64,000 nucleotides of DNA from the NCBI GenBank assembly GCA_963707795.1, contig OY970174.1:1874648-1938647 (forward strand), written 5' to 3'. The position numbers and the translations under genes are program-made. Below are positions 1 through 64,000 of the stretch, piece after piece. The first letter of the stretch is position 1; every line of letters starts with the position of its first letter. The DNA is from an uncultured Acidobacteriota bacterium (GTDB lineage Bacteria > Acidobacteriota > Vicinamibacteria > Vicinamibacterales > UBA2999). The notes under the pieces were generated by a model. It was not told the DNA's origin, searched no databases, and saw nothing but the letters and a program-made list of their open reading frames with translations.

Positions 1-1
1 G

Positions 2-1046
2 ACCGCGCTGCAGGTCTACCTGTTCACGCAGTGGGTGCTCGGCGGCCGCCTGACGGTGCCGCGTGCCGCCGGCTGGGTCACGGTGCTCGCCTGCCTCACG
101 CGCTACGAGGCCTGGCCCATCACCGCGGCGGCGCTGGCGGCGTCGGCATGGGCGTGGTGGCGGCGCGGCAATGCCGTGAGCGGCGTGCTGCGCGTGCACG
201 CGCGGCTGGCGCTCTATCCCGCGCTGACGGTGCTGGCGTTTCTGGCGTTCAGCCGGATCACCGTCGGCGAGTGGTTCGTCAGCGGCGGCTTCTTCGTGCC
301 GGACGACACGCTGCGCGGCCAGCCGGCGGTCGTGGCCGAGCGAATCCTCGAGGGCATCGAAGTGCTGGGTGGCGGGCGGCTCGTGCGCGTCGCGGCGGTG
401 TCGCTGGCGGTCGTGGCGCTGCTTGGCCTGGCGTCCGCGGGACGGGCGCCCATGCTCGTGCCGCTCGCGCTGTTCGCCGCCGCCGCGCTGCCGCTCAGCG
501 CCTACCTGGCCGGGCATCCGTTCCGGATCCGCTACGAGATTCCGCTGGTCGTCGCATCGGCAATGACGGCGGGGCTCGCCGTCGGGCTGCTGCGCCGCTG
601 GGGGCCGCTGGTCGCCCTGCTGGTGTTCGTCGCCGTGATCGACGAGCGGCCACCCGGGGACCTCGGGGCGGCCATGGTCGTCGAAGCGCAGCTCGATCGG
701 CAGGTGCAGCCGCGCCGCCAGGTCACGGCCTGCCTCGTCGTCGGACTATCGCGGCGGCGACGATCATGGCGAGCATGGGCGCGCTCGGCCACTACATGCA
801 CGAGCTGGCCGCGGCCGGCTTCGCGATCGGCGACTTCCTGCACGAGGGCAACGGCCCGATCTGGGACAGCGCCTTCACGCGCGGACCGGCGGCGCTGGTC
901 GAATGGGTGCTGGTCGAGGACGAGGCCGAAGGCGGCGACGCCATCATCCAGCGCCAGCGGCTCCACCCGCGCCTGCTGGAGCGCTTCGACCGGGTGTGCA
1001 GCGGCGGCGGCGTGTCGCTGGTACCGCCGCCGCGCGCCCGGACTAG
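2..1046 (+). pseudogene. C-terminal part of a polytopic membrane protein (ArnT/PMT-like glycosyltransferase-type topology) with a soluble C-terminal domain. Open at the window edge, with frame breaks near ~735 and ~1020.
   Basis: The frame-2 ORF (35..) encodes successive hydrophobic helices (LALYPALTVLAFLAF, LVPLALFAAAALPLSAYLAG, LVALLVFVAVI). The protein-like continuation MASMGALGHYMHELAAAGFAIGDFLHEGNGPIWD...GGGVSL lies in frame 1. The probable end (YRRR...) is again in another frame. Confidence 0.45.
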
Positions 1047-1754
1047 AAGCGAACGCCGAACGTCGCCAGGTAGTGGAACCCGCCGAGGTCGATCTTCGGG
1101 CCCGAGGAAGTCGGCTCGTCGAGATCGCCTTCGGCCTTCTGGTAGCGCACTTCGCCGCCGAAGGTGGCGTTGCTGCCGACGAGAAACCGTGCACCGAACA
1201 CGGCGACCGGGCCGACCGACGTGCCGGAGGCGACGTAGCTCTCCCGGAAAATCGGACTGCCGACGCGGGCTGAAGTCGATGAAGTCGCCGGTCTCGCTGT
1301 AGCGCCAGTTGTAGATGCCGATGCCGCCGCCGACGTACGGCTGGAACGCCGCGTGGCGGCCGAGCGGCAGCAGGCGCACGGTGCGCCGAGATCGGGACGA
1401 TGCGAAGCTTCAGCTGCTGTTCGATTTCGCTGCCGTCGGGCCGCACGAACTCGTCGTAGATCGTGTCCACGCCGCGGCTGGTGAACCCGATGCCGGCGCC
1501 GACTTCGACGAAGTCGCCGAGCGGCGACCAGCCACTCGGCGCCAACCGAGACGGTGTTGAAGTCGCTGAAGTCGAACAGGCAGCAGCTCGCGATTCACGA
1601 CCAGGGCATCGCCGTCCACGCCGCGCGTCTTCGCCGCGGACCGTGAAGTAGCCGAGGGAAAAGTTCAGGCTGCTGTTGCGCCAGCGCCGGTTCGGCGCCG
1701 GCCAGCGACACGGCCGATACCGAAAGCACGGCCCAGGCGAGTCGAGCATCGCAT
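1043..1754 (-). pseudogene. Small outer-membrane beta-barrel protein (OmpW/porin-like), interrupted by about seven +1 frame breaks
   Basis: GGAGG lies upstream of ATG 1754. The signal peptide is RLAWAVLSVSAVSLAGAEPALAQ. The beta-strand-like pieces SSLNFSLGYFTVRGEDA, VDGDALVVNREL, LFDFSDFNTVSVGAEW, SPLGDFVEVGAGIGFTSRG..., FQPYVGGGIGIYNWRYSETGDFIDFS and ...GGFHYLATFGVRF* rotate regularly through all three frames. 712 nt minus 7 gives 705, which is divisible by 3. Confidence 0.6.
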
Positions 1755-1901
1755 GTGACCTCCGAGGTCAGGTAGGCGAGGCATGACCGGTCAGAAAGCA
1801 GAGCCTGTGCCATCGCCGGGCCTGCCGGACCGCGAGGTCGCTGCGGCGTGATTTGCGGAGAATTTTCGCGGGTTTGCCGCCTGGCGACCGGCGCATGCGC
1901 C

Positions 1902-2725
1902 TCAGCGTCGGGCGGCGGCGGCGTCCCGAATTACGGCCACCATCTCGTCGTGGACGTGTCCGTTCGAGGCCACCACCTGGCCGCCATGCGGGTCCCAGGC
2001 CTGCCCGTCGAGCCCGGTGACGCGGCCGCCGGCTTCCTCCACGATCAGCGCGCCGGCCATCGTGTCCCACGCCTGCAGCCCCTGCTCCCAGAAGCCGTCC
2101 AGGCGTCCGGCCGCGACCCAGCAGAGATCGATCGCCGCCGAGCCGAGACGGCGCACCGCGCGCGCTTCGCGGACGAAGGCGGTGAACGGCGACAGGATCT
2201 CGTCCACCGCGGTCGCGAATGTCGTAGGGGAAGCCGGTGACCAGGACCGCGTCGATGAGCGCGGCGGACGAGGACACGTGCAGCGGCTGGCCGTTGAGCC
2301 ACGCGCCGACCCCGCGTTCGGCCGTGAACAGCTCGCGCCGGTTCGGGTCGAAGACCGCGCCGACGACCGGCTGTCCCGTCGATCTCGAGCGCCAGCGTGG
2401 CGCAGAAGATCGGGATGCCGTGGGCGTAGTTGGTGGTGCCGTCGAGGGGATCGAACACCCAGCGATGGACCGCGCCCGTGCGCGGTTGTCCCATTTCTTC
2501 CGCCAGCACGTCGTGGTCGGGAAAGCGCTCGGCGATGAGCGCGCGCAGCATCTGTTCGACCTCGAGGTCCACCTCGGTCACGAGATCGATGGCGCCCTTC
2601 TTGCCGACGCGCAGCGCCGACCCGAATCGCGCCATCTGCAGCGCGCCGGCGCGCACCACGGCTTCGATGGCCGTGGCCAGCAGCGCCGGGTCGAGGCCGT
2701 GGGTCTGCGATGGTGTCGCGGTCAT
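1902..2725 (-). pseudogene. suhB: Inositol monophosphatase family protein (SuhB-like), two +1 frame breaks (~2372 and ~2210)
   Basis: Three pieces lie in three frames: MTATPSQ...VTEVDLEVEQ...WVFDPLDGTTNYAHGIPIFCATLALEIDG, then GQPVVGAVFDPNRRELFTAERGVGAWLNGQPLHVSSSAALIDAVLVTGFPYDIRDR, then VDEILSPFTAFVREARAVRRLGSAAIDLCWVAAGRLDGFWEQGLQAWDTMAGALIVEEAGG. The IMPase motifs DPLDGT, GSAA and WD are present. Confidence 0.8.
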
Positions 2726-2780
2726 GGTCGTGTTCGAGCGGCGGGGCGCGAGCGGTGCCGACCCGCCGGCGCGGCCCGCG

Positions 2781-3226
2781 TCAGGCGGTCGCGTTGGCGC
2801 GCGGCACCTTCTTGACCATGCGAATCTGCATGCCGCGCGTCTGGCCGCGTTGCAGCTCCACTTCGTCCATGAAGCTGCGAATGAGGAAGATGCCGCGTCC
2901 GCTCGACTTGAGGATGTTCTCCGGCGCCAGCGGGTCGGCCAGTTCGTCGGGGTCGAACCCCTCACCCTCGTCTTCGACCCGGATGATCAACTCGTCGGGG
3001 TGCTGCGACGGCATCGGCGTGAACTCGACGACCACCCGTTTCGACTCGTCGTTCTGGTTGCCGTGCTTGATGGCGTTGACGACCGACTCGCGCACCGCCA
3101 CGCCGACCCAGTGCAGCGGTCTTCGTCGAGGCCGGTGAGCCGGCCGACGTAGTCGCTGACGACCTGGACGAAATCCAGCATGTCGAAGGCGCTGGCGAAC
3201 TCCAGTCGGATTGTCTGCTTCATCAC
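2781..3226 (-). pseudogene. RsbW/SpoIIAB-type anti-sigma factor serine kinase (HATPase_c), one frame break near ~3113
   Basis: The N-terminal piece MKQTIRLEFASAFDMLDFVQVVSDYVGRLTGLDED joins HWVGVAVRESVVNAIKHGNQ...EGEGFDP...SSGRGIFLIRSFMDEV only if one base is restored in gac-c(c)g-ctg. Confidence 0.7.
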
Positions 3227-3435
3227 GCGGTCAGGGCCAGGGGGACAGGGGTCAGTGATGAGGAATCCAGGGCCGGCGGGACATCAGGCTGCGGGCCTGT
3301 CACCTGGTTCCATGGGAGCGGGGCGGGCGTGCACCAGCGCACTGAGCATCGGCGGTCTAAGTAGCATAGCCGTTTCGCGCCGGTCAAGCGACGGCCGTGC
3401 GCAGCGCGGGGGCGGGCACGATATAGTGAGCGATT

Positions 3436-4746
3436 GTGCGCACCGCCGACCAGGTCACCATCCAGCCCGCGACGCGGGTGCGCGGCGTCATTCGCGTGCC
3501 CGGCGACAAGTCCATCTCGCATCGCTACGCCATCCTCGCGGCGCTGGCCGGCGGCGACAGCGTCATCGCCAACTACGCCCCCGGCGGCGACGGCGCGTCC
3601 ACGCTGGCGTGCCTGGCGGCCCTGGGCGTGTCCATCGATCGCCGGGCGGCGCCGGATGCCGCCGATCCGCCGCTCGTCGTCGTGGCCGGCCGCGGCGGGC
3701 CCGGGCTGCGGCCGCCCACCGACTCGCTCGACTGCGGGAACTCCGGCACGACGATGCGGATGCTCGCCGGCGTCGTCGCCGGGCAACCCTTCGTGTCCAC
3801 CCTCGCCGGCGACCCATCGCTGACCCGCCGTCCGATGCGCCGCATCATCGCCCCGCTCTCCCGGATGGGGGCCCACATCGAGGCGGCGACGGGCGATCGG
3901 CCGCCGCTCACCGTCTACGGCGCCGACCTCGGCGGCATCGATTTCGTTCCCGAGGTGCCGAGCGCGCAGGTCAAGAGCGCGGTGCTGCTGGCCGGGCTCT
4001 TCGCCGACGGCCAGACCCGTGTCACCGAGGCCACCCCGACACGAGATCATACGGAGCGGGCGCTGACGGCGTTCGGCGCCGCGGTCGTGTGCGCGGGCGG
4101 CCAGGTGACCATCGCCGGCGGCCAGTCGCTGCGGGCGATCGAGGCCCGCGTCCCCGGCGACCTCTCGTCCGCCGCCTTCGCCGCCGTGGCCGCCGGCGCG
4201 CTCGCGGGCTCGGATGTGACCATCGAGGACGTCGGCCTGAACCCGTCGCGGACCGCCCTGCTCGACGTCCTGCAGCGGTTTGGCGTGCGGGTCGACATCG
4301 AGCAGACCGCGACCTGGCAGGGCGAGCCGGTCGGGCGGCTGCGCATCGTGGCCCAGGAGCTCCGCGGCCTGACGCTCGGGGCCGCCGAGGTCCCGGCGGT
4401 CATCGACGAGCTGCCGGTGCTCGCGGTGCTCGCCACGGCGGGCGGGGAGCTGCGTGTCAGCGGGGCGTCCGAGCTGCGGGTCAAGGAAAGCGATCGCATC
4501 AGCGCGCTGGTGGCGGGGCTCCGCGCGCTCGGCGCCGAGGCCGAGGAACTGCCCGATGGCTTCCACGTCCGCGCCGGTCCACGGTTGACTGGAGGGCGGG
4601 TCGATGCGCACGGCGATCATCGGCTGGCGATGGCGTTCGCCATCGCCGGCTTGACGGCGGACGGCCCGGTGACCATCGACGGCGCCAGCGCCGCCGCCGT
4701 CTCCTATCCCGGGTTCTTCGCGGACCTCGAGCGGCTGCGGGCGTGA
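3436..4746 (+). CDS. aroA: 3-phosphoshikimate 1-carboxyvinyltransferase (EPSP synthase)
   Basis: 436-aa ORF with PGDKSISHRYAILAALAGG, LDCGNSGTTMRMLAG, KESDRI and DHRLAMAFAIAG motifs. GTG start. Confidence 0.93.
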   Translation: MRTADQVTIQPATRVRGVIRVPGDKSISHRYAILAALAGGDSVIANYAPGGDGASTLACLAALGVSIDRRAAPDAADPPLVVVAGRGGPGLRPPTDSLDCGNSGTTMRMLAGVVAGQPFVSTLAGDPSLTRRPMRRIIAPLSRMGAHIEAATGDRPPLTVYGADLGGIDFVPEVPSAQVKSAVLLAGLFADGQTRVTEATPTRDHTERALTAFGAAVVCAGGQVTIAGGQSLRAIEARVPGDLSSAAFAAVAAGALAGSDVTIEDVGLNPSRTALLDVLQRFGVRVDIEQTATWQGEPVGRLRIVAQELRGLTLGAAEVPAVIDELPVLAVLATAGGELRVSGASELRVKESDRISALVAGLRALGAEAEELPDGFHVRAGPRLTGGRVDAHGDHRLAMAFAIAGLTADGPVTIDGASAAAVSYPGFFADLERLRA

Positions 4747-5243
4747 AAGCCGACAAGGTGTATCTGGTCGGCTTCATGGGCGCCGGCAAGACGACCGTCG
4801 CCCGCGCGCTGGCGCGGCGGCTCGACTGGAGCATCGAGGACATCGACGAGCGCATCGAGGCGCGGGAACGCCGCGATATCCCGACGATTTTCCGCCAGGA
4901 CGGCGAGCCGTACTTCCGCGGCATCGAGCGCCAGGAGGTGATCGCCCTGCTGCCGGTGCGCGGGACGGTGGTGGCCACCGGCGGCGGCACCCCCGCGGAC
5001 CCGGTGACGCGCGCGCTGATGCTCCGCGACGGGGCGGTGGTGTGGCTGGACGCCCCGCTGGCCACGGTGCTGGAGCGCGTGCCGCTCGACGGGCGCCGGC
5101 CGCTGGCGGCGGACCGCATCGAGATGGAAAGACTTTATAATCAGCGGCTCATGGCGTACGGCGAGGCTCACCTCCGGCTCGACGCCGGCCGGGGCTCGGT
5201 CGAGGAGATCGTGGATCAGATCGTCGAGTGGCTGGGCGCATGA
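4743..5243 (+). CDS. aroK: Shikimate kinase
   Basis: The GTG start overlaps the aroA stop (GTGA). Walker A is GFMGAGKTTV, followed by FRGIERQ...GGG, typical of AroK. It is the C-terminal in-frame part of the long ORF 3180..5243. Confidence 0.88.
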   Translation: MKADKVYLVGFMGAGKTTVARALARRLDWSIEDIDERIEARERRDIPTIFRQDGEPYFRGIERQEVIALLPVRGTVVATGGGTPADPVTRALMLRDGAVVWLDAPLATVLERVPLDGRRPLAADRIEMERLYNQRLMAYGEAHLRLDAGRGSVEEIVDQIVEWLGA

Positions 5244-5289
5244 CGACAAGCGCCGGGCGCCGGGCGATGTGGCTCGCAGTGGCCTGCTG

Positions 5290-6033
5290 ATGCGATATCT
5301 CGTCCTCAGCGACATCCACGCCAACATGGAGGCGTTCGAGGCGGTGCTCGCCGCCGCCGAGCCGCTCGGCTACGAGCGCGTGCTCGTGCTCGGCGACCTG
5401 GTGGGCTACGGCGCCGACCCCAACGCCGTGATCCAGAGAGTCCGGGCAATCCGTCCGCACGCGTTGATCCGCGGCAACCACGACAAGGTCGGCTCCGGGC
5501 TGGAGAGTCCCGAGGGCTTCAACGCCGTGGCCAAGAATGCGATCCGCTGGACCTACGATGCGCTGACCGCCGAGAACCGCGACTGGCTGGCCGCCCTCCC
5601 CGCCGGACCGGTCGTGGTCGACGACCTGATCGAGATCTGCCACGGCACGCCCTTCGACGAGGACGCCTACGTCTTCGACGATCTCGACGCGCTGCGCTCG
5701 CTGCACGCGGCCGAGCGCGAGGTCTGCCTGTTCGGCCACACCCACGTGCAGGTCGGCTACGCGCTGACCGGCGATCAGTTCACGCTGACGACCATCGAGG
5801 AGAGCCGGCCGCTGTCGATCCCGCTCCCGGCCGGGGCCAGGCATCTGGTCAACCCGGGCTCGGTCGGCCAGCCCCGGGACGGCGACGCGCGTGCCGGGTT
5901 CGCGATTGCCGACACGGCCACGCGCGAGGTCACCATTCACCGCGCCGCCTACGACATCGACCACGCACGGGCGCGGATTCTGGAAGAGGGTTTGCCCGAG
6001 ATCCTGGCCCAGCGGCTGGCGCTCGGCCGGTAG
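5290..6033 (+). CDS. Metallophosphoesterase family protein
   Basis: Motifs LSDIHAN, GDLVGYG, GNHD, GHTH and NPGSVGQPRDGD. The alternative GTG start at 5269 is less likely. Confidence 0.8.
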   Translation: MRYLVLSDIHANMEAFEAVLAAAEPLGYERVLVLGDLVGYGADPNAVIQRVRAIRPHALIRGNHDKVGSGLESPEGFNAVAKNAIRWTYDALTAENRDWLAALPAGPVVVDDLIEICHGTPFDEDAYVFDDLDALRSLHAAEREVCLFGHTHVQVGYALTGDQFTLTTIEESRPLSIPLPAGARHLVNPGSVGQPRDGDARAGFAIADTATREVTIHRAAYDIDHARARILEEGLPEILAQRLALGR

Positions 6034-6325
6034 TGGAGGCCGTCTCTCGCGGGTTCCGCGTCAGTTCCCTTCGTCCTCCAGTGCGGCACACCCCTCGCCA
6101 TCCGTGATCGGCACTGCGAATCAGATGCCTCGATCGCCCTGTGACCAGAGCCCGATCGCCGACGATCGCGGAAGACTGTCGTGACGAAGTAACCCGTGGT
6201 CCAAGCGCCGCCGCGAGCCCACCAAGCCGCGTGGCGCTGGCGCCTCGATCACCGCCACACTTCGGCGCGGCGCTTCTGATGGCTGCCAGCCAGAAAGGCC
6301 CACGCGGCCGGCGGCAGTGAGTGTG

Positions 6326-7168
6326 TTACGCGGTGTCCTTACTGTAGATAGTCCAGCGGAGTTCCCTTGGTATCGCGATCGGCCGCTCGAGATCGAACTG
6401 TTGTGCTGACCATGCTTGCAGTCGAGGGACGCACTGCTCCTGTACGGACTTTGGCACAGTCCAGGTGTAGGACAACTCGCCGTCGACCAACCGACGCAAG
6501 AACTCAGCGAGCGTGATCGTCGGCCCTGTTCCGGTCTGTAGCTCGGCGCGACGCGCGAACCCCAGGGCAGCGAGTTCCTCGTCCACTTCATGCTCCGATC
6601 GAACACCCGGGTGAAACGGTGCTGCGATCCCGGCTTCCTCGAACAACGTGCGCGCACGCTCGCGAATGAGCACCCATGCCTCGTCGGCGTGTCCGTTGCC
6701 CCACTCATGCAGCAGGCGCCCGTCAGCGGCAAGCACCCGGTGCGTCTCACGCAATACCGCACGCCAATCCGCGGTGAGATACAGGACCCGGGCGATCACG
6801 GCGGCGCCAAACTGCCCTCCACGGAACGGCAGCTGCGCGCCATCACCCGCAACGACGCGGATCGGCAGGTCGCCTGCCTTGTTGCGCAACGCCTGCACCA
6901 TGCCCGGTGCGGGCTCGAGCGCAACAACGCGGCAGCCACGCTTGGCAAGCCCGATCGCCACGCGACCCGTGCCGGCCCCGACGTCGAGGACGTTGGCGCC
7001 TGCCCGTATCGCCCCCGCGGCGGCGAGTCGCTGCACCACTTCGTCTGGCAGCGCGGCTCCATGCCGGCTGTCATAGACATTGGCGTTGCAGGAGAAATCA
7101 ACCCGTCGACCCACGGCTGCTAGCAGTTCTCGGCAGACCGCGTCCGGTCGCAACGATCCGCCGGACAT
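6326..7168 (-). CDS. Class I SAM-dependent methyltransferase
   Basis: 280-aa ORF with motif I VLDVGAGTGRVAIGLAKRG and CRVVALEPAPGM. Local GC is lower than in the flanks (34/60 in the line at 6361). Confidence 0.75.
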   Translation of the reverse strand: MSGGSLRPDAVCRELLAAVGRRVDFSCNANVYDSRHGAALPDEVVQRLAAAGAIRAGANVLDVGAGTGRVAIGLAKRGCRVVALEPAPGMVQALRNKAGDLPIRVVAGDGAQLPFRGGQFGAAVIARVLYLTADWRAVLRETHRVLAADGRLLHEWGNGHADEAWVLIRERARTLFEEAGIAAPFHPGVRSEHEVDEELAALGFARRAELQTGTGPTITLAEFLRRLVDGELSYTWTVPKSVQEQCVPRLQAWSAQQFDLERPIAIPRELRWTIYSKDTA

Positions 7169-7178
7169 ACGCGCCTGA

Positions 7179-7346
7179 TCACGGTTGCTGGTTCGCAGGC
7201 CCCTTCGGCCGCCGTTCCCGCTGCCGCTGCAGCTCCACCAGGTAGGCGTCGCGCGCGGCGCGGCCGCCGAGAATCCAGCCGAACACGACGCCGATCAGGA
7301 TGCAGACCGGGATGTAGATGAAATGCGCCGCATTCATCTCGGTCAT
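7179..7346 (-). CDS. Small (55 aa) single-pass membrane protein, translationally coupled to the ccmD-like gene
   Basis: My own translation gives MTEMNAAHFIYIPVCILIGVVFGWILGGRAARDAYLVELQRQRERRPKGPANQQP*. The ATG shares one base with the upstream TGA (TGATG). It falls below the ORF-track length cut-off. Confidence 0.45.
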   Translation of the reverse strand: MTEMNAAHFIYIPVCILIGVVFGWILGGRAARDAYLVELQRQRERRPKGPANQQP

Positions 7347-7621
7347 CAGCGGCGACCCTGCTCCAGCCGCCGGAGATCGTCCTCCACGCGGCGGACCCGC
7401 CGGACCAGGGTGAAGACGTAGGCGATGAATGCCACCCAGATGAAGCCGTAGGCCGCCACGACCATCGGCGCCGCCGGCAACTGCTCCTCGGGCGGCAGTT
7501 GATCGATCGGAACGAACTCGTCCTGCTGCTGCGGCTGCGGCGGCGGGCCTTGCGCGCGCCCCGCGCCCCAGCCGCCGGCGAGCAGGATCAGGACGGCGCA
7601 GACGGCGATCGATCGCATCAT
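7346..7621 (-). CDS. ccmD: CcmD-like heme exporter small subunit (N-terminally extended, 91 aa)
   Basis: The ATG overlaps the ccmC stop. The C-terminal TM segment VVAAYGFIWVAFIAYVFTLVRRVRR resembles CcmD. It lies directly after ccmC. Confidence 0.6.
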   Translation of the reverse strand: MMRSIAVCAVLILLAGGWGAGRAQGPPPQPQQQDEFVPIDQLPPEEQLPAAPMVVAAYGFIWVAFIAYVFTLVRRVRRVEDDLRRLEQGRR

Positions 7622-8277
7622 TCCTCGTCGGCAGCGAGGTAGAGCGTTTCCACCCGCGCCCGCTGCTCCTCCAGCTGCATCCGCAGCATGAACAGCACCA
7701 TCGACAGCAGCACGAACGCCGCCATGCAGAACCACATCGGCCCGGCCATCGGCGGCACCAGCGACGGAATCACCGACGTCTTGGGATGCAGCGTGCGCCA
7801 GTAGTTCACCGAGACGTAGACGAACGGCGCGTTGGCGAGGCCGAACAGCGCCAGGCCGGCAGCCAGCTTGTCGGAGCCGGGACCGCCGAAGCGGCGGAGC
7901 AGCAGGTAGGCGAGGAAGATCATCCACAGCATGAGCGCCGACGTCGTGCGCGCGTCCCAGTCCCACCACACGCCCCACGCCTTGCGCCCCCACAGCGGCC
8001 CGGTGACGAAGGTCATCGCGCCGAAGAGCACCACCTGCTCGGCGGCCGCCAGCGCCCAGTGATCCGCACGCGGCGCCCGGCGGAACAGGTAGACGCCGCT
8101 CGCCACGCCCGACACGATCGCGAGTACCAGCATCAGGATGGCGCCCGGGACGTGATAGTAGAAGATTTTCTGTACCAGCCCCATCGTGGACTCGTACGGC
8201 GCCCAGTGCACCAGCGCCGGGGCGACGGCGAACATCACCAGCGCCAGCGCGAGCAGGATGTGCGTGTGTCGGCGCAT
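7618..8277 (-). CDS. ccmC: Heme exporter protein CcmC
   Basis: 219-aa polytopic protein with the Trp-rich heme-handling motif WGRKAWGVWWDWDARTT. Confidence 0.9.
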   Translation of the reverse strand: MRRHTHILLALALVMFAVAPALVHWAPYESTMGLVQKIFYYHVPGAILMLVLAIVSGVASGVYLFRRAPRADHWALAAAEQVVLFGAMTFVTGPLWGRKAWGVWWDWDARTTSALMLWMIFLAYLLLRRFGGPGSDKLAAGLALFGLANAPFVYVSVNYWRTLHPKTSVIPSLVPPMAGPMWFCMAAFVLLSMVLFMLRMQLEEQRARVETLYLAADEE

Positions 8278-8310
8278 CAGGGGTGTCGCAACCTCACGTC
8301 GGGTCTCCCC

Positions 8311-8997
8311 TCATTCTGTCATCAACTCCTCGAAGGTCCACAGCGCGAGCGTGACGAAGACCACGTCGAAGAACACGAGCAGCGCCAGCCAGAAACGCGC
8401 CAGCGCCTCGTCCGGCGTCGCCTGGAAGATCGCCGCGGTCCCGCGCACGCTGGCAATCATCACGGGAACCGTCATCGGATACAACAGAATCGGCAGCAGC
8501 ACGTCGCGGCTGCGCGCCCGGACCAGCATGGCGGCGAACAGCGTCCCGACCGCGGCAAAGCCGAGCGTGCCGGCGGCGAGCAGCGCCAGGAGCAGCGCCG
8601 GGCTCGCGGCGATGGGCGCCTGGAAGAACAGCGCCACCAGCGGCACGAGCACCGCTTCGGTCAGCCCCATCAGGCACAGGATCCCGAGCAGCTTGCCCAC
8701 GTACAGCGCCGGCCGGTCCGCCGGCGCCAGCATCAGCGCGCGCAGCGTCTCGGTCTGGCGCTCGCGCTCGAAGGTGCGCCCCAGCGCCAGCGTGCCGGCA
8801 AACGCGATGGCAATCCACAGGATGCCGGCGGCGACGTCGCCGACCGCGCGCCCGTCCACCACGAAGGCGAACGCGAACACCAGCACGCACGCGACGGCGA
8901 AGAACACTGTCGTCGACACCAGCTCCCAGCTGCGCACTTCGATGGCCAGGTCCTTGCGCAGCACCAGCCACGCGACGCGGACGAAGGGGGCCATCAC
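8311..8997 (-). CDS. ccmB: Heme exporter protein CcmB
   Basis: 228-aa six-TM ABC permease-like protein between ccmA and ccmC. Its start overlaps the ccmA stop. Confidence 0.85.
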   Translation of the reverse strand: MMAPFVRVAWLVLRKDLAIEVRSWELVSTTVFFAVACVLVFAFAFVVDGRAVGDVAAGILWIAIAFAGTLALGRTFERERQTETLRALMLAPADRPALYVGKLLGILCLMGLTEAVLVPLVALFFQAPIAASPALLLALLAAGTLGFAAVGTLFAAMLVRARSRDVLLPILLYPMTVPVMIASVRGTAAIFQATPDEALARFWLALLVFFDVVFVTLALWTFEELMTE

Positions 8998-9698
8998 GAG
9001 CGCATCACCGCGCGATAGCGCTCGGCCAGCGGCGCCGTCCCGGCATCGGCGCCGACCATGCGGCCGTTGCGCAGGTAGAGCACCCGGCTCAGGAGCCCAT
9101 CCGCCACCTCGAGGTCGTGCGTGGCCAGGACGATCAGGCAGCCCTGTTGCTGCAGCGTCCGCAGGCGGTCGACCAGCGCGTCGGCCGACGCCTGGTCGAG
9201 CCCGGTGAACGGCTCGTCCAGCAGGAGCAGCCGCGGGCCGTGAATCAGCGCCCGCTCCAGCGCGAGCCGCTGCCGCATCCCGCGCGAGAACCCGGCCACT
9301 GGATCGTCGGCGCGGTCGGTCAATCCCGCGGCCGCCAGCGCGGACGCGCAGCGCACCGCCGGATCGGCCACGCCGTAGAGCCGGGCGAAGAAGAGCAGGT
9401 TTTCGCGCGCCGTCAGCTCGGGATAGAGATACAGGTCGTGCCCGAGGAGCCCGAGCCGGGCGCGCAGGCCGGCGCCCGCCTCGCGTGCGGTGTGCCCGCC
9501 GTAGGCGACCCGCCCCGTCGACGGTGCAAGCAGCGTTGCCAGGATCGCCAGCAGCGTCGATTTGCCGGCCCCGTTGGGACCGAGCAGCCCGAGAATGTCG
9601 CCGGCGCGGCAGTCGAAAGAGATCTGCGAGAGCGCTTTGCGGCGGCCGAAATGCCGCCCGAGATCGATGGCCGAGAGCTGGGTGAAATCCAGGCTCAC
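8994..9698 (-). CDS. ccmA: Heme ABC exporter ATP-binding protein CcmA
   Basis: Walker A GPNGAGKST, signature FSRGMRQRLAL and Walker B LLLLDEP. The GTG start overlaps the upstream stop (GTGA). Confidence 0.88.
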   Translation of the reverse strand: MSLDFTQLSAIDLGRHFGRRKALSQISFDCRAGDILGLLGPNGAGKSTLLAILATLLAPSTGRVAYGGHTAREAGAGLRARLGLLGHDLYLYPELTARENLLFFARLYGVADPAVRCASALAAAGLTDRADDPVAGFSRGMRQRLALERALIHGPRLLLLDEPFTGLDQASADALVDRLRTLQQQGCLIVLATHDLEVADGLLSRVLYLRNGRMVGADAGTAPLAERYRAVMRS

Positions 9699-10910
9699 GC
9701 CGCGACGCCCTCGCCGCCGCCAGCCGGCGTGCGGTCGAGCTCGCCCATCACCCGCTCGAGCTGCGAGACCAGCGACTGCCGGCGCGACGCGTAGCGACGA
9801 TCGTCGACCTGTCCGCGGCGATGCTGCTCTTCGAGCGCCACCAGCGCGGCGAACAGCGTCTCGCGCCGCTCGGCCAGTGACGCGGCCGGATTGCCGCGCG
9901 CGGACCGCCCGGCGATTCCCGCCCACAGTCCGAAGGCGAGCACGAGCACGCCCACACCCACGCCGACGTCGCGCATGAGCGTGCTGTGGTGCGGCAGCCC
10001 GCTCAGCTCCACCATCAGCGTATCGCCGGCGTTCAACCGGCCTCCGATCGCCATGATGAACGGGGCGCCGCCGGCCGAGGCTTCCTGCTGCTGCGAGAAC
10101 TGCGGCGAGGCCAGCTGCAGGCCGCCGACCTGCTCCGCCGCCACGAACAGCTGCTCGATCGCCGCCGGCCACTGCTGCGACAGTGTCGCCCGGTCACCGC
10201 TGTACGGCAGGCGGTAGCCAACCTGCACCTGTGTGGTCCCCGGCGGGAAAGGACCGGTGATGCGGATTCGGTCGCCCTGCACCGTGGCCAGCGTGGACGA
10301 TCCGTTCAGCGCGCCGGCGCCTGTCGCGCCTTCGGGCAGGCGCACGATCAACGGCTCGGCGACCGCAATCGGCGTGCGCGCGTTGTTGACGATGTCGAGC
10401 AGGTAGAACACCTGCAGGTTGTCGTCCTGGAACTCGAGGATGACGCGCGTCTCGCCGCCGAAGACGACGATGCCCGGCCGCGCCGGCTGCCGGGCCGCCT
10501 CCTCGCGCTTCCGCCTGCGCACGCGCCGATGCCGCGGCGAGGCCGGCGATGAGCGCCACGCGCACGCCGCCGCTGGCGGGCACCGGGAACTCCTGCGATC
10601 GCAGAATCTCGCCGTCCACCTCGGCCTCGACCGTGATGCGGGTCCCCGGCGGCACATCGCCGAACTGCGCCCGGCCCTGGGCGTCGGTCGTCGCCGACAG
10701 CGTCCGGTCGCCGGCGCGCAGCGTGACCGGGTGCTGCGCGATGTTGTTGCCCATCTGCTCGCGCACCAGCCGGACCGACACCATGCCGGTGGCGAGCTCG
10801 GGGGCGGGCAGCGGCCGGCCGGCCATCTCCGATGGATCCGGCATCTGCTGCGCTGCGGCGGGCGCCGGCGCGAGCAGCAGGAGCGCGATCAGGACGCGGA
10901 TGACACGCAT
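9695..10910 (-). pseudogene. Exported CarboxypepD_reg-like domain protein with a C-terminal TM helix and coiled coil, one +1 frame break near ~10515
   Basis: Signal peptide MRVIRVLIALLLLAPAPAAAQ, then a beta-sandwich-like segment VSVRLVRE...VTLRAGDRTLSATTDAQGRAQFGDVPPGTRITVEAEVDG. After the break it continues KREEAARQPARPGIVVFGGETRV...VGVGVGVLVLAFGLWAGIAG...LVALEEQHRRGQVDDRRY. Confidence 0.6.
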
Positions 10911-10911
10911 G

Positions 10912-11538
10912 TCAGGCTGCCGACAGCTTGTTGCCGCACTGCTTGCAGAACCGCGCGTCGGGATCGTTCACCACCCCGCACGGCGCAGCTCGAAGCCGGA
11001 ATGGACAGGCTGCGTGCTGGGGCTCGGCGCTCGGCCGCCAGCCGCCGGCTGAGCTCCTGCTCGATGGCGTCGCGGTAGCCGCCGCCCGCCTCCAGCTGGC
11101 GCATCAGGCCCAGCGCTCTCCCGCGCAGCTTCCCGCTCAGGTCGGTCGAAATCGGCCTGCGCGATCTTCCCCATCGCGAAGTCGAACTCGAGCTCCTTGA
11201 TCGAGCGCAGGACCAGCGTCTTCTCGCGCTCGAGACCGGCCCGCAGCCGGCCGGCCGATCGCCGACGGAGCCACGTCACCCTCGGGCGCCACCAGCGGCG
11301 CCAGCGCCCGGTACGCGCCGAGCGCGACGAAGCTGGCCGCGATCACCGTCAGGCTCAGGAGGATGATCGAGGCGGGAGACTGGCCGGTGGCGACGATGAC
11401 GACGCCCGTCGCGCACAGCATGCCGGCGAGGAGGAAGAACTGCCACGGGCTGAGCGCGTTGTCGCGGGACGCCGCGGGCTGCCCCGCGGTCTTCCCTGCC
11501 GGACCGGTCGAGGGGTCAATCGAGGTCGCGGAGCTCAT
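10912..11538 (-). pseudogene. Membrane protein with two TM helices, a coiled coil and a C-terminal zinc-ribbon-like motif; three +1 frame breaks (~11270, ~11125, ~11030)
   Basis: The pieces are MSSATS...WQFFLLAGMLCATGVVIVATG...IILLSLTVIAASFVALGAY, then LRAGLEREKTLVLRSIKELEFDFAMGKIAQADFD, then MRQLEAGGGYRDAIEQELSRRLAAE, then ...CGVVNDPDARFCKQCGNKLSAA*. The stop lies 1 nt before the next gene's start. Confidence 0.5.
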
Positions 11539-13993
11539 CGTCCAGCCTCGATCGCAGCGCCGCATCTTCGGGCGCCGGGCTGCCGGCCGCGGCGTCGCTG
11601 GCTGCCGCGCGCCGCGACCAGCGGACGGCGACGATCGCGGCCAGGAACAGGCCGCTCATGCCGGCCAGATAGGGCACCAGCCAGGACAGGCGGCCGACGC
11701 CGGTGTTGGGCGGCTCGGACAGCACGTGCATGCCGCCCTGCTGCGTCACGTAGTGCTGCAGCACCTCGGCCTCCGTCTTGCCGCTGGCGAGCATCGCCGT
11801 CACTTCCTGGCGGATCGGCGCGCAGTGGCCGCAGGCGCAGGTGCCGACCGGCAGCCGCGGACAGCCGCCGCACCAGCACGCCAGCTTGCTGGTCGCCGCC
11901 CGCTCGGCCGGCGAGCGCACGACGAGGCCGCCCGTCGTCGGCGTTTCCACGTGCTGCGCCGCCGCGACGCCCGGCGACAGCACCAGCGCCAGCAACAGCA
12001 GCGTCGCCGTCGCCGCCTCCGCCGGCAGCCGCGCCAGCGCGAAGCTGAAGGCGCTCTCCGGCAGCAGCGCGATCAGCGTGCCGACGGCGAGGACGCCGAA
12101 GCCGACCCAGATCCAGTTGATCAGCGGGTTGATGTGGACCTCGACGCTCGCCGTCTGTTCCTGGAACTCGTAGCCGGGCATCACGATGTAGAGGTCCTCG
12201 GCGAACGAGCGGCGGATGGCCACTTCCGTCGTCGGCTCGTCCTCGTGCTTGCGGAAGAACCACTTCGCCGGGAACATCTGGCCGAGGTCCTGACCGTCCG
12301 CGTCTGTGACCGTGATGTGGCCGGTCACCATCTGCTTCTGGCCGTCGTCGGTGACGCGAATGGCGTCGAGGCGCAGCGTGTAATCGCCGACGGTCGCCTC
12401 CTCGCCGGGCTTCAGCAGCAGCTGTTCGTCGCGGCTCAGTCCCTCGCCGGCGAAGCCGAGGAACATCAGCACGATGCCGATGTGGACGATGTAGCCGCCG
12501 TAGCGCCGCTTGTTGCGCCCGACCAGCCCGACCATCGCCGTGAACAGGTCGGCGCCCGATGTCGCCTTGCGCACCAGCGCGCCGCGCACGTACTCCTGGC
12601 TGATGGTGCCGACCACGAAGCCGCACAGCGCGAAGCACAGGCCCGAGCTCCACACCCGCACCCCGAGCGCGACGACGACACCCCCGACGACCAGCGCCGA
12701 CACGACCGGCCACACGAACTGCTGCGCCATGTTGATGGCCGACGTCTTGCGCCACGCCAACAGCGGTCCCACCCCGGTGAGGAACAGCAGCATCAGGCCG
12801 ACCGGCGTCATCCAGCGGTTGAAGAACGGCGGGCCGACGGTCAGGCGCTCGCCGGAAATCGCCTCGGTGATGGTCGGGAACATCGTCGCGAACAGGATGA
12901 AGAAGGCGCTGAACAGGAGGATCCAGTTGTTGGCGAGGAACGCGCCTTCGCGCGACGCCCACGATTCGAGCTCGTTGCGCGCCTTCAGCAGCGGGAGCCG
13001 GTAGATGACCCAGCCAAAACCGACCACGGCGATCGTGATCATGAAGGCGATGAACATCCGGCCCAGCTCCGGGTCCTCGCCGAACGCGTGCACGGACTGG
13101 ACGATGCCCGAGCGGGTCATGAAGGTCTGGAAGATCGTCAGCAGGAAGGTGAGGATCACCAGCGTCACGTTCCACACCCGCAGCATGCCGCGCCGCTCCT
13201 GGACCATGACCGAGTGCAGGAAGGCGGTGGCCGTGAACCAGGGGAGCGCCCCGGCGTTCTCCACCGGGTCCCAGCCCCAGAAGCCGCCCCAGCCGAGCTC
13301 TTCGTACGCCCAGATCATCCCCAGCGTGAGGCCGAACGACAGGAAGAACCAGGAGAACATCGTCCACCGGCGCACGGCGCGCAGCCACGAGTCGTCGAGC
13401 TGCCCGGTGATGAGCGCCGCCATGCCGAAGGCGAACGGGATGGTGAGGCCGACGAATCCCAGGTACATCAGCGGCGGGTGGATCGCCATGTAGAAGTTCT
13501 GCAGCAGCGGGTTGAGGCCCGCGCCGTCCACCGGCGACTCGGTGAGGTAGGTCGCGAAGGGGTTGTTGTGCGCCAGCATGAGGAAGAGGAAGAACATCTC
13601 CACCATGGCGATGACGGCGACGACATACGGGATCAGCTCGCGATGGCGCTCGCGGTTGACCTGCACGGCGACGGTGCTGAAGATCGACAGCAGGAAGACC
13701 CAGAACATGATCGAGCCGTCGAGGCCGCCCCAGTACGACGTGATCTTGTAGAACAGCGGCTGCACGCTGTCGGAATAGCGCTGGACGTATTTGATCGAGT
13801 AATCGCCCGACACGAAGGCGTAGATCATCAGCCCGGATGCCACGGTCATCAGGGCAGCCACCGTGTAGAGCGCGCCGATGCCGCTCTCGGTCAAGCGCGT
13901 GCTGCGCCGCCGGGCACCGGCCAGGCTCGCCGCCGCCGCATAGGCCGCGACGACGAAGGTCAGGACGAGGACGAAAGCGCCGAGTGAGGCCAT
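11516..13993 (-). CDS. ccmF: Cytochrome c-type biogenesis protein CcmF fused to a CcmH-like C-terminal domain
   Basis: 825-aa intact ORF. The CcmF N-terminus includes YKITSYWGGLDGSIMFW and WAYEELGWGGFWGWDPVEN (WWD-type motif). The C-terminal ~150 aa has the Cys cluster LACWCGGCPRLPVGTCACGHC, then AEVLQHYVTQQGGMHVLSEPP and a TM helix, as in CcmH/NrfF. Confidence 0.9.
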   Translation of the reverse strand: MASLGAFVLVLTFVVAAYAAAASLAGARRRSTRLTESGIGALYTVAALMTVASGLMIYAFVSGDYSIKYVQRYSDSVQPLFYKITSYWGGLDGSIMFWVFLLSIFSTVAVQVNRERHRELIPYVVAVIAMVEMFFLFLMLAHNNPFATYLTESPVDGAGLNPLLQNFYMAIHPPLMYLGFVGLTIPFAFGMAALITGQLDDSWLRAVRRWTMFSWFFLSFGLTLGMIWAYEELGWGGFWGWDPVENAGALPWFTATAFLHSVMVQERRGMLRVWNVTLVILTFLLTIFQTFMTRSGIVQSVHAFGEDPELGRMFIAFMITIAVVGFGWVIYRLPLLKARNELESWASREGAFLANNWILLFSAFFILFATMFPTITEAISGERLTVGPPFFNRWMTPVGLMLLFLTGVGPLLAWRKTSAINMAQQFVWPVVSALVVGGVVVALGVRVWSSGLCFALCGFVVGTISQEYVRGALVRKATSGADLFTAMVGLVGRNKRRYGGYIVHIGIVLMFLGFAGEGLSRDEQLLLKPGEEATVGDYTLRLDAIRVTDDGQKQMVTGHITVTDADGQDLGQMFPAKWFFRKHEDEPTTEVAIRRSFAEDLYIVMPGYEFQEQTASVEVHINPLINWIWVGFGVLAVGTLIALLPESAFSFALARLPAEAATATLLLLALVLSPGVAAAQHVETPTTGGLVVRSPAERAATSKLACWCGGCPRLPVGTCACGHCAPIRQEVTAMLASGKTEAEVLQHYVTQQGGMHVLSEPPNTGVGRLSWLVPYLAGMSGLFLAAIVAVRWSRRAAASDAAAGSPAPEDAALRSRLDDELRDLD

Positions 13994-14053
13994 AAAGTGG
14001 GGGCGCGGCGGCAGACCGGGACGCGGCCCAGCCGCAGGCCGTCGGTGCGGTGA

Positions 14054-14464
14054 TTAATACGCGCCAGGGGCGCCGGTCGTGGACGGCTCGTACTTCGACG
14101 GACACTTCGCCATCACGCCATTGGGCGCGACCTCGAAGCGCTCCGGCGACAGCGTCCCCTTCAACACGACCTCGGCGTCGTTCTTGAAGGTGTCGGGCAC
14201 CACGCCGGTATAGGTCGCGGTCACGACCTCGCCGTTGTTCACGACCTGGAAGCGATATTCGAGGCTGTTCGGCTTGCGCGCGAGCTCCTTGACGAAGCCG
14301 TGCAGCTGCAGCTTCTTCCCGTACCACGCGTCCGGCTCGGTCATGACCTCGTCGACGTGCTTGTAATACTCCGTCGCCTCGCCAAGCGTCGAAGACAGCA
14401 ACCAGCCGAACGACACCGCGAGGACCACGCTCGTGAGTCCGATTTTGACCGCTTTGTGCTTCAT
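14054..14464 (-). CDS. ccmE: Cytochrome c maturation heme chaperone CcmE, CxxxY variant
   Basis: 136 aa with an N-terminal TM anchor and an OB-fold-like body. The C-terminal AKCPSKYEP has Cys where canonical CcmE has His (HxxxY). Confidence 0.88.
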   Translation of the reverse strand: MKHKAVKIGLTSVVLAVSFGWLLSSTLGEATEYYKHVDEVMTEPDAWYGKKLQLHGFVKELARKPNSLEYRFQVVNNGEVVTATYTGVVPDTFKNDAEVVLKGTLSPERFEVAPNGVMAKCPSKYEPSTTGAPGAY

Positions 14465-14489
14465 CTGTAAGGACTTCCGGATCCGAGAG

Positions 14490-15065
14490 CTAGCTGTCAG
14501 GATAGCCCTTCAGGAGCCGGTACACAAGCGCCACCGGCAGGCCGACGACATTGGAATAGCTCCCCTGGATCCGGTCCACGAACCGCGACGCCAGCCCCTG
14601 GATCGCGTAGGCGCCGGCCTTGTCCAGCGGCTCGCCCGATGCCACGTAGCCGGCGATCTCCTCCTCGGAGAGCGGGTTCAGCCAGACGCGCGTCCGGGCC
14701 ACCTCGACGATCGTGCCCCGGCGCGAGACCAGCGCCAGGCCGGTGAGCACTTCGTGTTCGCGCCCGGAGAGCAGTCGCAGCATCCGCGTCGCGTCACGAG
14801 CGTCACGCGGCTTGCCCAGCATCTCGCCGCCGACCAGGACGATGGTGTCGGCGCCCAGCACGAGGGCGTCGGGGCGGGTGGCGAACACGGCCTGCGCCTT
14901 GGCCGCCGCCAGGCGCCGCACGTGGTCGCCCGGCGGCTCGAGGCTGCGGAACGACTCGTCCACATCGGCGGCCACCGGTTCGAAGGCGATGCCCGCGGCG
15001 GTCAGTAGTTCACCCCGCCGCGGCGAGCGGGACGCGAGAATCAACGGTCGACCTGGTACCCTCAT
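14490..15065 (-). CDS. maf: Maf-like nucleoside triphosphate pyrophosphatase
   Basis: [41 protein letters not shown] and GLP motifs. The start is taken at MRVPGRP. Confidence 0.88.
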
Positions 15066-15120
15066 CGAGTCAGTTTTGATTGTAGGTGGCAAACGGGCCG
15101 GCCGGCAGTAAGCTGGCAGG

Positions 15121-15393
15121 ATGATCCGGGCCGATCGCGTGATTCCGGCCGTGCTGGCCAACGTCATCCGTCAGGCGCCGCTCTGCCCCGAGAAGGTGGA
15201 GTTTGCGTGGCGCGCGGCGGTCGGCCGGAGTCTGGCGCGGGCGACCACGGTCCGGCTCGACGACCGCGGCGTGCTGCACGTCAGCGCGCTCGACCCGCAC
15301 TGGGCGCGCGAGGTGCGGCGCTCGGCGCGCCTGATCCTCTCGCGGCTCGAGACGATGCTTGGCGCCGGGACCGTCACGCGGATTCAGGTCTGA
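15121..15393 (+). CDS. DUF721 (DciA-like) domain protein
   Basis: 90 aa with the pattern ...[38 protein letters not shown]... typical of DUF721. Confidence 0.65.
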
Positions 15394-15463
15394 CGCGCCG
15401 CGGGCTGCCGGCGCCCGGCGGCCCGCGTCCCGATACAATCGAACCAGGAGACGACGTTCATCC

Positions 15464-16645
15464 ATGCGCGAAGCGGTCATCGTCAGTGCCGTTCGGTTGC
15501 CGACCGGCAAGTTCCTCGGGTCGCTCAAGGAGTTCCAGGCGCCCGAGCTCGGCGCGCTGGTCGTGCGCGAGGCGGTGCGGCGCGCCGGCATCGACCCCGC
15601 CAGCGTCGACGAGTGCATCATGGGCCACGTCGTGTCGGCCGGCGCCGGGCAGGCGCCGGCGCGGCAGGCCGCCCTCAAGGGCGGGCTGGCGGACCACGTC
15701 GCGGCGCTCACGATCAACAAGGTCTGCGGGTCCGGGTTGAAGGCCGTCATGCTCGCGCACCAGGGCATTCAGACCGGCGACATCGACATCGCCGTCGCCG
15801 GCGGCATGGAGTCGATGAGCAACGGCCCGTATCTGCTCCCCCGCGTCCGCGAGGGGCTGCGCATGGGTCACGGCAACGTCGTCGACTCGATGATCCACGA
15901 CGGGCTGTGGTGCCCGTTCGAGGGCTGGCACATGGGCAACGCCGGCGAGTGCGTCGCCGACAGCTACAAGGTGTCGCGCGAGCAGCAGGACGAGTACGCC
16001 GCGGAGAGCCATCGCCGCGCGGCGGCCGCCCAGGCCGGCGGCAAGTTCCGCGACGAGATGCTGCCGGTCTCGATCCCGCAGAAGAAGGGCGACCCGCTCG
16101 TCTTCGATCGCGACGAATCGGTCCGTGCCGATACCACCGCCGAGACACTGCGCGCGCTCAAGCCGGCGTTCAAGAAGGACGGATCGGTGACCGCCGGCAA
16201 CGCGCCGCCGGTCAACGACGGCGCCGCGGCGCTGGTGGTGATGGCGGCGGAGCGCGCGCAGCAGCTCGGCGTCACCCCGCTGGCGCGCATCGTCGCGCAG
16301 GCCACCAGCGGCCTGGCGCCGAAAATGCTGCTGATGACGCCGGTCGAGGCGACGCGAAAGGCGCTGAAGAAAGCCGGCTGGACGCTGGACGAGGTCGATC
16401 TGGTCGAGCTCAACGAGGCGTTCGCGGTGCAGGCGGTCGCCGTCGGCCACGAGCTCGGGATGGACATGGAAAGGGTCAACGTGCACGGCGGCGCCGTCGC
16501 GCTCGGCCACCCCATCGGCGCCTCCGGCGCCCGCGTGCTGACGACGCTCCTCTACGCGCTGAAGGATCGCGGCGGCCGGCGCGGCATCGCGACGCTGTGC
16601 CTCGGCGGCGGCAACGGCGTCGCGCTGGCCGTCGAGCTGATCTGA
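15464..16645 (+). CDS. Acetyl-CoA C-acetyltransferase (thiolase II)
   Basis: 393 aa with active-site regions [16 protein letters not shown] and [14 protein letters not shown]...CLGGGNG. AGGAG lies upstream. Confidence 0.92.
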
Positions 16646-16654
16646 CCGCCTCGG

Positions 16655-17197
16655 CTACTTGAGCGGGGTCACCTTGTCGGGATCCACCCGCACCATCAGG
16701 TAGGTGATGTGGTCGTCGATCTTCGTGAACCAGTGGCCGGTCCCGGCCGGGATGATCACGACGTCGCCGGCCTTCAGCTCGTGGCTGATGCCGTTGCGGA
16801 TGGACGCGGCGTTGTGCCCGGGACCGTTGAGCAGCCGGACGTTCTCGTTGGTCGCCGGCCGGCGTTTGGCGTCCACCAGCTCGGGCCCGAGCACCAGCGT
16901 CGCGGCGCCGCTGATGACGTGATACACCTCGCTCACCAGGTCGTGCTCGGCCACGTCGCCCGGGGCGGCCAGCCGCGTCCGGTGCACCAGGCCGATGGCG
17001 ACGTGAGACTTGCCGACGTCGACCGACCGCACCTGCTGGTCGATGATCTTGTCCGCCATCGCCTTCTTCAGGTAGCGGTCGATGTCCTCCTGTCCGATGT
17101 ACGTGCCCGGGCAACCCTGACAACTCGGTTGCGGCGCCTGCGCGGCGGCGGGCGTCAAGGCGAGCACGGCGATCGCGCATCCGATCGAAAGCTTCAT
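16655..17197 (-). CDS. Exported cupin-domain protein
   Basis: Signal peptide MKLSIGCAIAVLALTPAAAQA and cupin core HDLVSEVYHVISG...GDVVIIPAGTGHWF. Confidence 0.65.
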   Translation of the reverse strand: MKLSIGCAIAVLALTPAAAQAPQPSCQGCPGTYIGQEDIDRYLKKAMADKIIDQQVRSVDVGKSHVAIGLVHRTRLAAPGDVAEHDLVSEVYHVISGAATLVLGPELVDAKRRPATNENVRLLNGPGHNAASIRNGISHELKAGDVVIIPAGTGHWFTKIDDHITYLMVRVDPDKVTPLK

Positions 17198-17246
17198 CGG
17201 GGATGTCTCCAACGGTGTGTCCCGCGTGGCGGCCGCCGCGGGCCGG

Positions 17247-17816
17247 TCATTTCACCCGCGCCCCGCCAGTGCGGTTGTCGATGACGAACCGATCGCGCGC
17301 CGGCATCACGACCTTGGGCAGCGTCGTCTCGTCCATCACCGCCTCGTCGCCGACGATCTGATTGAGCGCGAGGAGGTAGGCGACCAGGCCGTAGACCTCG
17401 TCGGCGCTGAGGGTGCCCGGCTGCGTGAACGGCATCGTGCGCGCCGTGTAGTCGAACAGCGTCGTCGCGTAGGGCCAATAGTTGCCGATGGTGCGGACCA
17501 GCCGCGGGTCACGGCCGAACGCGAACCCGTCGCCGGCCTCGCGTCCGACCAGCACGTCGAAGGGCTTGCCCTCGCCCGATTTGCCGTGGCACGAGGCGCA
17601 CTTGGCGGCGTAGGTCGCGGCGCCGGCCGCGACCGTGCCGCGGCCGCGCGGCAAGCCGGTGCCGTCCGGCATCACGTCCACGTCGAGCGCGCGGACCTCC
17701 TCGGCGGTGGCGGGCCGGCCGATGCCCAGCCGCTCGGGTCCCTGGGCCAGCGTGGCGGTCGTGAGCGCACAGGCCCACGCGAGTGACGCGACCGCCAGGC
17801 TGCGGCCGGGGCTCAT
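17247..17816 (-). CDS. sorB: Mono-heme cytochrome c subunit of sulfite dehydrogenase (SorB-like)
   Basis: A signal peptide and a single CASCH heme motif. The ATG overlaps the stop of the Mo subunit (ATGA). Confidence 0.75.
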   Translation of the reverse strand: MSPGRSLAVASLAWACALTTATLAQGPERLGIGRPATAEEVRALDVDVMPDGTGLPRGRGTVAAGAATYAAKCASCHGKSGEGKPFDVLVGREAGDGFAFGRDPRLVRTIGNYWPYATTLFDYTARTMPFTQPGTLSADEVYGLVAYLLALNQIVGDEAVMDETTLPKVVMPARDRFVIDNRTGGARVK

Positions 17817-19054
17817 GCGCCGTCTCCGGCAAACGTCACCGCCCCGTCGGCGGCCACGCGCCACGCGCGAATGTGGTTGAAGTGATACTGCGTGCCCGGC
17901 CCACGCGCCGCCGTCAGCACCTCGAGCGTGGGCTGCGTGTAGCCGGTTTCGTCGGTCGCGCGGCTCATGAGCACGGCGGCGCCGCCGTGCCACTGCCAGG
18001 GGAACCGGAACCGCGTGTGGCACATCGGCAGCACCGGCTCGTCGAGGGTCGCCGGCTGCCAGGTCTTCCCGCCATCGGCGCTCACGTCCACGCGCGCGAT
18101 GCGGCCGCGGCCGGTCCAGGCGAGCCCGCGGATCTCCCACCAGCCGGGCCCCGACAGCCGGTCGGGATACGCCGGCTCGGTGATGATCGACTTGGCATCC
18201 ATGACCAGGCTGAACAGGCGGGCGGTGCCGTCGGGCAGCGGATCGGTGTACTTCGACGTTTCCTCGCGGGTCATGAACGGCCCGGCCGCCACCTCGATGC
18301 GGCGCAGCCACTTGACGTTGGAGGAGCCCTCGAATCCCGGGAGGAACAGCCGTGCCGGGTAGCCCTGCTCGGGACGCAGCGCTTCGCCGTTCTGCGCGTA
18401 CGCGACCAGCGCATCGTCGTAGGCCTTCTCGATCGGGATGCTGCGTGTGAGCACGGCCGCGTCCATGGACTCGGCGAGCAGCCACCGCGCCGTGGGTGAA
18501 GCCCCTGCTTCGCGCAGGAGCGTGGCGAGCGGGACCCCGGTCCATTCGCTGGTGCTCGTCAGGCCGTCGAGCTGCTGCGGCGTGAGATCGGGGGCGATGG
18601 TGTCGCGCCGGTAGGCGCGGCCGCCGTTGCCCGAGCACTCGATGAAGCGGATGACCGAGCGTGCGGGAAACCGCTTGAGGTCGTCGAGGGTGAAGACCAG
18701 CGGGCGCTCCACCAGGCCGTGAATCAGCAGCGAGTAGCGGGCGGGATCGATCGCCGGCACGCCGCCGTGGTGGCGCTCGAAATGCAGGTCGGAGGGGGTG
18801 ATGATGCCCTCGAGGTCCTGCAGCGGCGTCTGCGACGAGGTGCGGCGGGCGTTGAGCGAGACGCGCTTGGGATCCTCGAACGGCGAGCGGCCGCCGCGAT
18901 CGCTGGCCGGGGCGCCCTGCACCTTGGTCGGGTCGGCCGGGACGTGCGGCCGCGCCGCCTGTTCGGCGCGCGCGCCGGCGGCGACCGTCGCGCCCAGCGC
19001 GCCGGCGGTGCCAGCAATCAGGGTGCGGCGAGAGAGTTTATGGCTGTCGGGCAT
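17813..19054 (-). CDS. sorA: Sulfite dehydrogenase / sulfite oxidase-family molybdopterin subunit (SorA-like), Tat-exported
   Basis: Tat motif SRRTLIAG. Moco-binding ECSGNGG, then PARLFLPGFEGSSNVKWLRRIE and a dimerisation-domain-like C-terminus. Confidence 0.85.
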   Translation of the reverse strand: MPDSHKLSRRTLIAGTAGALGATVAAGARAEQAARPHVPADPTKVQGAPASDRGGRSPFEDPKRVSLNARRTSSQTPLQDLEGIITPSDLHFERHHGGVPAIDPARYSLLIHGLVERPLVFTLDDLKRFPARSVIRFIECSGNGGRAYRRDTIAPDLTPQQLDGLTSTSEWTGVPLATLLREAGASPTARWLLAESMDAAVLTRSIPIEKAYDDALVAYAQNGEALRPEQGYPARLFLPGFEGSSNVKWLRRIEVAAGPFMTREETSKYTDPLPDGTARLFSLVMDAKSIITEPAYPDRLSGPGWWEIRGLAWTGRGRIARVDVSADGGKTWQPATLDEPVLPMCHTRFRFPWQWHGGAAVLMSRATDETGYTQPTLEVLTAARGPGTQYHFNHIRAWRVAADGAVTFAGDGA

Positions 19055-19134
19055 GGTCGGCCTCGGTGAACGGGTCGGTGGCGAGAGCTTACTCCCACTT
19101 TCCGTCCACGCGGAAGGCCGACCGTGCCAGGCCG

Positions 19135-20823
19135 CTACTGCGCGGCGAGCTCCACCTTGACGTCCTTCATGCCGTCGAGCACCTGCGGTGCGTTCGCCCG
19201 ATAGTTCGGGATCGAGCCGGTGACCGCGCCCCAGGCCTTGCCGTCGAGCGTGTCGCCGTTGCTGCCCAACTTCTGCAGCCGCGCCTGGTCCTCGGCGGTG
19301 AGCACCTGCCCGGCGAGCGGCGCCAGGCCCTTGACCTGCTTGACCCCCACGCCGATGCCCTCGCCGACGCGCGTGCCGTAATCGTCGTGGACGAGGAAGA
19401 AGTGCCACAGCATGCGCTCCTGCACGTCGCGCTCGCACTGCCCGAGCAGGTCGACCATCGTCGCGACCAGGTCGTCGCGCTCCCACGGTTCCATGGTGAC
19501 GTAGCGCGCCCGCGCCTGGACGTAGTCGTTGCGCCGCTCGATCACGGCCTGCGTCAGCTGGCCGCGGACCTCGGGCGGATTGTTCGGGCGGGGACGGTCC
19601 GACTCGTGCAGCCCGTTGTGGATGCTCGGCTCGAAGTTGATGTGCGGGTTCTGGCCCGGCGCCAGATCGACGCCGTGCGACAGCGTGCCGCCGCGCTGGT
19701 TGGTCGCGACACGGGCATGCTTCGGCGCGTTCACCGGCAGCTGCAGGTAGTTGGTCCCCACCCGGTAGCGCTGCGTGTCCGAGTAGGAGAACGTCCGGCC
19801 GACCAGCATCTTGTCGTCGGAGAAGTCGAGTCCGTCCACCAGCACGCCGGTGCCCATGGCGATCTGCTCGTTCTCGTTGTGGTGATCCTCGACGTTGCGA
19901 TTGAGCGTCATCACGCCGAGATGGCGCAGCGGAAACGTGTCCTCCGGCCAGACCTTGGTGTCGTCGAGCGGGTCCCAATCGAGCTCGGGATGGTCGTGGT
20001 CGTCCATCACTTGCACGTAGAAATCCCATTGCGGGTGGTCGCCGCGCTCGATCGCCTCGAACAGGTCCTTCGAGGCCGATCCGAGATCCTTGCCCTGCAC
20101 CACGGCCGCCTCGCCGGCGGTGAGGCTGGCGACCCCGCAGCGCGGATGCCAGTGATACTTCACCAGGACCGTCGCGCCCTCGGCGTTGACCATCTTGTAG
20201 GTATTGACGCCGAAGCCCTGCTGGTGCCGGTAGCTCGCGGGAATGCCGCGCGGGCTGAACAGGAACGTCAGCATGTGCATCGATTCCGGCGTCTGGCTCA
20301 TGAAATCGAAGATGCGGTTCGGCTCCTGGCGGAAGCTCACCGGATCCGGCTTGAGTGAGTGAATCACGTCGGGGAACTTGATCGCGTCGCGGATGAAGAA
20401 CACCGGCAGATTGTTGCCGACCAGGTCCCAGTTGCCGTCCTCGGTGTAGAACTTCACCGCGAAGCCGCGCGGATCGCGGGCGACCTCGGAAGAATCGCGG
20501 CCGCCGATGACCGTGGAGAAGCGGATGGCGAGCGGGGTCTTCGTCCCCTTGCTCTGGAACAGGCGCGCGCGCGTGTACTTCGACGCGGGCTCGTCGCCGA
20601 CCATGCCGGTGGCTTCGAACTCGCCGTAGCACACGAACCCGCGGGCGTGCACCACACGCTCGGGGATCCGCTCGCGATCGAAGTGGCTGATCTTCTCGAG
20701 GAAGTGATAGTTCTCCAGCGTCGCCGGGCCGCGGGCCCCGACCGTGCGCTGCGATTGATTGTTGGTGACGGGATGTCCCTGCCGCGTGGTCAGCGACCGG
20801 TCCTTGTCGTCTTTCTTAGCCAT
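19135..20823 (-). CDS. Monofunctional heme catalase
   Basis: 562-aa intact ORF with [31 protein letters not shown] and the proximal-Tyr region [14 protein letters not shown]. Confidence 0.93.
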
Positions 20824-20900
20824 CGCCGATGCTCCCTCAAATGGATGGGGTTCGATTTATTGGAGTGGAAGGGTCGAATATAGCGCGGATCGCGTCGCCG

Positions 20901-21395
20901 TTACGCGCCGGGCCGGTGGCGCCGCCGCAGCCACCACGCCGCACCTGCCAGCGGGAGCAGGATGGCCACCTCGCGAACGACCGCGAGCAGGTTGTGGCGG
21001 ACGAACCCGGGCAGCCAGTAGCGCCGCGAAATGGCCTCGAAAACGAAGGCGTCGGCGAAGTAAAAGGCGCTCGACAGCGGCCACAGCGCCATCACGCCGA
21101 GCGGCGGTGAATCGTCCGATCCCAGCCAGTCGAACAACACGTGGGAGGCCACCGCCGCGGCGCTGGCCAGCGCCAGCCGCCACGATCGGCGCCAGGCGAA
21201 GACCGCCAGGCCGACCATCAGGGCAAAGCCGGCGCTGTGGGTTTCCATGTTGTGCCGCCCCCAGAGGAAATCCAGGTCCGGCAGGCAGGCGGCGACGAGG
21301 CAGACCGTCACGAACCGGCGGCTGGCGCCTCGATCGGGTGCCCCCGCCAGGCCGACAATCAAGCCCCCCAGCGCGTGTCCGATCGGCGAAGGCAT
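20901..21395 (-). CDS. Membrane-bound metal-dependent hydrolase (YdjM/DUF457-like)
   Basis: Polytopic protein with PIGHALGG, LPDLDFLWGRH and SHVLFDWLG motifs. The alternative start at 21431 cannot be excluded. Confidence 0.6.
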   Translation of the reverse strand: MPSPIGHALGGLIVGLAGAPDRGASRRFVTVCLVAACLPDLDFLWGRHNMETHSAGFALMVGLAVFAWRRSWRLALASAAAVASHVLFDWLGSDDSPPLGVMALWPLSSAFYFADAFVFEAISRRYWLPGFVRHNLLAVVREVAILLPLAGAAWWLRRRHRPGA

Positions 21396-21543
21396 CGGGC
21401 TACCGTACGGAAGATTTGCCCGGATGGTCAAACCAGGCGCCGGCTGTTTCTGCGATCTGCCCTAAGCCGAGGCGAAAGTGTAAGATCTCCGCAAGTGCTT
21501 GGAAAGACTGGCGTGTGGGCCGAACCTGTGCCCGCAATTACGC

Positions 21544-21572
21544 TTGACTTTCGCCTGGACCGTTTCTAGTAT
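21544..21572 (+). promoter_or_regulatory. Sigma70-type promoter candidate for recA (TTGACT-N17-TAGTAT)
   Basis: TTGACT at 21544-21549, an exact 17-nt spacer, TAGTAT at 21567-21572. AAGGA lies 8 nt before ATG 21625. Confidence 0.5.
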
Positions 21573-21624
21573 TGGAAGCCGGCCAGGGGCATTTTGCCCA
21601 TCCAGTTCGAAAAGGACCCAGCAC

Positions 21625-22659
21625 ATGCCAGCGGACGAACGCCAGGAACGCATCAAGGCCCTCGAGGTCGCGGTCGGTCAAATCGAGAAGCAGTTCGGCA
21701 AGGGCTCGATCATGCGGCTCGGGCAGCGCAATGCGATCTCGCCAACCGAAGCGATCTCGACCGGGTCGATCAGCATCGACTTCGCGCTCGGCATCGGCGG
21801 GCTGCCGCGCGGCCGGGTCACCGAGATCTACGGTCCCGAGTCGTCGGGCAAGACGACGCTGGCGTTGCAGGTGATTGCCGAGGCGCAGCGCCTGGGCGGG
21901 ATGGCGGCGTTCGTCGATGCGGAACACGCCCTCGACGCCGAGTACGCCAAGAAGCTCGGGGTCGAGATCGACAACCTCCTCGTGTCGCAGCCCGACAACG
22001 GCGAGCAGGCGCTCGAAATCGTGGAGGTGCTCATTCGCTCGGGCAGCGTGGACGTCGTCGTCGTGGACTCGGTCGCGGCGCTGGTGCCCCGCGCCGAGAT
22101 CGAGGGCGAAATGGGCGAGGCGCAGATGGGCCTGCAGGCGCGGCTCATGTCGCAGGCGCTGCGCAAGCTGACCGGCAGCATCTCGAAGTCGAAGACGGTC
22201 CTCATCTTCATCAACCAGCTGCGCGAGAAGATCGGGGTGATGTTCGGCAACCCCGAGACGACGACCGGCGGCCGCGCGCTGAAGTTCTACTCGTCCATCC
22301 GGATCGACATCCGGCGCATCGCCGCCATCAAGGACGGCGACGTCGCCGTCGGCGGGCGCACGCGCGTGAAGGTGGTCAAGAACAAGATGGCGCCCCCCTT
22401 CCGCGAGGCGGAATTCGACATCATGTACGGCGAGGGCATCTCGCGCGAGGGCGACCTGCTCGACCTGGCGGTCGAGCGGAAAATCGTCGAAAAGAGCGGC
22501 GCCTGGTTCGCGTACGGCGGCGAGCGTCTCGGACAGGGCCGCGAGAACGTCAAGAGCTTCCTCAAGGAACACCCGGACATGCGGGCGAACATCGAAGATC
22601 GCCTGCGGCGGGAGTTGGGCCTCATCCGGGAACAGGAGGTCGTGGGCGCTGGCGCGTAG
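21625..22659 (+). CDS. recA: Recombinase RecA
   Basis: 344 aa: [22 protein letters not shown], Walker [13 protein letters not shown], and [21 protein letters not shown]. Confidence 0.97.
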
Positions 22660-22764
22660 GCGGACGGCCACTCACCTGACGGAGTCACGGACGGACGGCA
22701 TGGCCGCGCGCACGGTCATGGCGCGCGAGTCCACCACTGCCTCACGGCAGTCCGGACCGGGCCG

Positions 22765-22944
22765 CTAGTCGTGCGACGGATCGCGCTGGCGCGTGCGCGT
22801 CACGCCCATTGCAATCCCCATCCCGAGCAGCACCAGGACCCCCACGGCAATCCACTGCGGTGACAGGCCGGCAAGGGAGGCGCCGTAGGCCAGCCCGGCC
22901 ACCAGGATCACGAAGCCGACGATGAATATGCTCAGTGACGACAC
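22765..22944 (-). CDS. Small (59 aa) two-TM membrane protein, hypothetical
   Basis: My own translation gives VSSLSIFIVGFVILVAGLAYGASLAGLSPQWIAVGVLVLLGMGIAMGVTRTRQRDPSHD*. GTG start, and no RBS is seen. Confidence 0.35.
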   Translation of the reverse strand: MSSLSIFIVGFVILVAGLAYGASLAGLSPQWIAVGVLVLLGMGIAMGVTRTRQRDPSHD

Positions 22945-23055
22945 GGGTGCAGGAATTGCAAACCGACGGCCAGCCGCACGGGTTCAGCTGGCACGGGCCC
23001 GAGCTCAGCCACGCAATCGAACTTGATATACTGAGGCGTTTCCTGCCTGACCCGC

Positions 23056-23131
23056 GGCCGGGTAGCTCAGTTGGTAGAGCATACGACTGAAAATCGTAGT
23101 GTCGACAGTTCGATTCTGTCCCCGGCCACCA
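23056..23131 (+). tRNA. tRNA-Phe (anticodon GAA)
   Basis: Acceptor stem GGCCGGG/CCCGGCC. D-arm TAGCTCAGTTGGTAGAGC. Anticodon arm TACGA-CTGAAAA-TCGTA. T-arm with GTTCGATTC. Discriminator A and an encoded CCA. Confidence 0.95.
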
Positions 23132-23391
23132 CTTAAATCCAATGACTACTCTTATGAGACTGGGCCACGCTGGCGTCGTGGCGAGCCTGGAGTTGTAGTC
23201 TCGCCCCTGGTCACAGCGCGACCCTAACTTCTTTTGGAGGAGACCGCTCGATCTCCTCGCGTCCATCCGCGATGGTGTGAGCGCCACACTCCAACTGCAT
23301 GTCTCAGTGCGCGCGGATTCGCATCGAACACCCGACAGCCGCGTGAACGCGTTTGGCCGCGACCGTCATATTGGACGCCACTGCCGCACTG

Positions 23392-25740
23392 TCATGTTTT
23401 AATCTGTCGGTCGATGCTGGCGAAGAGATCGGGCCGGCGTCCGCGAAGGTCTTCCGGACCGCGGGCCAACCAGTCAATCAGCTTCTCACGCGCTGCGCCG
23501 TAGCCGATGTCCGCGATCGCTGCTGCGGCGTGGAAGTCGTTGCGTTTGAACTTCAGCAGCTCGGGTGAGATGTAGACGTCGGCGACCTCCGCCTTCTGTT
23601 TTCTGTACGCAATGCCCCCGAACTCGATGGTCCGCATCAGCACGAGAAGAATGCTGGGACGATAGATGCGTCTCTCGCGAGCCGGGTTGAAGCGGTGCCA
23701 GATCGCGTGCCACCCGAAGAGCTCGTCGCCGTAGTCCGCGACGTGATTCAACTCATGCGGCGGCGACACGTCCACGCCGATCACCATCCCCCCGTTCGAA
23801 AACGTCTTCATCACGTCGACCGGGACGTTGTTGATCAAGCCGCCGTCCACGTGCAGCTCTCCATCCATGACGACCGGCGGAAAGACGCCAGGCGCCCGCG
23901 TACTTGCCAGGACGGCATTCGCCAGCGAGCCCGTCGTATGCACCTTCAACTCTGCGCGATTGAGGTTCGCCGAGACGCAGAAGAACGGGGTCCACATGTC
24001 TTCGATGCGGATGTCCCCAAAGAAGCGCCGGATCAACCGGCTATGCTTCCCCCCGCTCTTGAACGCCAGAAATGGGATCGTCATGTCGTCGAACGAATCG
24101 GCGAGCGCCGTACGGGTCTCATGCACGATCTTCGACGCGTCCCATCCGATCGTCCACTGCGCGCCGATCATCGCGCCCATGCTCGATCCACCGATCGCGT
24201 CGACGGGAATGTTGAGCTCCTGCAGCGCCCGGAGGACACCGAGATGCGCCAGGCCCCGCGCGAATCCGCCACCCAGGACGAGGCCCACGGCGTTGCCAGC
24301 CAGAAATCGTGCGAGGCGATCGAAGTCCTCGCTGTGGCCAAGGCGGACGTGCAGATGGCGCTCGACCGTGCGACCCGAGAGCCATCGGGTAGTGCCCGAG
24401 GGCGAGGTGCTGTCCGGTCGATGGAGCAGCACCAGCGTCGGGCGCATGCGGATCGCCCGGTTCCCCGACAGCAGCTCGGCTTCAATCTCGCCCGGTGTCG
24501 GATCGGCTGACGCATCCGCCACGACGACGACGCGGTCCGCCTGCCGAAGACACCGCTCGGTCCAGGGCGACAGAAGCGGATTGGACTGGTACACGAGGTA
24601 GCGGTGGTCCATCTCCCGCTGGGCCAACCACTCGACCAGGCCGGTGCTGCCGCCTTCGCGGTCGTGCGCCTGGGCGGCTCCCTCCCTTTCGAAACTTCGA
24701 TCGATCAGGTGGCTCGTCAAATGGAGCGTCCGCCCGAGGCGTGATAACGCGGTGGTCAACTGCTCGCTGAAATCGGTCAGCGCCACGCCGGTCGAGGCCG
24801 GCACGACTGCGATGGTGGCGATGGGGACAGTTCGCCGCTCGCCGCTGGACATCTTGCGAAGCCGTGAGACGATCCGGCTAGTCAAGACAAGCAGCATCGA
24901 TCGCGGGTGGTGCTGAAGCAGGCGCTCGGTACTGGCTTTGGAGAGCCTCGCCAGTTGCGTGTCGCGAATCGCGTACACCGTCGCCGATCGTGGTTCGCCC
25001 GTAATGATCGCCATTTCACCGACGGTCTCGCCCGAACCGAGCTCCGCGAGAAGGGTTTCCCCGCCATCGGTGTCGACCGTGACCACGCGCAAACGACCGC
25101 TGACAACAACGTACACGCTGTCGACTTGATCGCCCTGTCGGAACAGGACTTCGCCGCCGTAGAGCGACACCAGCTCGAGTTCCGATTCAAGCGCGGTGAG
25201 GACCGGGGAGTCCAGGTCCCGAAAGAGGTCGCTCACTTGAAGCGTGACCGACAGCCGGTGCTTGCGCAGACGTGGCCCCAGCCGATCGATGACCTCGATC
25301 GCTTCGGAGGGGCAGCGGGCGAGGAATCGATCGAACGCGCGGCGCGAGAGTTGAGCGAGAAGCGTGGGCCCACGGGCCTCGATCGTGGCCGGCGCCGCCG
25401 ACCGCGACAGCACGTGCATTTCCCCGCACAGGCCTCCGGCCTCCAGTTGGGGTCGCACCTGCGCGATGCCACGACCATCGACCGACGTGACGCGCAGCAC
25501 GCCGGAGGCGACCACGTACAGGTTCTCCACGATCTCGCCCTGACGGACCACGACGTCTCCGTCTGAGGCAGCCACATAGGTCATCTCGGCAGCCAGTTCG
25601 CGTAACGCGTCCTCATGGAGCGCGGCGAAGGGCCCGGCCGACCGGAGCACTGCGACCAGATCAAGCTGCTCGGAGGGTGAATCGGGAAGGTGCATGAAGC
25701 TACGCCGCCCGTCAGAAACTGAAGCGGAGAATCGGTTCAC
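23392..25740 (-). CDS. Patatin-like phospholipase with two N-terminal CAP-type cyclic-nucleotide-binding domains (NTE-like architecture)
   Basis: Two cNMP-binding modules (...VVRQGEIVENLYVVASGVLRV...GEMHVLSRSA and ...LFRQGDQVDSVYVVVSGRLRVV...GEMAIITGEPRSATV). Patatin motifs GGGFARG, GGSSMGA (GxSxG) and DGGLINNVP. The start is either 25740 (GTG) or 25695 (ATG). Confidence 0.88.
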   Translation of the reverse strand: MNRFSASVSDGRRSFMHLPDSPSEQLDLVAVLRSAGPFAALHEDALRELAAEMTYVAASDGDVVVRQGEIVENLYVVASGVLRVTSVDGRGIAQVRPQLEAGGLCGEMHVLSRSAAPATIEARGPTLLAQLSRRAFDRFLARCPSEAIEVIDRLGPRLRKHRLSVTLQVSDLFRDLDSPVLTALESELELVSLYGGEVLFRQGDQVDSVYVVVSGRLRVVTVDTDGGETLLAELGSGETVGEMAIITGEPRSATVYAIRDTQLARLSKASTERLLQHHPRSMLLVLTSRIVSRLRKMSSGERRTVPIATIAVVPASTGVALTDFSEQLTTALSRLGRTLHLTSHLIDRSFEREGAAQAHDREGGSTGLVEWLAQREMDHRYLVYQSNPLLSPWTERCLRQADRVVVVADASADPTPGEIEAELLSGNRAIRMRPTLVLLHRPDSTSPSGTTRWLSGRTVERHLHVRLGHSEDFDRLARFLAGNAVGLVLGGGFARGLAHLGVLRALQELNIPVDAIGGSSMGAMIGAQWTIGWDASKIVHETRTALADSFDDMTIPFLAFKSGGKHSRLIRRFFGDIRIEDMWTPFFCVSANLNRAELKVHTTGSLANAVLASTRAPGVFPPVVMDGELHVDGGLINNVPVDVMKTFSNGGMVIGVDVSPPHELNHVADYGDELFGWHAIWHRFNPARERRIYRPSILLVLMRTIEFGGIAYRKQKAEVADVYISPELLKFKRNDFHAAAAIADIGYGAAREKLIDWLARGPEDLRGRRPDLFASIDRQIKT

Positions 25741-26953
25741 CGAACGAATTCAGCCGGTACTGGCCGAGAAAGTCGCGCTCCGAGCCGCCAATCACGATGA
25801 ACCGCATGGCCACTCGCCAGTTCCGGCCGATGGCGCGTGAGTATTCAGCCTTGCCGAGGATCCCTTCGCCGTTGTGTCGAGCGATGGCTTCGACCACGAA
25901 GCTTCTGGTCGTGTCGGCGCTATACGACACGCGAGCCAGGATGGTGCCGGCTAGCCCTCGATCCGGCGCAAACGTGAAATCGAGCCGGTCGACGTTCACC
26001 CATTCCCCCGAGTAGCCGCCGATGAAGAGCCACTCGCGCCACTGCCGCTCGGCTTGAAACACGTAAAGGACGTAGTCGTCGGTGTCGTGGTCCAGCGACT
26101 CGAATCCCGCGGCCTCCGCCCGGATGGCAAACCACGGGAGGGGCACGAGCACATCCGTGCCGTAGGTCCGGATGGCCGGGTACCAGCGGCGGACATCGAC
26201 GGTCGCGGTCTGAGGGTTCGGGGCGGCGTCGAACAACGGCTGATGGTTGAAACCCTGAAAGAACGAGAATGAGTACTCGACGGTTCGTCCAGTATGGTTC
26301 CAGCGAATGCCGTACTGCGGCTTGTCTGGAAAGACCGCACCCGCATGCCTCAGTGGGAGCGGTGAAGTGGCGGCGGCGAAACCAGCCCACCGCTGCGTGA
26401 ACAGCGGCAGCCGACTGGGTGTCAGACGGGGGGCCACGACAAACTCGACGTTGTCGGATGGCCCCGCCACCGTCAGTCGCGCCGCGGTCACCGCCAGGAC
26501 CTCGTTGTCGACGACGATCAGGTAGTCGCGCGGCGTGAAGCGATCGGTGGGGTTCACCATGTCGGTCTTGCCCCAGCGGACGAACTGCTTTCCGATCTCG
26601 AGCGTCACGGGACCAGCCGAGAAGAGGGCACTCAGGCGGCGAACGGCCAGCGGCGGGCGCTGCAGTGTCCGGTCCGAGTAAATGCCGTCGACGCTTCGAG
26701 CCACCCGGTCGTGGGAATCGGCGCGCACGTCGAATGACGCCGCAAGCAGAAACAGCCGCGAGAACTCGACCGTCGGATCGAAGCGGACGAGCGCCTCGCC
26801 GACCACTGTCTTCGAATCGTTTGCCACCTTCTGCGGGTAGACTTCGAAAGACGCTTCCGCGGAGCCACGGTACTTGAGCGTCTGCGCCAGGGCGTCCTGA
26901 GAGACGACCACAGCCAACGCGGCGACGAATACGACGCTCCGCGCGGCGCGCAT
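25712..26953 (-). CDS. Outer-membrane beta-barrel protein (DUF1302-like)
   Basis: Signal peptide MRAARSVVFVAALAVVVSQDALAQ. It has a GKQFVRWGKTDMVNPTD motif, alternating beta pattern throughout, and ends ...ILRFSF*. Confidence 0.7.
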   Translation of the reverse strand: MRAARSVVFVAALAVVVSQDALAQTLKYRGSAEASFEVYPQKVANDSKTVVGEALVRFDPTVEFSRLFLLAASFDVRADSHDRVARSVDGIYSDRTLQRPPLAVRRLSALFSAGPVTLEIGKQFVRWGKTDMVNPTDRFTPRDYLIVVDNEVLAVTAARLTVAGPSDNVEFVVAPRLTPSRLPLFTQRWAGFAAATSPLPLRHAGAVFPDKPQYGIRWNHTGRTVEYSFSFFQGFNHQPLFDAAPNPQTATVDVRRWYPAIRTYGTDVLVPLPWFAIRAEAAGFESLDHDTDDYVLYVFQAERQWREWLFIGGYSGEWVNVDRLDFTFAPDRGLAGTILARVSYSADTTRSFVVEAIARHNGEGILGKAEYSRAIGRNWRVAMRFIVIGGSERDFLGQYRLNSFGEPILRFSF

Positions 26954-26954
26954 G

Positions 26955-27710
26955 TCAGCCCCGTCGCAAGGCAGGAATCGTGAATTGGTCGGGTGTGAGG
27001 GGCACGTTGTACTTCACCGAGTCCAACTTCAGGATCGTGCGACTCTTGCGCCCCACATCCTCGACTTCGAGGACCTGTGCGGTCCAGACACCTTGGATGT
27101 TTTTCATCTCCTGGTATTTCAGCCGCCGAATCAGCTGGCTCTGATCGAAGTTTTCGATCTGCGCATAGGTGTGGGTGCTCTTTCTGATCCAGTACGTGGA
27201 GTTGGTGTACTGAGACTTCTTGCCGGCCGTCGGCGTCGCCCCAATCTTCCAGCACGGCTCACCGTCCAATGTCTCCTCACCCAGCAGCGAATACTGGTAA
27301 TGATCGAGGTCGCGTTCCTCGAGGTCTTCAAAGCTGAAGTCGGTCCCAAAGAAGCGCGTCCGTCGGTCTTGTGAGGCGACGCGACGCTCGCGGTTGATCG
27401 CGGGCGTCCACATCCACTGATCGGACGATCGGTCCGGATAGTTGACGACGAGTACGGCGACGCCCTTGACCTCCGCAGGCGTCGTGAAGCGGATGACCAC
27501 CTTGCTCTCGCCGAACGACCCGATCCGCGTGTAGCTCCACCGCTTCTCGGACGTTCTGCCATTCGCGTCGATGACCTGCAGCACGCCCTCATACTGCTGC
27601 GAACTGACGCTTGCCCGTTTCTGCACTTCAGCCACGATCGCTCGCGGCTCCTGTGCGGAGAGCAAGACTCCTCCCGTCACCAGGAGGATGGGACACAGGA
27701 GGTTATTCAT
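26955..27710 (-). CDS. LolA-like outer-membrane lipoprotein-sorting protein
   Basis: A signal peptide, then the pattern typical of LolA_like proteins encoded next to FtsX permeases (RWSYTRIGSFGESKVVIRFTTPAEVKGVAVLV...FFGTDFSFEDL). It overlaps the permease stop by 8 nt. Confidence 0.7.
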   Translation of the reverse strand: MNNLLCPILLVTGGVLLSAQEPRAIVAEVQKRASVSSQQYEGVLQVIDANGRTSEKRWSYTRIGSFGESKVVIRFTTPAEVKGVAVLVVNYPDRSSDQWMWTPAINRERRVASQDRRTRFFGTDFSFEDLEERDLDHYQYSLLGEETLDGEPCWKIGATPTAGKKSQYTNSTYWIRKSTHTYAQIENFDQSQLIRRLKYQEMKNIQGVWTAQVLEVEDVGRKSRTILKLDSVKYNVPLTPDQFTIPALRRG

Positions 27711-30255
27711 ATTCGAGCGCCTCCACCAGGGATCCTCGCACGGCAGCCTCGGCGGGCACCGACGCACCCACCAACGCCGTGAGCAGGATGATCGGAAACA
27801 GTGCCGCCGCCATGCCGTAGGGATACAGGTAATCGAGTCGCAGCCCGGGGAAGTCGCGTGCTGTCATCTCGAGCTGATAATAGAGCTGGATGCCGCCGAG
27901 CACCAGCCCGAGAATCACACTGACGACACCGACGCCGAGGGCCTCCATCCAAATCGTCCACCGCACCTGGTTGGGGAACCCGCCAAGAGCACGCAGCACG
28001 CCCAACTCACGACGACGGTCCGTGATCGAGACGGTCAGCGAATTGACGATGCCGAGGACCGCGACCAGAATCGCGATGGCGACTTGCGCCCAGGTCATGC
28101 GAAACCACTGGTCGGTCAGTCCGGACACGTAGTCTCGCACCTCGCCGTTGGTCAGCACGAAGATTCGGCGGTTGTCTCCGAACTTCGAGAGAATCCCGGC
28201 CTTGACCGTCTCGGACGGCACGCCGGGATCGAGATAGACACGAAAGAGATCAACGCTGTCGTCGCGCCAGTGGCGTTCGAACAGCTGCCGATCGATCATC
28301 AATGAGCCTTGCTGATCGGAGTATTCCTTGACCACACCCACCATCGGCAGCGGTAGCACGCCCCCCGGAAACGGAAGCTCAATCGTGTCACCCAGTCGCA
28401 CGTGCCGCATCGAGGCGAACCCTTCTGACGCGATGACGCCGCGCCCCTCTGCCGCGAGTCGGAACATTTCTTCCCGATCTCCTTGCACTGCGCGCAGCGG
28501 AGAGCGGCGCATGGTCTTTTCCACTTCCAAGACGATCAGCAGTACCGGTTCGGTCCCGAGTCGTATCCGCGGGTGGCGGAGCCGCTGCACCTCCGCGATG
28601 CCGTCGACCGACTCGAGCTCAGAGGTCATCGAGCCGGGAAACCGGTAGGTTCTTTCAGTGAGGGTCGGGGAGCTGGTGACGAAAAGGTCAGGGTTGAGAA
28701 AGGAGTTCACCCAATCCGTAACCTGGCCGTAGAGACCGCGCGCGATCCCGGCCAGGCCGATGACGAGCGCCAGCGAAAGCATGAGAGCTGCGACCGTCGA
28801 CGAGGTACGCTTCGGCGCTGCAATGAGGCTGTCGGCGGCCAGCGTGCCTTCAACTGGCCGCAGCCACCGGAGCACGGGGCGGATCGCGCGCGTGAGCCAC
28901 AGCGCGAGCCCGGGAGTGAGCAGCAGCGCCGCTATCATGACGCACACGTATCCCACATAGAACATCTGCAGTGAATCGGTCGCCACGAGCAACAGAGTGC
29001 CAGTGGCCCCGAGTGCGGCGGCGACAAGGGTGCGGCCGCGGGTCGAGCCTTCGGCGAGCACTTGATTGCGGCCCTTCTGGAGCGCCTTGACCGGATCGAC
29101 GCGCGCCGCGTTCCGTGCGGGAAGGACCGCAGCCAGCCCACTGGTCAACACGCCAAGCGCCACGGCAAGCACGGCGACGCTGGGCGTGAAGCCGACGTTC
29201 ACGTCCGCCGCCCCGACGCCATACGCGTCCTGCATCAAGCCCGCCGCGGTTCGTGCGACCACTTCTGCCGCGGAGTGCCCGACCACCACGCCAAGGGTTG
29301 ATCCCGCGAGCGCGAGGAGCAGGCTTTCGCCAAGAAAGAGCATCCAGATCTGAGGGCGCGTGGCCCCCAGCGCCCGTAAGAGGCCGATCTCGCCGCGTCG
29401 CTGCGTCACGGCGATCGAGAACGCGTTGTAAATGATGAACATGCCCACCAGCAGCGCAAAACCGCTGGAGAAATTGAGCATGAATTGGTAGATCCGCAGC
29501 ATGGACTGGAAGTTCTGTCCGCGTGTCGCGGGCGGCTGTATTTCGTATCCCACGCCGAGCAGCGATTGCAACGCTGCCTGCGCCTGAGTGACGTCGACGC
29601 CCGGCGCCAGCGCGAGGTCGATGCGGTCGAATTTCCGGCCACGGCCGAACACGAACTGGGCGGCGTAGATATCCATCACGGCGAGATTGCCGCCGAAGGC
29701 GCTGGTCAGTCCGCTCGACCGCAGAATCCCGCGCACCGTGAAGTTCTTGGGGCCGTCGATCGTGTTGAGCGGAACCCGGCTGTTGAGATCGAAGCCGTTC
29801 CGCGCCGCGAACTCGGCGCTGATCATGATTGAATCCGGCTGCGCCAGGAAGACCAGCGGGTCGTCGAGGATCGCCTCGTCGCCGGCTGCCAGGTCGTACT
29901 CGCGGAGGCTTCGATCGCCTGTCATGTCCACGCCGAGGACGAGGAGGTTGCCTTGGCCGACGATCCCCGTGCCAACAACCGCTTCGATGACCGGTGCCGC
30001 CACGCGTACGTCGGCGAGCGACTGCACGCGCTCGAGCACGTCCTCGTCGAAGCCCGCGTCGCCGGCGGTCACCTGCAGCTCGGTTGCGCCGGCAATGCGG
30101 TTGATCGTCTCCTGAAAGGTCCCAAACACGGCCGCGTTGGCCGTGTGCATCGCCATGAACACCGCAATGCCAATGACGATGGCCAGCAGCGTCAGAACGG
30201 TGCGCCCCGCATGCTTGCGCGTGTACGGCCAGCTGATCAGCCGAAACAGCATCAT
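27703..30255 (-). CDS. ABC transporter permease with duplicated FtsX/MacB-type domains (850 aa)
   Basis: Two repeats of TM1, a large periplasmic domain and three TM helices, each containing the FtsX signature (RRGEIGLLRALGA... and RRRELGVLRALGG...). Confidence 0.85.
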   Translation of the reverse strand: MMLFRLISWPYTRKHAGRTVLTLLAIVIGIAVFMAMHTANAAVFGTFQETINRIAGATELQVTAGDAGFDEDVLERVQSLADVRVAAPVIEAVVGTGIVGQGNLLVLGVDMTGDRSLREYDLAAGDEAILDDPLVFLAQPDSIMISAEFAARNGFDLNSRVPLNTIDGPKNFTVRGILRSSGLTSAFGGNLAVMDIYAAQFVFGRGRKFDRIDLALAPGVDVTQAQAALQSLLGVGYEIQPPATRGQNFQSMLRIYQFMLNFSSGFALLVGMFIIYNAFSIAVTQRRGEIGLLRALGATRPQIWMLFLGESLLLALAGSTLGVVVGHSAAEVVARTAAGLMQDAYGVGAADVNVGFTPSVAVLAVALGVLTSGLAAVLPARNAARVDPVKALQKGRNQVLAEGSTRGRTLVAAALGATGTLLLVATDSLQMFYVGYVCVMIAALLLTPGLALWLTRAIRPVLRWLRPVEGTLAADSLIAAPKRTSSTVAALMLSLALVIGLAGIARGLYGQVTDWVNSFLNPDLFVTSSPTLTERTYRFPGSMTSELESVDGIAEVQRLRHPRIRLGTEPVLLIVLEVEKTMRRSPLRAVQGDREEMFRLAAEGRGVIASEGFASMRHVRLGDTIELPFPGGVLPLPMVGVVKEYSDQQGSLMIDRQLFERHWRDDSVDLFRVYLDPGVPSETVKAGILSKFGDNRRIFVLTNGEVRDYVSGLTDQWFRMTWAQVAIAILVAVLGIVNSLTVSITDRRRELGVLRALGGFPNQVRWTIWMEALGVGVVSVILGLVLGGIQLYYQLEMTARDFPGLRLDYLYPYGMAAALFPIILLTALVGASVPAEAAVRGSLVEALEYE

Positions 30256-30926
30256 TGGCGCACGTCCTCCACGATTCGAGCGTCGCGCATCCGGACGACC
30301 CGTGGACAGCTGCCGGCCACAGAGAGATCGTGTGTGACGATGACGACCGTCGCGCCCAGCCTCGAATTGAGGTCGCGCATGAGTGCAAGGATCTCTGCAC
30401 CGGTCTTGGTGTCGAGATTCCCGGTGGGCTCGTCACCGAGGAGGATGGGTGGATAAATCGAGAGCGCCCTCGCGATCGCGACCCGCTGCCGTTCGCCCCC
30501 GGAGAGCTCGTCCGGCAAATGCTCCATGCGCTTGTCCAATCCGACCACTGCGAGCAGTTCGCGCGCGCGCTCGTCCGTCTTCTTGCGGGGCCACCGGCGC
30601 AAGTGCAGCGGCAGCGCGACATTTTCGATCGCCGAGAGACTGGGAAGCAGATTGAAGAACTGAAAGATGAACCCGATCTTGTCGCGCCGGATGCCTGTTC
30701 GTTCGCGATCGGTCAGCGGGGACAATGCCTGGCCGTCGATCCTGACTTCGCCGGTCGTGGGCTGATCGAGCGCCCCGATCAGGTTGAGCAGAGTCGACTT
30801 GCCCGATCCCGAGGGGCCGATGATGGCCACCATTTCACCTTTCCCGATCTCGAGGTCGACACCTTCGAGCGCAGTCACCTGGCGGCGTCCGGCGAAACGC
30901 TTCGAGACACCCTGCAGCTGAATCAT
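30252..30926 (-). CDS. ABC transporter ATP-binding protein (MacB/LolD type)
   Basis: Walker A GPSGSGKSTLL, Q-loop, signature LSGGERQRVAIARAL and Walker B ILLGDEPTGNLD. The stop overlaps the permease start. Confidence 0.9.
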   Translation of the reverse strand: MIQLQGVSKRFAGRRQVTALEGVDLEIGKGEMVAIIGPSGSGKSTLLNLIGALDQPTTGEVRIDGQALSPLTDRERTGIRRDKIGFIFQFFNLLPSLSAIENVALPLHLRRWPRKKTDERARELLAVVGLDKRMEHLPDELSGGERQRVAIARALSIYPPILLGDEPTGNLDTKTGAEILALMRDLNSRLGATVVIVTHDLSVAGSCPRVVRMRDARIVEDVRQ

Positions 30927-31176
30927 GAAGACGCATCCATGAGAGCGGTCATTGGCATGACGACCACCAGCACCAGCAGGTGCGTAGACGATGAGGCTGA
31001 GCGGCCCGACCACTCAACGCGATCAATAGCGGGGCGGCACCGCTCATCCCCGGGAAAACTCGGCGTGTCGCCGTTTGACCCCGTGCTGCAAAGGAGGCGG
31101 CAGCGTATCACTCTTCAAGACCACGCCGCTGCAATTTGCCCGACCTCCGGTCGGTCGCCCTCAACCGAAAGCCAGA

Positions 31177-31199
31177 CGTGCGGTGCTATAATCCGCACG
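31177..31199 (+). promoter_or_regulatory. Extended -10 promoter (TGCTATAAT) bracketed by a perfect 7-bp inverted repeat CGTGCGG/CCGCACG (candidate operator)
   Basis: CGTGCGG at 31177-31183, TGcTATAAT at 31184-31192, CCGCACG at 31193-31199. It lies ~105 nt upstream of ATG 31298 (RBS GGGAGG). Confidence 0.45.
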
Positions 31200-31297
31200 A
31201 ATCTGCCCCATTTCGCATCGGCTCGACGTTGACCTCGAGGCTTGTCGCGCGGAAAAGTCGCGATGCGTACGAGCCAGAGCCCCTTGGGAGGATCGAG

Positions 31298-33355
31298 ATG
31301 GCGTTCGGCTGGCGTGTGCTGCCCTCCCCGCGACGCCGCAGCATGGGGCGGAGTCGCTGGGCCGTCGTCATTCTTATGGCGGGCCTCATGGCCGGGGCGC
31401 TGCTGCTCAGAACGGCCGGAGGATTGGGCGGCGACCAGCCGCTGCATCTGTCCCACGCACCGCCCGTGGGGATGGCGTTCGACCCGGCGACGGAGCCGAT
31501 AGAACCGTCGTCCTCCGACGGCGTCGACTCCCGCTATGCCTACGACCCTGCGCTCACTCCCCTCGAAAACCACGGTCGGGACACGTGGTACTTCTGGACG
31601 GGTGGCGGTGAGCACTTTTGGCGCAAGGTCGCAATCATCACCGAGGGCATCACCGATCTGGTGCAGTTTGTGGATTCTCGGCGACGTGACAGCCGGTTCC
31701 GCACCTTAGGGGTCATCAACGATCCGCAGTGCACGAGGGCGACCAGGGCCGACGAATACGGTTTGTGGTTCGACGAGTGCGCCCCGCAAGACATCCCGGG
31801 GATCACGGGGATGCCGACAGGCATCGTGGGTCTGCGAAAGTTTCCGAATCCCAAGTTCGACAAAGCGACGTGGTCCACGGACCGTTACCGCACGAATCCT
31901 CGGGACGTCGAGCCGCCATACCTGGTCGGGATGACATGTGGGTTGTGCCACATCGGATTCAATCCACTGGACCCGCCGGCGGACCCCGAGCACCCCACGT
32001 GGCGTAATTTGGCGCCCGGGATCGGCAATCAATACTTCGATGAAGGCAAGCTGTTCTCGCTGAAGATGTCTCCCGACGATTTCCGCTGGCATGTCGCGAA
32101 TCGTCAGCCAGCAGGGACGTCGGACACATCCCGTTTCGCCACGGATCACATCAACAACTCGAACGCCATCAATCCGATCTTTCTCCTCGGGCACCGGCCT
32201 GCGCATCAAGAGACGATGAACGATGGCACCAGCCGCTCCGTGCACCACATCCTCAAAGACGGCGCCGACTCGATTGGCACGGCGGGTGCCTCGCTGCGCG
32301 TGTTTGTCAACATCGGCATGTGCTCGGACTACTGGCTGACGCTGCACGATCCCATTCTCGGCATGCGATCGCAGCAACCATTTCGCATCGAGCGAGCGAA
32401 GAAGGAATGCCCGGAGTGGTTGCCCACCGAGTCGCGCATGCCCGCTGTCGAGGCGTTCTTGAAGACGATCGGACCGATGCGCTTGAAGGACGCGGCAGGC
32501 GGCGCGCAGTATCTGTCGCAGGATTCCGCGGTCCTGCATCGAGGGAAAGTCGTCTTCGCCGAGCGATGCGCGACGTGCCATTCCAGCAAACAACCGCCGG
32601 CTGAACTGGCCGGCGATCCGCAACAAGCGACCCAATGGCTGCGTGAGGCCGTCGTCAAAGACGACTTTCTCGAGATGAACTACTTGTCCGACGACCGGCG
32701 CTACTCCGTGCTCGAGATCGGCACCAACATGGCCCGGGCGCTGGCGTCGAACGCCGTACGCGGCCACGTGTGGGAAGAGTTCTCATCCGAGAGCTACAAG
32801 CAGATGCCGACGGTCGGTCAGGCGCAGATGCTGTTCAACCCGCTCAACCCGGGCAGCCCCTTGAGCTTCGACTTGGGTGGTGGTGGCCGCGGCTACTATC
32901 GCACGCCCAGCCTGGTCAGCATCTGGGCCAGCGCGCCGTACTTCCACAACAACGCGTTGGGGATCTTCACGAAGGACCCGTCAGTCGCCAGCCGGATGCT
33001 GGCGTTTGAGGATGGGATGCGAAAGCTGCTCTGGCCACTCGATCGCCTGGGTGTGCAGTCGATTCCCGTGACGACGACCGACAGCATCATCAGGCTTTCC
33101 AACGGCATCGAGATGCCGGTCCCCATGGGCACGCCGATTAATCTGATCGCCCGCGTCGATCCCACCGCCGTGCCCAATCTGGGTCCACGGCTCACGGGGT
33201 GGCTCAGGTGGATGGTTGGGAACCGCTTTCTGTTGAACAATCTGCTCTCCTACAACCTCGCTCCTGACTTCGTCGAGGACCGGGGACACACCTTCGGAGC
33301 GGACCTCTCTGATGCCGACAAGCGCGCGCTCATCGAGTTTGTCAAAACGTTCTGA
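31298..33355 (+). CDS. Di-heme cytochrome c-family protein of unknown function (685 aa)
   Basis: N-terminal TM/signal WAVVILMAGLMAGALLL. Two CxxCH motifs ~290 aa apart (CGLCH and CATCH). There is no other family signature I can name. Confidence 0.7.
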   Translation: MAFGWRVLPSPRRRSMGRSRWAVVILMAGLMAGALLLRTAGGLGGDQPLHLSHAPPVGMAFDPATEPIEPSSSDGVDSRYAYDPALTPLENHGRDTWYFWTGGGEHFWRKVAIITEGITDLVQFVDSRRRDSRFRTLGVINDPQCTRATRADEYGLWFDECAPQDIPGITGMPTGIVGLRKFPNPKFDKATWSTDRYRTNPRDVEPPYLVGMTCGLCHIGFNPLDPPADPEHPTWRNLAPGIGNQYFDEGKLFSLKMSPDDFRWHVANRQPAGTSDTSRFATDHINNSNAINPIFLLGHRPAHQETMNDGTSRSVHHILKDGADSIGTAGASLRVFVNIGMCSDYWLTLHDPILGMRSQQPFRIERAKKECPEWLPTESRMPAVEAFLKTIGPMRLKDAAGGAQYLSQDSAVLHRGKVVFAERCATCHSSKQPPAELAGDPQQATQWLREAVVKDDFLEMNYLSDDRRYSVLEIGTNMARALASNAVRGHVWEEFSSESYKQMPTVGQAQMLFNPLNPGSPLSFDLGGGGRGYYRTPSLVSIWASAPYFHNNALGIFTKDPSVASRMLAFEDGMRKLLWPLDRLGVQSIPVTTTDSIIRLSNGIEMPVPMGTPINLIARVDPTAVPNLGPRLTGWLRWMVGNRFLLNNLLSYNLAPDFVEDRGHTFGADLSDADKRALIEFVKTF

Positions 33356-33366
33356 TCTGACTGCTG

Positions 33367-34704
33367 ATGGCAGGCGACATCCTCTTCGAGCCGCTGACGT
33401 TTCGAAATCTGACGGTCAAGAACCGCGTCTTCCGGTCGAACATCGCCGGTCGATTCGACAACTACGACGGCTCCGGGAGTCGGACGCGGATCAACTGGGA
33501 GTTGAAGTTCGCTCGGGGCGGCGTGGGCGCCATCGTGTCGTCGTTCGTGCCGGTCCAGATGCGAGGGCGGATCTTGCCCAATTACGCGACCATCGACCGC
33601 GACGACCGGATCCCGTTCTGGCGGGAGCTCGCCAGGAGGGTCCACGAGTTCGACTGCAAGTACATCGTGCAACTGAGTCATGGTGGGCGTCAGCGGGACA
33701 TTGCCCCGCTCGAAGCACCGAAGGGCCTCAGTTCGACCGACAAATGCGAACCGCTCCACGGGTTTCCGTGCGAGCGGATGACCGTGGATCAGATCCAGGA
33801 GACCGTGCAGGCATTTGCAGACGGCGCCTGGCGCGCGCGTGAGGCCGGAGTCGACGGTGTCGAGTTGCACGGCGCCAACGGCTATCTCATCACGCAGTTT
33901 CTCAGCTCGGCGATCAACGATCGAAAGGATCAGTACGGCGGCACTCTCGAGAACCGCGCCCGGTTCGTGCTGGAGATTGTTCGCGCGATCCGCAAGAAGG
34001 TCGGCGACGATTTCCACCTCCAGGTGAAGATCAGCACCACCGAGCACCACAACGCCATGCGCTGGTGGGAGTCCAGAGGCAACACGATCGCGGACTCCGT
34101 CGAGGTGTGTCGCTGGCTGGAGGAGGCGGGCGTCGATGCGATCCATGTGTCGACCGGCAGCTCGTTCCCGCATCCACGCAATCCAGCCGGCGATCTGCCG
34201 ATTGCGGACTTTCTCGGCGCCTATCCGCTGCTGCTGGCGAGCGGAAGCCGAACCTTCATGAATTACCTGCTGATCCGATCGATGTTCACGAGGAAGCTCT
34301 TTTACTGGCTATGGACCAGAGCTGGCCGGGGGACGATCGAAGGCGCGAACCTTGCCGACGCGCACGCGATCAAGCGCACCGTGAAAACGCCTGTTCTGTG
34401 CACGGGAGGATTCCAGACGGCGTCTGTCATCCGAAGGGCGCTGAGCGAGGGGTTATGTGATGGCGTGACGATTGCGCGGCCGCTGGTCGCGAACAACGAT
34501 CTGGTCCATCTGTTCGCTCAGGGGTTGGATCGCCCGCCCACACCGTGCAGCTATTGCAACAAGTGCCTGGTGAACGCCATCGTCAGCCCGCTGGGATGCT
34601 ACGACCAGACGCGTTTTGCCTCACGCGAGGCGATGGTGGAGCAGATCTTCTCGGTGTTCGCACCCGCATCCTTCAGTGAGGCGACGCCTGAGGTGAACGG
34701 ATGA
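33367..34704 (+). CDS. NADH:flavin oxidoreductase (Old Yellow Enzyme family) with a C-terminal Cys motif
   Basis: LTVKNRVFRSNIAG, QLSHGGRQ, GVELHGANGYLITQFLSSAINDRKDQYGG, and C-terminal CSYCNKCL. Confidence 0.85.
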   Translation: MAGDILFEPLTFRNLTVKNRVFRSNIAGRFDNYDGSGSRTRINWELKFARGGVGAIVSSFVPVQMRGRILPNYATIDRDDRIPFWRELARRVHEFDCKYIVQLSHGGRQRDIAPLEAPKGLSSTDKCEPLHGFPCERMTVDQIQETVQAFADGAWRAREAGVDGVELHGANGYLITQFLSSAINDRKDQYGGTLENRARFVLEIVRAIRKKVGDDFHLQVKISTTEHHNAMRWWESRGNTIADSVEVCRWLEEAGVDAIHVSTGSSFPHPRNPAGDLPIADFLGAYPLLLASGSRTFMNYLLIRSMFTRKLFYWLWTRAGRGTIEGANLADAHAIKRTVKTPVLCTGGFQTASVIRRALSEGLCDGVTIARPLVANNDLVHLFAQGLDRPPTPCSYCNKCLVNAIVSPLGCYDQTRFASREAMVEQIFSVFAPASFSEATPEVNG

Positions 34705-35097
34705 CCACGAGCCGCACCCGGAGATCGGCGCCGGGCCCCATGGGACGTCCGTGGCCCGGGCGAACCCGATTGCTCAGGAATCGCCCTGAACGTCCGGATC
34801 GAGATACGACCTCAAGCTGACGCGGCAGTACGTGACCATGACCGACGAACCACTCGGCAAGGCAATGACCGGGGCGTGGCAGCGCCGACGCCAGTTGACG
34901 GCAGTCGATCAGTAGGCCACGCGATGTCCGACAACGAATTGTCCGTCATTTGTCAGTCCCGCTCGCACACGCGTCGTGCGAAGCAGGTCTCGAGCCGTAA
35001 GCGTCCCTGTCACGCAGACCATTCCACCGGAGACTGTTCCACTAACGGAGGAGCACTCTACCTTTGGGTCTGGCAACAGCGGGAGCTTGCGCAGGCG

Positions 35098-36012
35098 TTA
35101 TCGCGCGGAATAGCCGTAGACGCGCACCGTGTTGGTTTTCCCCTTGAGCGTGCGTTCGCCGAAATCCTGCAGCGTTCCGGTCAGTTCCTGGATGTGTTCC
35201 GCGAAGTCACTGGAAAAGACCATGGACTGGTTTAGTTCCTTCGCGACGGCTTCCAGGCGAAACACGGTGTTTACCGCGTCGCCAATGATCGTCGCATCGC
35301 GATCGGCGGCGACCCCGACATTGCTGCAAGTGACCTGTCCGTAGTGCAGGGCGAGCGCGACGTGAAACGATTCGCCCGTCGGCCAGGCGCGGGCCGCGGC
35401 AAGGGCGAGCATTCTTCGCGCGCTCTCAAGCGCCCCGGCGCAATCGATCGGGGCATCGTGCGCGGCGCCCCAATACGCGAGCATGGCGTCGCCGATGAAT
35501 TTATCGATCGTCCCTCCGGCCCGGGACACGATATTGCCGGTTTCGCGAAACCATGCCCCGAGGATTTGGGCGACATCGCCGGGCGGATTGCGTTCCGACA
35601 TGGCGCTGAAGCCGCGGATATCGCAGACGAGCAGCGCGACGGCGCGCGACTCGATGACCTGATTGGCCACCGTTCCCGCGACCGTCAGTTGCAGGTGTTG
35701 CTGGGTCGTGTCAATGATTTCCTCGCTGAACGTGAGGATGTTGTCCGCAATCCGAATCCGGGCGCCATCGAGCAACGTGATCGGCACGATGACCCGTTGA
35801 TCGTTGACGAAGGTGCCGTTGCGGGAGCCGAGATCGATGATCTGGTATTGATATCCGTTGTAGCAGCGGACGACGGCGTGCTGCCGGGACACGAGCGGGC
35901 TCGAGTTCAGACACACCGTGTTTTCACGGGTGCGCCCGATCGTGGCGGTATTGCCGATCGGCACTTCAAAGGGTTCTGCTTCCGCAGGTTGGACGAAAAG
36001 CTTGGCTCCCAT
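35098..36012 (-). CDS. FHA-domain / class III adenylate-guanylate cyclase fusion
   Basis: FHA: IGRTRENTVCLNSSPLVSRQHAVV...DLGSRNGTFVNDQRV. Cyclase: LVCDIRGFSAMSE, KFIGDAMLAYWG and IGDAVNTVFRLE. The start is taken at MGAKLF. Confidence 0.85.
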   Translation of the reverse strand: MGAKLFVQPAEAEPFEVPIGNTATIGRTRENTVCLNSSPLVSRQHAVVRCYNGYQYQIIDLGSRNGTFVNDQRVIVPITLLDGARIRIADNILTFSEEIIDTTQQHLQLTVAGTVANQVIESRAVALLVCDIRGFSAMSERNPPGDVAQILGAWFRETGNIVSRAGGTIDKFIGDAMLAYWGAAHDAPIDCAGALESARRMLALAAARAWPTGESFHVALALHYGQVTCSNVGVAADRDATIIGDAVNTVFRLEAVAKELNQSMVFSSDFAEHIQELTGTLQDFGERTLKGKTNTVRVYGYSAR

Positions 36013-36156
36013 GCAGACGGCTGAGGCGTTGCAGATTGCTAGAGGCGGCGAACAACTGCAACGGTTTGGCGCCGATAGTTTTCCGGCCGTCCATTTTCCA
36101 TGTCCGACTCGCTCCGATTCGCTCACTACCAAGTGCTGCCCCGCGGGCCGCGCGCG

Positions 36157-39100
36157 CTACGGGTCGAACGGCAACCCCTGCGGGTCGAAGGTGTGCAGGT
36201 CCGTGGTCCTCGTGAGCTGGAGCTCGATGCGGCCGCGCAGCTGGATGTTGGGCGGCGACACCGTGAACTCGGGGCGAAACACGATCCGCTCGGGGTAGAT
36301 CACGACGCGCATCTGGAGCGCCTTGGCGAGTTCTTCGACGAAGGTCTCCGGGGGAGGCTCGGTGACGAGGGCGAGCCACACTTCGCGCAGCGCCTGGGCG
36401 CCGCCCTGGTCGCGAAAATCCTTGTTGCGCTTTCGCACACCCCGCACGAGCTCGGCCAACGGCCCGCCACCGCTCGACAGGCTCCCCACCTCTCGCAGGG
36501 CCGCGACGAACGCGGCACCCAATGTGGGCGACGAGGGATCCCCGGTGCCAGCGCCCGGTTCGCTCGCAACCGCTCCTGCACGCGCCTCCCCGCTGAAGGA
36601 CAGCTCGTCGGTGGCCGACAGGTAGCCGAAGAAATTGAAGCGGCGTGCCGGCTCGGCGAGGATCTTGAGGAACTGTCCGACGGTCGCAACCTCGGCGTCC
36701 GCCCGTGGACTGCGGCCGCCCGCGCTGCGGATCGAAATCGCCCGGAAGTCGACGGACGAGGGGTTCCACTGCTGGCTCTGCAGCGCCGCCACTTCCTCGG
36801 CGATGGTGTCCAGGTCCGAGCCTCTCACCACGCGTGAATAGAAGAAAATCTCGTCGACGAACTGCGCCGGCGCATTGCCGCCGCCTCCACCGCCTCCCGG
36901 TCCCGGCTGCCGAGTGGCCAGCACCAGGTCCCCTGAGGACATGCCGAGGCTGCCGAACACCGCGCGCCGGAACGCCAGATCGCCGCTGCTGCCGCCGCCC
37001 GGCGATCCGCCACCGCTGCGCGGCACGGCCTCCCCGCCGCCGCTGCCGCTGCCTCCTCCCGATTCGCCGATCCCGCCGCCGATGCCTCCCGAGCTGCCGT
37101 CGCTGCCGGCCGTCCCTTCGAGGCCGGTCGCCGTCTGGTCGCGTTTGTCCGCGGTATTGAGCAGCGCGCCCATCTCCGAGATGTTCTTCGGGGTGCCCTG
37201 CAACGCGCCGGGGTTGCCCATCGCCGCCATCGCCAACTGCGCGGCGATCCGCTGCTGCTCGATGTCTTTCTGTGCGGCGACCGCCAGGTTCGCTGCCGCC
37301 AGGCGCCCTGCGTCCGCCGCGGCGCTGGTGGCGTCGCCGGCCGTGCCGCGCGCCAAACCGATCGTCGCCGCCAGCCCCGCCATGTCCCGGAACATGCCTC
37401 CGTTCTGCAAGGCCCCGAGCATCGGGCCGAGGCCGGTCGGGTCGGGCAGCGACGTGGGATTGACGATGTTGAGGACCGGTTGGCCGAGTTGCCCGGGCGT
37501 GACGTCCACCGGCTGCGCGCGCGACTGCATGTTGATGGCGGCGATCTCCGGCGGCTGCAGGGGAATCGGCGAGTCCTGCCAGTTCCAGAATCGCGTCGCA
37601 TCGAGCTTTTCCGCGGCGTTGGAGCGGCCCAGTACGGCCTCGGCAAAGACACCGCCGGTGGGGACGGGTACTAGCTGCTCCTGCTCGGTCTCGCGCCCGA
37701 AGGTGAGGCCGCAATCCCGCAGCCACCCATGCCACGCGCGTCGGGCCGCGGCCTCCGGCGTATCGGCGTCCTCGTCGTCGCGCCTGACGCCGAGCCCGGC
37801 GCGGGCCACGAACCCCGGCATGCGGAACACGAGATAGTTCCCCGCAATCTGGATGGGCCGCGGGTCGATGAGGTCGGCGACCGGCCGGCTCTCGAACGAG
37901 AATCGCGACAGCAGCAGCGCGACGGTGGAGGCATCGAACGAGCGCCAGATGGCCTGGTTGTAGTGAAGCTTGTTGGCCCGCAGATGTTCGACCAGCTCGG
38001 GTCCCGCCTCGCTGCCGTCGATGCGGGCGACGCTGGCGGTGCTGCTGGCGCCGACGTCGACCGGCAGCGTGACGGGAAACAGCGAGCCGCGGTAGCTGAC
38101 CTCGAGGGTCAGTCGTCCGCGCGCGCGACCGCTGCCGGCGCCGGTGGTCATCAGCAGCTCCAGCACGTCCTCCAGCGGCAGCGAGCCGGGCACGCGGAAT
38201 CCGATCGACGTGCGCTGAAATGCGACCTCCGGCTGTCCGAGCTGGCGCCGGGCGTTGATACCGACGACCGGCGGCCCCTCGCCGTCGAGTGCGACGCTCA
38301 CACCCTGCAGCTCGGCTTCCCGCGGCAGCAGCAACTCCGTGCGGCCTGGGCGCAGCACGTTTGCCGCCGTGAGGCGGCTGACGCGCCGCACTTCCTCCAG
38401 ATCCCAGGCGGCCTCTTGCGGCTCGCTCGGCGCCGCGGGCGTCGGCGGCGTCTCGGGCGTGGGGGGCGTCTCCGGCGTGGGCGCGGGAGCTGGCGGGGTC
38501 GCCCCCTCCACCCGCGCGAGCATCGCCAGTCGTGCGCGCGGCCGCGCCAGCACGTCGGCCAGCAGCGGCCGCATCGGCTGCGCCGACTGCAGGCGCACCA
38601 TGGCGAAATCCGAGGTCAACAGCTCGAGCGCGCGGCGCGTGAGCGCCGCCGCGGCGAGCGCCCCCTGGTAGCGGGTAATCGTGCGCTCGTCGAAATCCAC
38701 CAGCTTCATCGGCACGAACAGGCAGCGCTCCACTTCGTGCAGGCCGACGAGCACCCGGTAGACCTCGACCACCTCGTAGTACTGCACGGTCAGGGCGTGC
38801 ATGTGGTTGTAGTTGGCGAGAATGCGCGTCGACACGCTCTCGTGTTCCGTCTCCGAGATCTCCTTGACCAGCGAGGCGCGCCGGTTGCGCACCGACGAAG
38901 CGGCCTGCTGCGTGGCGTCCATCACCTGCTGGCTCATCGACGCCGAGAGATCGCGCGAGCCGACCGAGGTCGAGAAGCTGTCGGCCGACGTCGTGGTCGT
39001 GCCGCTGGAGCCGCTGGCGCCGAGCGACACGGGACCCATGCTGAACCCGAACCCACCGCCGCTCTGGCTCGTCTTCGCCGTGCTTTCGGTGTGCGAAAAT

Positions 39101-39969
39101 CCCGACTGCACTTCGTTCGCCACGGCCTGCTGGACTTCGCTGACCGCGCGGTTGTGGCTCGTCTGCTGGGTCAGCGCCTCGGTCTCGCTGATGGCCTCGG
39201 TGCCGGCCGCGCGCGTCTGCCGTGACCAGTCCACGACGGCAATGCGCGTGCTCTCGCCCGGCGCCAGCGCGACCGAGTGCAGGAGATTGCCGAGCGTGAT
39301 GCCGTGCGCATACCAGGACTGCTGGAAGCTGAGACGCGCCCCGACGGCCGGCGCGCTGAACCCGAAGTCGGCGTCCAGCGTCGGGGCAATGTCGACCGGC
39401 CCTGCCGTCGTCAGCTCAGTGGTCGCCGTGACAGCGACGTGATCCATCACGATCGTGGAGTAGTAGCGCCGCTCGGTGGGGAACTCCCCCATTCGCGGCA
39501 CCAGCTCGCTGGCCTCGTCGGCCGCCGTGTCGCTCGGCCCGCCCGCGGCGGCGAGGACGCGCCGGGCCGAACGGTACGGGAACCAGCGTCCGAGATCGCC
39601 TACCGTCGCGAGCTGCAGGGCGGATTTCAACTGCGTCGCCTGCGGCAGGGTCAGGCTGCGGATCGCGGACAGGTCGGCGCTGGCAAAGTCGGCGAGCCGC
39701 GGCGACTCGCCGCTCGCCGCGGCCCCGCCCGGCACGGTGTCGAAGCGGGACAGGTCGGCGCGCCCGCGGCCCTGCAGTGCCTCGCCAATCTCGGCCGCCA
39801 GGGCAAAGAGCGGCGAGGTCGCCAGATCGATGACGGTGACGAGGCCGATGCCCGCCAGCGCATCGCGGACCACGTCGTTGACCCCAAGGAGAACGGTCGT
39901 CGGCGCGCGCAGGGCGGCCAGCGCGTCGAGATTGGCATCCGCGTGCTTCAGCCCGTCCTGGTAGTTCAT
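36157..39969 (-). CDS. Large (1270 aa) multidomain protein of unknown function
   Basis: An uninterrupted ORF with AGGAGG 6 nt upstream of the ATG. It has no signal peptide, TM helix or Walker A. It contains distinctive motifs, listed in the findings. Confidence 0.8.
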   Translation of the reverse strand: MNYQDGLKHADANLDALAALRAPTTVLLGVNDVVRDALAGIGLVTVIDLATSPLFALAAEIGEALQGRGRADLSRFDTVPGGAAASGESPRLADFASADLSAIRSLTLPQATQLKSALQLATVGDLGRWFPYRSARRVLAAAGGPSDTAADEASELVPRMGEFPTERRYYSTIVMDHVAVTATTELTTAGPVDIAPTLDADFGFSAPAVGARLSFQQSWYAHGITLGNLLHSVALAPGESTRIAVVDWSRQTRAAGTEAISETEALTQQTSHNRAVSEVQQAVANEVQSGFSHTESTAKTSQSGGGFGFSMGPVSLGASGSSGTTTTSADSFSTSVGSRDLSASMSQQVMDATQQAASSVRNRRASLVKEISETEHESVSTRILANYNHMHALTVQYYEVVEVYRVLVGLHEVERCLFVPMKLVDFDERTITRYQGALAAAALTRRALELLTSDFAMVRLQSAQPMRPLLADVLARPRARLAMLARVEGATPPAPAPTPETPPTPETPPTPAAPSEPQEAAWDLEEVRRVSRLTAANVLRPGRTELLLPREAELQGVSVALDGEGPPVVGINARRQLGQPEVAFQRTSIGFRVPGSLPLEDVLELLMTTGAGSGRARGRLTLEVSYRGSLFPVTLPVDVGASSTASVARIDGSEAGPELVEHLRANKLHYNQAIWRSFDASTVALLLSRFSFESRPVADLIDPRPIQIAGNYLVFRMPGFVARAGLGVRRDDEDADTPEAAARRAWHGWLRDCGLTFGRETEQEQLVPVPTGGVFAEAVLGRSNAAEKLDATRFWNWQDSPIPLQPPEIAAINMQSRAQPVDVTPGQLGQPVLNIVNPTSLPDPTGLGPMLGALQNGGMFRDMAGLAATIGLARGTAGDATSAAADAGRLAAANLAVAAQKDIEQQRIAAQLAMAAMGNPGALQGTPKNISEMGALLNTADKRDQTATGLEGTAGSDGSSGGIGGGIGESGGGSGSGGGEAVPRSGGGSPGGGSSGDLAFRRAVFGSLGMSSGDLVLATRQPGPGGGGGGGNAPAQFVDEIFFYSRVVRGSDLDTIAEEVAALQSQQWNPSSVDFRAISIRSAGGRSPRADAEVATVGQFLKILAEPARRFNFFGYLSATDELSFSGEARAGAVASEPGAGTGDPSSPTLGAAFVAALREVGSLSSGGGPLAELVRGVRKRNKDFRDQGGAQALREVWLALVTEPPPETFVEELAKALQMRVVIYPERIVFRPEFTVSPPNIQLRGRIELQLTRTTDLHTFDPQGLPFDP
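38419..38505 (-). repeat. In-frame Pro/Thr-rich tandem repeat inside the 1270-aa gene (TPPAPAPTPETPPTPETPPTPAAP)
   Basis: The plus strand reads ggcgtctcgggcgtggggggcgtctccggcgtgggcgcggg, i.e. imperfect ~15-nt tandem units. Confidence 0.7.
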
Positions 39970-40093
39970 ACCAGCCTCCTGACGAACCGGGTCACGGCGG
40001 CCCGGAGCCCGAGCCGGCGTGAGGTGGCGCGAATCCTACCACGGGCGGAACCCGGTTGGCGCCCCGCCGATCGCGACCCAGGCGGAGGTTGAT

Positions 40094-41164
40094 TCAGCGG
40101 TGAAGCGCGCCGCCGGCCGCAATCTCGGCCGGCCGCCCGGAGAACGCCGGTGCGTCGAGCTCCGCCGCCGACGGCACGACGATGCCGCCCTGGCGGTCGC
40201 CTGCGTTCGGCCACAACCGCAGATGCAGGTCGATGAACGTGTCCACGAGGTCCGGGTCGCACCAGCCGCCGCGCGCCTCGCTGCGCATGATCTGATACGC
40301 GGTCACCGTGGGCAGCGCCGCGCGGTACGGCCGGTCGGTGGTCAGCGCGTCGAACACGTCCACCACCGCCACGATCTGCGCCAGCAGCGGGATTGCCGCG
40401 CCGGCGAGCCGGTCGGGATAGCCGCGCCCATCGAGCCGCTCGTGATGATGCCGGACGATGGGACGTACGCGATCGAGGGAGCGGACGGTGGCGCACAACT
40501 GGTCGCCGATGACCGGGTGGCGCTGCATGATCTCGTATTCCTTCGCCGTCAGCTTGCCCTTCTTCAGCAGCACGCGGTCGGGCACCGCGATCTTGCCGAC
40601 GTCGTGCAGGAAGGCGCCGCGGTACAACGCATCGAGGTCGGCCTGATCGAGATCGAGGCGGCGGCCGAGCGCGGTGGCGTAATCGGCCAGGCGCTCGCAG
40701 TGCCCCTCGGTGCTCGGATCGCGCGCCTCGATGACGCGCCCCAAGGTCAGGAACAGCGACGCCGCCGATTCGAGATCGTCGGTCAACCGCTTCAGCCGCA
40801 TCAGCGAGCGCACGCGCGTGTACAGCTCCTTCGGGTCGACCGGTTTGCTCAGGAAGTCGTCGGCGCCCGCTTCCAGGCCGGCGAGCATGGTCTGCCGCTC
40901 CTGCGAGGCGCTGATCAGCACGACGGGAATGAGGCAGGTGTCGGCGTCCTGCTTCACGCGCTCGCAGACCTCGAGGCCGGAGATGCCGGGCATCATCACG
41001 TCGAGCAGGATGAGATCGGGGCGCTCCGCGGCGACCAGGCTGAGCGCCTCGCTGCCGTTGGCCGCCATGAGCACGTGATAGTTGGCGCCTTCGAGCAGCT
41101 GCGCCAGCCCGTGCAGATTCGGCTCGTAGTCATCCACAACCAGGATTTTCCCGGTTTTGCTCAT
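40094..41164 (-). CDS. Response regulator receiver + HD-GYP domain protein (RpfG-type c-di-GMP phosphodiesterase)
   Basis: REC: KILVVDDYEPN...DLILLDVMMPGISG...KP. HD-GYP: HCERLADYA, FLHDVGKI and HHERLDGRGYPD. Confidence 0.88.
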   Translation of the reverse strand: MSKTGKILVVDDYEPNLHGLAQLLEGANYHVLMAANGSEALSLVAAERPDLILLDVMMPGISGLEVCERVKQDADTCLIPVVLISASQERQTMLAGLEAGADDFLSKPVDPKELYTRVRSLMRLKRLTDDLESAASLFLTLGRVIEARDPSTEGHCERLADYATALGRRLDLDQADLDALYRGAFLHDVGKIAVPDRVLLKKGKLTAKEYEIMQRHPVIGDQLCATVRSLDRVRPIVRHHHERLDGRGYPDRLAGAAIPLLAQIVAVVDVFDALTTDRPYRAALPTVTAYQIMRSEARGGWCDPDLVDTFIDLHLRLWPNAGDRQGGIVVPSAAELDAPAFSGRPAEIAAGGALHR

Positions 41165-41400
41165 GTCGCAGTCCCTCTGATGTGGCCGAGTGGGGGCGAC
41201 CAACTGCAACCCACGGACCACGCGAAGCTCATCGGAAAAACGCGCGTCTGGCTGCCGATGCGCCGGCGGCGATCGACAGGACCGTGCGCGCGATTACAGT
41301 TCGGGCGGTCGCGCACTCGCGGCAACGCGCACCAATCCTTCGTGTCTCACACGCCTGACACTTTTGTCAGCCGCTTCGCGCCGACGGGTCCGACGAGGGA

Positions 41401-43719
41401 TCAGAAGTCCACCAGGCGGGTGTACTTGACGATGAAGGACCGCCCCACGGTGTCGTACGAGGTGATGTCCGTGGTGTCACGGCGGTCGTTGTAGACCACG
41501 AACAGCCCGGTGCCACTGCGATTGAGCAGCGCCAGCCGGACGTTCGACGAGAACTGCGACGACTGGCTGTTGTACTGCACCAGCGCCTGCACGCTGGCCA
41601 GCGTCGTGAACGCGTAGCTCGCCTTCACCGGCACCAGGTCGGTGGAGAACTTGCCATACGCCAGATCGACGTTCTGCCGCGTCCAGCCCACACTGCCGAG
41701 GAACCGCGAGCCGGCGCGCACGCTGCCGGTCAACTCCGTGGAGTTGTAGTCGCCGTCGTAGAACCCGCCGAGTCGATGGCGGATGGAACCGGACACGACG
41801 GCGCTGGGATCGTGGATGTACTCGTTGACCACCTGATGCCACGTGTACCGGCCGACGGGGATCACCACCCGGCGGCCGCCGGTGTTGAACACCGTGAACG
41901 GCGTCAGCGGGTTGTCGCGCGTGACGTCGACGAAGGTGCCGAAGCGTCCGCCACGGGCGGGCTGAATCTCGAGGAAGTGCAGGTGCGCCATCGAGCTCTG
42001 CAGCTCGCCGGTCAGGTCGTGGAACGCGTTGTAGTTCACGTGCGGCGAGATCCGGCGGATCCAGGGCCAGCGCTTCGGCTGCGGCTGGTAGAAGATCCGG
42101 AACTCCGGTCGCCGGTATCCCCGCCGCGGCAGGAATCCCACTTCCGGGTTGAACCGCTCCCCCACCTGCGCGTAGCCGCCCGATACCTGCCACACGTCGT
42201 TGCGGAAGTCATAGAACAGGCGGCCCGAGTAGTCGGTGCCCAGCGCGCCCGGCGAGGTCGTCCCCGCCATGAAGGCGAACACCCGCGAGTTCGACGTGAG
42301 CTGGACGTTGGCGTCCACGCCGTAGGCGCGGTTCCAGTTGTCCGGCCCGGCGCGCGATCCCGTCGCCTGACGGTTGACGTACATGCCGCCGACGCTCGAC
42401 CGGCCGATCTCGCGCTGCATGCGCACGACGCCGAAGTTGTTGGCCGCGGTCAGCAGCCGGCCGCTGGCGTCCTCGGCCGCGTCGGTCTGGATGTCGAGCA
42501 GGCCGACGTTCCAGGCTCCCACTTTGCCGCTCAACCGCGTTCCGGCGATGATGTCGATCGGTTGCCCTGACGATCCCAGCCCCGACAGGCCGATCCGCCG
42601 CGAGAAGAAGAGATCGATCTGCTGCGGCTGCCCGAGCTGGAAGGTCGACGCGTTCTCGAGGAAGAACGGGCGCTTCTCCGGGAAGAACAGGTCGAAGCGC
42701 GTCAGGTTCACCTGCTCCTCGTCGGCTTCGACCTGGGCGAAGTCGGTGTTGAGGGTGAAGTCCAGCGTCAGGTTCGGCCGCACGCCCCACTTGAGGTCGA
42801 GGCCGACGTCGCCATTGCGATCGACCTGGTCGGATGGCAGCGTGTAGTCCTTGTTGACCGAGCCGAGCACGTACGGAATGAGCTTGATGTCGCGCCGCGC
42901 CGGCAGGTCGAGGCCGGTCAGCTTCGCCGCCATCGACACGCGATAGATGTCGAAGCCGCGCGGAATCGGCGCCAGATAGACCTGCTCGTTCTTGCGCCGG
43001 ATGTTGCGCATGACGTTGAAGCCCCAGGTCCGATCGATGCCGGTCTCGTAGCGCAGGGTTTTCAGCGGGATGGCGAGCTCGGCCTCCCAGCCGCGCTCGG
43101 TGATGCCGGCGCGCACCGTCCAGTCGCCGTCCCAGTTCGGGTTGAACGCGCTGATGCCGCCGCGCTGCGATCCGGCCCCGCCGCTGCGGAAGCTCAGCCC
43201 GCCGGTCTGCCCTTCGCCCGCGACCTGCCCGTCGTACTCGATGCCCAGCGGATTGGTCCCGAAGACGAACGCGTTCTGTGAATCGTTGAACGTGTCGAAC
43301 ACGAGGATCACCGAGTCGGTGTCGGTCAGCGGCGCGTCGCGCCGGGACTGCGAGACGATGATGCGCGACGGGTCGCCGTCGAAGCAGATGATGCCGACGT
43401 AGAGGTGCCCGCGCCCCACCAGCAGCCGGACTTCGGTGCGCTCGGTCGCCGGCGCGCCCTCGTTGGGATCCTGCTGGATGAAGGTCGTCTCGGGTTCGAC
43501 GGTCTGCCAGATGGCCTCGTCGACGCGGCCGTCGATGCGCGGCAGATCGGCATCGGCATCCAGGCGGCCGGCGACGATATCGGGAACGGCAGGGGGTGAC
43601 GGGGGCGCGGCGGCCACGACCGACACGGCGGAGCCCGCCAGGAACATCACGGTGAGCAGTCTGAGCGCCACGAAGCCCCACGAGTCTACGGCAGAGCCTC
43701 GGCGCGGCGCAACGAGCAA
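41401..43719 (-). CDS. Outer-membrane protein with an N-terminal CBM9-like domain and a large beta-barrel (DUF5916-like)
   Basis: A signal peptide, then DGRVDEAIWQ...WTVRAGITERGWEAELAIPLKTLRY, followed by ~500 aa of beta-rich sequence ending ...KYTRLVDF*. Confidence 0.7.
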   Translation of the reverse strand: MLVAPRRGSAVDSWGFVALRLLTVMFLAGSAVSVVAAAPPSPPAVPDIVAGRLDADADLPRIDGRVDEAIWQTVEPETTFIQQDPNEGAPATERTEVRLLVGRGHLYVGIICFDGDPSRIIVSQSRRDAPLTDTDSVILVFDTFNDSQNAFVFGTNPLGIEYDGQVAGEGQTGGLSFRSGGAGSQRGGISAFNPNWDGDWTVRAGITERGWEAELAIPLKTLRYETGIDRTWGFNVMRNIRRKNEQVYLAPIPRGFDIYRVSMAAKLTGLDLPARRDIKLIPYVLGSVNKDYTLPSDQVDRNGDVGLDLKWGVRPNLTLDFTLNTDFAQVEADEEQVNLTRFDLFFPEKRPFFLENASTFQLGQPQQIDLFFSRRIGLSGLGSSGQPIDIIAGTRLSGKVGAWNVGLLDIQTDAAEDASGRLLTAANNFGVVRMQREIGRSSVGGMYVNRQATGSRAGPDNWNRAYGVDANVQLTSNSRVFAFMAGTTSPGALGTDYSGRLFYDFRNDVWQVSGGYAQVGERFNPEVGFLPRRGYRRPEFRIFYQPQPKRWPWIRRISPHVNYNAFHDLTGELQSSMAHLHFLEIQPARGGRFGTFVDVTRDNPLTPFTVFNTGGRRVVIPVGRYTWHQVVNEYIHDPSAVVSGSIRHRLGGFYDGDYNSTELTGSVRAGSRFLGSVGWTRQNVDLAYGKFSTDLVPVKASYAFTTLASVQALVQYNSQSSQFSSNVRLALLNRSGTGLFVVYNDRRDTTDITSYDTVGRSFIVKYTRLVDF

Positions 43720-43817
43720 TCGCGCGCCCCGCCTGCCCCGCGGCCGCGCAGTGCCTCGCGTGCGCGCGGCAAAAGTCCTGCACTGCGTCCGGAGAAATAT
43801 GAGATCGTGAGGCGACC

Positions 43818-44345
43818 GTGAAATCCCTCATCCGTTCCTGGCTGGGCATGGATTCCGGCCCCGCCGACGAGCCCTCCGGCCCGCTGCGCGAGCTGCTCGA
43901 CGCGCTGGACCGGCTCGAGCCCGATCGCGCGCGCTACCTCGCGCAGTTTGCCTATCTGCTGGGCCGCGTCGCTCACGCCGATCAGCACGTCAGCCCGGAG
44001 GAGACGCGAATGATGGAGCAGCTGGTCGAGCGCGAGGGTGGACTCTCCCACGACCAGGCGATGCTGGCGGTCGGCCTCGCCAAGACCAGCAATCGGCTGT
44101 TCGGCGGCACCGACAACTTCCTGGTCGCGCGTGAGTTCGCCGCCAGCGCGACCCGCGACCAGAAGCAGGCGCTGCTGCGCTGCCTGTTCGCCGTCTCGGC
44201 GGCCGAGGGCCGTATCTCGATCGCCGAGGAGCGCGAGATCCAGCGCATCGCGCGCGAGCTGCGGCTCGAGCACGCCGATCTGGTGTCGCTCCGGCTCCAG
44301 TACCGGCAGTTCCTGCCCGGCCTGGGCGACCAGGGTCAGGAGTAG
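43818..44345 (+). CDS. TerB-family (tellurite-resistance-like) protein
   Basis: 175 aa with two-helix repeats: YLLGRVAHADQHVSPEETRMMEQL and LFAVSAAEGRISIAEEREIQRIAREL. Confidence 0.6.
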   Translation: MKSLIRSWLGMDSGPADEPSGPLRELLDALDRLEPDRARYLAQFAYLLGRVAHADQHVSPEETRMMEQLVEREGGLSHDQAMLAVGLAKTSNRLFGGTDNFLVAREFAASATRDQKQALLRCLFAVSAAEGRISIAEEREIQRIARELRLEHADLVSLRLQYRQFLPGLGDQGQE

Positions 44346-44347
44346 CG

Positions 44348-44908
44348 GTGGCGCGGGCCGCCGGTCTTCTGATCGTCGTCTCCATGGCGTGGGGATCCGC
44401 GGCGGCGCCGGCGGCGCAGGTCCGTGTGATGCGCTACGGTGACGACCGGCTGGCGCTGGTCACGGCCGTCGACGTGGTGCTCGACCCGCTGCGCGCCGAC
44501 AGCGCGCGGTGCGGAATCGCCCGCGACGCGCTCCAGCAGGCCGTCGTCGGCGCACTGCAGGCCGAAGGCATGAGCGCGAGCGTCAGCGAGAAAGCCAGCA
44601 GCTGGCACCATACGGTGTTCGTCACGGCATCGACCGTGTTCTCCGACGGGCACTGCGCCACCGGCCTGGTGACCGAGCTGATGGCGCAGGTGGAAGGCAT
44701 CCCGGTGAGCGACCGCGGGGCGCCTCCGGGACAATGGGGCTCCCTGCTGGTCGGGCAGCTCACCCTCATCCGCCACAACGGCATCGTCAGTTCCAAGGCC
44801 TCGGCGCACGCGGCGGACGTGCGCGCGATGGTTCGCGAACACGCGCGCGCGATCGCGGCGCGCGTGGGCGCGGCGGCACCGTCCAGGAACCCGCCGCCGC
44901 CCGGCTGA
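44348..44908 (+). CDS. Hypothetical exported protein
   Basis: Signal peptide MARAAGLLIVVSMAWGSAAAPAAQ. It starts 3 nt after the TerB stop. No recognisable domain. Confidence 0.5.
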   Translation: MARAAGLLIVVSMAWGSAAAPAAQVRVMRYGDDRLALVTAVDVVLDPLRADSARCGIARDALQQAVVGALQAEGMSASVSEKASSWHHTVFVTASTVFSDGHCATGLVTELMAQVEGIPVSDRGAPPGQWGSLLVGQLTLIRHNGIVSSKASAHAADVRAMVREHARAIAARVGAAAPSRNPPPPG

Positions 44909-45054
44909 TCGCCCCTCAGCCGATCTTCCTCGACGCCCGGACCGGATCCATTCTGGAGAAGGCAGGACGGCCGGCGCGCGCCGGCGCCCTGTCGTCAGGC
45001 GCGGCCGGCATGGTCCTCGGCAACGTGGATCGCGCGCTATGTGATACTCGACTC

Positions 45055-46251
45055 GTGATCTCACGTGTCGGTCGGCGCGCCCTGTTGCGCGCGGGCCTGT
45101 TGTGGAGCGGGACGGCGTGGATCGGCGGCGCCGGGACGTTCGCCGCTCGCCTCGGCGCGCTCCCGGGCTGCGACCCGCCCGCCGGAGCGCTCATCGGCCT
45201 GGTGCCGCTGCATGGCGACCGCGCCCGCGTCACGCCGTTCGGCGCGATGCTCGGCGGCCCGGGCCTCGACGCGCGGCGCTTCACCGACATTGCGTCGATT
45301 CAGCCCGACCGGCTGGTGACACCCACCGAGGAGATGTTCGTCCGCACGGCGGCGCCGCAGGCGGTCCGGCCGACGCCGCCCGGCTGGGCCATCGCTCTGC
45401 GCGGGTTCGGCGGCGAGGATACCGCGATCGCGGTGGACACGCTGCGCCGCGACGCGCGGCCGATGGGTGCGCACCTGATCGAATGCGCGGGCAACGCCGA
45501 TCCCGACAACTTCGGCCTGATGAGCCTCGTCGAATGGGCCGGCGTGCCGCTCGCCGAGGCCATGGCTCCGCTGCGCCGGACCATGCCGCGCGGGCGTACG
45601 GCGCTCCTGGTGGCGGGGGTGGACGAGGACGGCGCCCGCGCCCGCACCTCGCTACCAGGCGCGAGCTGGATCCTGCGGCTCGACGCGCTCGAGCGGCTTG
45701 GCGCGTTCCTCGCGGTCGGTCTGAACGGCGGGCCGTTGACCGCCGACCATGGCGCCCCGGTGCGCCTGGTGGTGCCAGGGTGGTATGGCTGCAGCTGGAT
45801 CAAGTGGGTGGACGAGCTGCGCCTGGTGGGCGACGACGAGCCGGCGACGAGCCAGATGGTGGAGTTCGCCGCGCGCACGCACCAGGACGGCGTCCCGGCG
45901 CTGGCGCGCGACTACGAGGCGCCCGCGATCGACCTGGCGGCGACGCCGATTCGCGTCGAGAAGCGGCGGGTGGATGGACGGATCGAGTACCGGATCGTCG
46001 GGATTGTCTGGGGCGGCGACCGAACGGTCGACCGCCTCCTGATCCGCTTCAATCCGGGCGAGCCACCGCAGCCGCTGTCGATCTGTCCGCCGCCTGCCAC
46101 GCATCGGACGTGGACGCTGTGGGAGTATCGGTGGCGGCCGGACCGGCCCGGCGTCTACAACATCGCACTGCGGGCGGCCGATCCGGCGATCCGGACGCGG
46201 CGGCTCGACATCTCGTTCTACGTGCGGCGCGTCGTGATCGACGAGATCTGA
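45055..46251 (+). CDS. Molybdopterin-dependent oxidoreductase (sulfite-oxidase fold), Tat-like leader
   Basis: Leader SRVGRRALLRAG. Moco Cys motif HLIECAGN, then GAPVRLVVPGWYGCSWIKWV and an Ig-like C-terminal domain. An alternative ATG lies at 45010. Confidence 0.75.
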   Translation: MISRVGRRALLRAGLLWSGTAWIGGAGTFAARLGALPGCDPPAGALIGLVPLHGDRARVTPFGAMLGGPGLDARRFTDIASIQPDRLVTPTEEMFVRTAAPQAVRPTPPGWAIALRGFGGEDTAIAVDTLRRDARPMGAHLIECAGNADPDNFGLMSLVEWAGVPLAEAMAPLRRTMPRGRTALLVAGVDEDGARARTSLPGASWILRLDALERLGAFLAVGLNGGPLTADHGAPVRLVVPGWYGCSWIKWVDELRLVGDDEPATSQMVEFAARTHQDGVPALARDYEAPAIDLAATPIRVEKRRVDGRIEYRIVGIVWGGDRTVDRLLIRFNPGEPPQPLSICPPPATHRTWTLWEYRWRPDRPGVYNIALRAADPAIRTRRLDISFYVRRVVIDEI

Positions 46252-46317
46252 CGCCTCCCCGATCGCGCCCCGATCGGCCCGCCCGTCGTCCCGGCCCCGG
46301 CGCCGATCGGCGCGCGA

Positions 46318-47341
46318 TCACTCCAGGCCCATGCGGTGCGGCTGCCATTGCAGGCCGAGCGCCATGATGCGCTCGAGCAGACGCGAGTACGACATCCGGC
46401 CGCGCTTGGCCGACTGGGCGAAGTCTTCCTCCTGCGCCAGCTGCGGATTGGCGTTGGCCTCGATGACGTAGGCCTTGCCGGCGGCGTCCATGCGGAAGTC
46501 GATGCGGGCGTAGCCGGAGAGATCGAGCGCGCGGTAGGTCCGCTTGGCGAGGTGCTGGATACGCGGCGCCACGCCGTTGGGCAGCTGCGCTTCGGCGGTG
46601 TCGATCCCGTGCCGCTTCTGGTACTTCACCGACCACTTCACCCGCTCGGTCGCGATGCGCCAGTTGGTGTCGGCCATCTTGGCGAACGACATCTCCCACA
46701 CCGGGAACACGCGCAGGCGATGGTTGCCGAGCACGCCGACGTAGAGCTCGCGGCCGTCGATGAACTGCTCGACGATGGCCGGCGTCAGGATGGTGTCGTG
46801 GATGTAGTTGACGCGCTTGACCAGCTGCTCCTCGTTGGCCACCACCGAGGCCTGCGAGATGCCGATCGACGACTCGTAGGTGAGCGACTTCACGATCATC
46901 GGATAGGTCAGCTTCTTCGACAGCACCGGCTTGCGGTTGAGCGGGACGACGGTGAAGTCGGGCGCCGGGATGCGGTGGTAGGCGAGCAGCTTGCGCGACA
47001 GCGCCTTGTCGCGCGACAGCGTCAGCCCGCGCGGGTTGCACCCGGTGTACGGCACCCGCAGCAGCTCGAGGTAGCTGACCACGTTCTGGTCGAACACACC
47101 GATGTCGGCGAACGCCTCCATCATGTTGAAGACGAGGGTCGGGCTTGAAGTCGTCGATGGTCTGGCGGATCGGCGTGAGATCGTCGTGCACGCCGATGAC
47201 ACGCAGCTCGTGGCCGCGCGCGCGCAGCGTGGTGACGACGTCCCATTCCATGCGCCATTCCGGGTTGACGTCGCTCGACGCGACGTCCTCCCGCGGCACG
47301 AGGTCCTTGTGGACGAGGACGAGGACCCGGTATTTCTTCAC
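46318..47341 (-). pseudogene. ATP-grasp enzyme (D-Ala-D-Ala ligase family), one +1 frame break near ~47137
   Basis: MKKYRVLVLVHKDLVP...TIDDFKPD joins LVFNMMEAFADIGVFDQN...MIVKSLTYESSIGISQA...YARIDFRMDAAGKAYVIEANANP only after a frame change. Confidence 0.75.
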
Positions 47342-48367
47342 AGCGCCACCCGGTGCCGCCCGCTGTGCAGGTAGTTCATCGTCTGCACGGTGAGCAGGAC
47401 GGTGAACTCGTAGCGCGCCTGCTCCTCGGGCACCGCCAGACGCAGCTTCAGCTCACGACAGCGCGTAATCATGTCTTCGAGCACCTTGTCGATGGTGTAT
47501 TGGTAGATGCCGGTCCAGCTCGCCACCATGCGGCGGACCGGCTGGCGCATGCGGCCGAGGAACTGGGCGGCGGTCATGTTGGCGGCAAACTCCGGCGCGT
47601 CGGAGAACAGCCGGCGCAGCTCGCGATCGTAGAACTTCGGGTGTTCGACGCCGTGATGCCGCCGCTTGCGCCGGTAGTGCCGGCGCAGCGTGTGGCGCAG
47701 GCGGCGCAGCGGGTCGACTTCGTCGATCCCCTCCACCAGCGGCCGGCGCCCGCGCAGCGACTTCATCAGCGCATCGAGGTAGTCGAGCTTCTTCAGCGCC
47801 GGCCACCCGGTATAGCGCTGCCGCCAGTTCGACGTCCGGCGTCAGCCACACGGCGAAGGTCTCGGCGAAGTCCTCGTCGGGATGGCTCTGCGCGTACCAC
47901 GGATCGATGTGCTGGACGAAGGTCTTGCTGTACGGCTTCGGATCGTAGAACTCCGGATACGGCTGCGCCGAGCTGCCGAACAGCGCCCGCCGCTGCCGCC
48001 GCAGCCGCAGCTTGTAGACGTTGTCGATGACATGGCCCGCCTCGTGCCGGAGAATGCGCATGCACCACTCGTGGTCGCCGCCCTCCACCTCGAGCATCTG
48101 CGCCTTCTCCAGCCGCTCCAGGCGAGGATGCGTGAGATAGAACGGTATGGCCATCGACGCCGTGCCATCCGGCGTGAACCACTCGTCGGAGATGTAGAAG
48201 TGGATGGGAAAGCGCAGGTCGCGGCTCTCCAGCTCGGCGCGCAGCTGCGCGACACGACCCTCGACGATCGTGTTCTCGATGCGCAGCGGCAGGTCTGCCA
48301 GCCGGAGGTCGAGCAGCTGTTCGTCGGGCAGCTCGGCCCAGTTGGCCGGGACGTCGGCGCGCGCCAT
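47338..48367 (-). pseudogene. Putative zinc-binding metallopeptidase (HExxH), one +1 frame break near ~47828
   Basis: ...RILRHEAGHVIDNVY...DEDFAETFAVWLTPDVE joins WRQRYTGWPALKKLDYLDALMKSLRG... in another frame. Its stop overlaps the ATP-grasp start. Confidence 0.65.
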
Positions 48368-48407
48368 TGCGCCTCATGATAGCCGGTCGGCCGCGGCGCT
48401 TCCCGGC

Positions 48408-49244
48408 CTAGAACTTCCCCGCCCGGTAGTCCGCGTAGGCGTCGCGGATCTGCTCCTCGGTATTCATGACGAAGGGCCCGCGCGCCACCACCGGTTCGCC
48501 CAGCGGGCGGCCGGCCCAGAACAGCGCCCGCAGCGGAGCGTCGGCCGTGACCTCCAGCACCGAGGCCGAGGCGGGCTGGCCGCGGCCGAGCCATGCCACC
48601 TGCCCTGCCTCGAGCGGCGTCGCCGCGGCGCCGAAGCGGCCGCGGCCATCGAGCACGTAGCAGAACGCGTGGTCGCTCCCGGCCACCGGCTGCTCGGCCC
48701 GTGCGCCGGGCTCGAGGAGCATCTCGACCATCGTGATCGGGACGTGATTGCGCGTCGCGGCCGCGACCTCTCCCGATGCCCCGGAGAACACGCGGAACTG
48801 ATAGCCGGGGCCCTCGCGTACCGGCATGTCGGCGGCGCGCAGGTCCTGGTAGCCGGGTGCCGCCATCTTGTCGGCGGCCGGCAGGTTCACCCACAGCTGC
48901 AGCGTGTGCACCCGCCCGCGCGGCTCTTCACGATGAATGATGCCGCGGCCGGCCGTCATCCACTGGGCGTCACCGGCGCGCAGCACGCCCTGCCCGCCGT
49001 GATTGTCGCGATGCTCGAGTTCGCCGTCGATGACGAACGTGACGGTCTCGATGCCGCGATGCGGGTGGTCGGGGAAGGTCCCGGGCACGAACCAGTCCTC
49101 GGCCAGCAGGAGAAAGGGATCGTGCTCCGCCCACCGGCCTGGCTCGAGCAGCAGCCGCACGCTGTGCTCGGTCGTGCCGCCGGGCTGAAGGCCCGGCGTC
49201 ACCACGCGATCGATGGCCCGTTGCGGAGTGCGGCGAGCGTTCAC
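48408..49244 (-). CDS. Pirin family protein
   Basis: FPDHPHRGIETVTFVIDGELEHRD, QWMTAGRGIIHRE and LQLWVNLP. The GTG start overlaps the yceI stop. Confidence 0.88.
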   Translation of the reverse strand: MNARRTPQRAIDRVVTPGLQPGGTTEHSVRLLLEPGRWAEHDPFLLLAEDWFVPGTFPDHPHRGIETVTFVIDGELEHRDNHGGQGVLRAGDAQWMTAGRGIIHREEPRGRVHTLQLWVNLPAADKMAAPGYQDLRAADMPVREGPGYQFRVFSGASGEVAAATRNHVPITMVEMLLEPGARAEQPVAGSDHAFCYVLDGRGRFGAAATPLEAGQVAWLGRGQPASASVLEVTADAPLRALFWAGRPLGEPVVARGPFVMNTEEQIRDAYADYRAGKF

Positions 49245-49816
49245 GCCGCCTCCACCGCCGCGGCCTGCTGGATCAGCTGCGCGTCGAGCGTGATCGTGAG
49301 CTCGTCGCCGACGACCACACCGCCGGCCTCGAGCGCCTGGTTCCACGTCAGGCCGTAGTCGCTCCGCTTGATCTTCGTCGTCGCGGAGAATGCCGCGCGC
49401 TGCCCGCCCCACGGATCGGCCGCCCGCCCTTCGGCGCGCACGTCGAGGACCACCTCGCGAGACACCCCGTGGATCGTGAGGTCGCCGACGACCTGAAACG
49501 AGCCGCGAGTCGCCGGCGTGACCTGCCGGCTCTTGAAGGTGATCACCGGGTAACGGTCGACGTCGAGAAAGTCCGCCGAGCGCAGGTGCGCATCGCGCTG
49601 CTCGACGCGGGTGTCCACCGACGCGGCGTCAATCGTGACGTCGGCCGCGCTGGCGGTGGGATCCGCCTCGTCCAGGACCACGGTGCCGGCGACGCCGGCG
49701 AAGCGCCCCTTCACGGTCGTAATCATCAGGTGGCGGACGGAGAACTCGACGCTGGTGTGGGCCGGGTCCAGCGCCCAGGTGGTCCGCGTCGGCTGGGTGA
49801 CAGTAACAGTGCTCAT
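49241..49816 (-). CDS. yceI: YceI family polyisoprenoid-binding protein
   Basis: WALDPAHTSVEFSVRHLMITTVKGRF...HLRSADFLDVDRYPVITFKS...GDLTIHGVSREV. Confidence 0.88.
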   Translation of the reverse strand: MSTVTVTQPTRTTWALDPAHTSVEFSVRHLMITTVKGRFAGVAGTVVLDEADPTASAADVTIDAASVDTRVEQRDAHLRSADFLDVDRYPVITFKSRQVTPATRGSFQVVGDLTIHGVSREVVLDVRAEGRAADPWGGQRAAFSATTKIKRSDYGLTWNQALEAGGVVVGDELTITLDAQLIQQAAAVEAA

Positions 49817-49850
49817 CTCGTCTCCTTCGTTCGACTTACCAACAATTCTA

Positions 49851-49873
49851 TTACTATACTTTAGTAAGTTACT
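49851..49873. promoter_or_regulatory. Overlapping inverted repeats TTACTA-N5-TAGTAA and AGTAA-G-TTACT in the AT-rich yceI/hxlR divergent intergenic region (candidate HxlR operator)
   Basis: Half-sites are TTACT at 49851-55, AGTAA at 49863-67 and TTACT at 49869-73. This is the only AT-rich stretch between the two divergent starts (49816 and 49909). Confidence 0.5.
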
Positions 49874-49908
49874 TGTGTCAAGTAGGACTGGCGGGATACA
49901 CTGGACCC

Positions 49909-50289
49909 ATGGCGGCGGCACACGTGCCTGGTGTCTGTGCCAGGTTTCACGAGGCGGTGGAGTTGATCGGCGCGCGCTGGACGGGCGCCATCCTGCAGGT
50001 GCTGCTGCGCGGCCCGGCGCGCTACGCCGACGTCCGCGCGGCGGTCCCCGACATCAGCGACCGCATGCTGTGCGAACGCCTGCGCGCGCTGGAGCAGGCC
50101 GGCATCGTCGCCCGGCAAGTGAGCACCGCGGCGCCCGTGCGCGTGGACTACGAGCTGACCGACAAGGGCCTGGCGCTGGAGCCGGCGCTCGCTGCCATCG
50201 GCCGATGGGCGGAAACCTGGATCGAGCCCCCGGCGCCGGCCAGGCCGGAGCGGGCACGGCGGGCGCCGACAGCGCGCGCGCGGCGCTGA
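49909..50289 (+). CDS. HxlR-family winged-helix transcriptional regulator
   Basis: CARFHEAVELIGARWTGAILQVLL...YADVRAAVPDISDRMLCERLRALEQAGIV...YELTDKG. Confidence 0.85.
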   Translation: MAAAHVPGVCARFHEAVELIGARWTGAILQVLLRGPARYADVRAAVPDISDRMLCERLRALEQAGIVARQVSTAAPVRVDYELTDKGLALEPALAAIGRWAETWIEPPAPARPERARRAPTARARR

Positions 50290-50302
50290 CGCCGCTCGGC
50301 GC

Positions 50303-52342
50303 TTACTGGACGAGGCGCGGCGGCCTGGCGGCTGGCAATGCCAGCGCCACCAGTTCCGCCGGCACCGTCGCGCTCGCGATGGCCGCGACGATATATTGAT
50401 GGCCGTTGTGCACGAAGGTCATCGGCGCAGTATTGGTCTGCGCCGGTAGCTCGATCTTGCCGATCTCCTTGCCGGTCGTTTTGTCGAGCGCCCGGAAGTA
50501 GCCATCGCCGCCCCGTCCCTCTCCGTACATCACGAGCGTGCGCGTCACCAGCAGGTTGGCGTGCGAGTTCTGTCCCGTGTTCCCGACATCGACGCCTTTC
50601 AGCGCCGGGTGCTGCTTGATCCGCTCGGGCGTCTCCCCGTTGGGGATGTTCCACTTCAAATCGCCGGTGTTCATGTCGTAGGCGACGATGCGGCCGTACG
50701 GAGGCTTGAGGAGCGGCAGCGGTGGATTCCCGGCGCCGCCCGAGGGACCGGGCGCCGGACTGGGGGTTGACACATACAGTGACGTGATGCGGCCGCTCTC
50801 GCTGCCCCATCCCGACCACGGCTTGGCATTGGGATACTTCTCCTGTGCCGGGACCAGCGCCAGGACCTCGGATCCGTGCTGGGAGGCGACGTACAGCCAC
50901 CCGGTCTCCGGATCGACCGCCGCGCCGCCGGGAATGTTCGCGCCGCCGTTCGAGCTCGGCGCCATGAACGTACCCCTGGTGCCGTCGGCGGCATTGTAGA
51001 GCGACGGTGGGTGGAACATGCCGCGGCCCATGCGGAACTGGCGCGCGATCTTGACCGCCTCGGCGCGCAGCGCCGGTGTGAAGTCGTTGAGGTCGTCCTC
51101 GGTCACTCCCTGCTGCTCGAACGGCGGCGGCCAGGTCACGTGCGGCTGCGTCGGCCACAGCTTCTCGTTCGGCACGTCGGACGCCTTTACCGGCCGCTCC
51201 TCGATCGGCCACACCGGTTCGCCGGTCTCGCGGTTGAAGACGTACAGCCAGCCCTGCTTGGTCGGCTGCACGATGGCGGGAATCTGGCGGCCCTTGACGG
51301 TGATGTCCATCAGGTGCGGCGCGTCCGGGATGTCGTGATTCCAGACGTCGTGATGCACGAACTGATAGTGCCAGCGCAGCGTGCCGGTCTTGACGTCAAG
51401 GGCGAGCAGCGTCGTGCCGTAGAGGTTCTGGCCGTGGCGGCTGCCGCCGTAATAGTCGTTGGTCGGCGTGTCGGTGGGCACGTAGACGAGCCCGAGCCGC
51501 GAATCGGCGCTGAGCGGCGCCCACGGCGACACGTTGCCGGTGTACTTCCACGAGTCGTTCTCCCACGTCTCGTTGCCGGGCTCGCCTTCCTGCGGCACGG
51601 GATTGAACCGCCACAGGAGCCTGCCGCTGCGGGCATCGTAGCCGCGGATGATCCCGGGAATGTTCTCGCGGTTCTCCGGGTAATAGCCGCGATCGTGCGA
51701 GTGGCCCATCACCAGCACGCCGTTGACGACGATCGGGGCCGAGGAGGTGGTGATGTCGCCCCAGTCGAGGATGCCGCGGTCCGGATCCACGGAATAGGGG
51801 CCGAGGCCGAGGTGCAGATCGACGACGCCGTTGTTGCCGAAGAACGGCAGCGGCTGGCCGGTATCGGCGTCGAGCGCCCACAGGTACGAGCCCGGCGTCG
51901 CCAGGTAGATGACCGGACGTCCGTCCACGCGCGCGAATGCCACGCCCTTGCCGTAGTTCTTGCGCGTCGAGGCCTGCCAGCGCGGGTTGTCCTTCTCGCG
52001 GAACATCCACAGCGTCTCGCCGGTGCTCGGCTCGATGCACACGACCGTCCGGCGATGCCCGGCCACGGTGTAGAGCTTGCCGTTGACGTAGAGCGGGGTC
52101 GCGCGGTAGATGAGGTCGGGCTCGGGCCCGTAGTTGGCCGCGCTCCACCGCCACATCACCTGCAGCTTGCTGAAATTGCCGCCGTCGATCTGCGTCAGCG
52201 GCGCATAGCGCGTGCTGCGTTCGTCGCCGCCCCAGTACGCCCAGTCGTAACTGTCACCGTTCGCCGCCGGCGCGGTCGGCCCTTGCGCGCTCGTTACCGC
52301 CAGCGCACCGGCGACCAGCAGGGTCGTCCATCTGATCAGCAT
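50303..52342 (-). CDS. PQQ-dependent dehydrogenase (quinoprotein, 8-bladed propeller)
   Basis: Signal peptide MLIRWTTLLVAGALAVTSAQG, then WAYWGGDERSTRYAPLTQI and repeated W-motif blades across ~680 aa. The upstream GTG at 52399 is a possible but less likely start. Confidence 0.85.
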   Translation of the reverse strand: MLIRWTTLLVAGALAVTSAQGPTAPAANGDSYDWAYWGGDERSTRYAPLTQIDGGNFSKLQVMWRWSAANYGPEPDLIYRATPLYVNGKLYTVAGHRRTVVCIEPSTGETLWMFREKDNPRWQASTRKNYGKGVAFARVDGRPVIYLATPGSYLWALDADTGQPLPFFGNNGVVDLHLGLGPYSVDPDRGILDWGDITTSSAPIVVNGVLVMGHSHDRGYYPENRENIPGIIRGYDARSGRLLWRFNPVPQEGEPGNETWENDSWKYTGNVSPWAPLSADSRLGLVYVPTDTPTNDYYGGSRHGQNLYGTTLLALDVKTGTLRWHYQFVHHDVWNHDIPDAPHLMDITVKGRQIPAIVQPTKQGWLYVFNRETGEPVWPIEERPVKASDVPNEKLWPTQPHVTWPPPFEQQGVTEDDLNDFTPALRAEAVKIARQFRMGRGMFHPPSLYNAADGTRGTFMAPSSNGGANIPGGAAVDPETGWLYVASQHGSEVLALVPAQEKYPNAKPWSGWGSESGRITSLYVSTPSPAPGPSGGAGNPPLPLLKPPYGRIVAYDMNTGDLKWNIPNGETPERIKQHPALKGVDVGNTGQNSHANLLVTRTLVMYGEGRGGDGYFRALDKTTGKEIGKIELPAQTNTAPMTFVHNGHQYIVAAIASATVPAELVALALPAARPPRLVQ

Positions 52343-52357
52343 GAGGAATCTTAGCGG

Positions 52358-52392
52358 AACGAAGGACGAAGAACGAAGAACGAAGGCCGAAG
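52358..52392. repeat. Five tandem heptamers (plus strand AACGAAG GACGAAG AACGAAG AACGAAG GCCGAAG; CTTCGTT-type on the coding strand)
   Basis: Read directly from the sequence. It lies 16-50 nt upstream of the PQQ dehydrogenase ATG 52342 and downstream of the preceding stop at 52410. Confidence 0.85.
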
Positions 52393-52409
52393 TACTCACG
52401 TCGTGCGGG

Positions 52410-53528
52410 TCAGCTGCCGATCAGAAAGCGAACCTCGTCTTCCGCCGTCGCGCCGCTGCGATTGTCCGTCACGCGGACGACCACGCGGTAGGCGCCGGGC
52501 TGATAGCTGGCGAGCGGCAGGGACTGTGCGGCGGCGAGCTGCTGGCCGGCGCGAAGGTCGAACCCGGCGGGCAGCGTCGATCGGTCCAGCGTCTGCGGCG
52601 GCGTCGAGCCGAGCAGCCGCTCCGGGACCTCGTCGCGGTGAAAGAGGTGATACTCCACGCTGACGTCGGGCATGCCCGACCGATCCACCTCGGCGTCGTA
52701 GATCACGAAGGCGAGGTGCAGCGTTTCGTCGCGCTGCAGCTGGTCGTCATCGGCCGGGACCAGCTCCGCCGCGCCCAGCGCGTACGGGCGCAGCGCCTGC
52801 TCGGACTCGCCGAGCGGCGAGGGCAGCGTGTCGATGCGGTCGGCCACGACGATGCTGCTCAGGCGAAGGCCGCCGGTGCGCAGGTTCGGCACCGTGATGG
52901 GCTGCTTCAGCAGCGCCCGTCCCCTGGCACCGCTGTGCGGCTCCTGTTCGACGAGCGCGATGTAGAGATCGTACTCGCCAGGCGCAAGGGCCAGCGAGCG
53001 CCGCACGACCGCCGCGCGGCCCTCCGCCGCCGGGCTCACGCTATAGATCGCTTCGTACGGATATTTCGGCGCCCCCTTGGCGGTGAGGCTGCGCAGCATC
53101 AACGACGCATCGGAGGCGGTCGGCGCCCCCGATCCCTGCCGGCGCTCTGGCGAGTTGACCGGCATCTCCCCCGGGGGAATGCCAAAGGCGTTCTGCACGC
53201 CCGCCGTCCGCTGCTGGGCGCGCCCCGGGTCCCCGCGCGGCGCGATCCGCACGTACATCGCCGCGCGTTTGAAGCGCTCCGGCGCCTCGTCGATGCGCAG
53301 GGTGAACGCCACGTACGTCCGCCCTTCCGGTCCGCGGAAGAAATGGGGCATCCACTTCAGCCACGCCTGCCCCGGGACGGTGGTGCCGACGGCGGCGGCT
53401 TCGACGAGGCTCTCGAGCAACGCCCGCTCGTCCAGCCCGACGCGGGCGACTGATGTCCCCGGCTGGGCCGCGACGGCGGCGACCAGCACGAATCCCACGA
53501 GCACGGATGCGAAGGCGCGGCGCGGCAT
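52410..53528 (-). CDS. Hypothetical exported protein (372 aa)
   Basis: GGAGG RBS, signal peptide MPRRAFASVLVGFVLVAAVAAQ, and a beta-rich body. No motif I can name. Confidence 0.6.
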   Translation of the reverse strand: MPRRAFASVLVGFVLVAAVAAQPGTSVARVGLDERALLESLVEAAAVGTTVPGQAWLKWMPHFFRGPEGRTYVAFTLRIDEAPERFKRAAMYVRIAPRGDPGRAQQRTAGVQNAFGIPPGEMPVNSPERRQGSGAPTASDASLMLRSLTAKGAPKYPYEAIYSVSPAAEGRAAVVRRSLALAPGEYDLYIALVEQEPHSGARGRALLKQPITVPNLRTGGLRLSSIVVADRIDTLPSPLGESEQALRPYALGAAELVPADDDQLQRDETLHLAFVIYDAEVDRSGMPDVSVEYHLFHRDEVPERLLGSTPPQTLDRSTLPAGFDLRAGQQLAAAQSLPLASYQPGAYRVVVRVTDNRSGATAEDEVRFLIGS

Positions 53529-53530
53529 CG

Positions 53531-55510
53531 TTACCTCCAGTAGGGCTTCCCGGCCCGGTAGAGAGCCAGACGGCTTCCGATCTCGTCCGCCAGGCCGGAC
53601 TGGCCGGCCGACGAGGCCAGTCGTGCGGCCCGTTCGGCCAGCCCGATCGCCCGATCGAAGCGTCCCGCCGCCGCGTGCGCCGCGGCCAGCGTATCGAGCG
53701 CCGAGGCATCGCGTTCGCCGGTGAGCCGGACCGCACGCTCGGCCGCGGTGAGCCCCTCGTCGAGCATCACGGCGGTGGACTGCGAATCGGTGACCAGGAG
53801 CCACGCCAGCGCGTTGAACGGTTCGGGGGCCTGCGGACCGGCCGTCGTGGCGCGGCGGAAGTGCGCCAGTGCCTGGTCCGAACGGCCGGTCTGCTGCAGC
53901 AGCAGGCCAAGGTTGTAGTGGGCATCGGCGTACTCGGGATCGAGCGCGAGGGCCGCGCGGTACTCGCGGGCGGCCTCGGCGGGCCGGCCGAGGCTGCGCA
54001 GCACCGTGCCGAGGTTCGTGCGCGCCGGAGCGTGCGCGTCCCATGCGGCGAGCGCGCGCTGGTACGCGGCCGCCGCCTCGCGCAGCAGGCCCTGCTGCTG
54101 CCGCGTCACGCCGGTCAGGTTGTGGGCGTCGGCGAGGGCGCGGCGAATCCGCGGGTCGCCCGGCCGCCCCTCGAGCAGGTGCTGGTAGCCGACAATCTGG
54201 CGCTCGGTGGACTTCACCAGGTAGTCCGCCTTCAGGATCGGCAGGTCGGAAGACGCGCGCGGCACCACCTGCAGCCACAGGTTGCCCATCTCGTCGGTCG
54301 ACTGTCCGCCGTAGCGCACCGGCCGCGGCGGTGTGTGCGGATTGCGCGGATTGTCGGCGGAGTTGTCGTAGACATAGCGCATGACGATGGTGGACCCGCG
54401 CGGCAGCGCCGGCGGCGCGGAATACCGGTAGGCGTTCTGCCAGGCGAAGTTCCAGTCGCGGATCCAGATCAGGGATCGTTCCGTGCCGTCGGGGAGCACG
54501 GCCCACGCGCGGAGATCCCGGCCGAGGTAATGCGCGTGCGGGTAGACGGCGAGCAGTTCGACGTCCACGGGCAACGTATAGCGATCCTCGATGGTGTAGC
54601 CGCGCTCGCCGGCGGGGATGTCGATCGCGTAGGACCCGAGCTGGAGGCCCACCGGCCGCCGCGTCGGCGGCTGGTCCGTGAAGAAGAGCCCGACCGACGG
54701 GCGAACGTCCTCGGGTTTGCCGGTGGCCTGCAGGTGGACCTCGATCGCCAGCGCCGCGCCCACCTCCAGCACCCAGGGCATGTCCGGCGGTGCGACGTTG
54801 GGGGAGTAGCCCGGCGCCCACCCCAAAAGGTGCCCGTCCGGGCTGGCGATCGACTCGTCGGCCGACAGCATCCCGTCGGCGTCGGCCTCGCCGCGAATCT
54901 CCGCCGCGGCGGTGACCGTGCCCGGCCGCGCCACCCGCAGGACCGCGTGATGCACCGCGCGGGCATTCCCGGGACGGAACTCGACCGCACGGACGTAACG
55001 CGTGGCGGCGACGGGGACCGGAACCAGAAATGTCCGGAACTGATCGGCACCCTCGGCGGCCATCCGGAACGACTCGGGGACGGTGACCACCAGATCGGGC
55101 TCGCCGACCTGCCAGCCGTGGGCGAAAGCCGGCAGGGCCGGCAACGCCTCGAGATCGCCGGCCGGGGCCCCGGCGTCGGCCCACCGTTGCACGAGTGCGA
55201 TCTGCGCGTCGCTCAGGCGCCGCTCGCCGACGAAGTCGCCGTGGCCGGGCTCGGGCATCCACGGCGGCATGTACCGTGTCGTCACGGCCTCGGCCACCTG
55301 TCTCGCCCGCTTTTGCACATCCTCGTACGTGAGCAGGCTGAACGGCCCGGCCTCGCCGGGCCGATGACACGCCGCGCAGTGGGTGTAGACGATGGGGGCG
55401 ATGTCGCGGGCAAAGGTCGGCGCCGGCGGTGGCGCGCCGGATGCGGCACACGCGGCGCACGCGGCGCACGCGGCGCTCACCACCCACCCGATCGCGGCCA
55501 GCCTCATCAT
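53531..55510 (-). CDS. Exported fusion: c-type heme domain + copper type II ascorbate-dependent monooxygenase (PHM/DBH)-like domain + TPR repeats
   Basis: CAACH heme motif near the N-terminus. PHM/DBH-like copper ligand pattern AVHHAVL ... VEVHLQ ... YPHAHYLG ... QSTDEMGNLW. The C-terminal ~230 aa are TPR repeats (YADAHYNLGLLLQQTGRSDQA...). Confidence 0.75.
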   Translation of the reverse strand: MMRLAAIGWVVSAACAACAACAASGAPPPAPTFARDIAPIVYTHCAACHRPGEAGPFSLLTYEDVQKRARQVAEAVTTRYMPPWMPEPGHGDFVGERRLSDAQIALVQRWADAGAPAGDLEALPALPAFAHGWQVGEPDLVVTVPESFRMAAEGADQFRTFLVPVPVAATRYVRAVEFRPGNARAVHHAVLRVARPGTVTAAAEIRGEADADGMLSADESIASPDGHLLGWAPGYSPNVAPPDMPWVLEVGAALAIEVHLQATGKPEDVRPSVGLFFTDQPPTRRPVGLQLGSYAIDIPAGERGYTIEDRYTLPVDVELLAVYPHAHYLGRDLRAWAVLPDGTERSLIWIRDWNFAWQNAYRYSAPPALPRGSTIVMRYVYDNSADNPRNPHTPPRPVRYGGQSTDEMGNLWLQVVPRASSDLPILKADYLVKSTERQIVGYQHLLEGRPGDPRIRRALADAHNLTGVTRQQQGLLREAAAAYQRALAAWDAHAPARTNLGTVLRSLGRPAEAAREYRAALALDPEYADAHYNLGLLLQQTGRSDQALAHFRRATTAGPQAPEPFNALAWLLVTDSQSTAVMLDEGLTAAERAVRLTGERDASALDTLAAAHAAAGRFDRAIGLAERAARLASSAGQSGLADEIGSRLALYRAGKPYWR

Positions 55511-56103
55511 CGGCGTGACGGCGGATGAAGATGGCAGCCGACGGCGGGAGTGAATCGGGGCGCGGACAGCCGGTCCTGCAGGATCTCGCCGAGCGCGTCC
55601 CGGAGGTCCTCGCGCGTCGGCGCCGGCCGCATCGTGCCCACCGCGGCCTGCTGGTCGTCCACGCGTCCGCGGTACAGCAGGCGCCCGGCGGCGTCGAACA
55701 CGGCGGCCTCGGGTGTCACGGTGATCTCCGCTCGCCCGACCAGCGTGTGCGCGGTATCGCGCAGCACCGGCACGCGGATCCCGAACTCCCGGATCTGGGT
55801 CGCGATGGCCGCGGTGCCGGCGCTCGGATAGACGAGCCACACGCGCACGCCGCGAGGCGTCACGTCATCGACGAGCCGGTTGAGGCGCGGCAGGGCCCGC
55901 CGCGCCACCGGGCAGTCCGGCTCGACGAAGATCAGCGCCACGGCGCGCGCCGTCCGATCGCCGAACACGTCCACCGGCGTGCCGTCGAGCGTGACGACGC
56001 CCGGCGCCGCGGGACGCGGCGCGGCGCGCGGCGGCCGTCCGCCGGGCAGGATGCCGGATGTCATCAGCGCCAACAGCGTCGCAGCGACAGCGGCCCCGTA
56101 CAT
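55507..56103 (-). CDS. Thioredoxin-fold (redoxin/AhpC-TSA-like) protein with a single-Cys CPVA motif
   Basis: A signal/TM segment, then ALIFVEPDCPVARRALPRLN. The stop overlaps the next gene's start. Confidence 0.6.
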   Translation of the reverse strand: MYGAAVAATLLALMTSGILPGGRPPRAAPRPAAPGVVTLDGTPVDVFGDRTARAVALIFVEPDCPVARRALPRLNRLVDDVTPRGVRVWLVYPSAGTAAIATQIREFGIRVPVLRDTAHTLVGRAEITVTPEAAVFDAAGRLLYRGRVDDQQAAVGTMRPAPTREDLRDALGEILQDRLSAPRFTPAVGCHLHPPSRR

Positions 56104-56110
56104 GGCGGTC

Positions 56111-57379
56111 CTACCGGGGCGCGGGCCGATCGCGCAGGGAGTACGAGCGCCGCGACAGGACCTTGACGCCGGGCCGCTTCACGCTCACGTCGATCGCGCG
56201 GACACGCTGCTTCGGGTCCGGGTTGTCCGAGTAGTATCCGAGCACGTAATAGTCGCTGGTCTCGGCATCGATCTGCTTGAGGGCCGGGCCGAAGTCGTTC
56301 TGGTTGACGACCGCGATCCCGCCGGTGCCCGCTGCGAGGAAGCGCAGGCTGCTCTGTGTCTTCTGCAGGTGCCCGCTCCACTCGCGCGAGTCGATCTGTT
56401 GGCCGGCGTCGGTGGTGCCGACCAGTCCGCGCGGGTCGATGGTGTAGAGCGTGGCATTGACGCGGTTGGCGGCGTGCGTGAGCTCGCGCAGTTGCGCGGC
56501 GAGGTCGGAATCGGCGAACACGTTCGCGGAGCGGAAGAACGGGTTGGTTTCGTCGCGGATCATGTCGCGGGTCGGCTGGCCGTAGCGTCCGCCGAAGACC
56601 TTGTCGGTCCCGCGCCGCGCCTCGGGGAACGGATCGAAGTCGTAACCCTGGCTGACGTAGATGACCGCCTTGCGGCGATTGCGCACGCGATCGAGGCTGT
56701 TGATGATGTCGTAGGCGGTGGCGAAGGCATTCGCGGCACGCTGGCGCAGGTTGGCGGGCCCGGACGGGCCCTCGCTGAGCGACGTGATGTCGGCGAAGGT
56801 GAGGCCGTTGCCGGTCACCTTGTCCACGCCGGCCTCCAGCCACTTGTGATCGTAGGTGGGCGGCACTTCGACGGCGGAGGTGCCGGTGGTGTAGAGCGAC
56901 GCCAGATCGCCAGGGCGCACCAGCGTGGCGAGGACGTTCTTCAGCAGTGCGCGCACGTGATGGGAGTTGAGCGCCTCGAGATGGGCGTCGTCCACCAGCA
57001 GCACCAGCACGCGCCCCTCGGCGTCGGCGGCCGGGCGGCTGCCGGGCAGGACGATGCCTTCCATCGCCGGCGGCGCCGGCGCGGCCACGGCGTTGAACGT
57101 GCGGCCGCCGTGCACCAGGACGAACGAGGTGAGCGTCTGCGGGCGTCCGTCCTCGAGCACCACGAAGTCGTCTCGCGTGAGATCGGGCACGAACTGTCCA
57201 CCGTCGTCGCGCACGATGACGTCGGTCGTGACCAGGGTGACCGCGAGCGCGAAGGTCGGGCGCTGATCGGACGTCGGCGCCGCCGGCGGCGCCGGCGTCT
57301 GCGCCGCGAGCCCCGCGCCGGCGACGAGCGACAGCACGGCGGCGCCGCGCCAGCCGCGGGACGACAGTGAAGGGCGCAT
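56111..57379 (-). CDS. Exported VWFA-related domain protein (Acidobacteria-type)
   Basis: A signal peptide, then FALAVTLVTTDVIVRDDGGQFVPDLTRDDFVVLEDGRPQTLTSF and a VWA-like region VLVLLVDDAHL...AVIYVSQG. Confidence 0.75.
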   Translation of the reverse strand: MRPSLSSRGWRGAAVLSLVAGAGLAAQTPAPPAAPTSDQRPTFALAVTLVTTDVIVRDDGGQFVPDLTRDDFVVLEDGRPQTLTSFVLVHGGRTFNAVAAPAPPAMEGIVLPGSRPAADAEGRVLVLLVDDAHLEALNSHHVRALLKNVLATLVRPGDLASLYTTGTSAVEVPPTYDHKWLEAGVDKVTGNGLTFADITSLSEGPSGPANLRQRAANAFATAYDIINSLDRVRNRRKAVIYVSQGYDFDPFPEARRGTDKVFGGRYGQPTRDMIRDETNPFFRSANVFADSDLAAQLRELTHAANRVNATLYTIDPRGLVGTTDAGQQIDSREWSGHLQKTQSSLRFLAAGTGGIAVVNQNDFGPALKQIDAETSDYYVLGYYSDNPDPKQRVRAIDVSVKRPGVKVLSRRSYSLRDRPAPR

Positions 57380-57404
57380 CGTCGAATTATAATCCTCGGT
57401 ACCG

Positions 57405-59171
57405 ATGGATCAGGTCGTCGGCCGCCGCCTCGGCGAAGCCATCGTGATCGCGGCGCTGAGCCTCGGCACGGCCTCCGCACAGCCCGCGAGCGCCGGCCGT
57501 CCCTCCTTCCCGACCGTGGCGGGACCCGAGGCGCAGCAGGCCTTTCTCTCCGGTCTTGCCTGGCTCCACAGCTTCGAGTACGAGCAGGCCATCGCGTCGT
57601 TTCGCGCCGCGCAGGCGAGCGAACCCGGGTTCGCCATGGCGTACTGGGGCGAAGCGATCTGCTACCAGCAGTTCCTCTGGGGCAACGAGGACCCGGCGAT
57701 GGCCCGGCAGGTCCTCGGCCGCCTGGGCCCCACGCCGGCCGCCCGCGCCGCACGCGCGGCATCGCCGCGGGAAGCGGCGTGGCTCGCCTCGCTCGACGTG
57801 CTCTTCGGACCGGGCGATCGCGCCGACCGCCTGGCGCGCTACGCCGCGGCGATGGGCGCACTCGCGTCCGCCGATCCTGCCGACGCCGAAGCGGCGGTGT
57901 TCGAGGGCCTCGCGTTGATGGCCACGGCGGCGCGCGGAATGGCCGGCGCCCATCACGGCGGCAGCATGGAGGCGCCACAGTTGGCGGGGAGCCCGATCCA
58001 GGACCGCGCGGCGCGCATCTTCAAGGACGTCCTGCAGCGCGACCCGCGGCACCCGGGCGCGCTGCACTACCTGATTCACGTCTACGACGACCCGGTGCAC
58101 GCCAGCGAGGCGCTCGAGCCCGCACGGCGATACGCGGAAGTGGCGCCCGAATCCAGCCACGCGCGCCACATGCCCGCGCACGTCTTCCTGCAGCTCGGCC
58201 GATGGCACGAGGCGGCCGCGTCCGACGAGGCGGCGTTCGCGGCATCGGAAGCCATGGTCGCGCGACAGGCGCTGCCGGCGACGATGCGCGACTATCACGC
58301 GCTGTCCTGGCTCGTGTACGAGTACCTGCAGCTCGGACGGTTCGCCGACGCCCGGCAGGCACTCGACCAGCTGGCGGCGGTCGCGGACGAGAGCCGGCTG
58401 CCCGCCCTGCTGTCGCTTCGCGCCACGTTGCGGGCGCGCGTGGTGGCCGAAGCGGGCGCATGGCGCGAGATGCCCGGGCCGGGCTACGTGAACTACGACG
58501 AGCTGTTCGCCGTCGGACTCGGCGCGATCGCGCGCGGCGAGGCGGGGCTCGCCGAGCTCGCGCGCGAGCGGCTCACCGAGATGAGCATGGCCGAGCGGTA
58601 CCGTGAGCGGAAGCCGCTGCTGGACATCATGGCACGCGTCTTGTCCGCGCGGCTTCGTCACAGCGCCGGCGATCCGGACGGCGCGCTGGCCGCACTCGGC
58701 GAGGCCGCCGATCTCGAAGCGACGCTGCCCGTCTCGATCGGCCCCCCGCCGCTCATCAAGCCTGCCCTCGAGATCTACGGTGAGCTGCTGCTCGAGCGAC
58801 AGCGCGCGCGCGAGGCGGATGCGCAGTTCGCGCGATCGCTCGACCGGGCACGCAACCGTTCGGCGTCGCTGCTCGGACGCGCCCGCGCCGCGGTCATGCT
58901 CGGCGAGACCGAGCGCGCGCAGACCTACTACCGGCAGTTCCTCGACAACTGGAAGGCGGCGGACGCGGATCGGGCGGAAAGCCGTGAAGCGCGGGAGTTT
59001 CTGGCCGCCCCGACCGCGACCCCCTCCTCGCGAATCGGAGTCTGGCCGCTCGTCGCAACGAGCGGGCTGGTCCTGGCTGGCGTCGCCTTTTTGTGGGTGA
59101 AGCAGAGCCGGCGGGCGGCCGCCCCGGTCCGTCCACGCCGCCATCGGGCGCGCCGGCACCCCGGATCTTGA
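57405..59171 (+). CDS. Exported helical-repeat (TPR-like) protein with a C-terminal TM anchor
   Basis: A signal peptide and repeated helical hairpins (FEYEQAIASFRAAQASEPGFAMAYWGEA...). The C-terminal TM is VWPLVATSGLVLAGVAFLWV. Confidence 0.6.
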   Translation: MDQVVGRRLGEAIVIAALSLGTASAQPASAGRPSFPTVAGPEAQQAFLSGLAWLHSFEYEQAIASFRAAQASEPGFAMAYWGEAICYQQFLWGNEDPAMARQVLGRLGPTPAARAARAASPREAAWLASLDVLFGPGDRADRLARYAAAMGALASADPADAEAAVFEGLALMATAARGMAGAHHGGSMEAPQLAGSPIQDRAARIFKDVLQRDPRHPGALHYLIHVYDDPVHASEALEPARRYAEVAPESSHARHMPAHVFLQLGRWHEAAASDEAAFAASEAMVARQALPATMRDYHALSWLVYEYLQLGRFADARQALDQLAAVADESRLPALLSLRATLRARVVAEAGAWREMPGPGYVNYDELFAVGLGAIARGEAGLAELARERLTEMSMAERYRERKPLLDIMARVLSARLRHSAGDPDGALAALGEAADLEATLPVSIGPPPLIKPALEIYGELLLERQRAREADAQFARSLDRARNRSASLLGRARAAVMLGETERAQTYYRQFLDNWKAADADRAESREAREFLAAPTATPSSRIGVWPLVATSGLVLAGVAFLWVKQSRRAAAPVRPRRHRARRHPGS

Positions 59172-61655
59172 TTCTCCTCCTCGTCTTTCTCTCCGGGCTC
59201 GCAGCCCTCGTCTACCAGGTGCTCTGGCTGCGCGATCTGGGGCTCCTCTTCGGCAATACGGCGCAGGCGGCGGCGGTCGACATCGCCGTCTTCTTCGGCG
59301 GACTCGCCGCCGGAGCCGCAGTGTTCGGACGGGTGATGCCTCGCCTGGCGAATCCTCTCCGCGTCTACGGGTACGTGGAGCTGGGCATCGCGGCGTCCGC
59401 CCTCCTCTACCTGGGGCTCACCGACGCATATCGCGTGGCCTACGTGGCCCTGGCCGAGCCAATCGGCGCCGTCCCCGCTGGCGCAATCGTCCTCAAGATG
59501 GCGATGGCCGTATTGCTGCTCGGCCCCGCGACCTTCCTGATGGGCGGCACGCTCCCGCTGATCGTGCAGCACGTGGTGCGCCAGGGCGAGGCGCTGGGGC
59601 GGCAGGGACCGCTGTTCTACGGCGTCAACACGCTGGGCGCCACGCTCGGCGCCTTCGGCGCCGGTTTCGTGCTGCCGCCGCTGCTGGGATTCGACCGGAG
59701 CTATCGTGTTCGCCATCCTCGTCAACGCCGGCGTCGGCGTCGCGGCACTCCTGCTCAGCCGCGGTGCCGCGCCACTCTCGCGCGGCGCGCCCGGCACGAA
59801 GCCTGGACGCCACGCAGCAGCCGTGGCGACGCGCCGCCTCCCCGTGCGCGTCGGAGTACTCGCGTTCGTGTCCGGTGCGCTCACGCTGGCGCTCGAGATC
59901 AGCTGGATCCGCATGTGCGCGCAGGTCCTCGACCATTCCACCTACGTCTTCTCGGCCATCCTCGTCGTCTTTCTGCTGGCGCTGGCGTGCGGATCGCTCG
60001 TGGCCAGGCGGCTGGCCGGCCTTGCCGCCGACCCGGCGCGCGTGCTGGCCCTGCTTCTCATCGCCAGCACGGTGGCCGTCGCGATCCAGCCCCCGCTCTT
60101 CGTCGCGTTCACCGATCAGCTCTCGCCGGTGACGAGCGACGGCGACTGGAGCGCGTACGTCACGCGCGTCTTCCAGCTCGTGGCCGCCGTGATCTTCGTC
60201 CCCGGCCTGATCGTCGGGACCATCTTCCCGTATCTGCTGCGCGTCCAGGGCCGCGCGGACGTGCCGGGCGCGGTGCTCGCGCGGCTCAGCTATCTCAACC
60301 TGGCGGGCGGCATCGCCGGCTCGCTGGCGGCGAGCTTCGTGGCGCTGCCGCTGCTCGGGCTGTGGCGCACGATGCAGCTGGTCGCCGCCGGGTACGGCCT
60401 TTCGGTGCTCGGCACGGCCGTCACCGGCCGGACGCGAGTCGCCGCGATGGCCGCCGCCGTGCTCGCCGTCGTGCTCGTCGATGCCGGGCAGTTGCCCGTG
60501 TTGCACCTCGACGAGGGGCGCGGGGAGCGCGTGCTAAATGTTCGCGAGGGCGCGCACGGCATCGTCGGCGTAACGGAAACGCACGATGGGCGGATGCTCC
60601 GGCTGAACAACTCTTATCACCTGGGCGGAACAGTCGCCCGCATCGAGCGTGAGCGCATCCAGACGTTCCTCCCGTTGACGCTCCATCCTCGTCCGGAGTC
60701 GGTGTTCTTTCTCGGGCTGGGCACCGGGATTACCGCCGGCGAGGCGGTCCGCCATCCGGTCTCGCGCATCGACGTCTGCGAGCTGGTGCCGGAAGTCGTC
60801 GAGGCGTCGCGGGCGTACTTCGGCGAGTGGACGCGCGGCCTGGCTGACGACCCGCGCGCCGACATCCGGGCGGAAGACGGCCGCCACTGGTTGTCCACCA
60901 CCGCCGAGACCTACGACGTCGTGATCTCCGATCTGTTCGTGCCGTGGCATGCCGGCACCGGATCGCTGTATTCGCGCGAGCACTTCGCGACGGTGCGCGC
61001 GCGGCTGCGGCCCGGCGGTATCTTCGCGCAGTGGTTGCCGCTGTTTCAGCTGAGCGAGCGCGACTTTGCCGTGATCGCGCGCACGCTCCTGGAAGTCTTT
61101 CCGCACGTCACTATCTGGCGGGGAGACTTCTACGCGAACCGGCCGATTGTCGGGCTCATCGCCTCGGCCACGCCGATGGTCCTCGACGGTGACCGCCTGC
61201 GGGCACGCGTGCGACAGGTCGTGCCCGACTCGGACGGATTCGCGGTGCCGAGACTGCTCCCCTTCTATGCCGGCAACCTCGGGGAGGCCCCCGGCGTGCT
61301 CGGAAGCGGGGCGGTGAACACCGACGACCGTGCCGTGATCGAATACCTCGCCCCCACCGCGCAATGGAGCGGAGCCTCTGGCTTGACGTCGTGGTTCGTG
61401 GCCATGCCGCTGGCGCGGTTCGTCGAGCGGCTGCAGGGTATGGTCCCGCCCGAGCGCGACCCGTACTTGTCGGCCCTGTCACCCGGCGAGCGGAGGTACG
61501 TGGCGGCCGGCGCCGCCTACTACCGTGCGATCGTGCTCGGGCTGGCCAACGACGAGATCGCGGCCCGACGCGCGCTCGCCGAGGCGCTCGAACCGTTTCC
61601 AGAGGCGATCGCGATCCGCGGACCGTTCATGGCGCTCGATCCACTGCTGCGCTGA
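59168..61655 (+). pseudogene. Polytopic membrane domain fused to a spermidine-synthase-like methyltransferase-fold domain, one +1 frame break near ~59705
   Basis: N-terminal TM bundle LILLLVFLSGLAALVYQVLWLRDLGLLFG... A second TM bundle follows after the break (VFAILVNAGVG...). SpeE-like core FFLGLGTGITAGEA...VCELVPEV...YDVVISDLFVPW. The start is uncertain (TTG 59168 or upstream). Confidence 0.7.
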
Positions 61656-61668
61656 CCGCCCTGGCCGT

Positions 61669-63177
61669 TCAGGGCACGGCGCCTCCCAGCTTCTCGGCGG
61701 CTGGCCGGAACGCGGGATTCTCCTGGAGGGCGCGCTGGTACATGCGCCGCGCCTCGGCCGCATCACCCTGCATTTCTGCCCACAGGCCGAGGTTGAACCA
61801 GGCGTCGGCGTTCTGCGGGTATCGCCGCACCTCTTCGCGAAAGAGCTCCACCGCCGGCCCCGGCCGGTCGAGCCGCATGAGTACGACGCCGAGGTTGTTG
61901 TGCGCCTTCGGCGTTGCCGGGTCGAGCGCCAGGGCGCGGCGATATTCGTCCTGGGCGCCGGTCAGGTCGCCGGCCTGCTCGCGCAGCTGTCCGAGGTTGA
62001 CGTGCGCGATCGGCGCATGGCGGGCGCTCCGCGTGCCGTTCTGCCAGTAGGTCAGCGGATCGCGGAACACCGACGAGTGCAGCAGCGCCTGGACGGCGAA
62101 GACCACCGCGACTGCGCTCGCGGCGCGCGCCGGGCCGGGGCGTGTCGCTCGCGACAGCACCGCCGCGAGCACGAGCGCGGCGCCAGCCATCGGGACGTAC
62201 ATCCGGTGCTCGTAGGCCGGCAGGTCCGGCACCAGCAGGCCGGGCGCAAGGAAGAGCAACAACCAGCCGTAACCGGTCGCGGCGAGCCGCCACGGGATCA
62301 GGCGGGCAGAAGCGGCGCACACCGCGACGGCGATGACGCCCAGCGTCAGCGAGAACGCATCGGCCCCCGGCATCACGTTCAACCGGAGCGGCGCAATCAG
62401 CTTGCCGAGATGCACCAGCAGATGCGGCAGATTGTGCAGGACATCCGACGGTGCGGCCGTCGTCGCGGACGATCCGGCAAGCGCGGACGCGCGCAGGATG
62501 TACCACACGACGAGCACCGCGGCATCGCCCACCGCCAGCGCCGGCCACGGCCATCGCCGTCCGCGGCGCTCGCTCAGCCGCCAGAGCATGAACAGGGCGA
62601 GCGGGATGGCGAGGGCGGTCTCCTTGGAGAACAGCGCCAGGGCGAAGGCGGCGACGTGCAGGGCGAGCCAGCGCACCGCTCCCGTGTCGATGACCCCGAC
62701 GAAGGCGCGGACCGCGAGCAGGGTGAACAACCCGAACAACAACTCGTTGCGGCCGGCGATCCAGGCCACCGCCTGCGCGTTCGCCGGGTGCACGGCGAAG
62801 AGGAGCGACGACAACAGCGCCGCCTGCCGCGAGGTGCCGAGCGCAATCAGCAGGCGCCACAGCGCCAGCACGACGGCCGCGTGCAGAACGACGTTGGTCG
62901 CATGGTACGGCCCCGGGTCCGCCCCGGCCCGCTGCGCGTCCAGCATGAGCGAGGCAATGGCGACCGGCCGGTAGTAGGTCTCGAGCGTGCCGGTGTCCTG
63001 CTCGGTCTGGAAGTAGCTGCGGGCGAACGCCTCCGGCAGCCGCGTCAGGTCGCGCAGGAACGCCTGGTTGCCGGCGATGAGGTCGAGATCATCGGCCTGG
63101 ACGAAGCCGAACGTCGCCGTGCGCCCGTACAGCAGCAGCGCGGCGACGACGAGCAGGAGCGCTGGACGCCAGGGCAC
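61669..63177 (-). CDS. Polytopic membrane protein with C-terminal TPR repeats (PMT_2/TMTC-like glycosyltransferase architecture)
   Basis: About 10 TM helices with a YYRP motif in the first loop. The C-terminal TPRs read AHVNLGQLREQAGDLTGA..., AHNNLGVVLMRLDRPGPA..., ADAWFNLGLWAEMQGD... Confidence 0.7.
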   Translation of the reverse strand: MPWRPALLLVVAALLLYGRTATFGFVQADDLDLIAGNQAFLRDLTRLPEAFARSYFQTEQDTGTLETYYRPVAIASLMLDAQRAGADPGPYHATNVVLHAAVVLALWRLLIALGTSRQAALLSSLLFAVHPANAQAVAWIAGRNELLFGLFTLLAVRAFVGVIDTGAVRWLALHVAAFALALFSKETALAIPLALFMLWRLSERRGRRWPWPALAVGDAAVLVVWYILRASALAGSSATTAAPSDVLHNLPHLLVHLGKLIAPLRLNVMPGADAFSLTLGVIAVAVCAASARLIPWRLAATGYGWLLLFLAPGLLVPDLPAYEHRMYVPMAGAALVLAAVLSRATRPGPARAASAVAVVFAVQALLHSSVFRDPLTYWQNGTRSARHAPIAHVNLGQLREQAGDLTGAQDEYRRALALDPATPKAHNNLGVVLMRLDRPGPAVELFREEVRRYPQNADAWFNLGLWAEMQGDAAEARRMYQRALQENPAFRPAAEKLGGAVP

Positions 63178-63181
63178 GGGT

Positions 63182-63210
63182 AAAAAAAGGGCGGACCCGA
63201 GGGTCCGCCC
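63182..63210 (-). terminator. Rho-independent terminator after the TonB-dependent receptor gene
   Basis: The minus strand reads GGGCGGACCC-tc-GGGTCCGCCC followed by TTTTTTTA. The perfect ~9-10-bp GC stem is at 63189-63210 and the T-tract at 63182-63188. Confidence 0.8.
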
Positions 63211-63240
63211 TGGAGAAGCGTTGCTGACGCCTGCGCGCGC

Positions 63241-64000
63241 CTAGAAGGTGAAGCGCAGGCTGATCTGGGTGATGCGCGAGAACCCCGACTGCCGGGTGAT
63301 CTGGCCGAACGTCGAGTTGTCCACGAACACGTTGTAGTCGCGGAACTTCGGGGTGTTGGTCGCGTTGAGGATCTCGAACTTGACCTCCGCGCGGGTCGAG
63401 CCGCCGGTGCGGAACTGCTTGGCGGCGACGAAGTCGAGGTTCTTCCGGAACGGGCTGCGCAGCCGCGTGTCGGTGCGCTCGAGCGAACCGGTCTGGCCGA
63501 CCGCCGGCCGCTGGTAGGCGGCCGCCGACGCGTACGGCGTCGCGCTGGTCACCCGGTCCTCGATGCTGCCGCTGGTATTCGGATCGCCGCTGCCGGCGTC
63601 CGGGCGGAGCTCGACGGTGCCGAAGTTGCCGAAGTGCGCCTGCGAGACGCCCTGGCTGTAGCGGGCCGGCGTCGGGAAGCCGCTCTCCAGCAGCACCACC
63701 GCCGACAGCGTCCAGCCGCCGATGAGGAGGTCGGCGGCGCGGCTGTTGCCCCACCGCTTGTCCTGGCCGAACGGCAGCTCGAAGATCGGCGCGAGCACGA
63801 CGCGGTGCGGCGTGTCGAGCAGCCCCGTCGCGTACTCGGCGTCGAGGTTGTAGTTGTCCTGCGGGCGGCCGGTGAAGTTGGCCTGGAAGTGGTTCTGCTC
63901 GCCGAACTGGTTGTCCTTGAGGTTGCTCCAGGTGTAGTTGAACCGCCCGCCGAACCCCTCGGTGAGGCGCTTCTCGAGCTTGAGGATCAGCGCGTTGTAG
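63241..64000 (-). CDS. TonB-dependent receptor, C-terminal part (continues beyond the window)
   Basis: Beta-barrel C-terminus ...YNALILKLEKR...LLDTPHRVVLAPIFELPFG...FEILNATNTPKF...ITQISLRFTF*. The frame stays open to the window edge. Confidence 0.8.
   Translation of the reverse strand, partial: YNALILKLEKRLTEGFGGRFNYTWSNLKDNQFGEQNHFQANFTGRPQDNYNLDAEYATGLLDTPHRVVLAPIFELPFGQDKRWGNSRAADLLIGGWTLSAVVLLESGFPTPARYSQGVSQAHFGNFGTVELRPDAGSGDPNTSGSIEDRVTSATPYASAAAYQRPAVGQTGSLERTDTRLRSPFRKNLDFVAAKQFRTGGSTRAEVKFEILNATNTPKFRDYNVFVDNSTFGQITRQSGFSRITQISLRFTF

Follow-up and report, generated by a model that had tools for sequence, protein, structure and literature searches.

A Very Large, Unnamed Superfamily of Stand-Alone Proteins with a Predicted Giant Beta-Hairpin and Exchanged C-Terminal Domains

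The Gene and Its Neighborhood

The window, by which we mean the whole 64,000-nucleotide stretch of acidobacterial DNA under analysis, carries at positions 36157–39969 of the minus strand a complete coding sequence for a protein of 1270 residues, followed by a stop codon. The reading frame opens with ATG and is intact, and the strong ribosome-binding site that the initial annotation had pointed to is indeed there, a Shine-Dalgarno AGGAGG placed 5 nt upstream of the ATG (39975–39980, minus strand). The GC content at codon positions 1, 2 and 3 of this ORF is 0.71, 0.54 and 0.88, which is the pattern of the real genes in the window and is absent from the antisense ORFs over 36157–39969. Those antisense ORFs had been the reason for asking that the coding strand be confirmed by homology; hundreds of full-length homologues to the minus-strand translation (E = 0) settle it. 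The ORF, its codon-position GC and its homologues all bear out the claim of a real, intact gene, and where a spurious ORF devoid of homologues had been considered, a very large and strongly conserved family was found instead.

The gene stands alone: across 85 loci, even the most recurrent neighbor family turns up at 7 or fewer. The next gene in the window encodes an FHA-cyclase, and a check had been proposed on whether this gene and the REC-HD-GYP gene are conserved neighbors; in the loci of the relatives they are not. A search for an immunity gene directly downstream found no generally recurring family in the 85 loci; a conserved small downstream ORF (144 aa) occurs in one sub-group only, at 6 loci. 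Tandem paralogues are seen at some loci. As for secretion or trafficking, there is neither a Pfam trafficking domain nor a recurrent secretion-system neighbor. Since it has no conserved partner gene, the protein should act alone, whatever its function.

The protein matches no defense model in PADLOC, and defense-type neighbors were found in no more than roughly 4 of the 15 contexts with annotation. A Streptomyces locus has HEPN_AbiV, PycTM and a DUF4011 helicase as neighbors, a Polaromonas plasmid has DUF262, PIN, TIR and type I R-M, and in Pseudomonas there is a Peptidase_U49 (Lit-type) gene nearby; many other loci are ordinary housekeeping neighborhoods. Membership in a known anti-phage defense system was considered and rejected, given the lack of both a PADLOC match and a consistent location in defense islands.

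The Family and Its Lack of a Name

The 1270-residue protein is one functional representative of a superfamily of stand-alone proteins that is very large and has gone without a name. Its core recovered 3,230 protein clusters (50% identity) from public data at a cut-off of E ≤ 1e-3, and relatives are present in 511 species genomes. The family members, about 1,200–1,450 residues long, have a patchy distribution over at least 11 bacterial phyla and one haloarchaeon, and the hosts include both diderm and monoderm bacteria. Legionella and its relatives, the Bacillus cereus group, Streptomyces and Pseudomonas are found among them.

The initial annotation could fit the protein into no named family, and this still stands. 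Searches of Pfam, NCBIfam, PADLOC and PHROGs gave no match, a Pfam scan at E ≤ 1 returned a chance CEP15-like match only, and no relevant match was found among PDB sequences by either single-sequence (phmmer) or profile search. Foldseek, run with either of the AlphaFold2 (AF2) models, gave no significant fold match. The motifs of the protein had also been taken for family signatures, a view that conservation upholds: across 116 homologues of 42–76% identity, most of the motif residues are invariant. All of the motifs that had been listed were found at their places, and three of the absences that had been noted hold as well. There is no Walker A motif, the N-terminus is not signal-peptide-like, and there is no convincing transmembrane (TM) helix, because the most hydrophobic 19-residue window (1.84) sits within a folded domain, the helix-hairpin-helix (HhH) domain described below.

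The Conserved Core

The conserved core comprises the first ~945 residues and ends near residue 945 in all relatives, where a Gly/Ser linker leads to a C-terminal globular domain; the domain boundaries proposed earlier were near right. In what follows, residue ranges are accompanied by their positions in the window, all on the minus strand. The core begins with a helical domain (aa 1–143; 39541–39969) of confident fold (AF2 pLDDT 82–98), which includes two HhH-like motifs (aa 27–50 and 106–129). This domain has no significant Pfam match in our protein and aligns weakly with the HhH of DinB (E 0.9, profile versus PDB sequences), while a distant Psychrobacter relative matches HHH_3 with E 1.5e-5, under the gathering score. 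The tandem HhH-like domain is kept in the close family and is missing from more distant relatives. Conserved module A (aa 150–487; 38509–39522), which is retained in distant relatives too, is made of a helical sub-domain and the long body strands 164–178, 208–226 and 394–420.

Out of module A rises what we predict, from the conservation pattern and the register of the sequence, to be a giant beta-hairpin with about 55 residues in each arm (aa 254–369; 38863–39210). Conservation over residues 254–365 follows a strict i, i+2 pattern, with a period-2 ratio whose median is 7.6, compared with 1.1 over the remaining sequence, and one face of the hairpin is invariant. A single hairpin register, i+j=625, is outstanding (z = 3.8 over 50 alternatives); it is centered on the invariant G312 and the near-invariant P313 and brings together four invariant salt bridges, E262–R363, E264–R361, R274–D351 and E286–R339. 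The predicted tip (aa 303–323; 39001–39063) is Gly-rich with Ser/Thr tracts on its flanks, and has alternating hydrophobic residues, F307/L309/L311 and L314/L316, on the two sides of G312 and P313. The initial annotation had seen a Ser/Thr/Gly stretch (aa 317–338) bracketed by two motifs; its position is correct, but a better interpretation is that it forms the tip of a single conserved hairpin of great length. The first of these motifs, SWYAHG...DWSR (aa 218–250), contains the invariant H231, E239, R242 and W248 and the near-invariant D247 (98%). These residues lie opposite the second, the invariant NYNHMHA...QY.E motif (ANYNHMHALTVQYYEV; aa 385–406; 38752–38817) at the hairpin base.

A poorly conserved Pro/Thr-rich linker (aa 488–523; 38401–38508), which includes the Pro/Thr repeat at aa 492–514, connects module A to an eight-stranded beta-sandwich (aa 524–651; 38017–38400; AF2 pLDDT ~90–97) with a weak PLAT/C2-like resemblance. 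The Foldseek matches behind this resemblance are 1lox (prob 0.69) and 1bu8 (prob 0.41), both with E > 0.1, and their placement on the sandwich is deduced from the length and type of the match. Conserved module B (aa 655–945; 37135–38007), likewise kept in distant relatives, has an alpha/beta body, after which comes a long helix rich in Ala (aa 864–916). It contains HYNQAIWRSFD (aa 669–679), GNYLVFRMPGF (aa 710–720) and GGVFAEAVLGR...QDSPIP (aa 772–803), the last of these within an ultra-conserved, Pro-rich extended segment (GGVFAEAVLGRS...RFWNWQDSPIP...NPT.LPDPTG...FRDMSG; aa 770–870; 37360–37662) with a conservation of 0.74–0.96. AF2 does not place this segment (pLDDT < 50), and in the monomer model the same holds for residues 229–393, the hairpin included. 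The two most conserved segments of the protein are the ones left unplaced, as would be expected if these parts fold only in an oligomer.

The Exchanged C-Terminal Domains

Behind the core comes a Gly/Ser-rich tether of about 90 residues (aa 946–1038; 36856–37134), with a run of seven Gly at aa 1025–1031. The tether also holds a junction motif, LAFRRAVFGSLG... (AFxRA[LV][WFY]G; aa 998–1016; 36922–36978), that is common to relatives with different tails. The tail itself is an alpha/beta domain (aa 1039–1270; 36160–36855; AF2 pLDDT 93). By a tail HMM, its class is the commonest one, found in about half of the relatives, with E1040, E1059, W1068, D1074, R1110, N1112, R1245, H1259 and D1262 conserved. 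Weak matches to DUF4347 were seen in 3 of 10 tails. Foldseek gave weak caspase-like fold matches only (E 0.14–0.4, TM ~0.27), and a caspase-like peptidase of clan CD (legumain, CHAT) was rejected for this tail on account of that weak match and the lack of a conserved Cys in 98 tails.

At least 40 tail classes were distinguished among 199 tails, and tails are exchanged behind the conserved junction even between cores that are 55–65% identical. Most of the classes have no Pfam match and, like that of our protein, cannot be named; relatives with a nameable tail are a minority. The tails that Pfam does match are mostly peptidoglycan hydrolases or binders: HH_signal/Peptidase_M15_3, Amidase_2, Amidase_6, DUF2272, Beta-lactamase2 (beta-lactamase-like) and OmpA. 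DUF2272 and Amidase_6 have been placed among the NlpC/P60-type wall amidases (PMC10318531). The tail in two relatives, from a Paenibacillaceae MAG and Micromonospora sp. HK10, is a Hedgehog-N domain (HH_signal, best E 3e-54) with an intact zinc-site motif in both. Bacterial Hedgehog (bacHh) domains were described as the C-termini of larger proteins, the N-terminal parts of which also occur with other Zn peptidases (Roelink 2018, PMC6027127). These observations match a family of one core with swapped tails; that paper, however, neither describes nor names the N-terminal core, and the protein in our window carries a different tail.

Comparison with Known Systems

The resemblance to long-stem beta-pore-forming toxins lies in the design of the core. 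Like anthrax protective antigen (PA)/binary-toxin B and the aerolysin-ETX/MTX2 toxins, the protein is soluble and without a TM helix. Like them, it has an amphipathic, alternating Gly/Ser/Thr-rich hairpin between long body strands, and a separate variable domain that could confer specificity. The stems of PA and aerolysin have alternating hydrophobic tip residues flanked by Ser/Thr tracts, as does the predicted hairpin, which at ~55 residues per arm is longer than the PA stem of ~38. There are also differences: the core is much larger, has a second ultra-conserved module, keeps its "cargo" covalently tethered, and has no signal peptide and no match in sequence or fold. Membership in these toxin families was rejected, as no profile of Aerolysin, ETX_MTX2, Binary_toxB/PA, Leukocidin, MACPF/CDC or Gasdermin matched. 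Against the PDB, Foldseek gave the pores 4tw1, 5ly6 and 9goa (LukGH, pneumolysin, latrotoxin) a prob of at most 0.10 and none an E below 0.1, in a comparison for which residues 229–393 are modeled with pLDDT < 50.

The second resemblance is to the polymorphic toxin systems, which include Rhs, CdiA, LXG, MafB and others (Zhang et al. 2012, PMC3482391). A conserved N-terminal body with many unrelated C-terminal domains swapped behind it is common to both, the junction motif is comparable to VENN or DPxGL, and both have tandem paralogues in some loci and, in one sub-group of our family, a small downstream ORF. Unlike polymorphic toxins, the family has no known trafficking domain, secretion-system neighbor or signal peptide, and no immunity gene in most loci; its nameable tails act mostly on peptidoglycan, whereas polymorphic toxins usually carry nucleases or deaminases. 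A functional analogy, and only that, can also be drawn with holin + endolysin cassettes and colicin/pesticin-type bacteriocins, which pair a membrane lesion with a wall hydrolase; colicins, too, lack a signal peptide. Our protein, by contrast, is a single polypeptide of unrelated sequence, is not phage-borne and has no lysis or immunity partner, and its family is found in monoderms, diderms and an archaeon. In the tentative reading that we prefer, it would act much as pore-forming toxins and polymorphic toxins do, while being a member of neither group.

Possible Functions

We tentatively suggest, at somewhat less than even chances, that the protein is an oligomerizing membrane perforator with a tethered wall-active domain. 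The cytoplasm would be its place of synthesis, and there it would be a soluble monomer in which both the hairpin and the second ultra-conserved segment are either disordered or tucked away. Upon a trigger it would oligomerize, and the hairpins would form a long beta-barrel that inserts its tip into a lipid bilayer in the manner of anthrax protective antigen and aerolysin-type toxins; the beta-sandwich may aid membrane binding. The tethered C-terminal domain could then reach the cell wall and attack or hold it. The whole would be a one-gene, envelope-breaching lytic device for biological conflict, with about equal weight given to lysis of the producer from within (altruistic suicide or release) and killing of other bacteria after release. 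The span of hosts, from diderms and monoderms to a haloarchaeon, is consistent with a target that every cell possesses, the lipid membrane.

Several features count against this reading. Only ~5 residues per arm make up the hydrophobic portion of the tip, which is short, and the conserved face of the hairpin consists of salt bridges and hydrophobic pairs with no simple lumen-versus-lipid pattern. If the pore were to form in the inner membrane of the producer itself, a long stem would have no obvious use. Nothing accounts for how the protein would get to a wall, since it has no signal peptide and its loci show neither a known export partner nor a general immunity gene. The tail class of our protein has no named activity, and most of the 40 or more classes have no Pfam match. 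The bolder version of the perforator, a secretion-system-independent, single-polypeptide machine that breaches envelopes in Bacteria and Archaea, would represent a new class of beta-barrel, with a ~150 Å stem perforating the membrane and its own wall hydrolase, bacterial Hedgehog-N included, delivered through or alongside the pore. We regard it as doubtful, at perhaps one chance in several.

The tethered wall enzymes could also belong to an envelope-spanning or surface spike, fiber or conduit, in which a homo-oligomer uses the hairpin as a structural beta-ribbon, DNA is held by the two HhH units, and the tail opens or anchors in peptidoglycan locally (cf. VirB1, FlgJ and phage tail lysins), giving one-protein passage of DNA or macromolecules. 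Trans-envelope machines typically have dedicated wall hydrolases, the conserved HhH pair of the close family and the HHH_3 (ComEA-type) match speak for DNA, and the Pro-rich extended segment resembles an inter-subunit arm. Yet the protein has neither a TM helix nor a signal peptide to bring it into the envelope, no ATPase or partner gene is conserved, distant relatives do without the HhH domain, and the extreme diversity of tails, swapped among close cores, suits conflict better than housekeeping. We consider such a structure unlikely.

The invariant His/Glu/Asp cluster at the hairpin base, which could be a catalytic metal site and so also weighs against a pore, is the starting point for a different and still less likely explanation, a cytoplasmic enzyme or sensor-effector. 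H231, E239, D247, H389-M390-H391, Y397 and E399 would form the metal site and the HhH would bind nucleic acid, as in a nuclease-type defense effector, with the tail as a sensor or localization module. The HxH motif with its invariant acidic residues, the HhH-like domain and the defense-type surroundings of some relatives (Streptomyces, the Polaromonas plasmid, Pseudomonas) agree with this. However, neither sequence nor fold searches matched a nuclease or hydrolase family, PADLOC is silent, many contexts are housekeeping ones, the nameable tails target peptidoglycan, which is outside the cytoplasm, and the 110-residue period-2 hairpin with its Gly-rich hydrophobic tip is left unexplained.

It is highly improbable that the protein is a chromosomal remnant of a phage or other mobile element, where it would have been structural (a tail lysin or an ejection protein): a channel-like part, a wall hydrolase and a DNA-binding motif do recall phage ejection proteins, but PHROGs has no match, IMG/VR (2.9 million viral contigs) holds no relative, the one match in 50,697 phage records is a distant relative in a dubious GenBank record labeled "phage" (unverified, unannotated, 72% GC), no phage genes adjoin the gene in ~100 loci, and its position is syntenic across Legionella species.

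Significance

More than 3,000 clusters of proteins of 1,200–1,450 residues are without a name, a domain model or a structure. Even should the mechanism of the membrane perforator prove wrong, the predicted hairpin of ~55 + 55 residues, with its ladder of invariant salt bridges, is structurally unusual, as are the long invariant segments that the monomer model fails to place, and both merit an experimental structure. The family also provides a genomic home for the puzzling Hedgehog-N domains of bacteria, or at least for some of them. If the bolder single-polypeptide machine is real, it would be a new and very widespread kind of lytic weapon or suicide device, overlooked so far by annotation. 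If the perforator reading is right, these proteins would offer a new, self-contained way to breach cell envelopes and a new scaffold for the exchange of wall-degrading enzymes, of relevance to microbial conflict, lysis biology and the sourcing of lytic enzymes.

A genuine gene of a large, unnamed family

The gene at 36157-39969 of the window lies on the minus strand and runs for 1270 codons from an ATG start, with an AGGAGG ribosome-binding site 5 nt upstream, as the initial annotation described it; the motifs quoted there are each found at the position given. That annotation had left the coding strand to be confirmed against long antisense ORFs. The GC content at codon positions 1, 2 and 3 is 0.71, 0.54 and 0.88, which is the signature of the genuine genes in this window of roughly 70% GC, and the same computation on the overlapping antisense ORFs does not return it. 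The coding strand is settled since the translation retrieves full-length homologues at E = 0 in a sequence search. Examination of the sequence also bore out that it contains no Walker A motif and no convincing TM helix, and that its N-terminus does not resemble a signal peptide.

It is worth adding that the intactness of this gene amid frameshifts elsewhere, as originally noted, is consistent with runs of same-strand ORFs at 25712-30432, 53531-57409 and 14490-15768, which have coding-type GC3 and overlap in different frames. Examples are 25712-27013, 26955-27863 and 27703-30432 in the first and 53531-55864, 55507-56178 and 56111-57409 in the second. Such runs fit frameshifts, either in pseudogenes or from assembly errors.

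The protein had been placed in no family, and none has emerged since. Scans of the whole protein against Pfam, NCBIfam, PADLOC and PHROGs gave no match, and neither did PDB sequences, whether the query was the protein itself or a profile built from 116 sequences. The recommended structural comparison was equally empty: an AlphaFold2 model of aa 1-950 (mean pLDDT 69, 512 residues at 70 or above) found nothing better than E 0.04 in Foldseek searches of the PDB and BFVD. The sole recurring resemblance, a weak one, is to a PLAT/C2-type beta-sandwich (1lox, probability 0.69), which may correspond to aa 524-651, a placement inferred from the length and type of the match and not from alignment coordinates.

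The family is nevertheless large. A phmmer search with the core (aa 1 to about 945) against 1.84 billion cluster representatives recovered 3,230 clusters at E ≤ 1e-3, of which 1,652 also pass E ≤ 1e-30, and among the matches listed nearly all relatives are 1,150-1,450 aa long. When one genome is taken per species, 511 of 185,579 encode relatives that contain either of two exact heptapeptide signatures. Their hosts belong to the Acidobacteriota, Gemmatimonadota, Pseudomonadota (many Legionella, Coxiellaceae and Rickettsiales among them), Verrucomicrobiota, Myxococcota, Desulfobacterota, Actinomycetota, Bacillota, Bacteroidota, Chloroflexota, Planctomycetota and Methylomirabilota, and plasmid records add Haladaptatus, a haloarchaeon. 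The closest relative among the species genomes (69%) is in an Acidobacteriota MAG, and metagenomes hold relatives of up to 75%. Distant members from Polaromonas, Nostoc, Psychrobacter, Novosphingobium, Ruegeria and an unverified "phage" contig of 72% GC retain just two modules, aa ~207-450 and ~630-930 of our protein, with the same motifs.

A predicted giant hairpin in the core

In many relatives BLAST coverage shows conservation ending at about aa 945. Within this core, the stretch between the two striking motifs of the initial annotation alternates strictly in conservation with a period of 2. The conserved positions are even on the first arm (E258, I260, E262, E264, L266, N268, T270, H272, R274, E278, Q280, A282, A284, E286, Q288, G290 and S292) and odd on the second (S331, S333, S335, G337, R339, L341, A343, M345, Q347, V349, D351, T353, Q355, A357, S359, R361, R363 and A365). 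The period-2 power ratio over aa 254-365 has a median of 7.6, against a median of 1.1 and a 95th percentile of 3.3 elsewhere. The pattern describes a predicted beta-hairpin whose two arms each count about 55 residues, with an estimated length, if extended, on the order of 150 Å or more.

When all antiparallel registers were scored for charge and hydrophobic complementarity in the 116-sequence alignment, exactly one stood out: i+j = 625, with a score of 10.7 (z = 3.8), the 50 others having a mean of -0.7 and an SD of 3.0. This register puts the turn at the invariant G312 and the near-invariant P313, and yields four invariant cross-strand salt bridges, E262-R363, E264-R361, R274-D351 and E286-R339. 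The tip (aa 303-323) reads GGG-F-G-L/F-S-L-G-P-L/V-T-L/I-GG, its hydrophobic residues alternating on one face and both its flanks rich in Ser and Thr. In the AlphaFold2 model the hairpin emerges between two long strands of the body, 208-226 and 394-420. The pLDDT of the monomer falls below 50 in two places, the hairpin and a second ultra-conserved, Pro-rich segment at aa 781-869, as would be expected of conserved elements whose final structure forms only in an assembly.

A tether and exchangeable tails

Beyond the core, 194 of 197 tails begin with a Gly-rich tether, which ends at a median of ~93 residues past the core. Inside it lies a conserved island, AFxRA[LV][WFY]G (aa 998-1009 here), which also precedes several unrelated tails; a scan for additional orphan tail cassettes bearing this junction motif found none. 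Among 199 tails, the final 200-450 residues form at least 40 unrelated classes, and about half of the tails share the class of our protein. Cores only 55-65% identical to ours already bear different tails, and the tails have therefore been exchanged by recombination.

Most tail classes match nothing in Pfam. The tails with a match, counted in two overlapping samples, are HH_signal (two, best E 3e-54), Peptidase_M15_3 (two, and by these per-family counts possibly the same proteins as the HH_signal tails), Amidase_2 (one), Amidase_6 (one), DUF2272 (three), Beta-lactamase2 (three plus weak members, in a 16-member class), and one each of OmpA, Poly_export, Collagen and Big_1. Because of these matches, and because DUF2272 and Amidase_6 are grouped with the NlpC/P60-CHAP wall amidases (PMC10318531), the identifiable tails are overwhelmingly peptidoglycan hydrolases or binders.

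Our own tail is harder to name. Its model (aa 1020-1270) is very confident (pLDDT 93), and its fold matches are weak ones to the caspase-like fold of legumain, CHAT and DdvA (E 0.14-0.4, TM ~0.27); DUF4347 gives weak, sub-threshold matches in three of ten tails of the class. A cysteine protease was considered and rejected, there being no conserved Cys. A search with this tail alone brought back just 10 fragments, all from the same family. For four further tail classes, PDB searches were either empty or aligned the Gly/Ser tether spuriously with scFv (G4S)n linkers; such matches reach E 2e-4 for the tails of two relatives (L039 and L058) and are to be ignored.

At six loci, which come from different phyla, the next ORF downstream of the family gene is a conserved acidic one of about 144 aa (in coordinates local to each locus, L035:9733-10167, L055:7979-8413, L059:5485-5976, L061:4107-4541, L068:9806-10240 and L078:5237-5722); at L059 and L078 it has a full-length paralogue on either side, the two being in tandem. 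The ORF has no signal peptide and no Pfam match, and the tails of the same sub-group also lack a Pfam match. For that one sub-group its product might act as an inhibitor, an immunity protein or a chaperone.

Genomic neighbourhood

The gene stands alone. No common neighbour was found among six homologue contexts with Pfam-annotated neighbours or in three further contexts, and in an all-against-all comparison of every flanking ORF at 85 loci no neighbour family occurred in more than 7, the most widespread being a generic response-regulator receiver domain (7 loci). In the window the gene's two neighbours, both on its own strand, are a REC and HD-GYP gene of the c-di-GMP phosphodiesterase type (40094-41221) and an FHA and nucleotide-cyclase gene (35098-36132). 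The initial annotation proposed testing whether these are conserved neighbours, and they are not: the arrangement is absent from all other loci examined, and generic receiver-domain matches alone recur, in 7 of 96 loci and at varying positions. Both genes were thus rejected as partners, and their presence here is incidental since no neighbour family recurs in more than 7 of 85 loci.

Some relatives do sit among defence-type or mobile genes: HEPN_AbiV, PycTM and a DUF4011 helicase in Streptomyces; DUF262, PIN, TIR and type I R-M on a Polaromonas plasmid; PIN and Fic in Haladaptatus; and Peptidase_U49 in Pseudomonas. Many others are in housekeeping neighbourhoods. On plasmid pLA5 of Novosphingobium pentaromativorans, a neprosin-family prolyl endopeptidase gene (L012:3760-5013) lies 19 bp upstream of a distant member, a single occurrence that recalls the protease and pore-former pairs of bacterial gasdermin systems. 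In the window itself, beyond a tRNA-Phe gene at 23056-23131 (plus strand) comes a lower-GC block at 23400-36150 (0.62-0.65 versus ~0.70 elsewhere), with genes for a MacB/FtsX-ABC transporter, a cytochrome-c-like protein, an OYE-type oxidoreductase and the FHA-cyclase. The block ends exactly at the 3' end of our gene and may represent a genomic island that inserted at tRNA-Phe.

Possible modes of action

In the mechanism that we tentatively prefer, at somewhat less than even odds, the core would oligomerise and its hairpins would build a long beta-barrel whose tip inserts into a bilayer; the tethered tail would then act on peptidoglycan. Anthrax protective antigen and the aerolysin-type stems follow the same logic, a long beta-barrel with its tip entering the bilayer. 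It is quite unlikely that the protein is instead a structural trans-envelope or surface assembly using its helix-hairpin-helix-like pair for DNA. The invariant cluster of H231, E239, D247 and H389-x-H391 could suggest a cytoplasmic metal-dependent enzyme or sensor, which we regard as slightly less likely still. A phage structural remnant is barely credible, the family being essentially absent from phages, with no relative in 2.9 million IMG/VR contigs and one doubtful match among 50,697 phage records, and a phage origin was rejected.

That one record (GenBank MT835996, "Bacteriophage sp.", unverified) is an unannotated contig of 72% GC from a human faecal sample and is probably not a phage. 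It encodes a 1459-aa distant member (L011:322-4701) whose C-terminal tail looks CHAP/DUF2272-like by eye.

As for the direction of action under the pore-forming mechanism, a weapon against other bacteria and lysis from within seem about equally likely. The former is favoured by tail families typical of antibacterial effectors, by the rapid swapping of tails, by the tandem paralogues found in two loci, by the acidic ORF downstream in six, and by the presence in a haloarchaeon, a group that to our knowledge has no peptidoglycan. Suicidal or programmed lysis is favoured by the absence of a signal peptide, a secretion partner and a general immunity gene, and by the occurrence in monoderms, diderms and archaea alike.

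The protein resembles beta-pore-forming toxins in its hairpin, while its conserved body, the junction motif and the variability of its C-termini recall polymorphic toxins. However, it matches no pore-former by profile, nor by fold in a model that leaves the hairpin at pLDDT below 50, and it has no trafficking domain, linked secretion system or general immunity gene of the polymorphic toxins; on these grounds we place it outside both. We accordingly rate it as an unrelated scaffold that follows the logic of a pore-former or a polymorphic toxin, and a categorically new, self-delivering, one-gene machine for breaching the envelope seems unlikely.

Searched by accession, locus tag and concept, the literature does not describe the family, except for a passing remark that bacterial Hedgehog-N/DD-peptidase domains are the C-terminal ends of larger proteins, the N-terminal portions of which are found with other zinc peptidases too (PMC6027127). 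Two relatives, from a Paenibacillaceae MAG (tail at L052:8701-9471) and Micromonospora sp. HK10 (L079:8770-9492), have such tails with the zinc-site motif H.EGRA.D...H.H intact, and are larger proteins of this kind. This makes at least some "bacterial Hedgehog" domains warheads of the present family, of which our protein is confirmed as a good representative: a large, unannotated superfamily with an unusual and well-supported structural feature.
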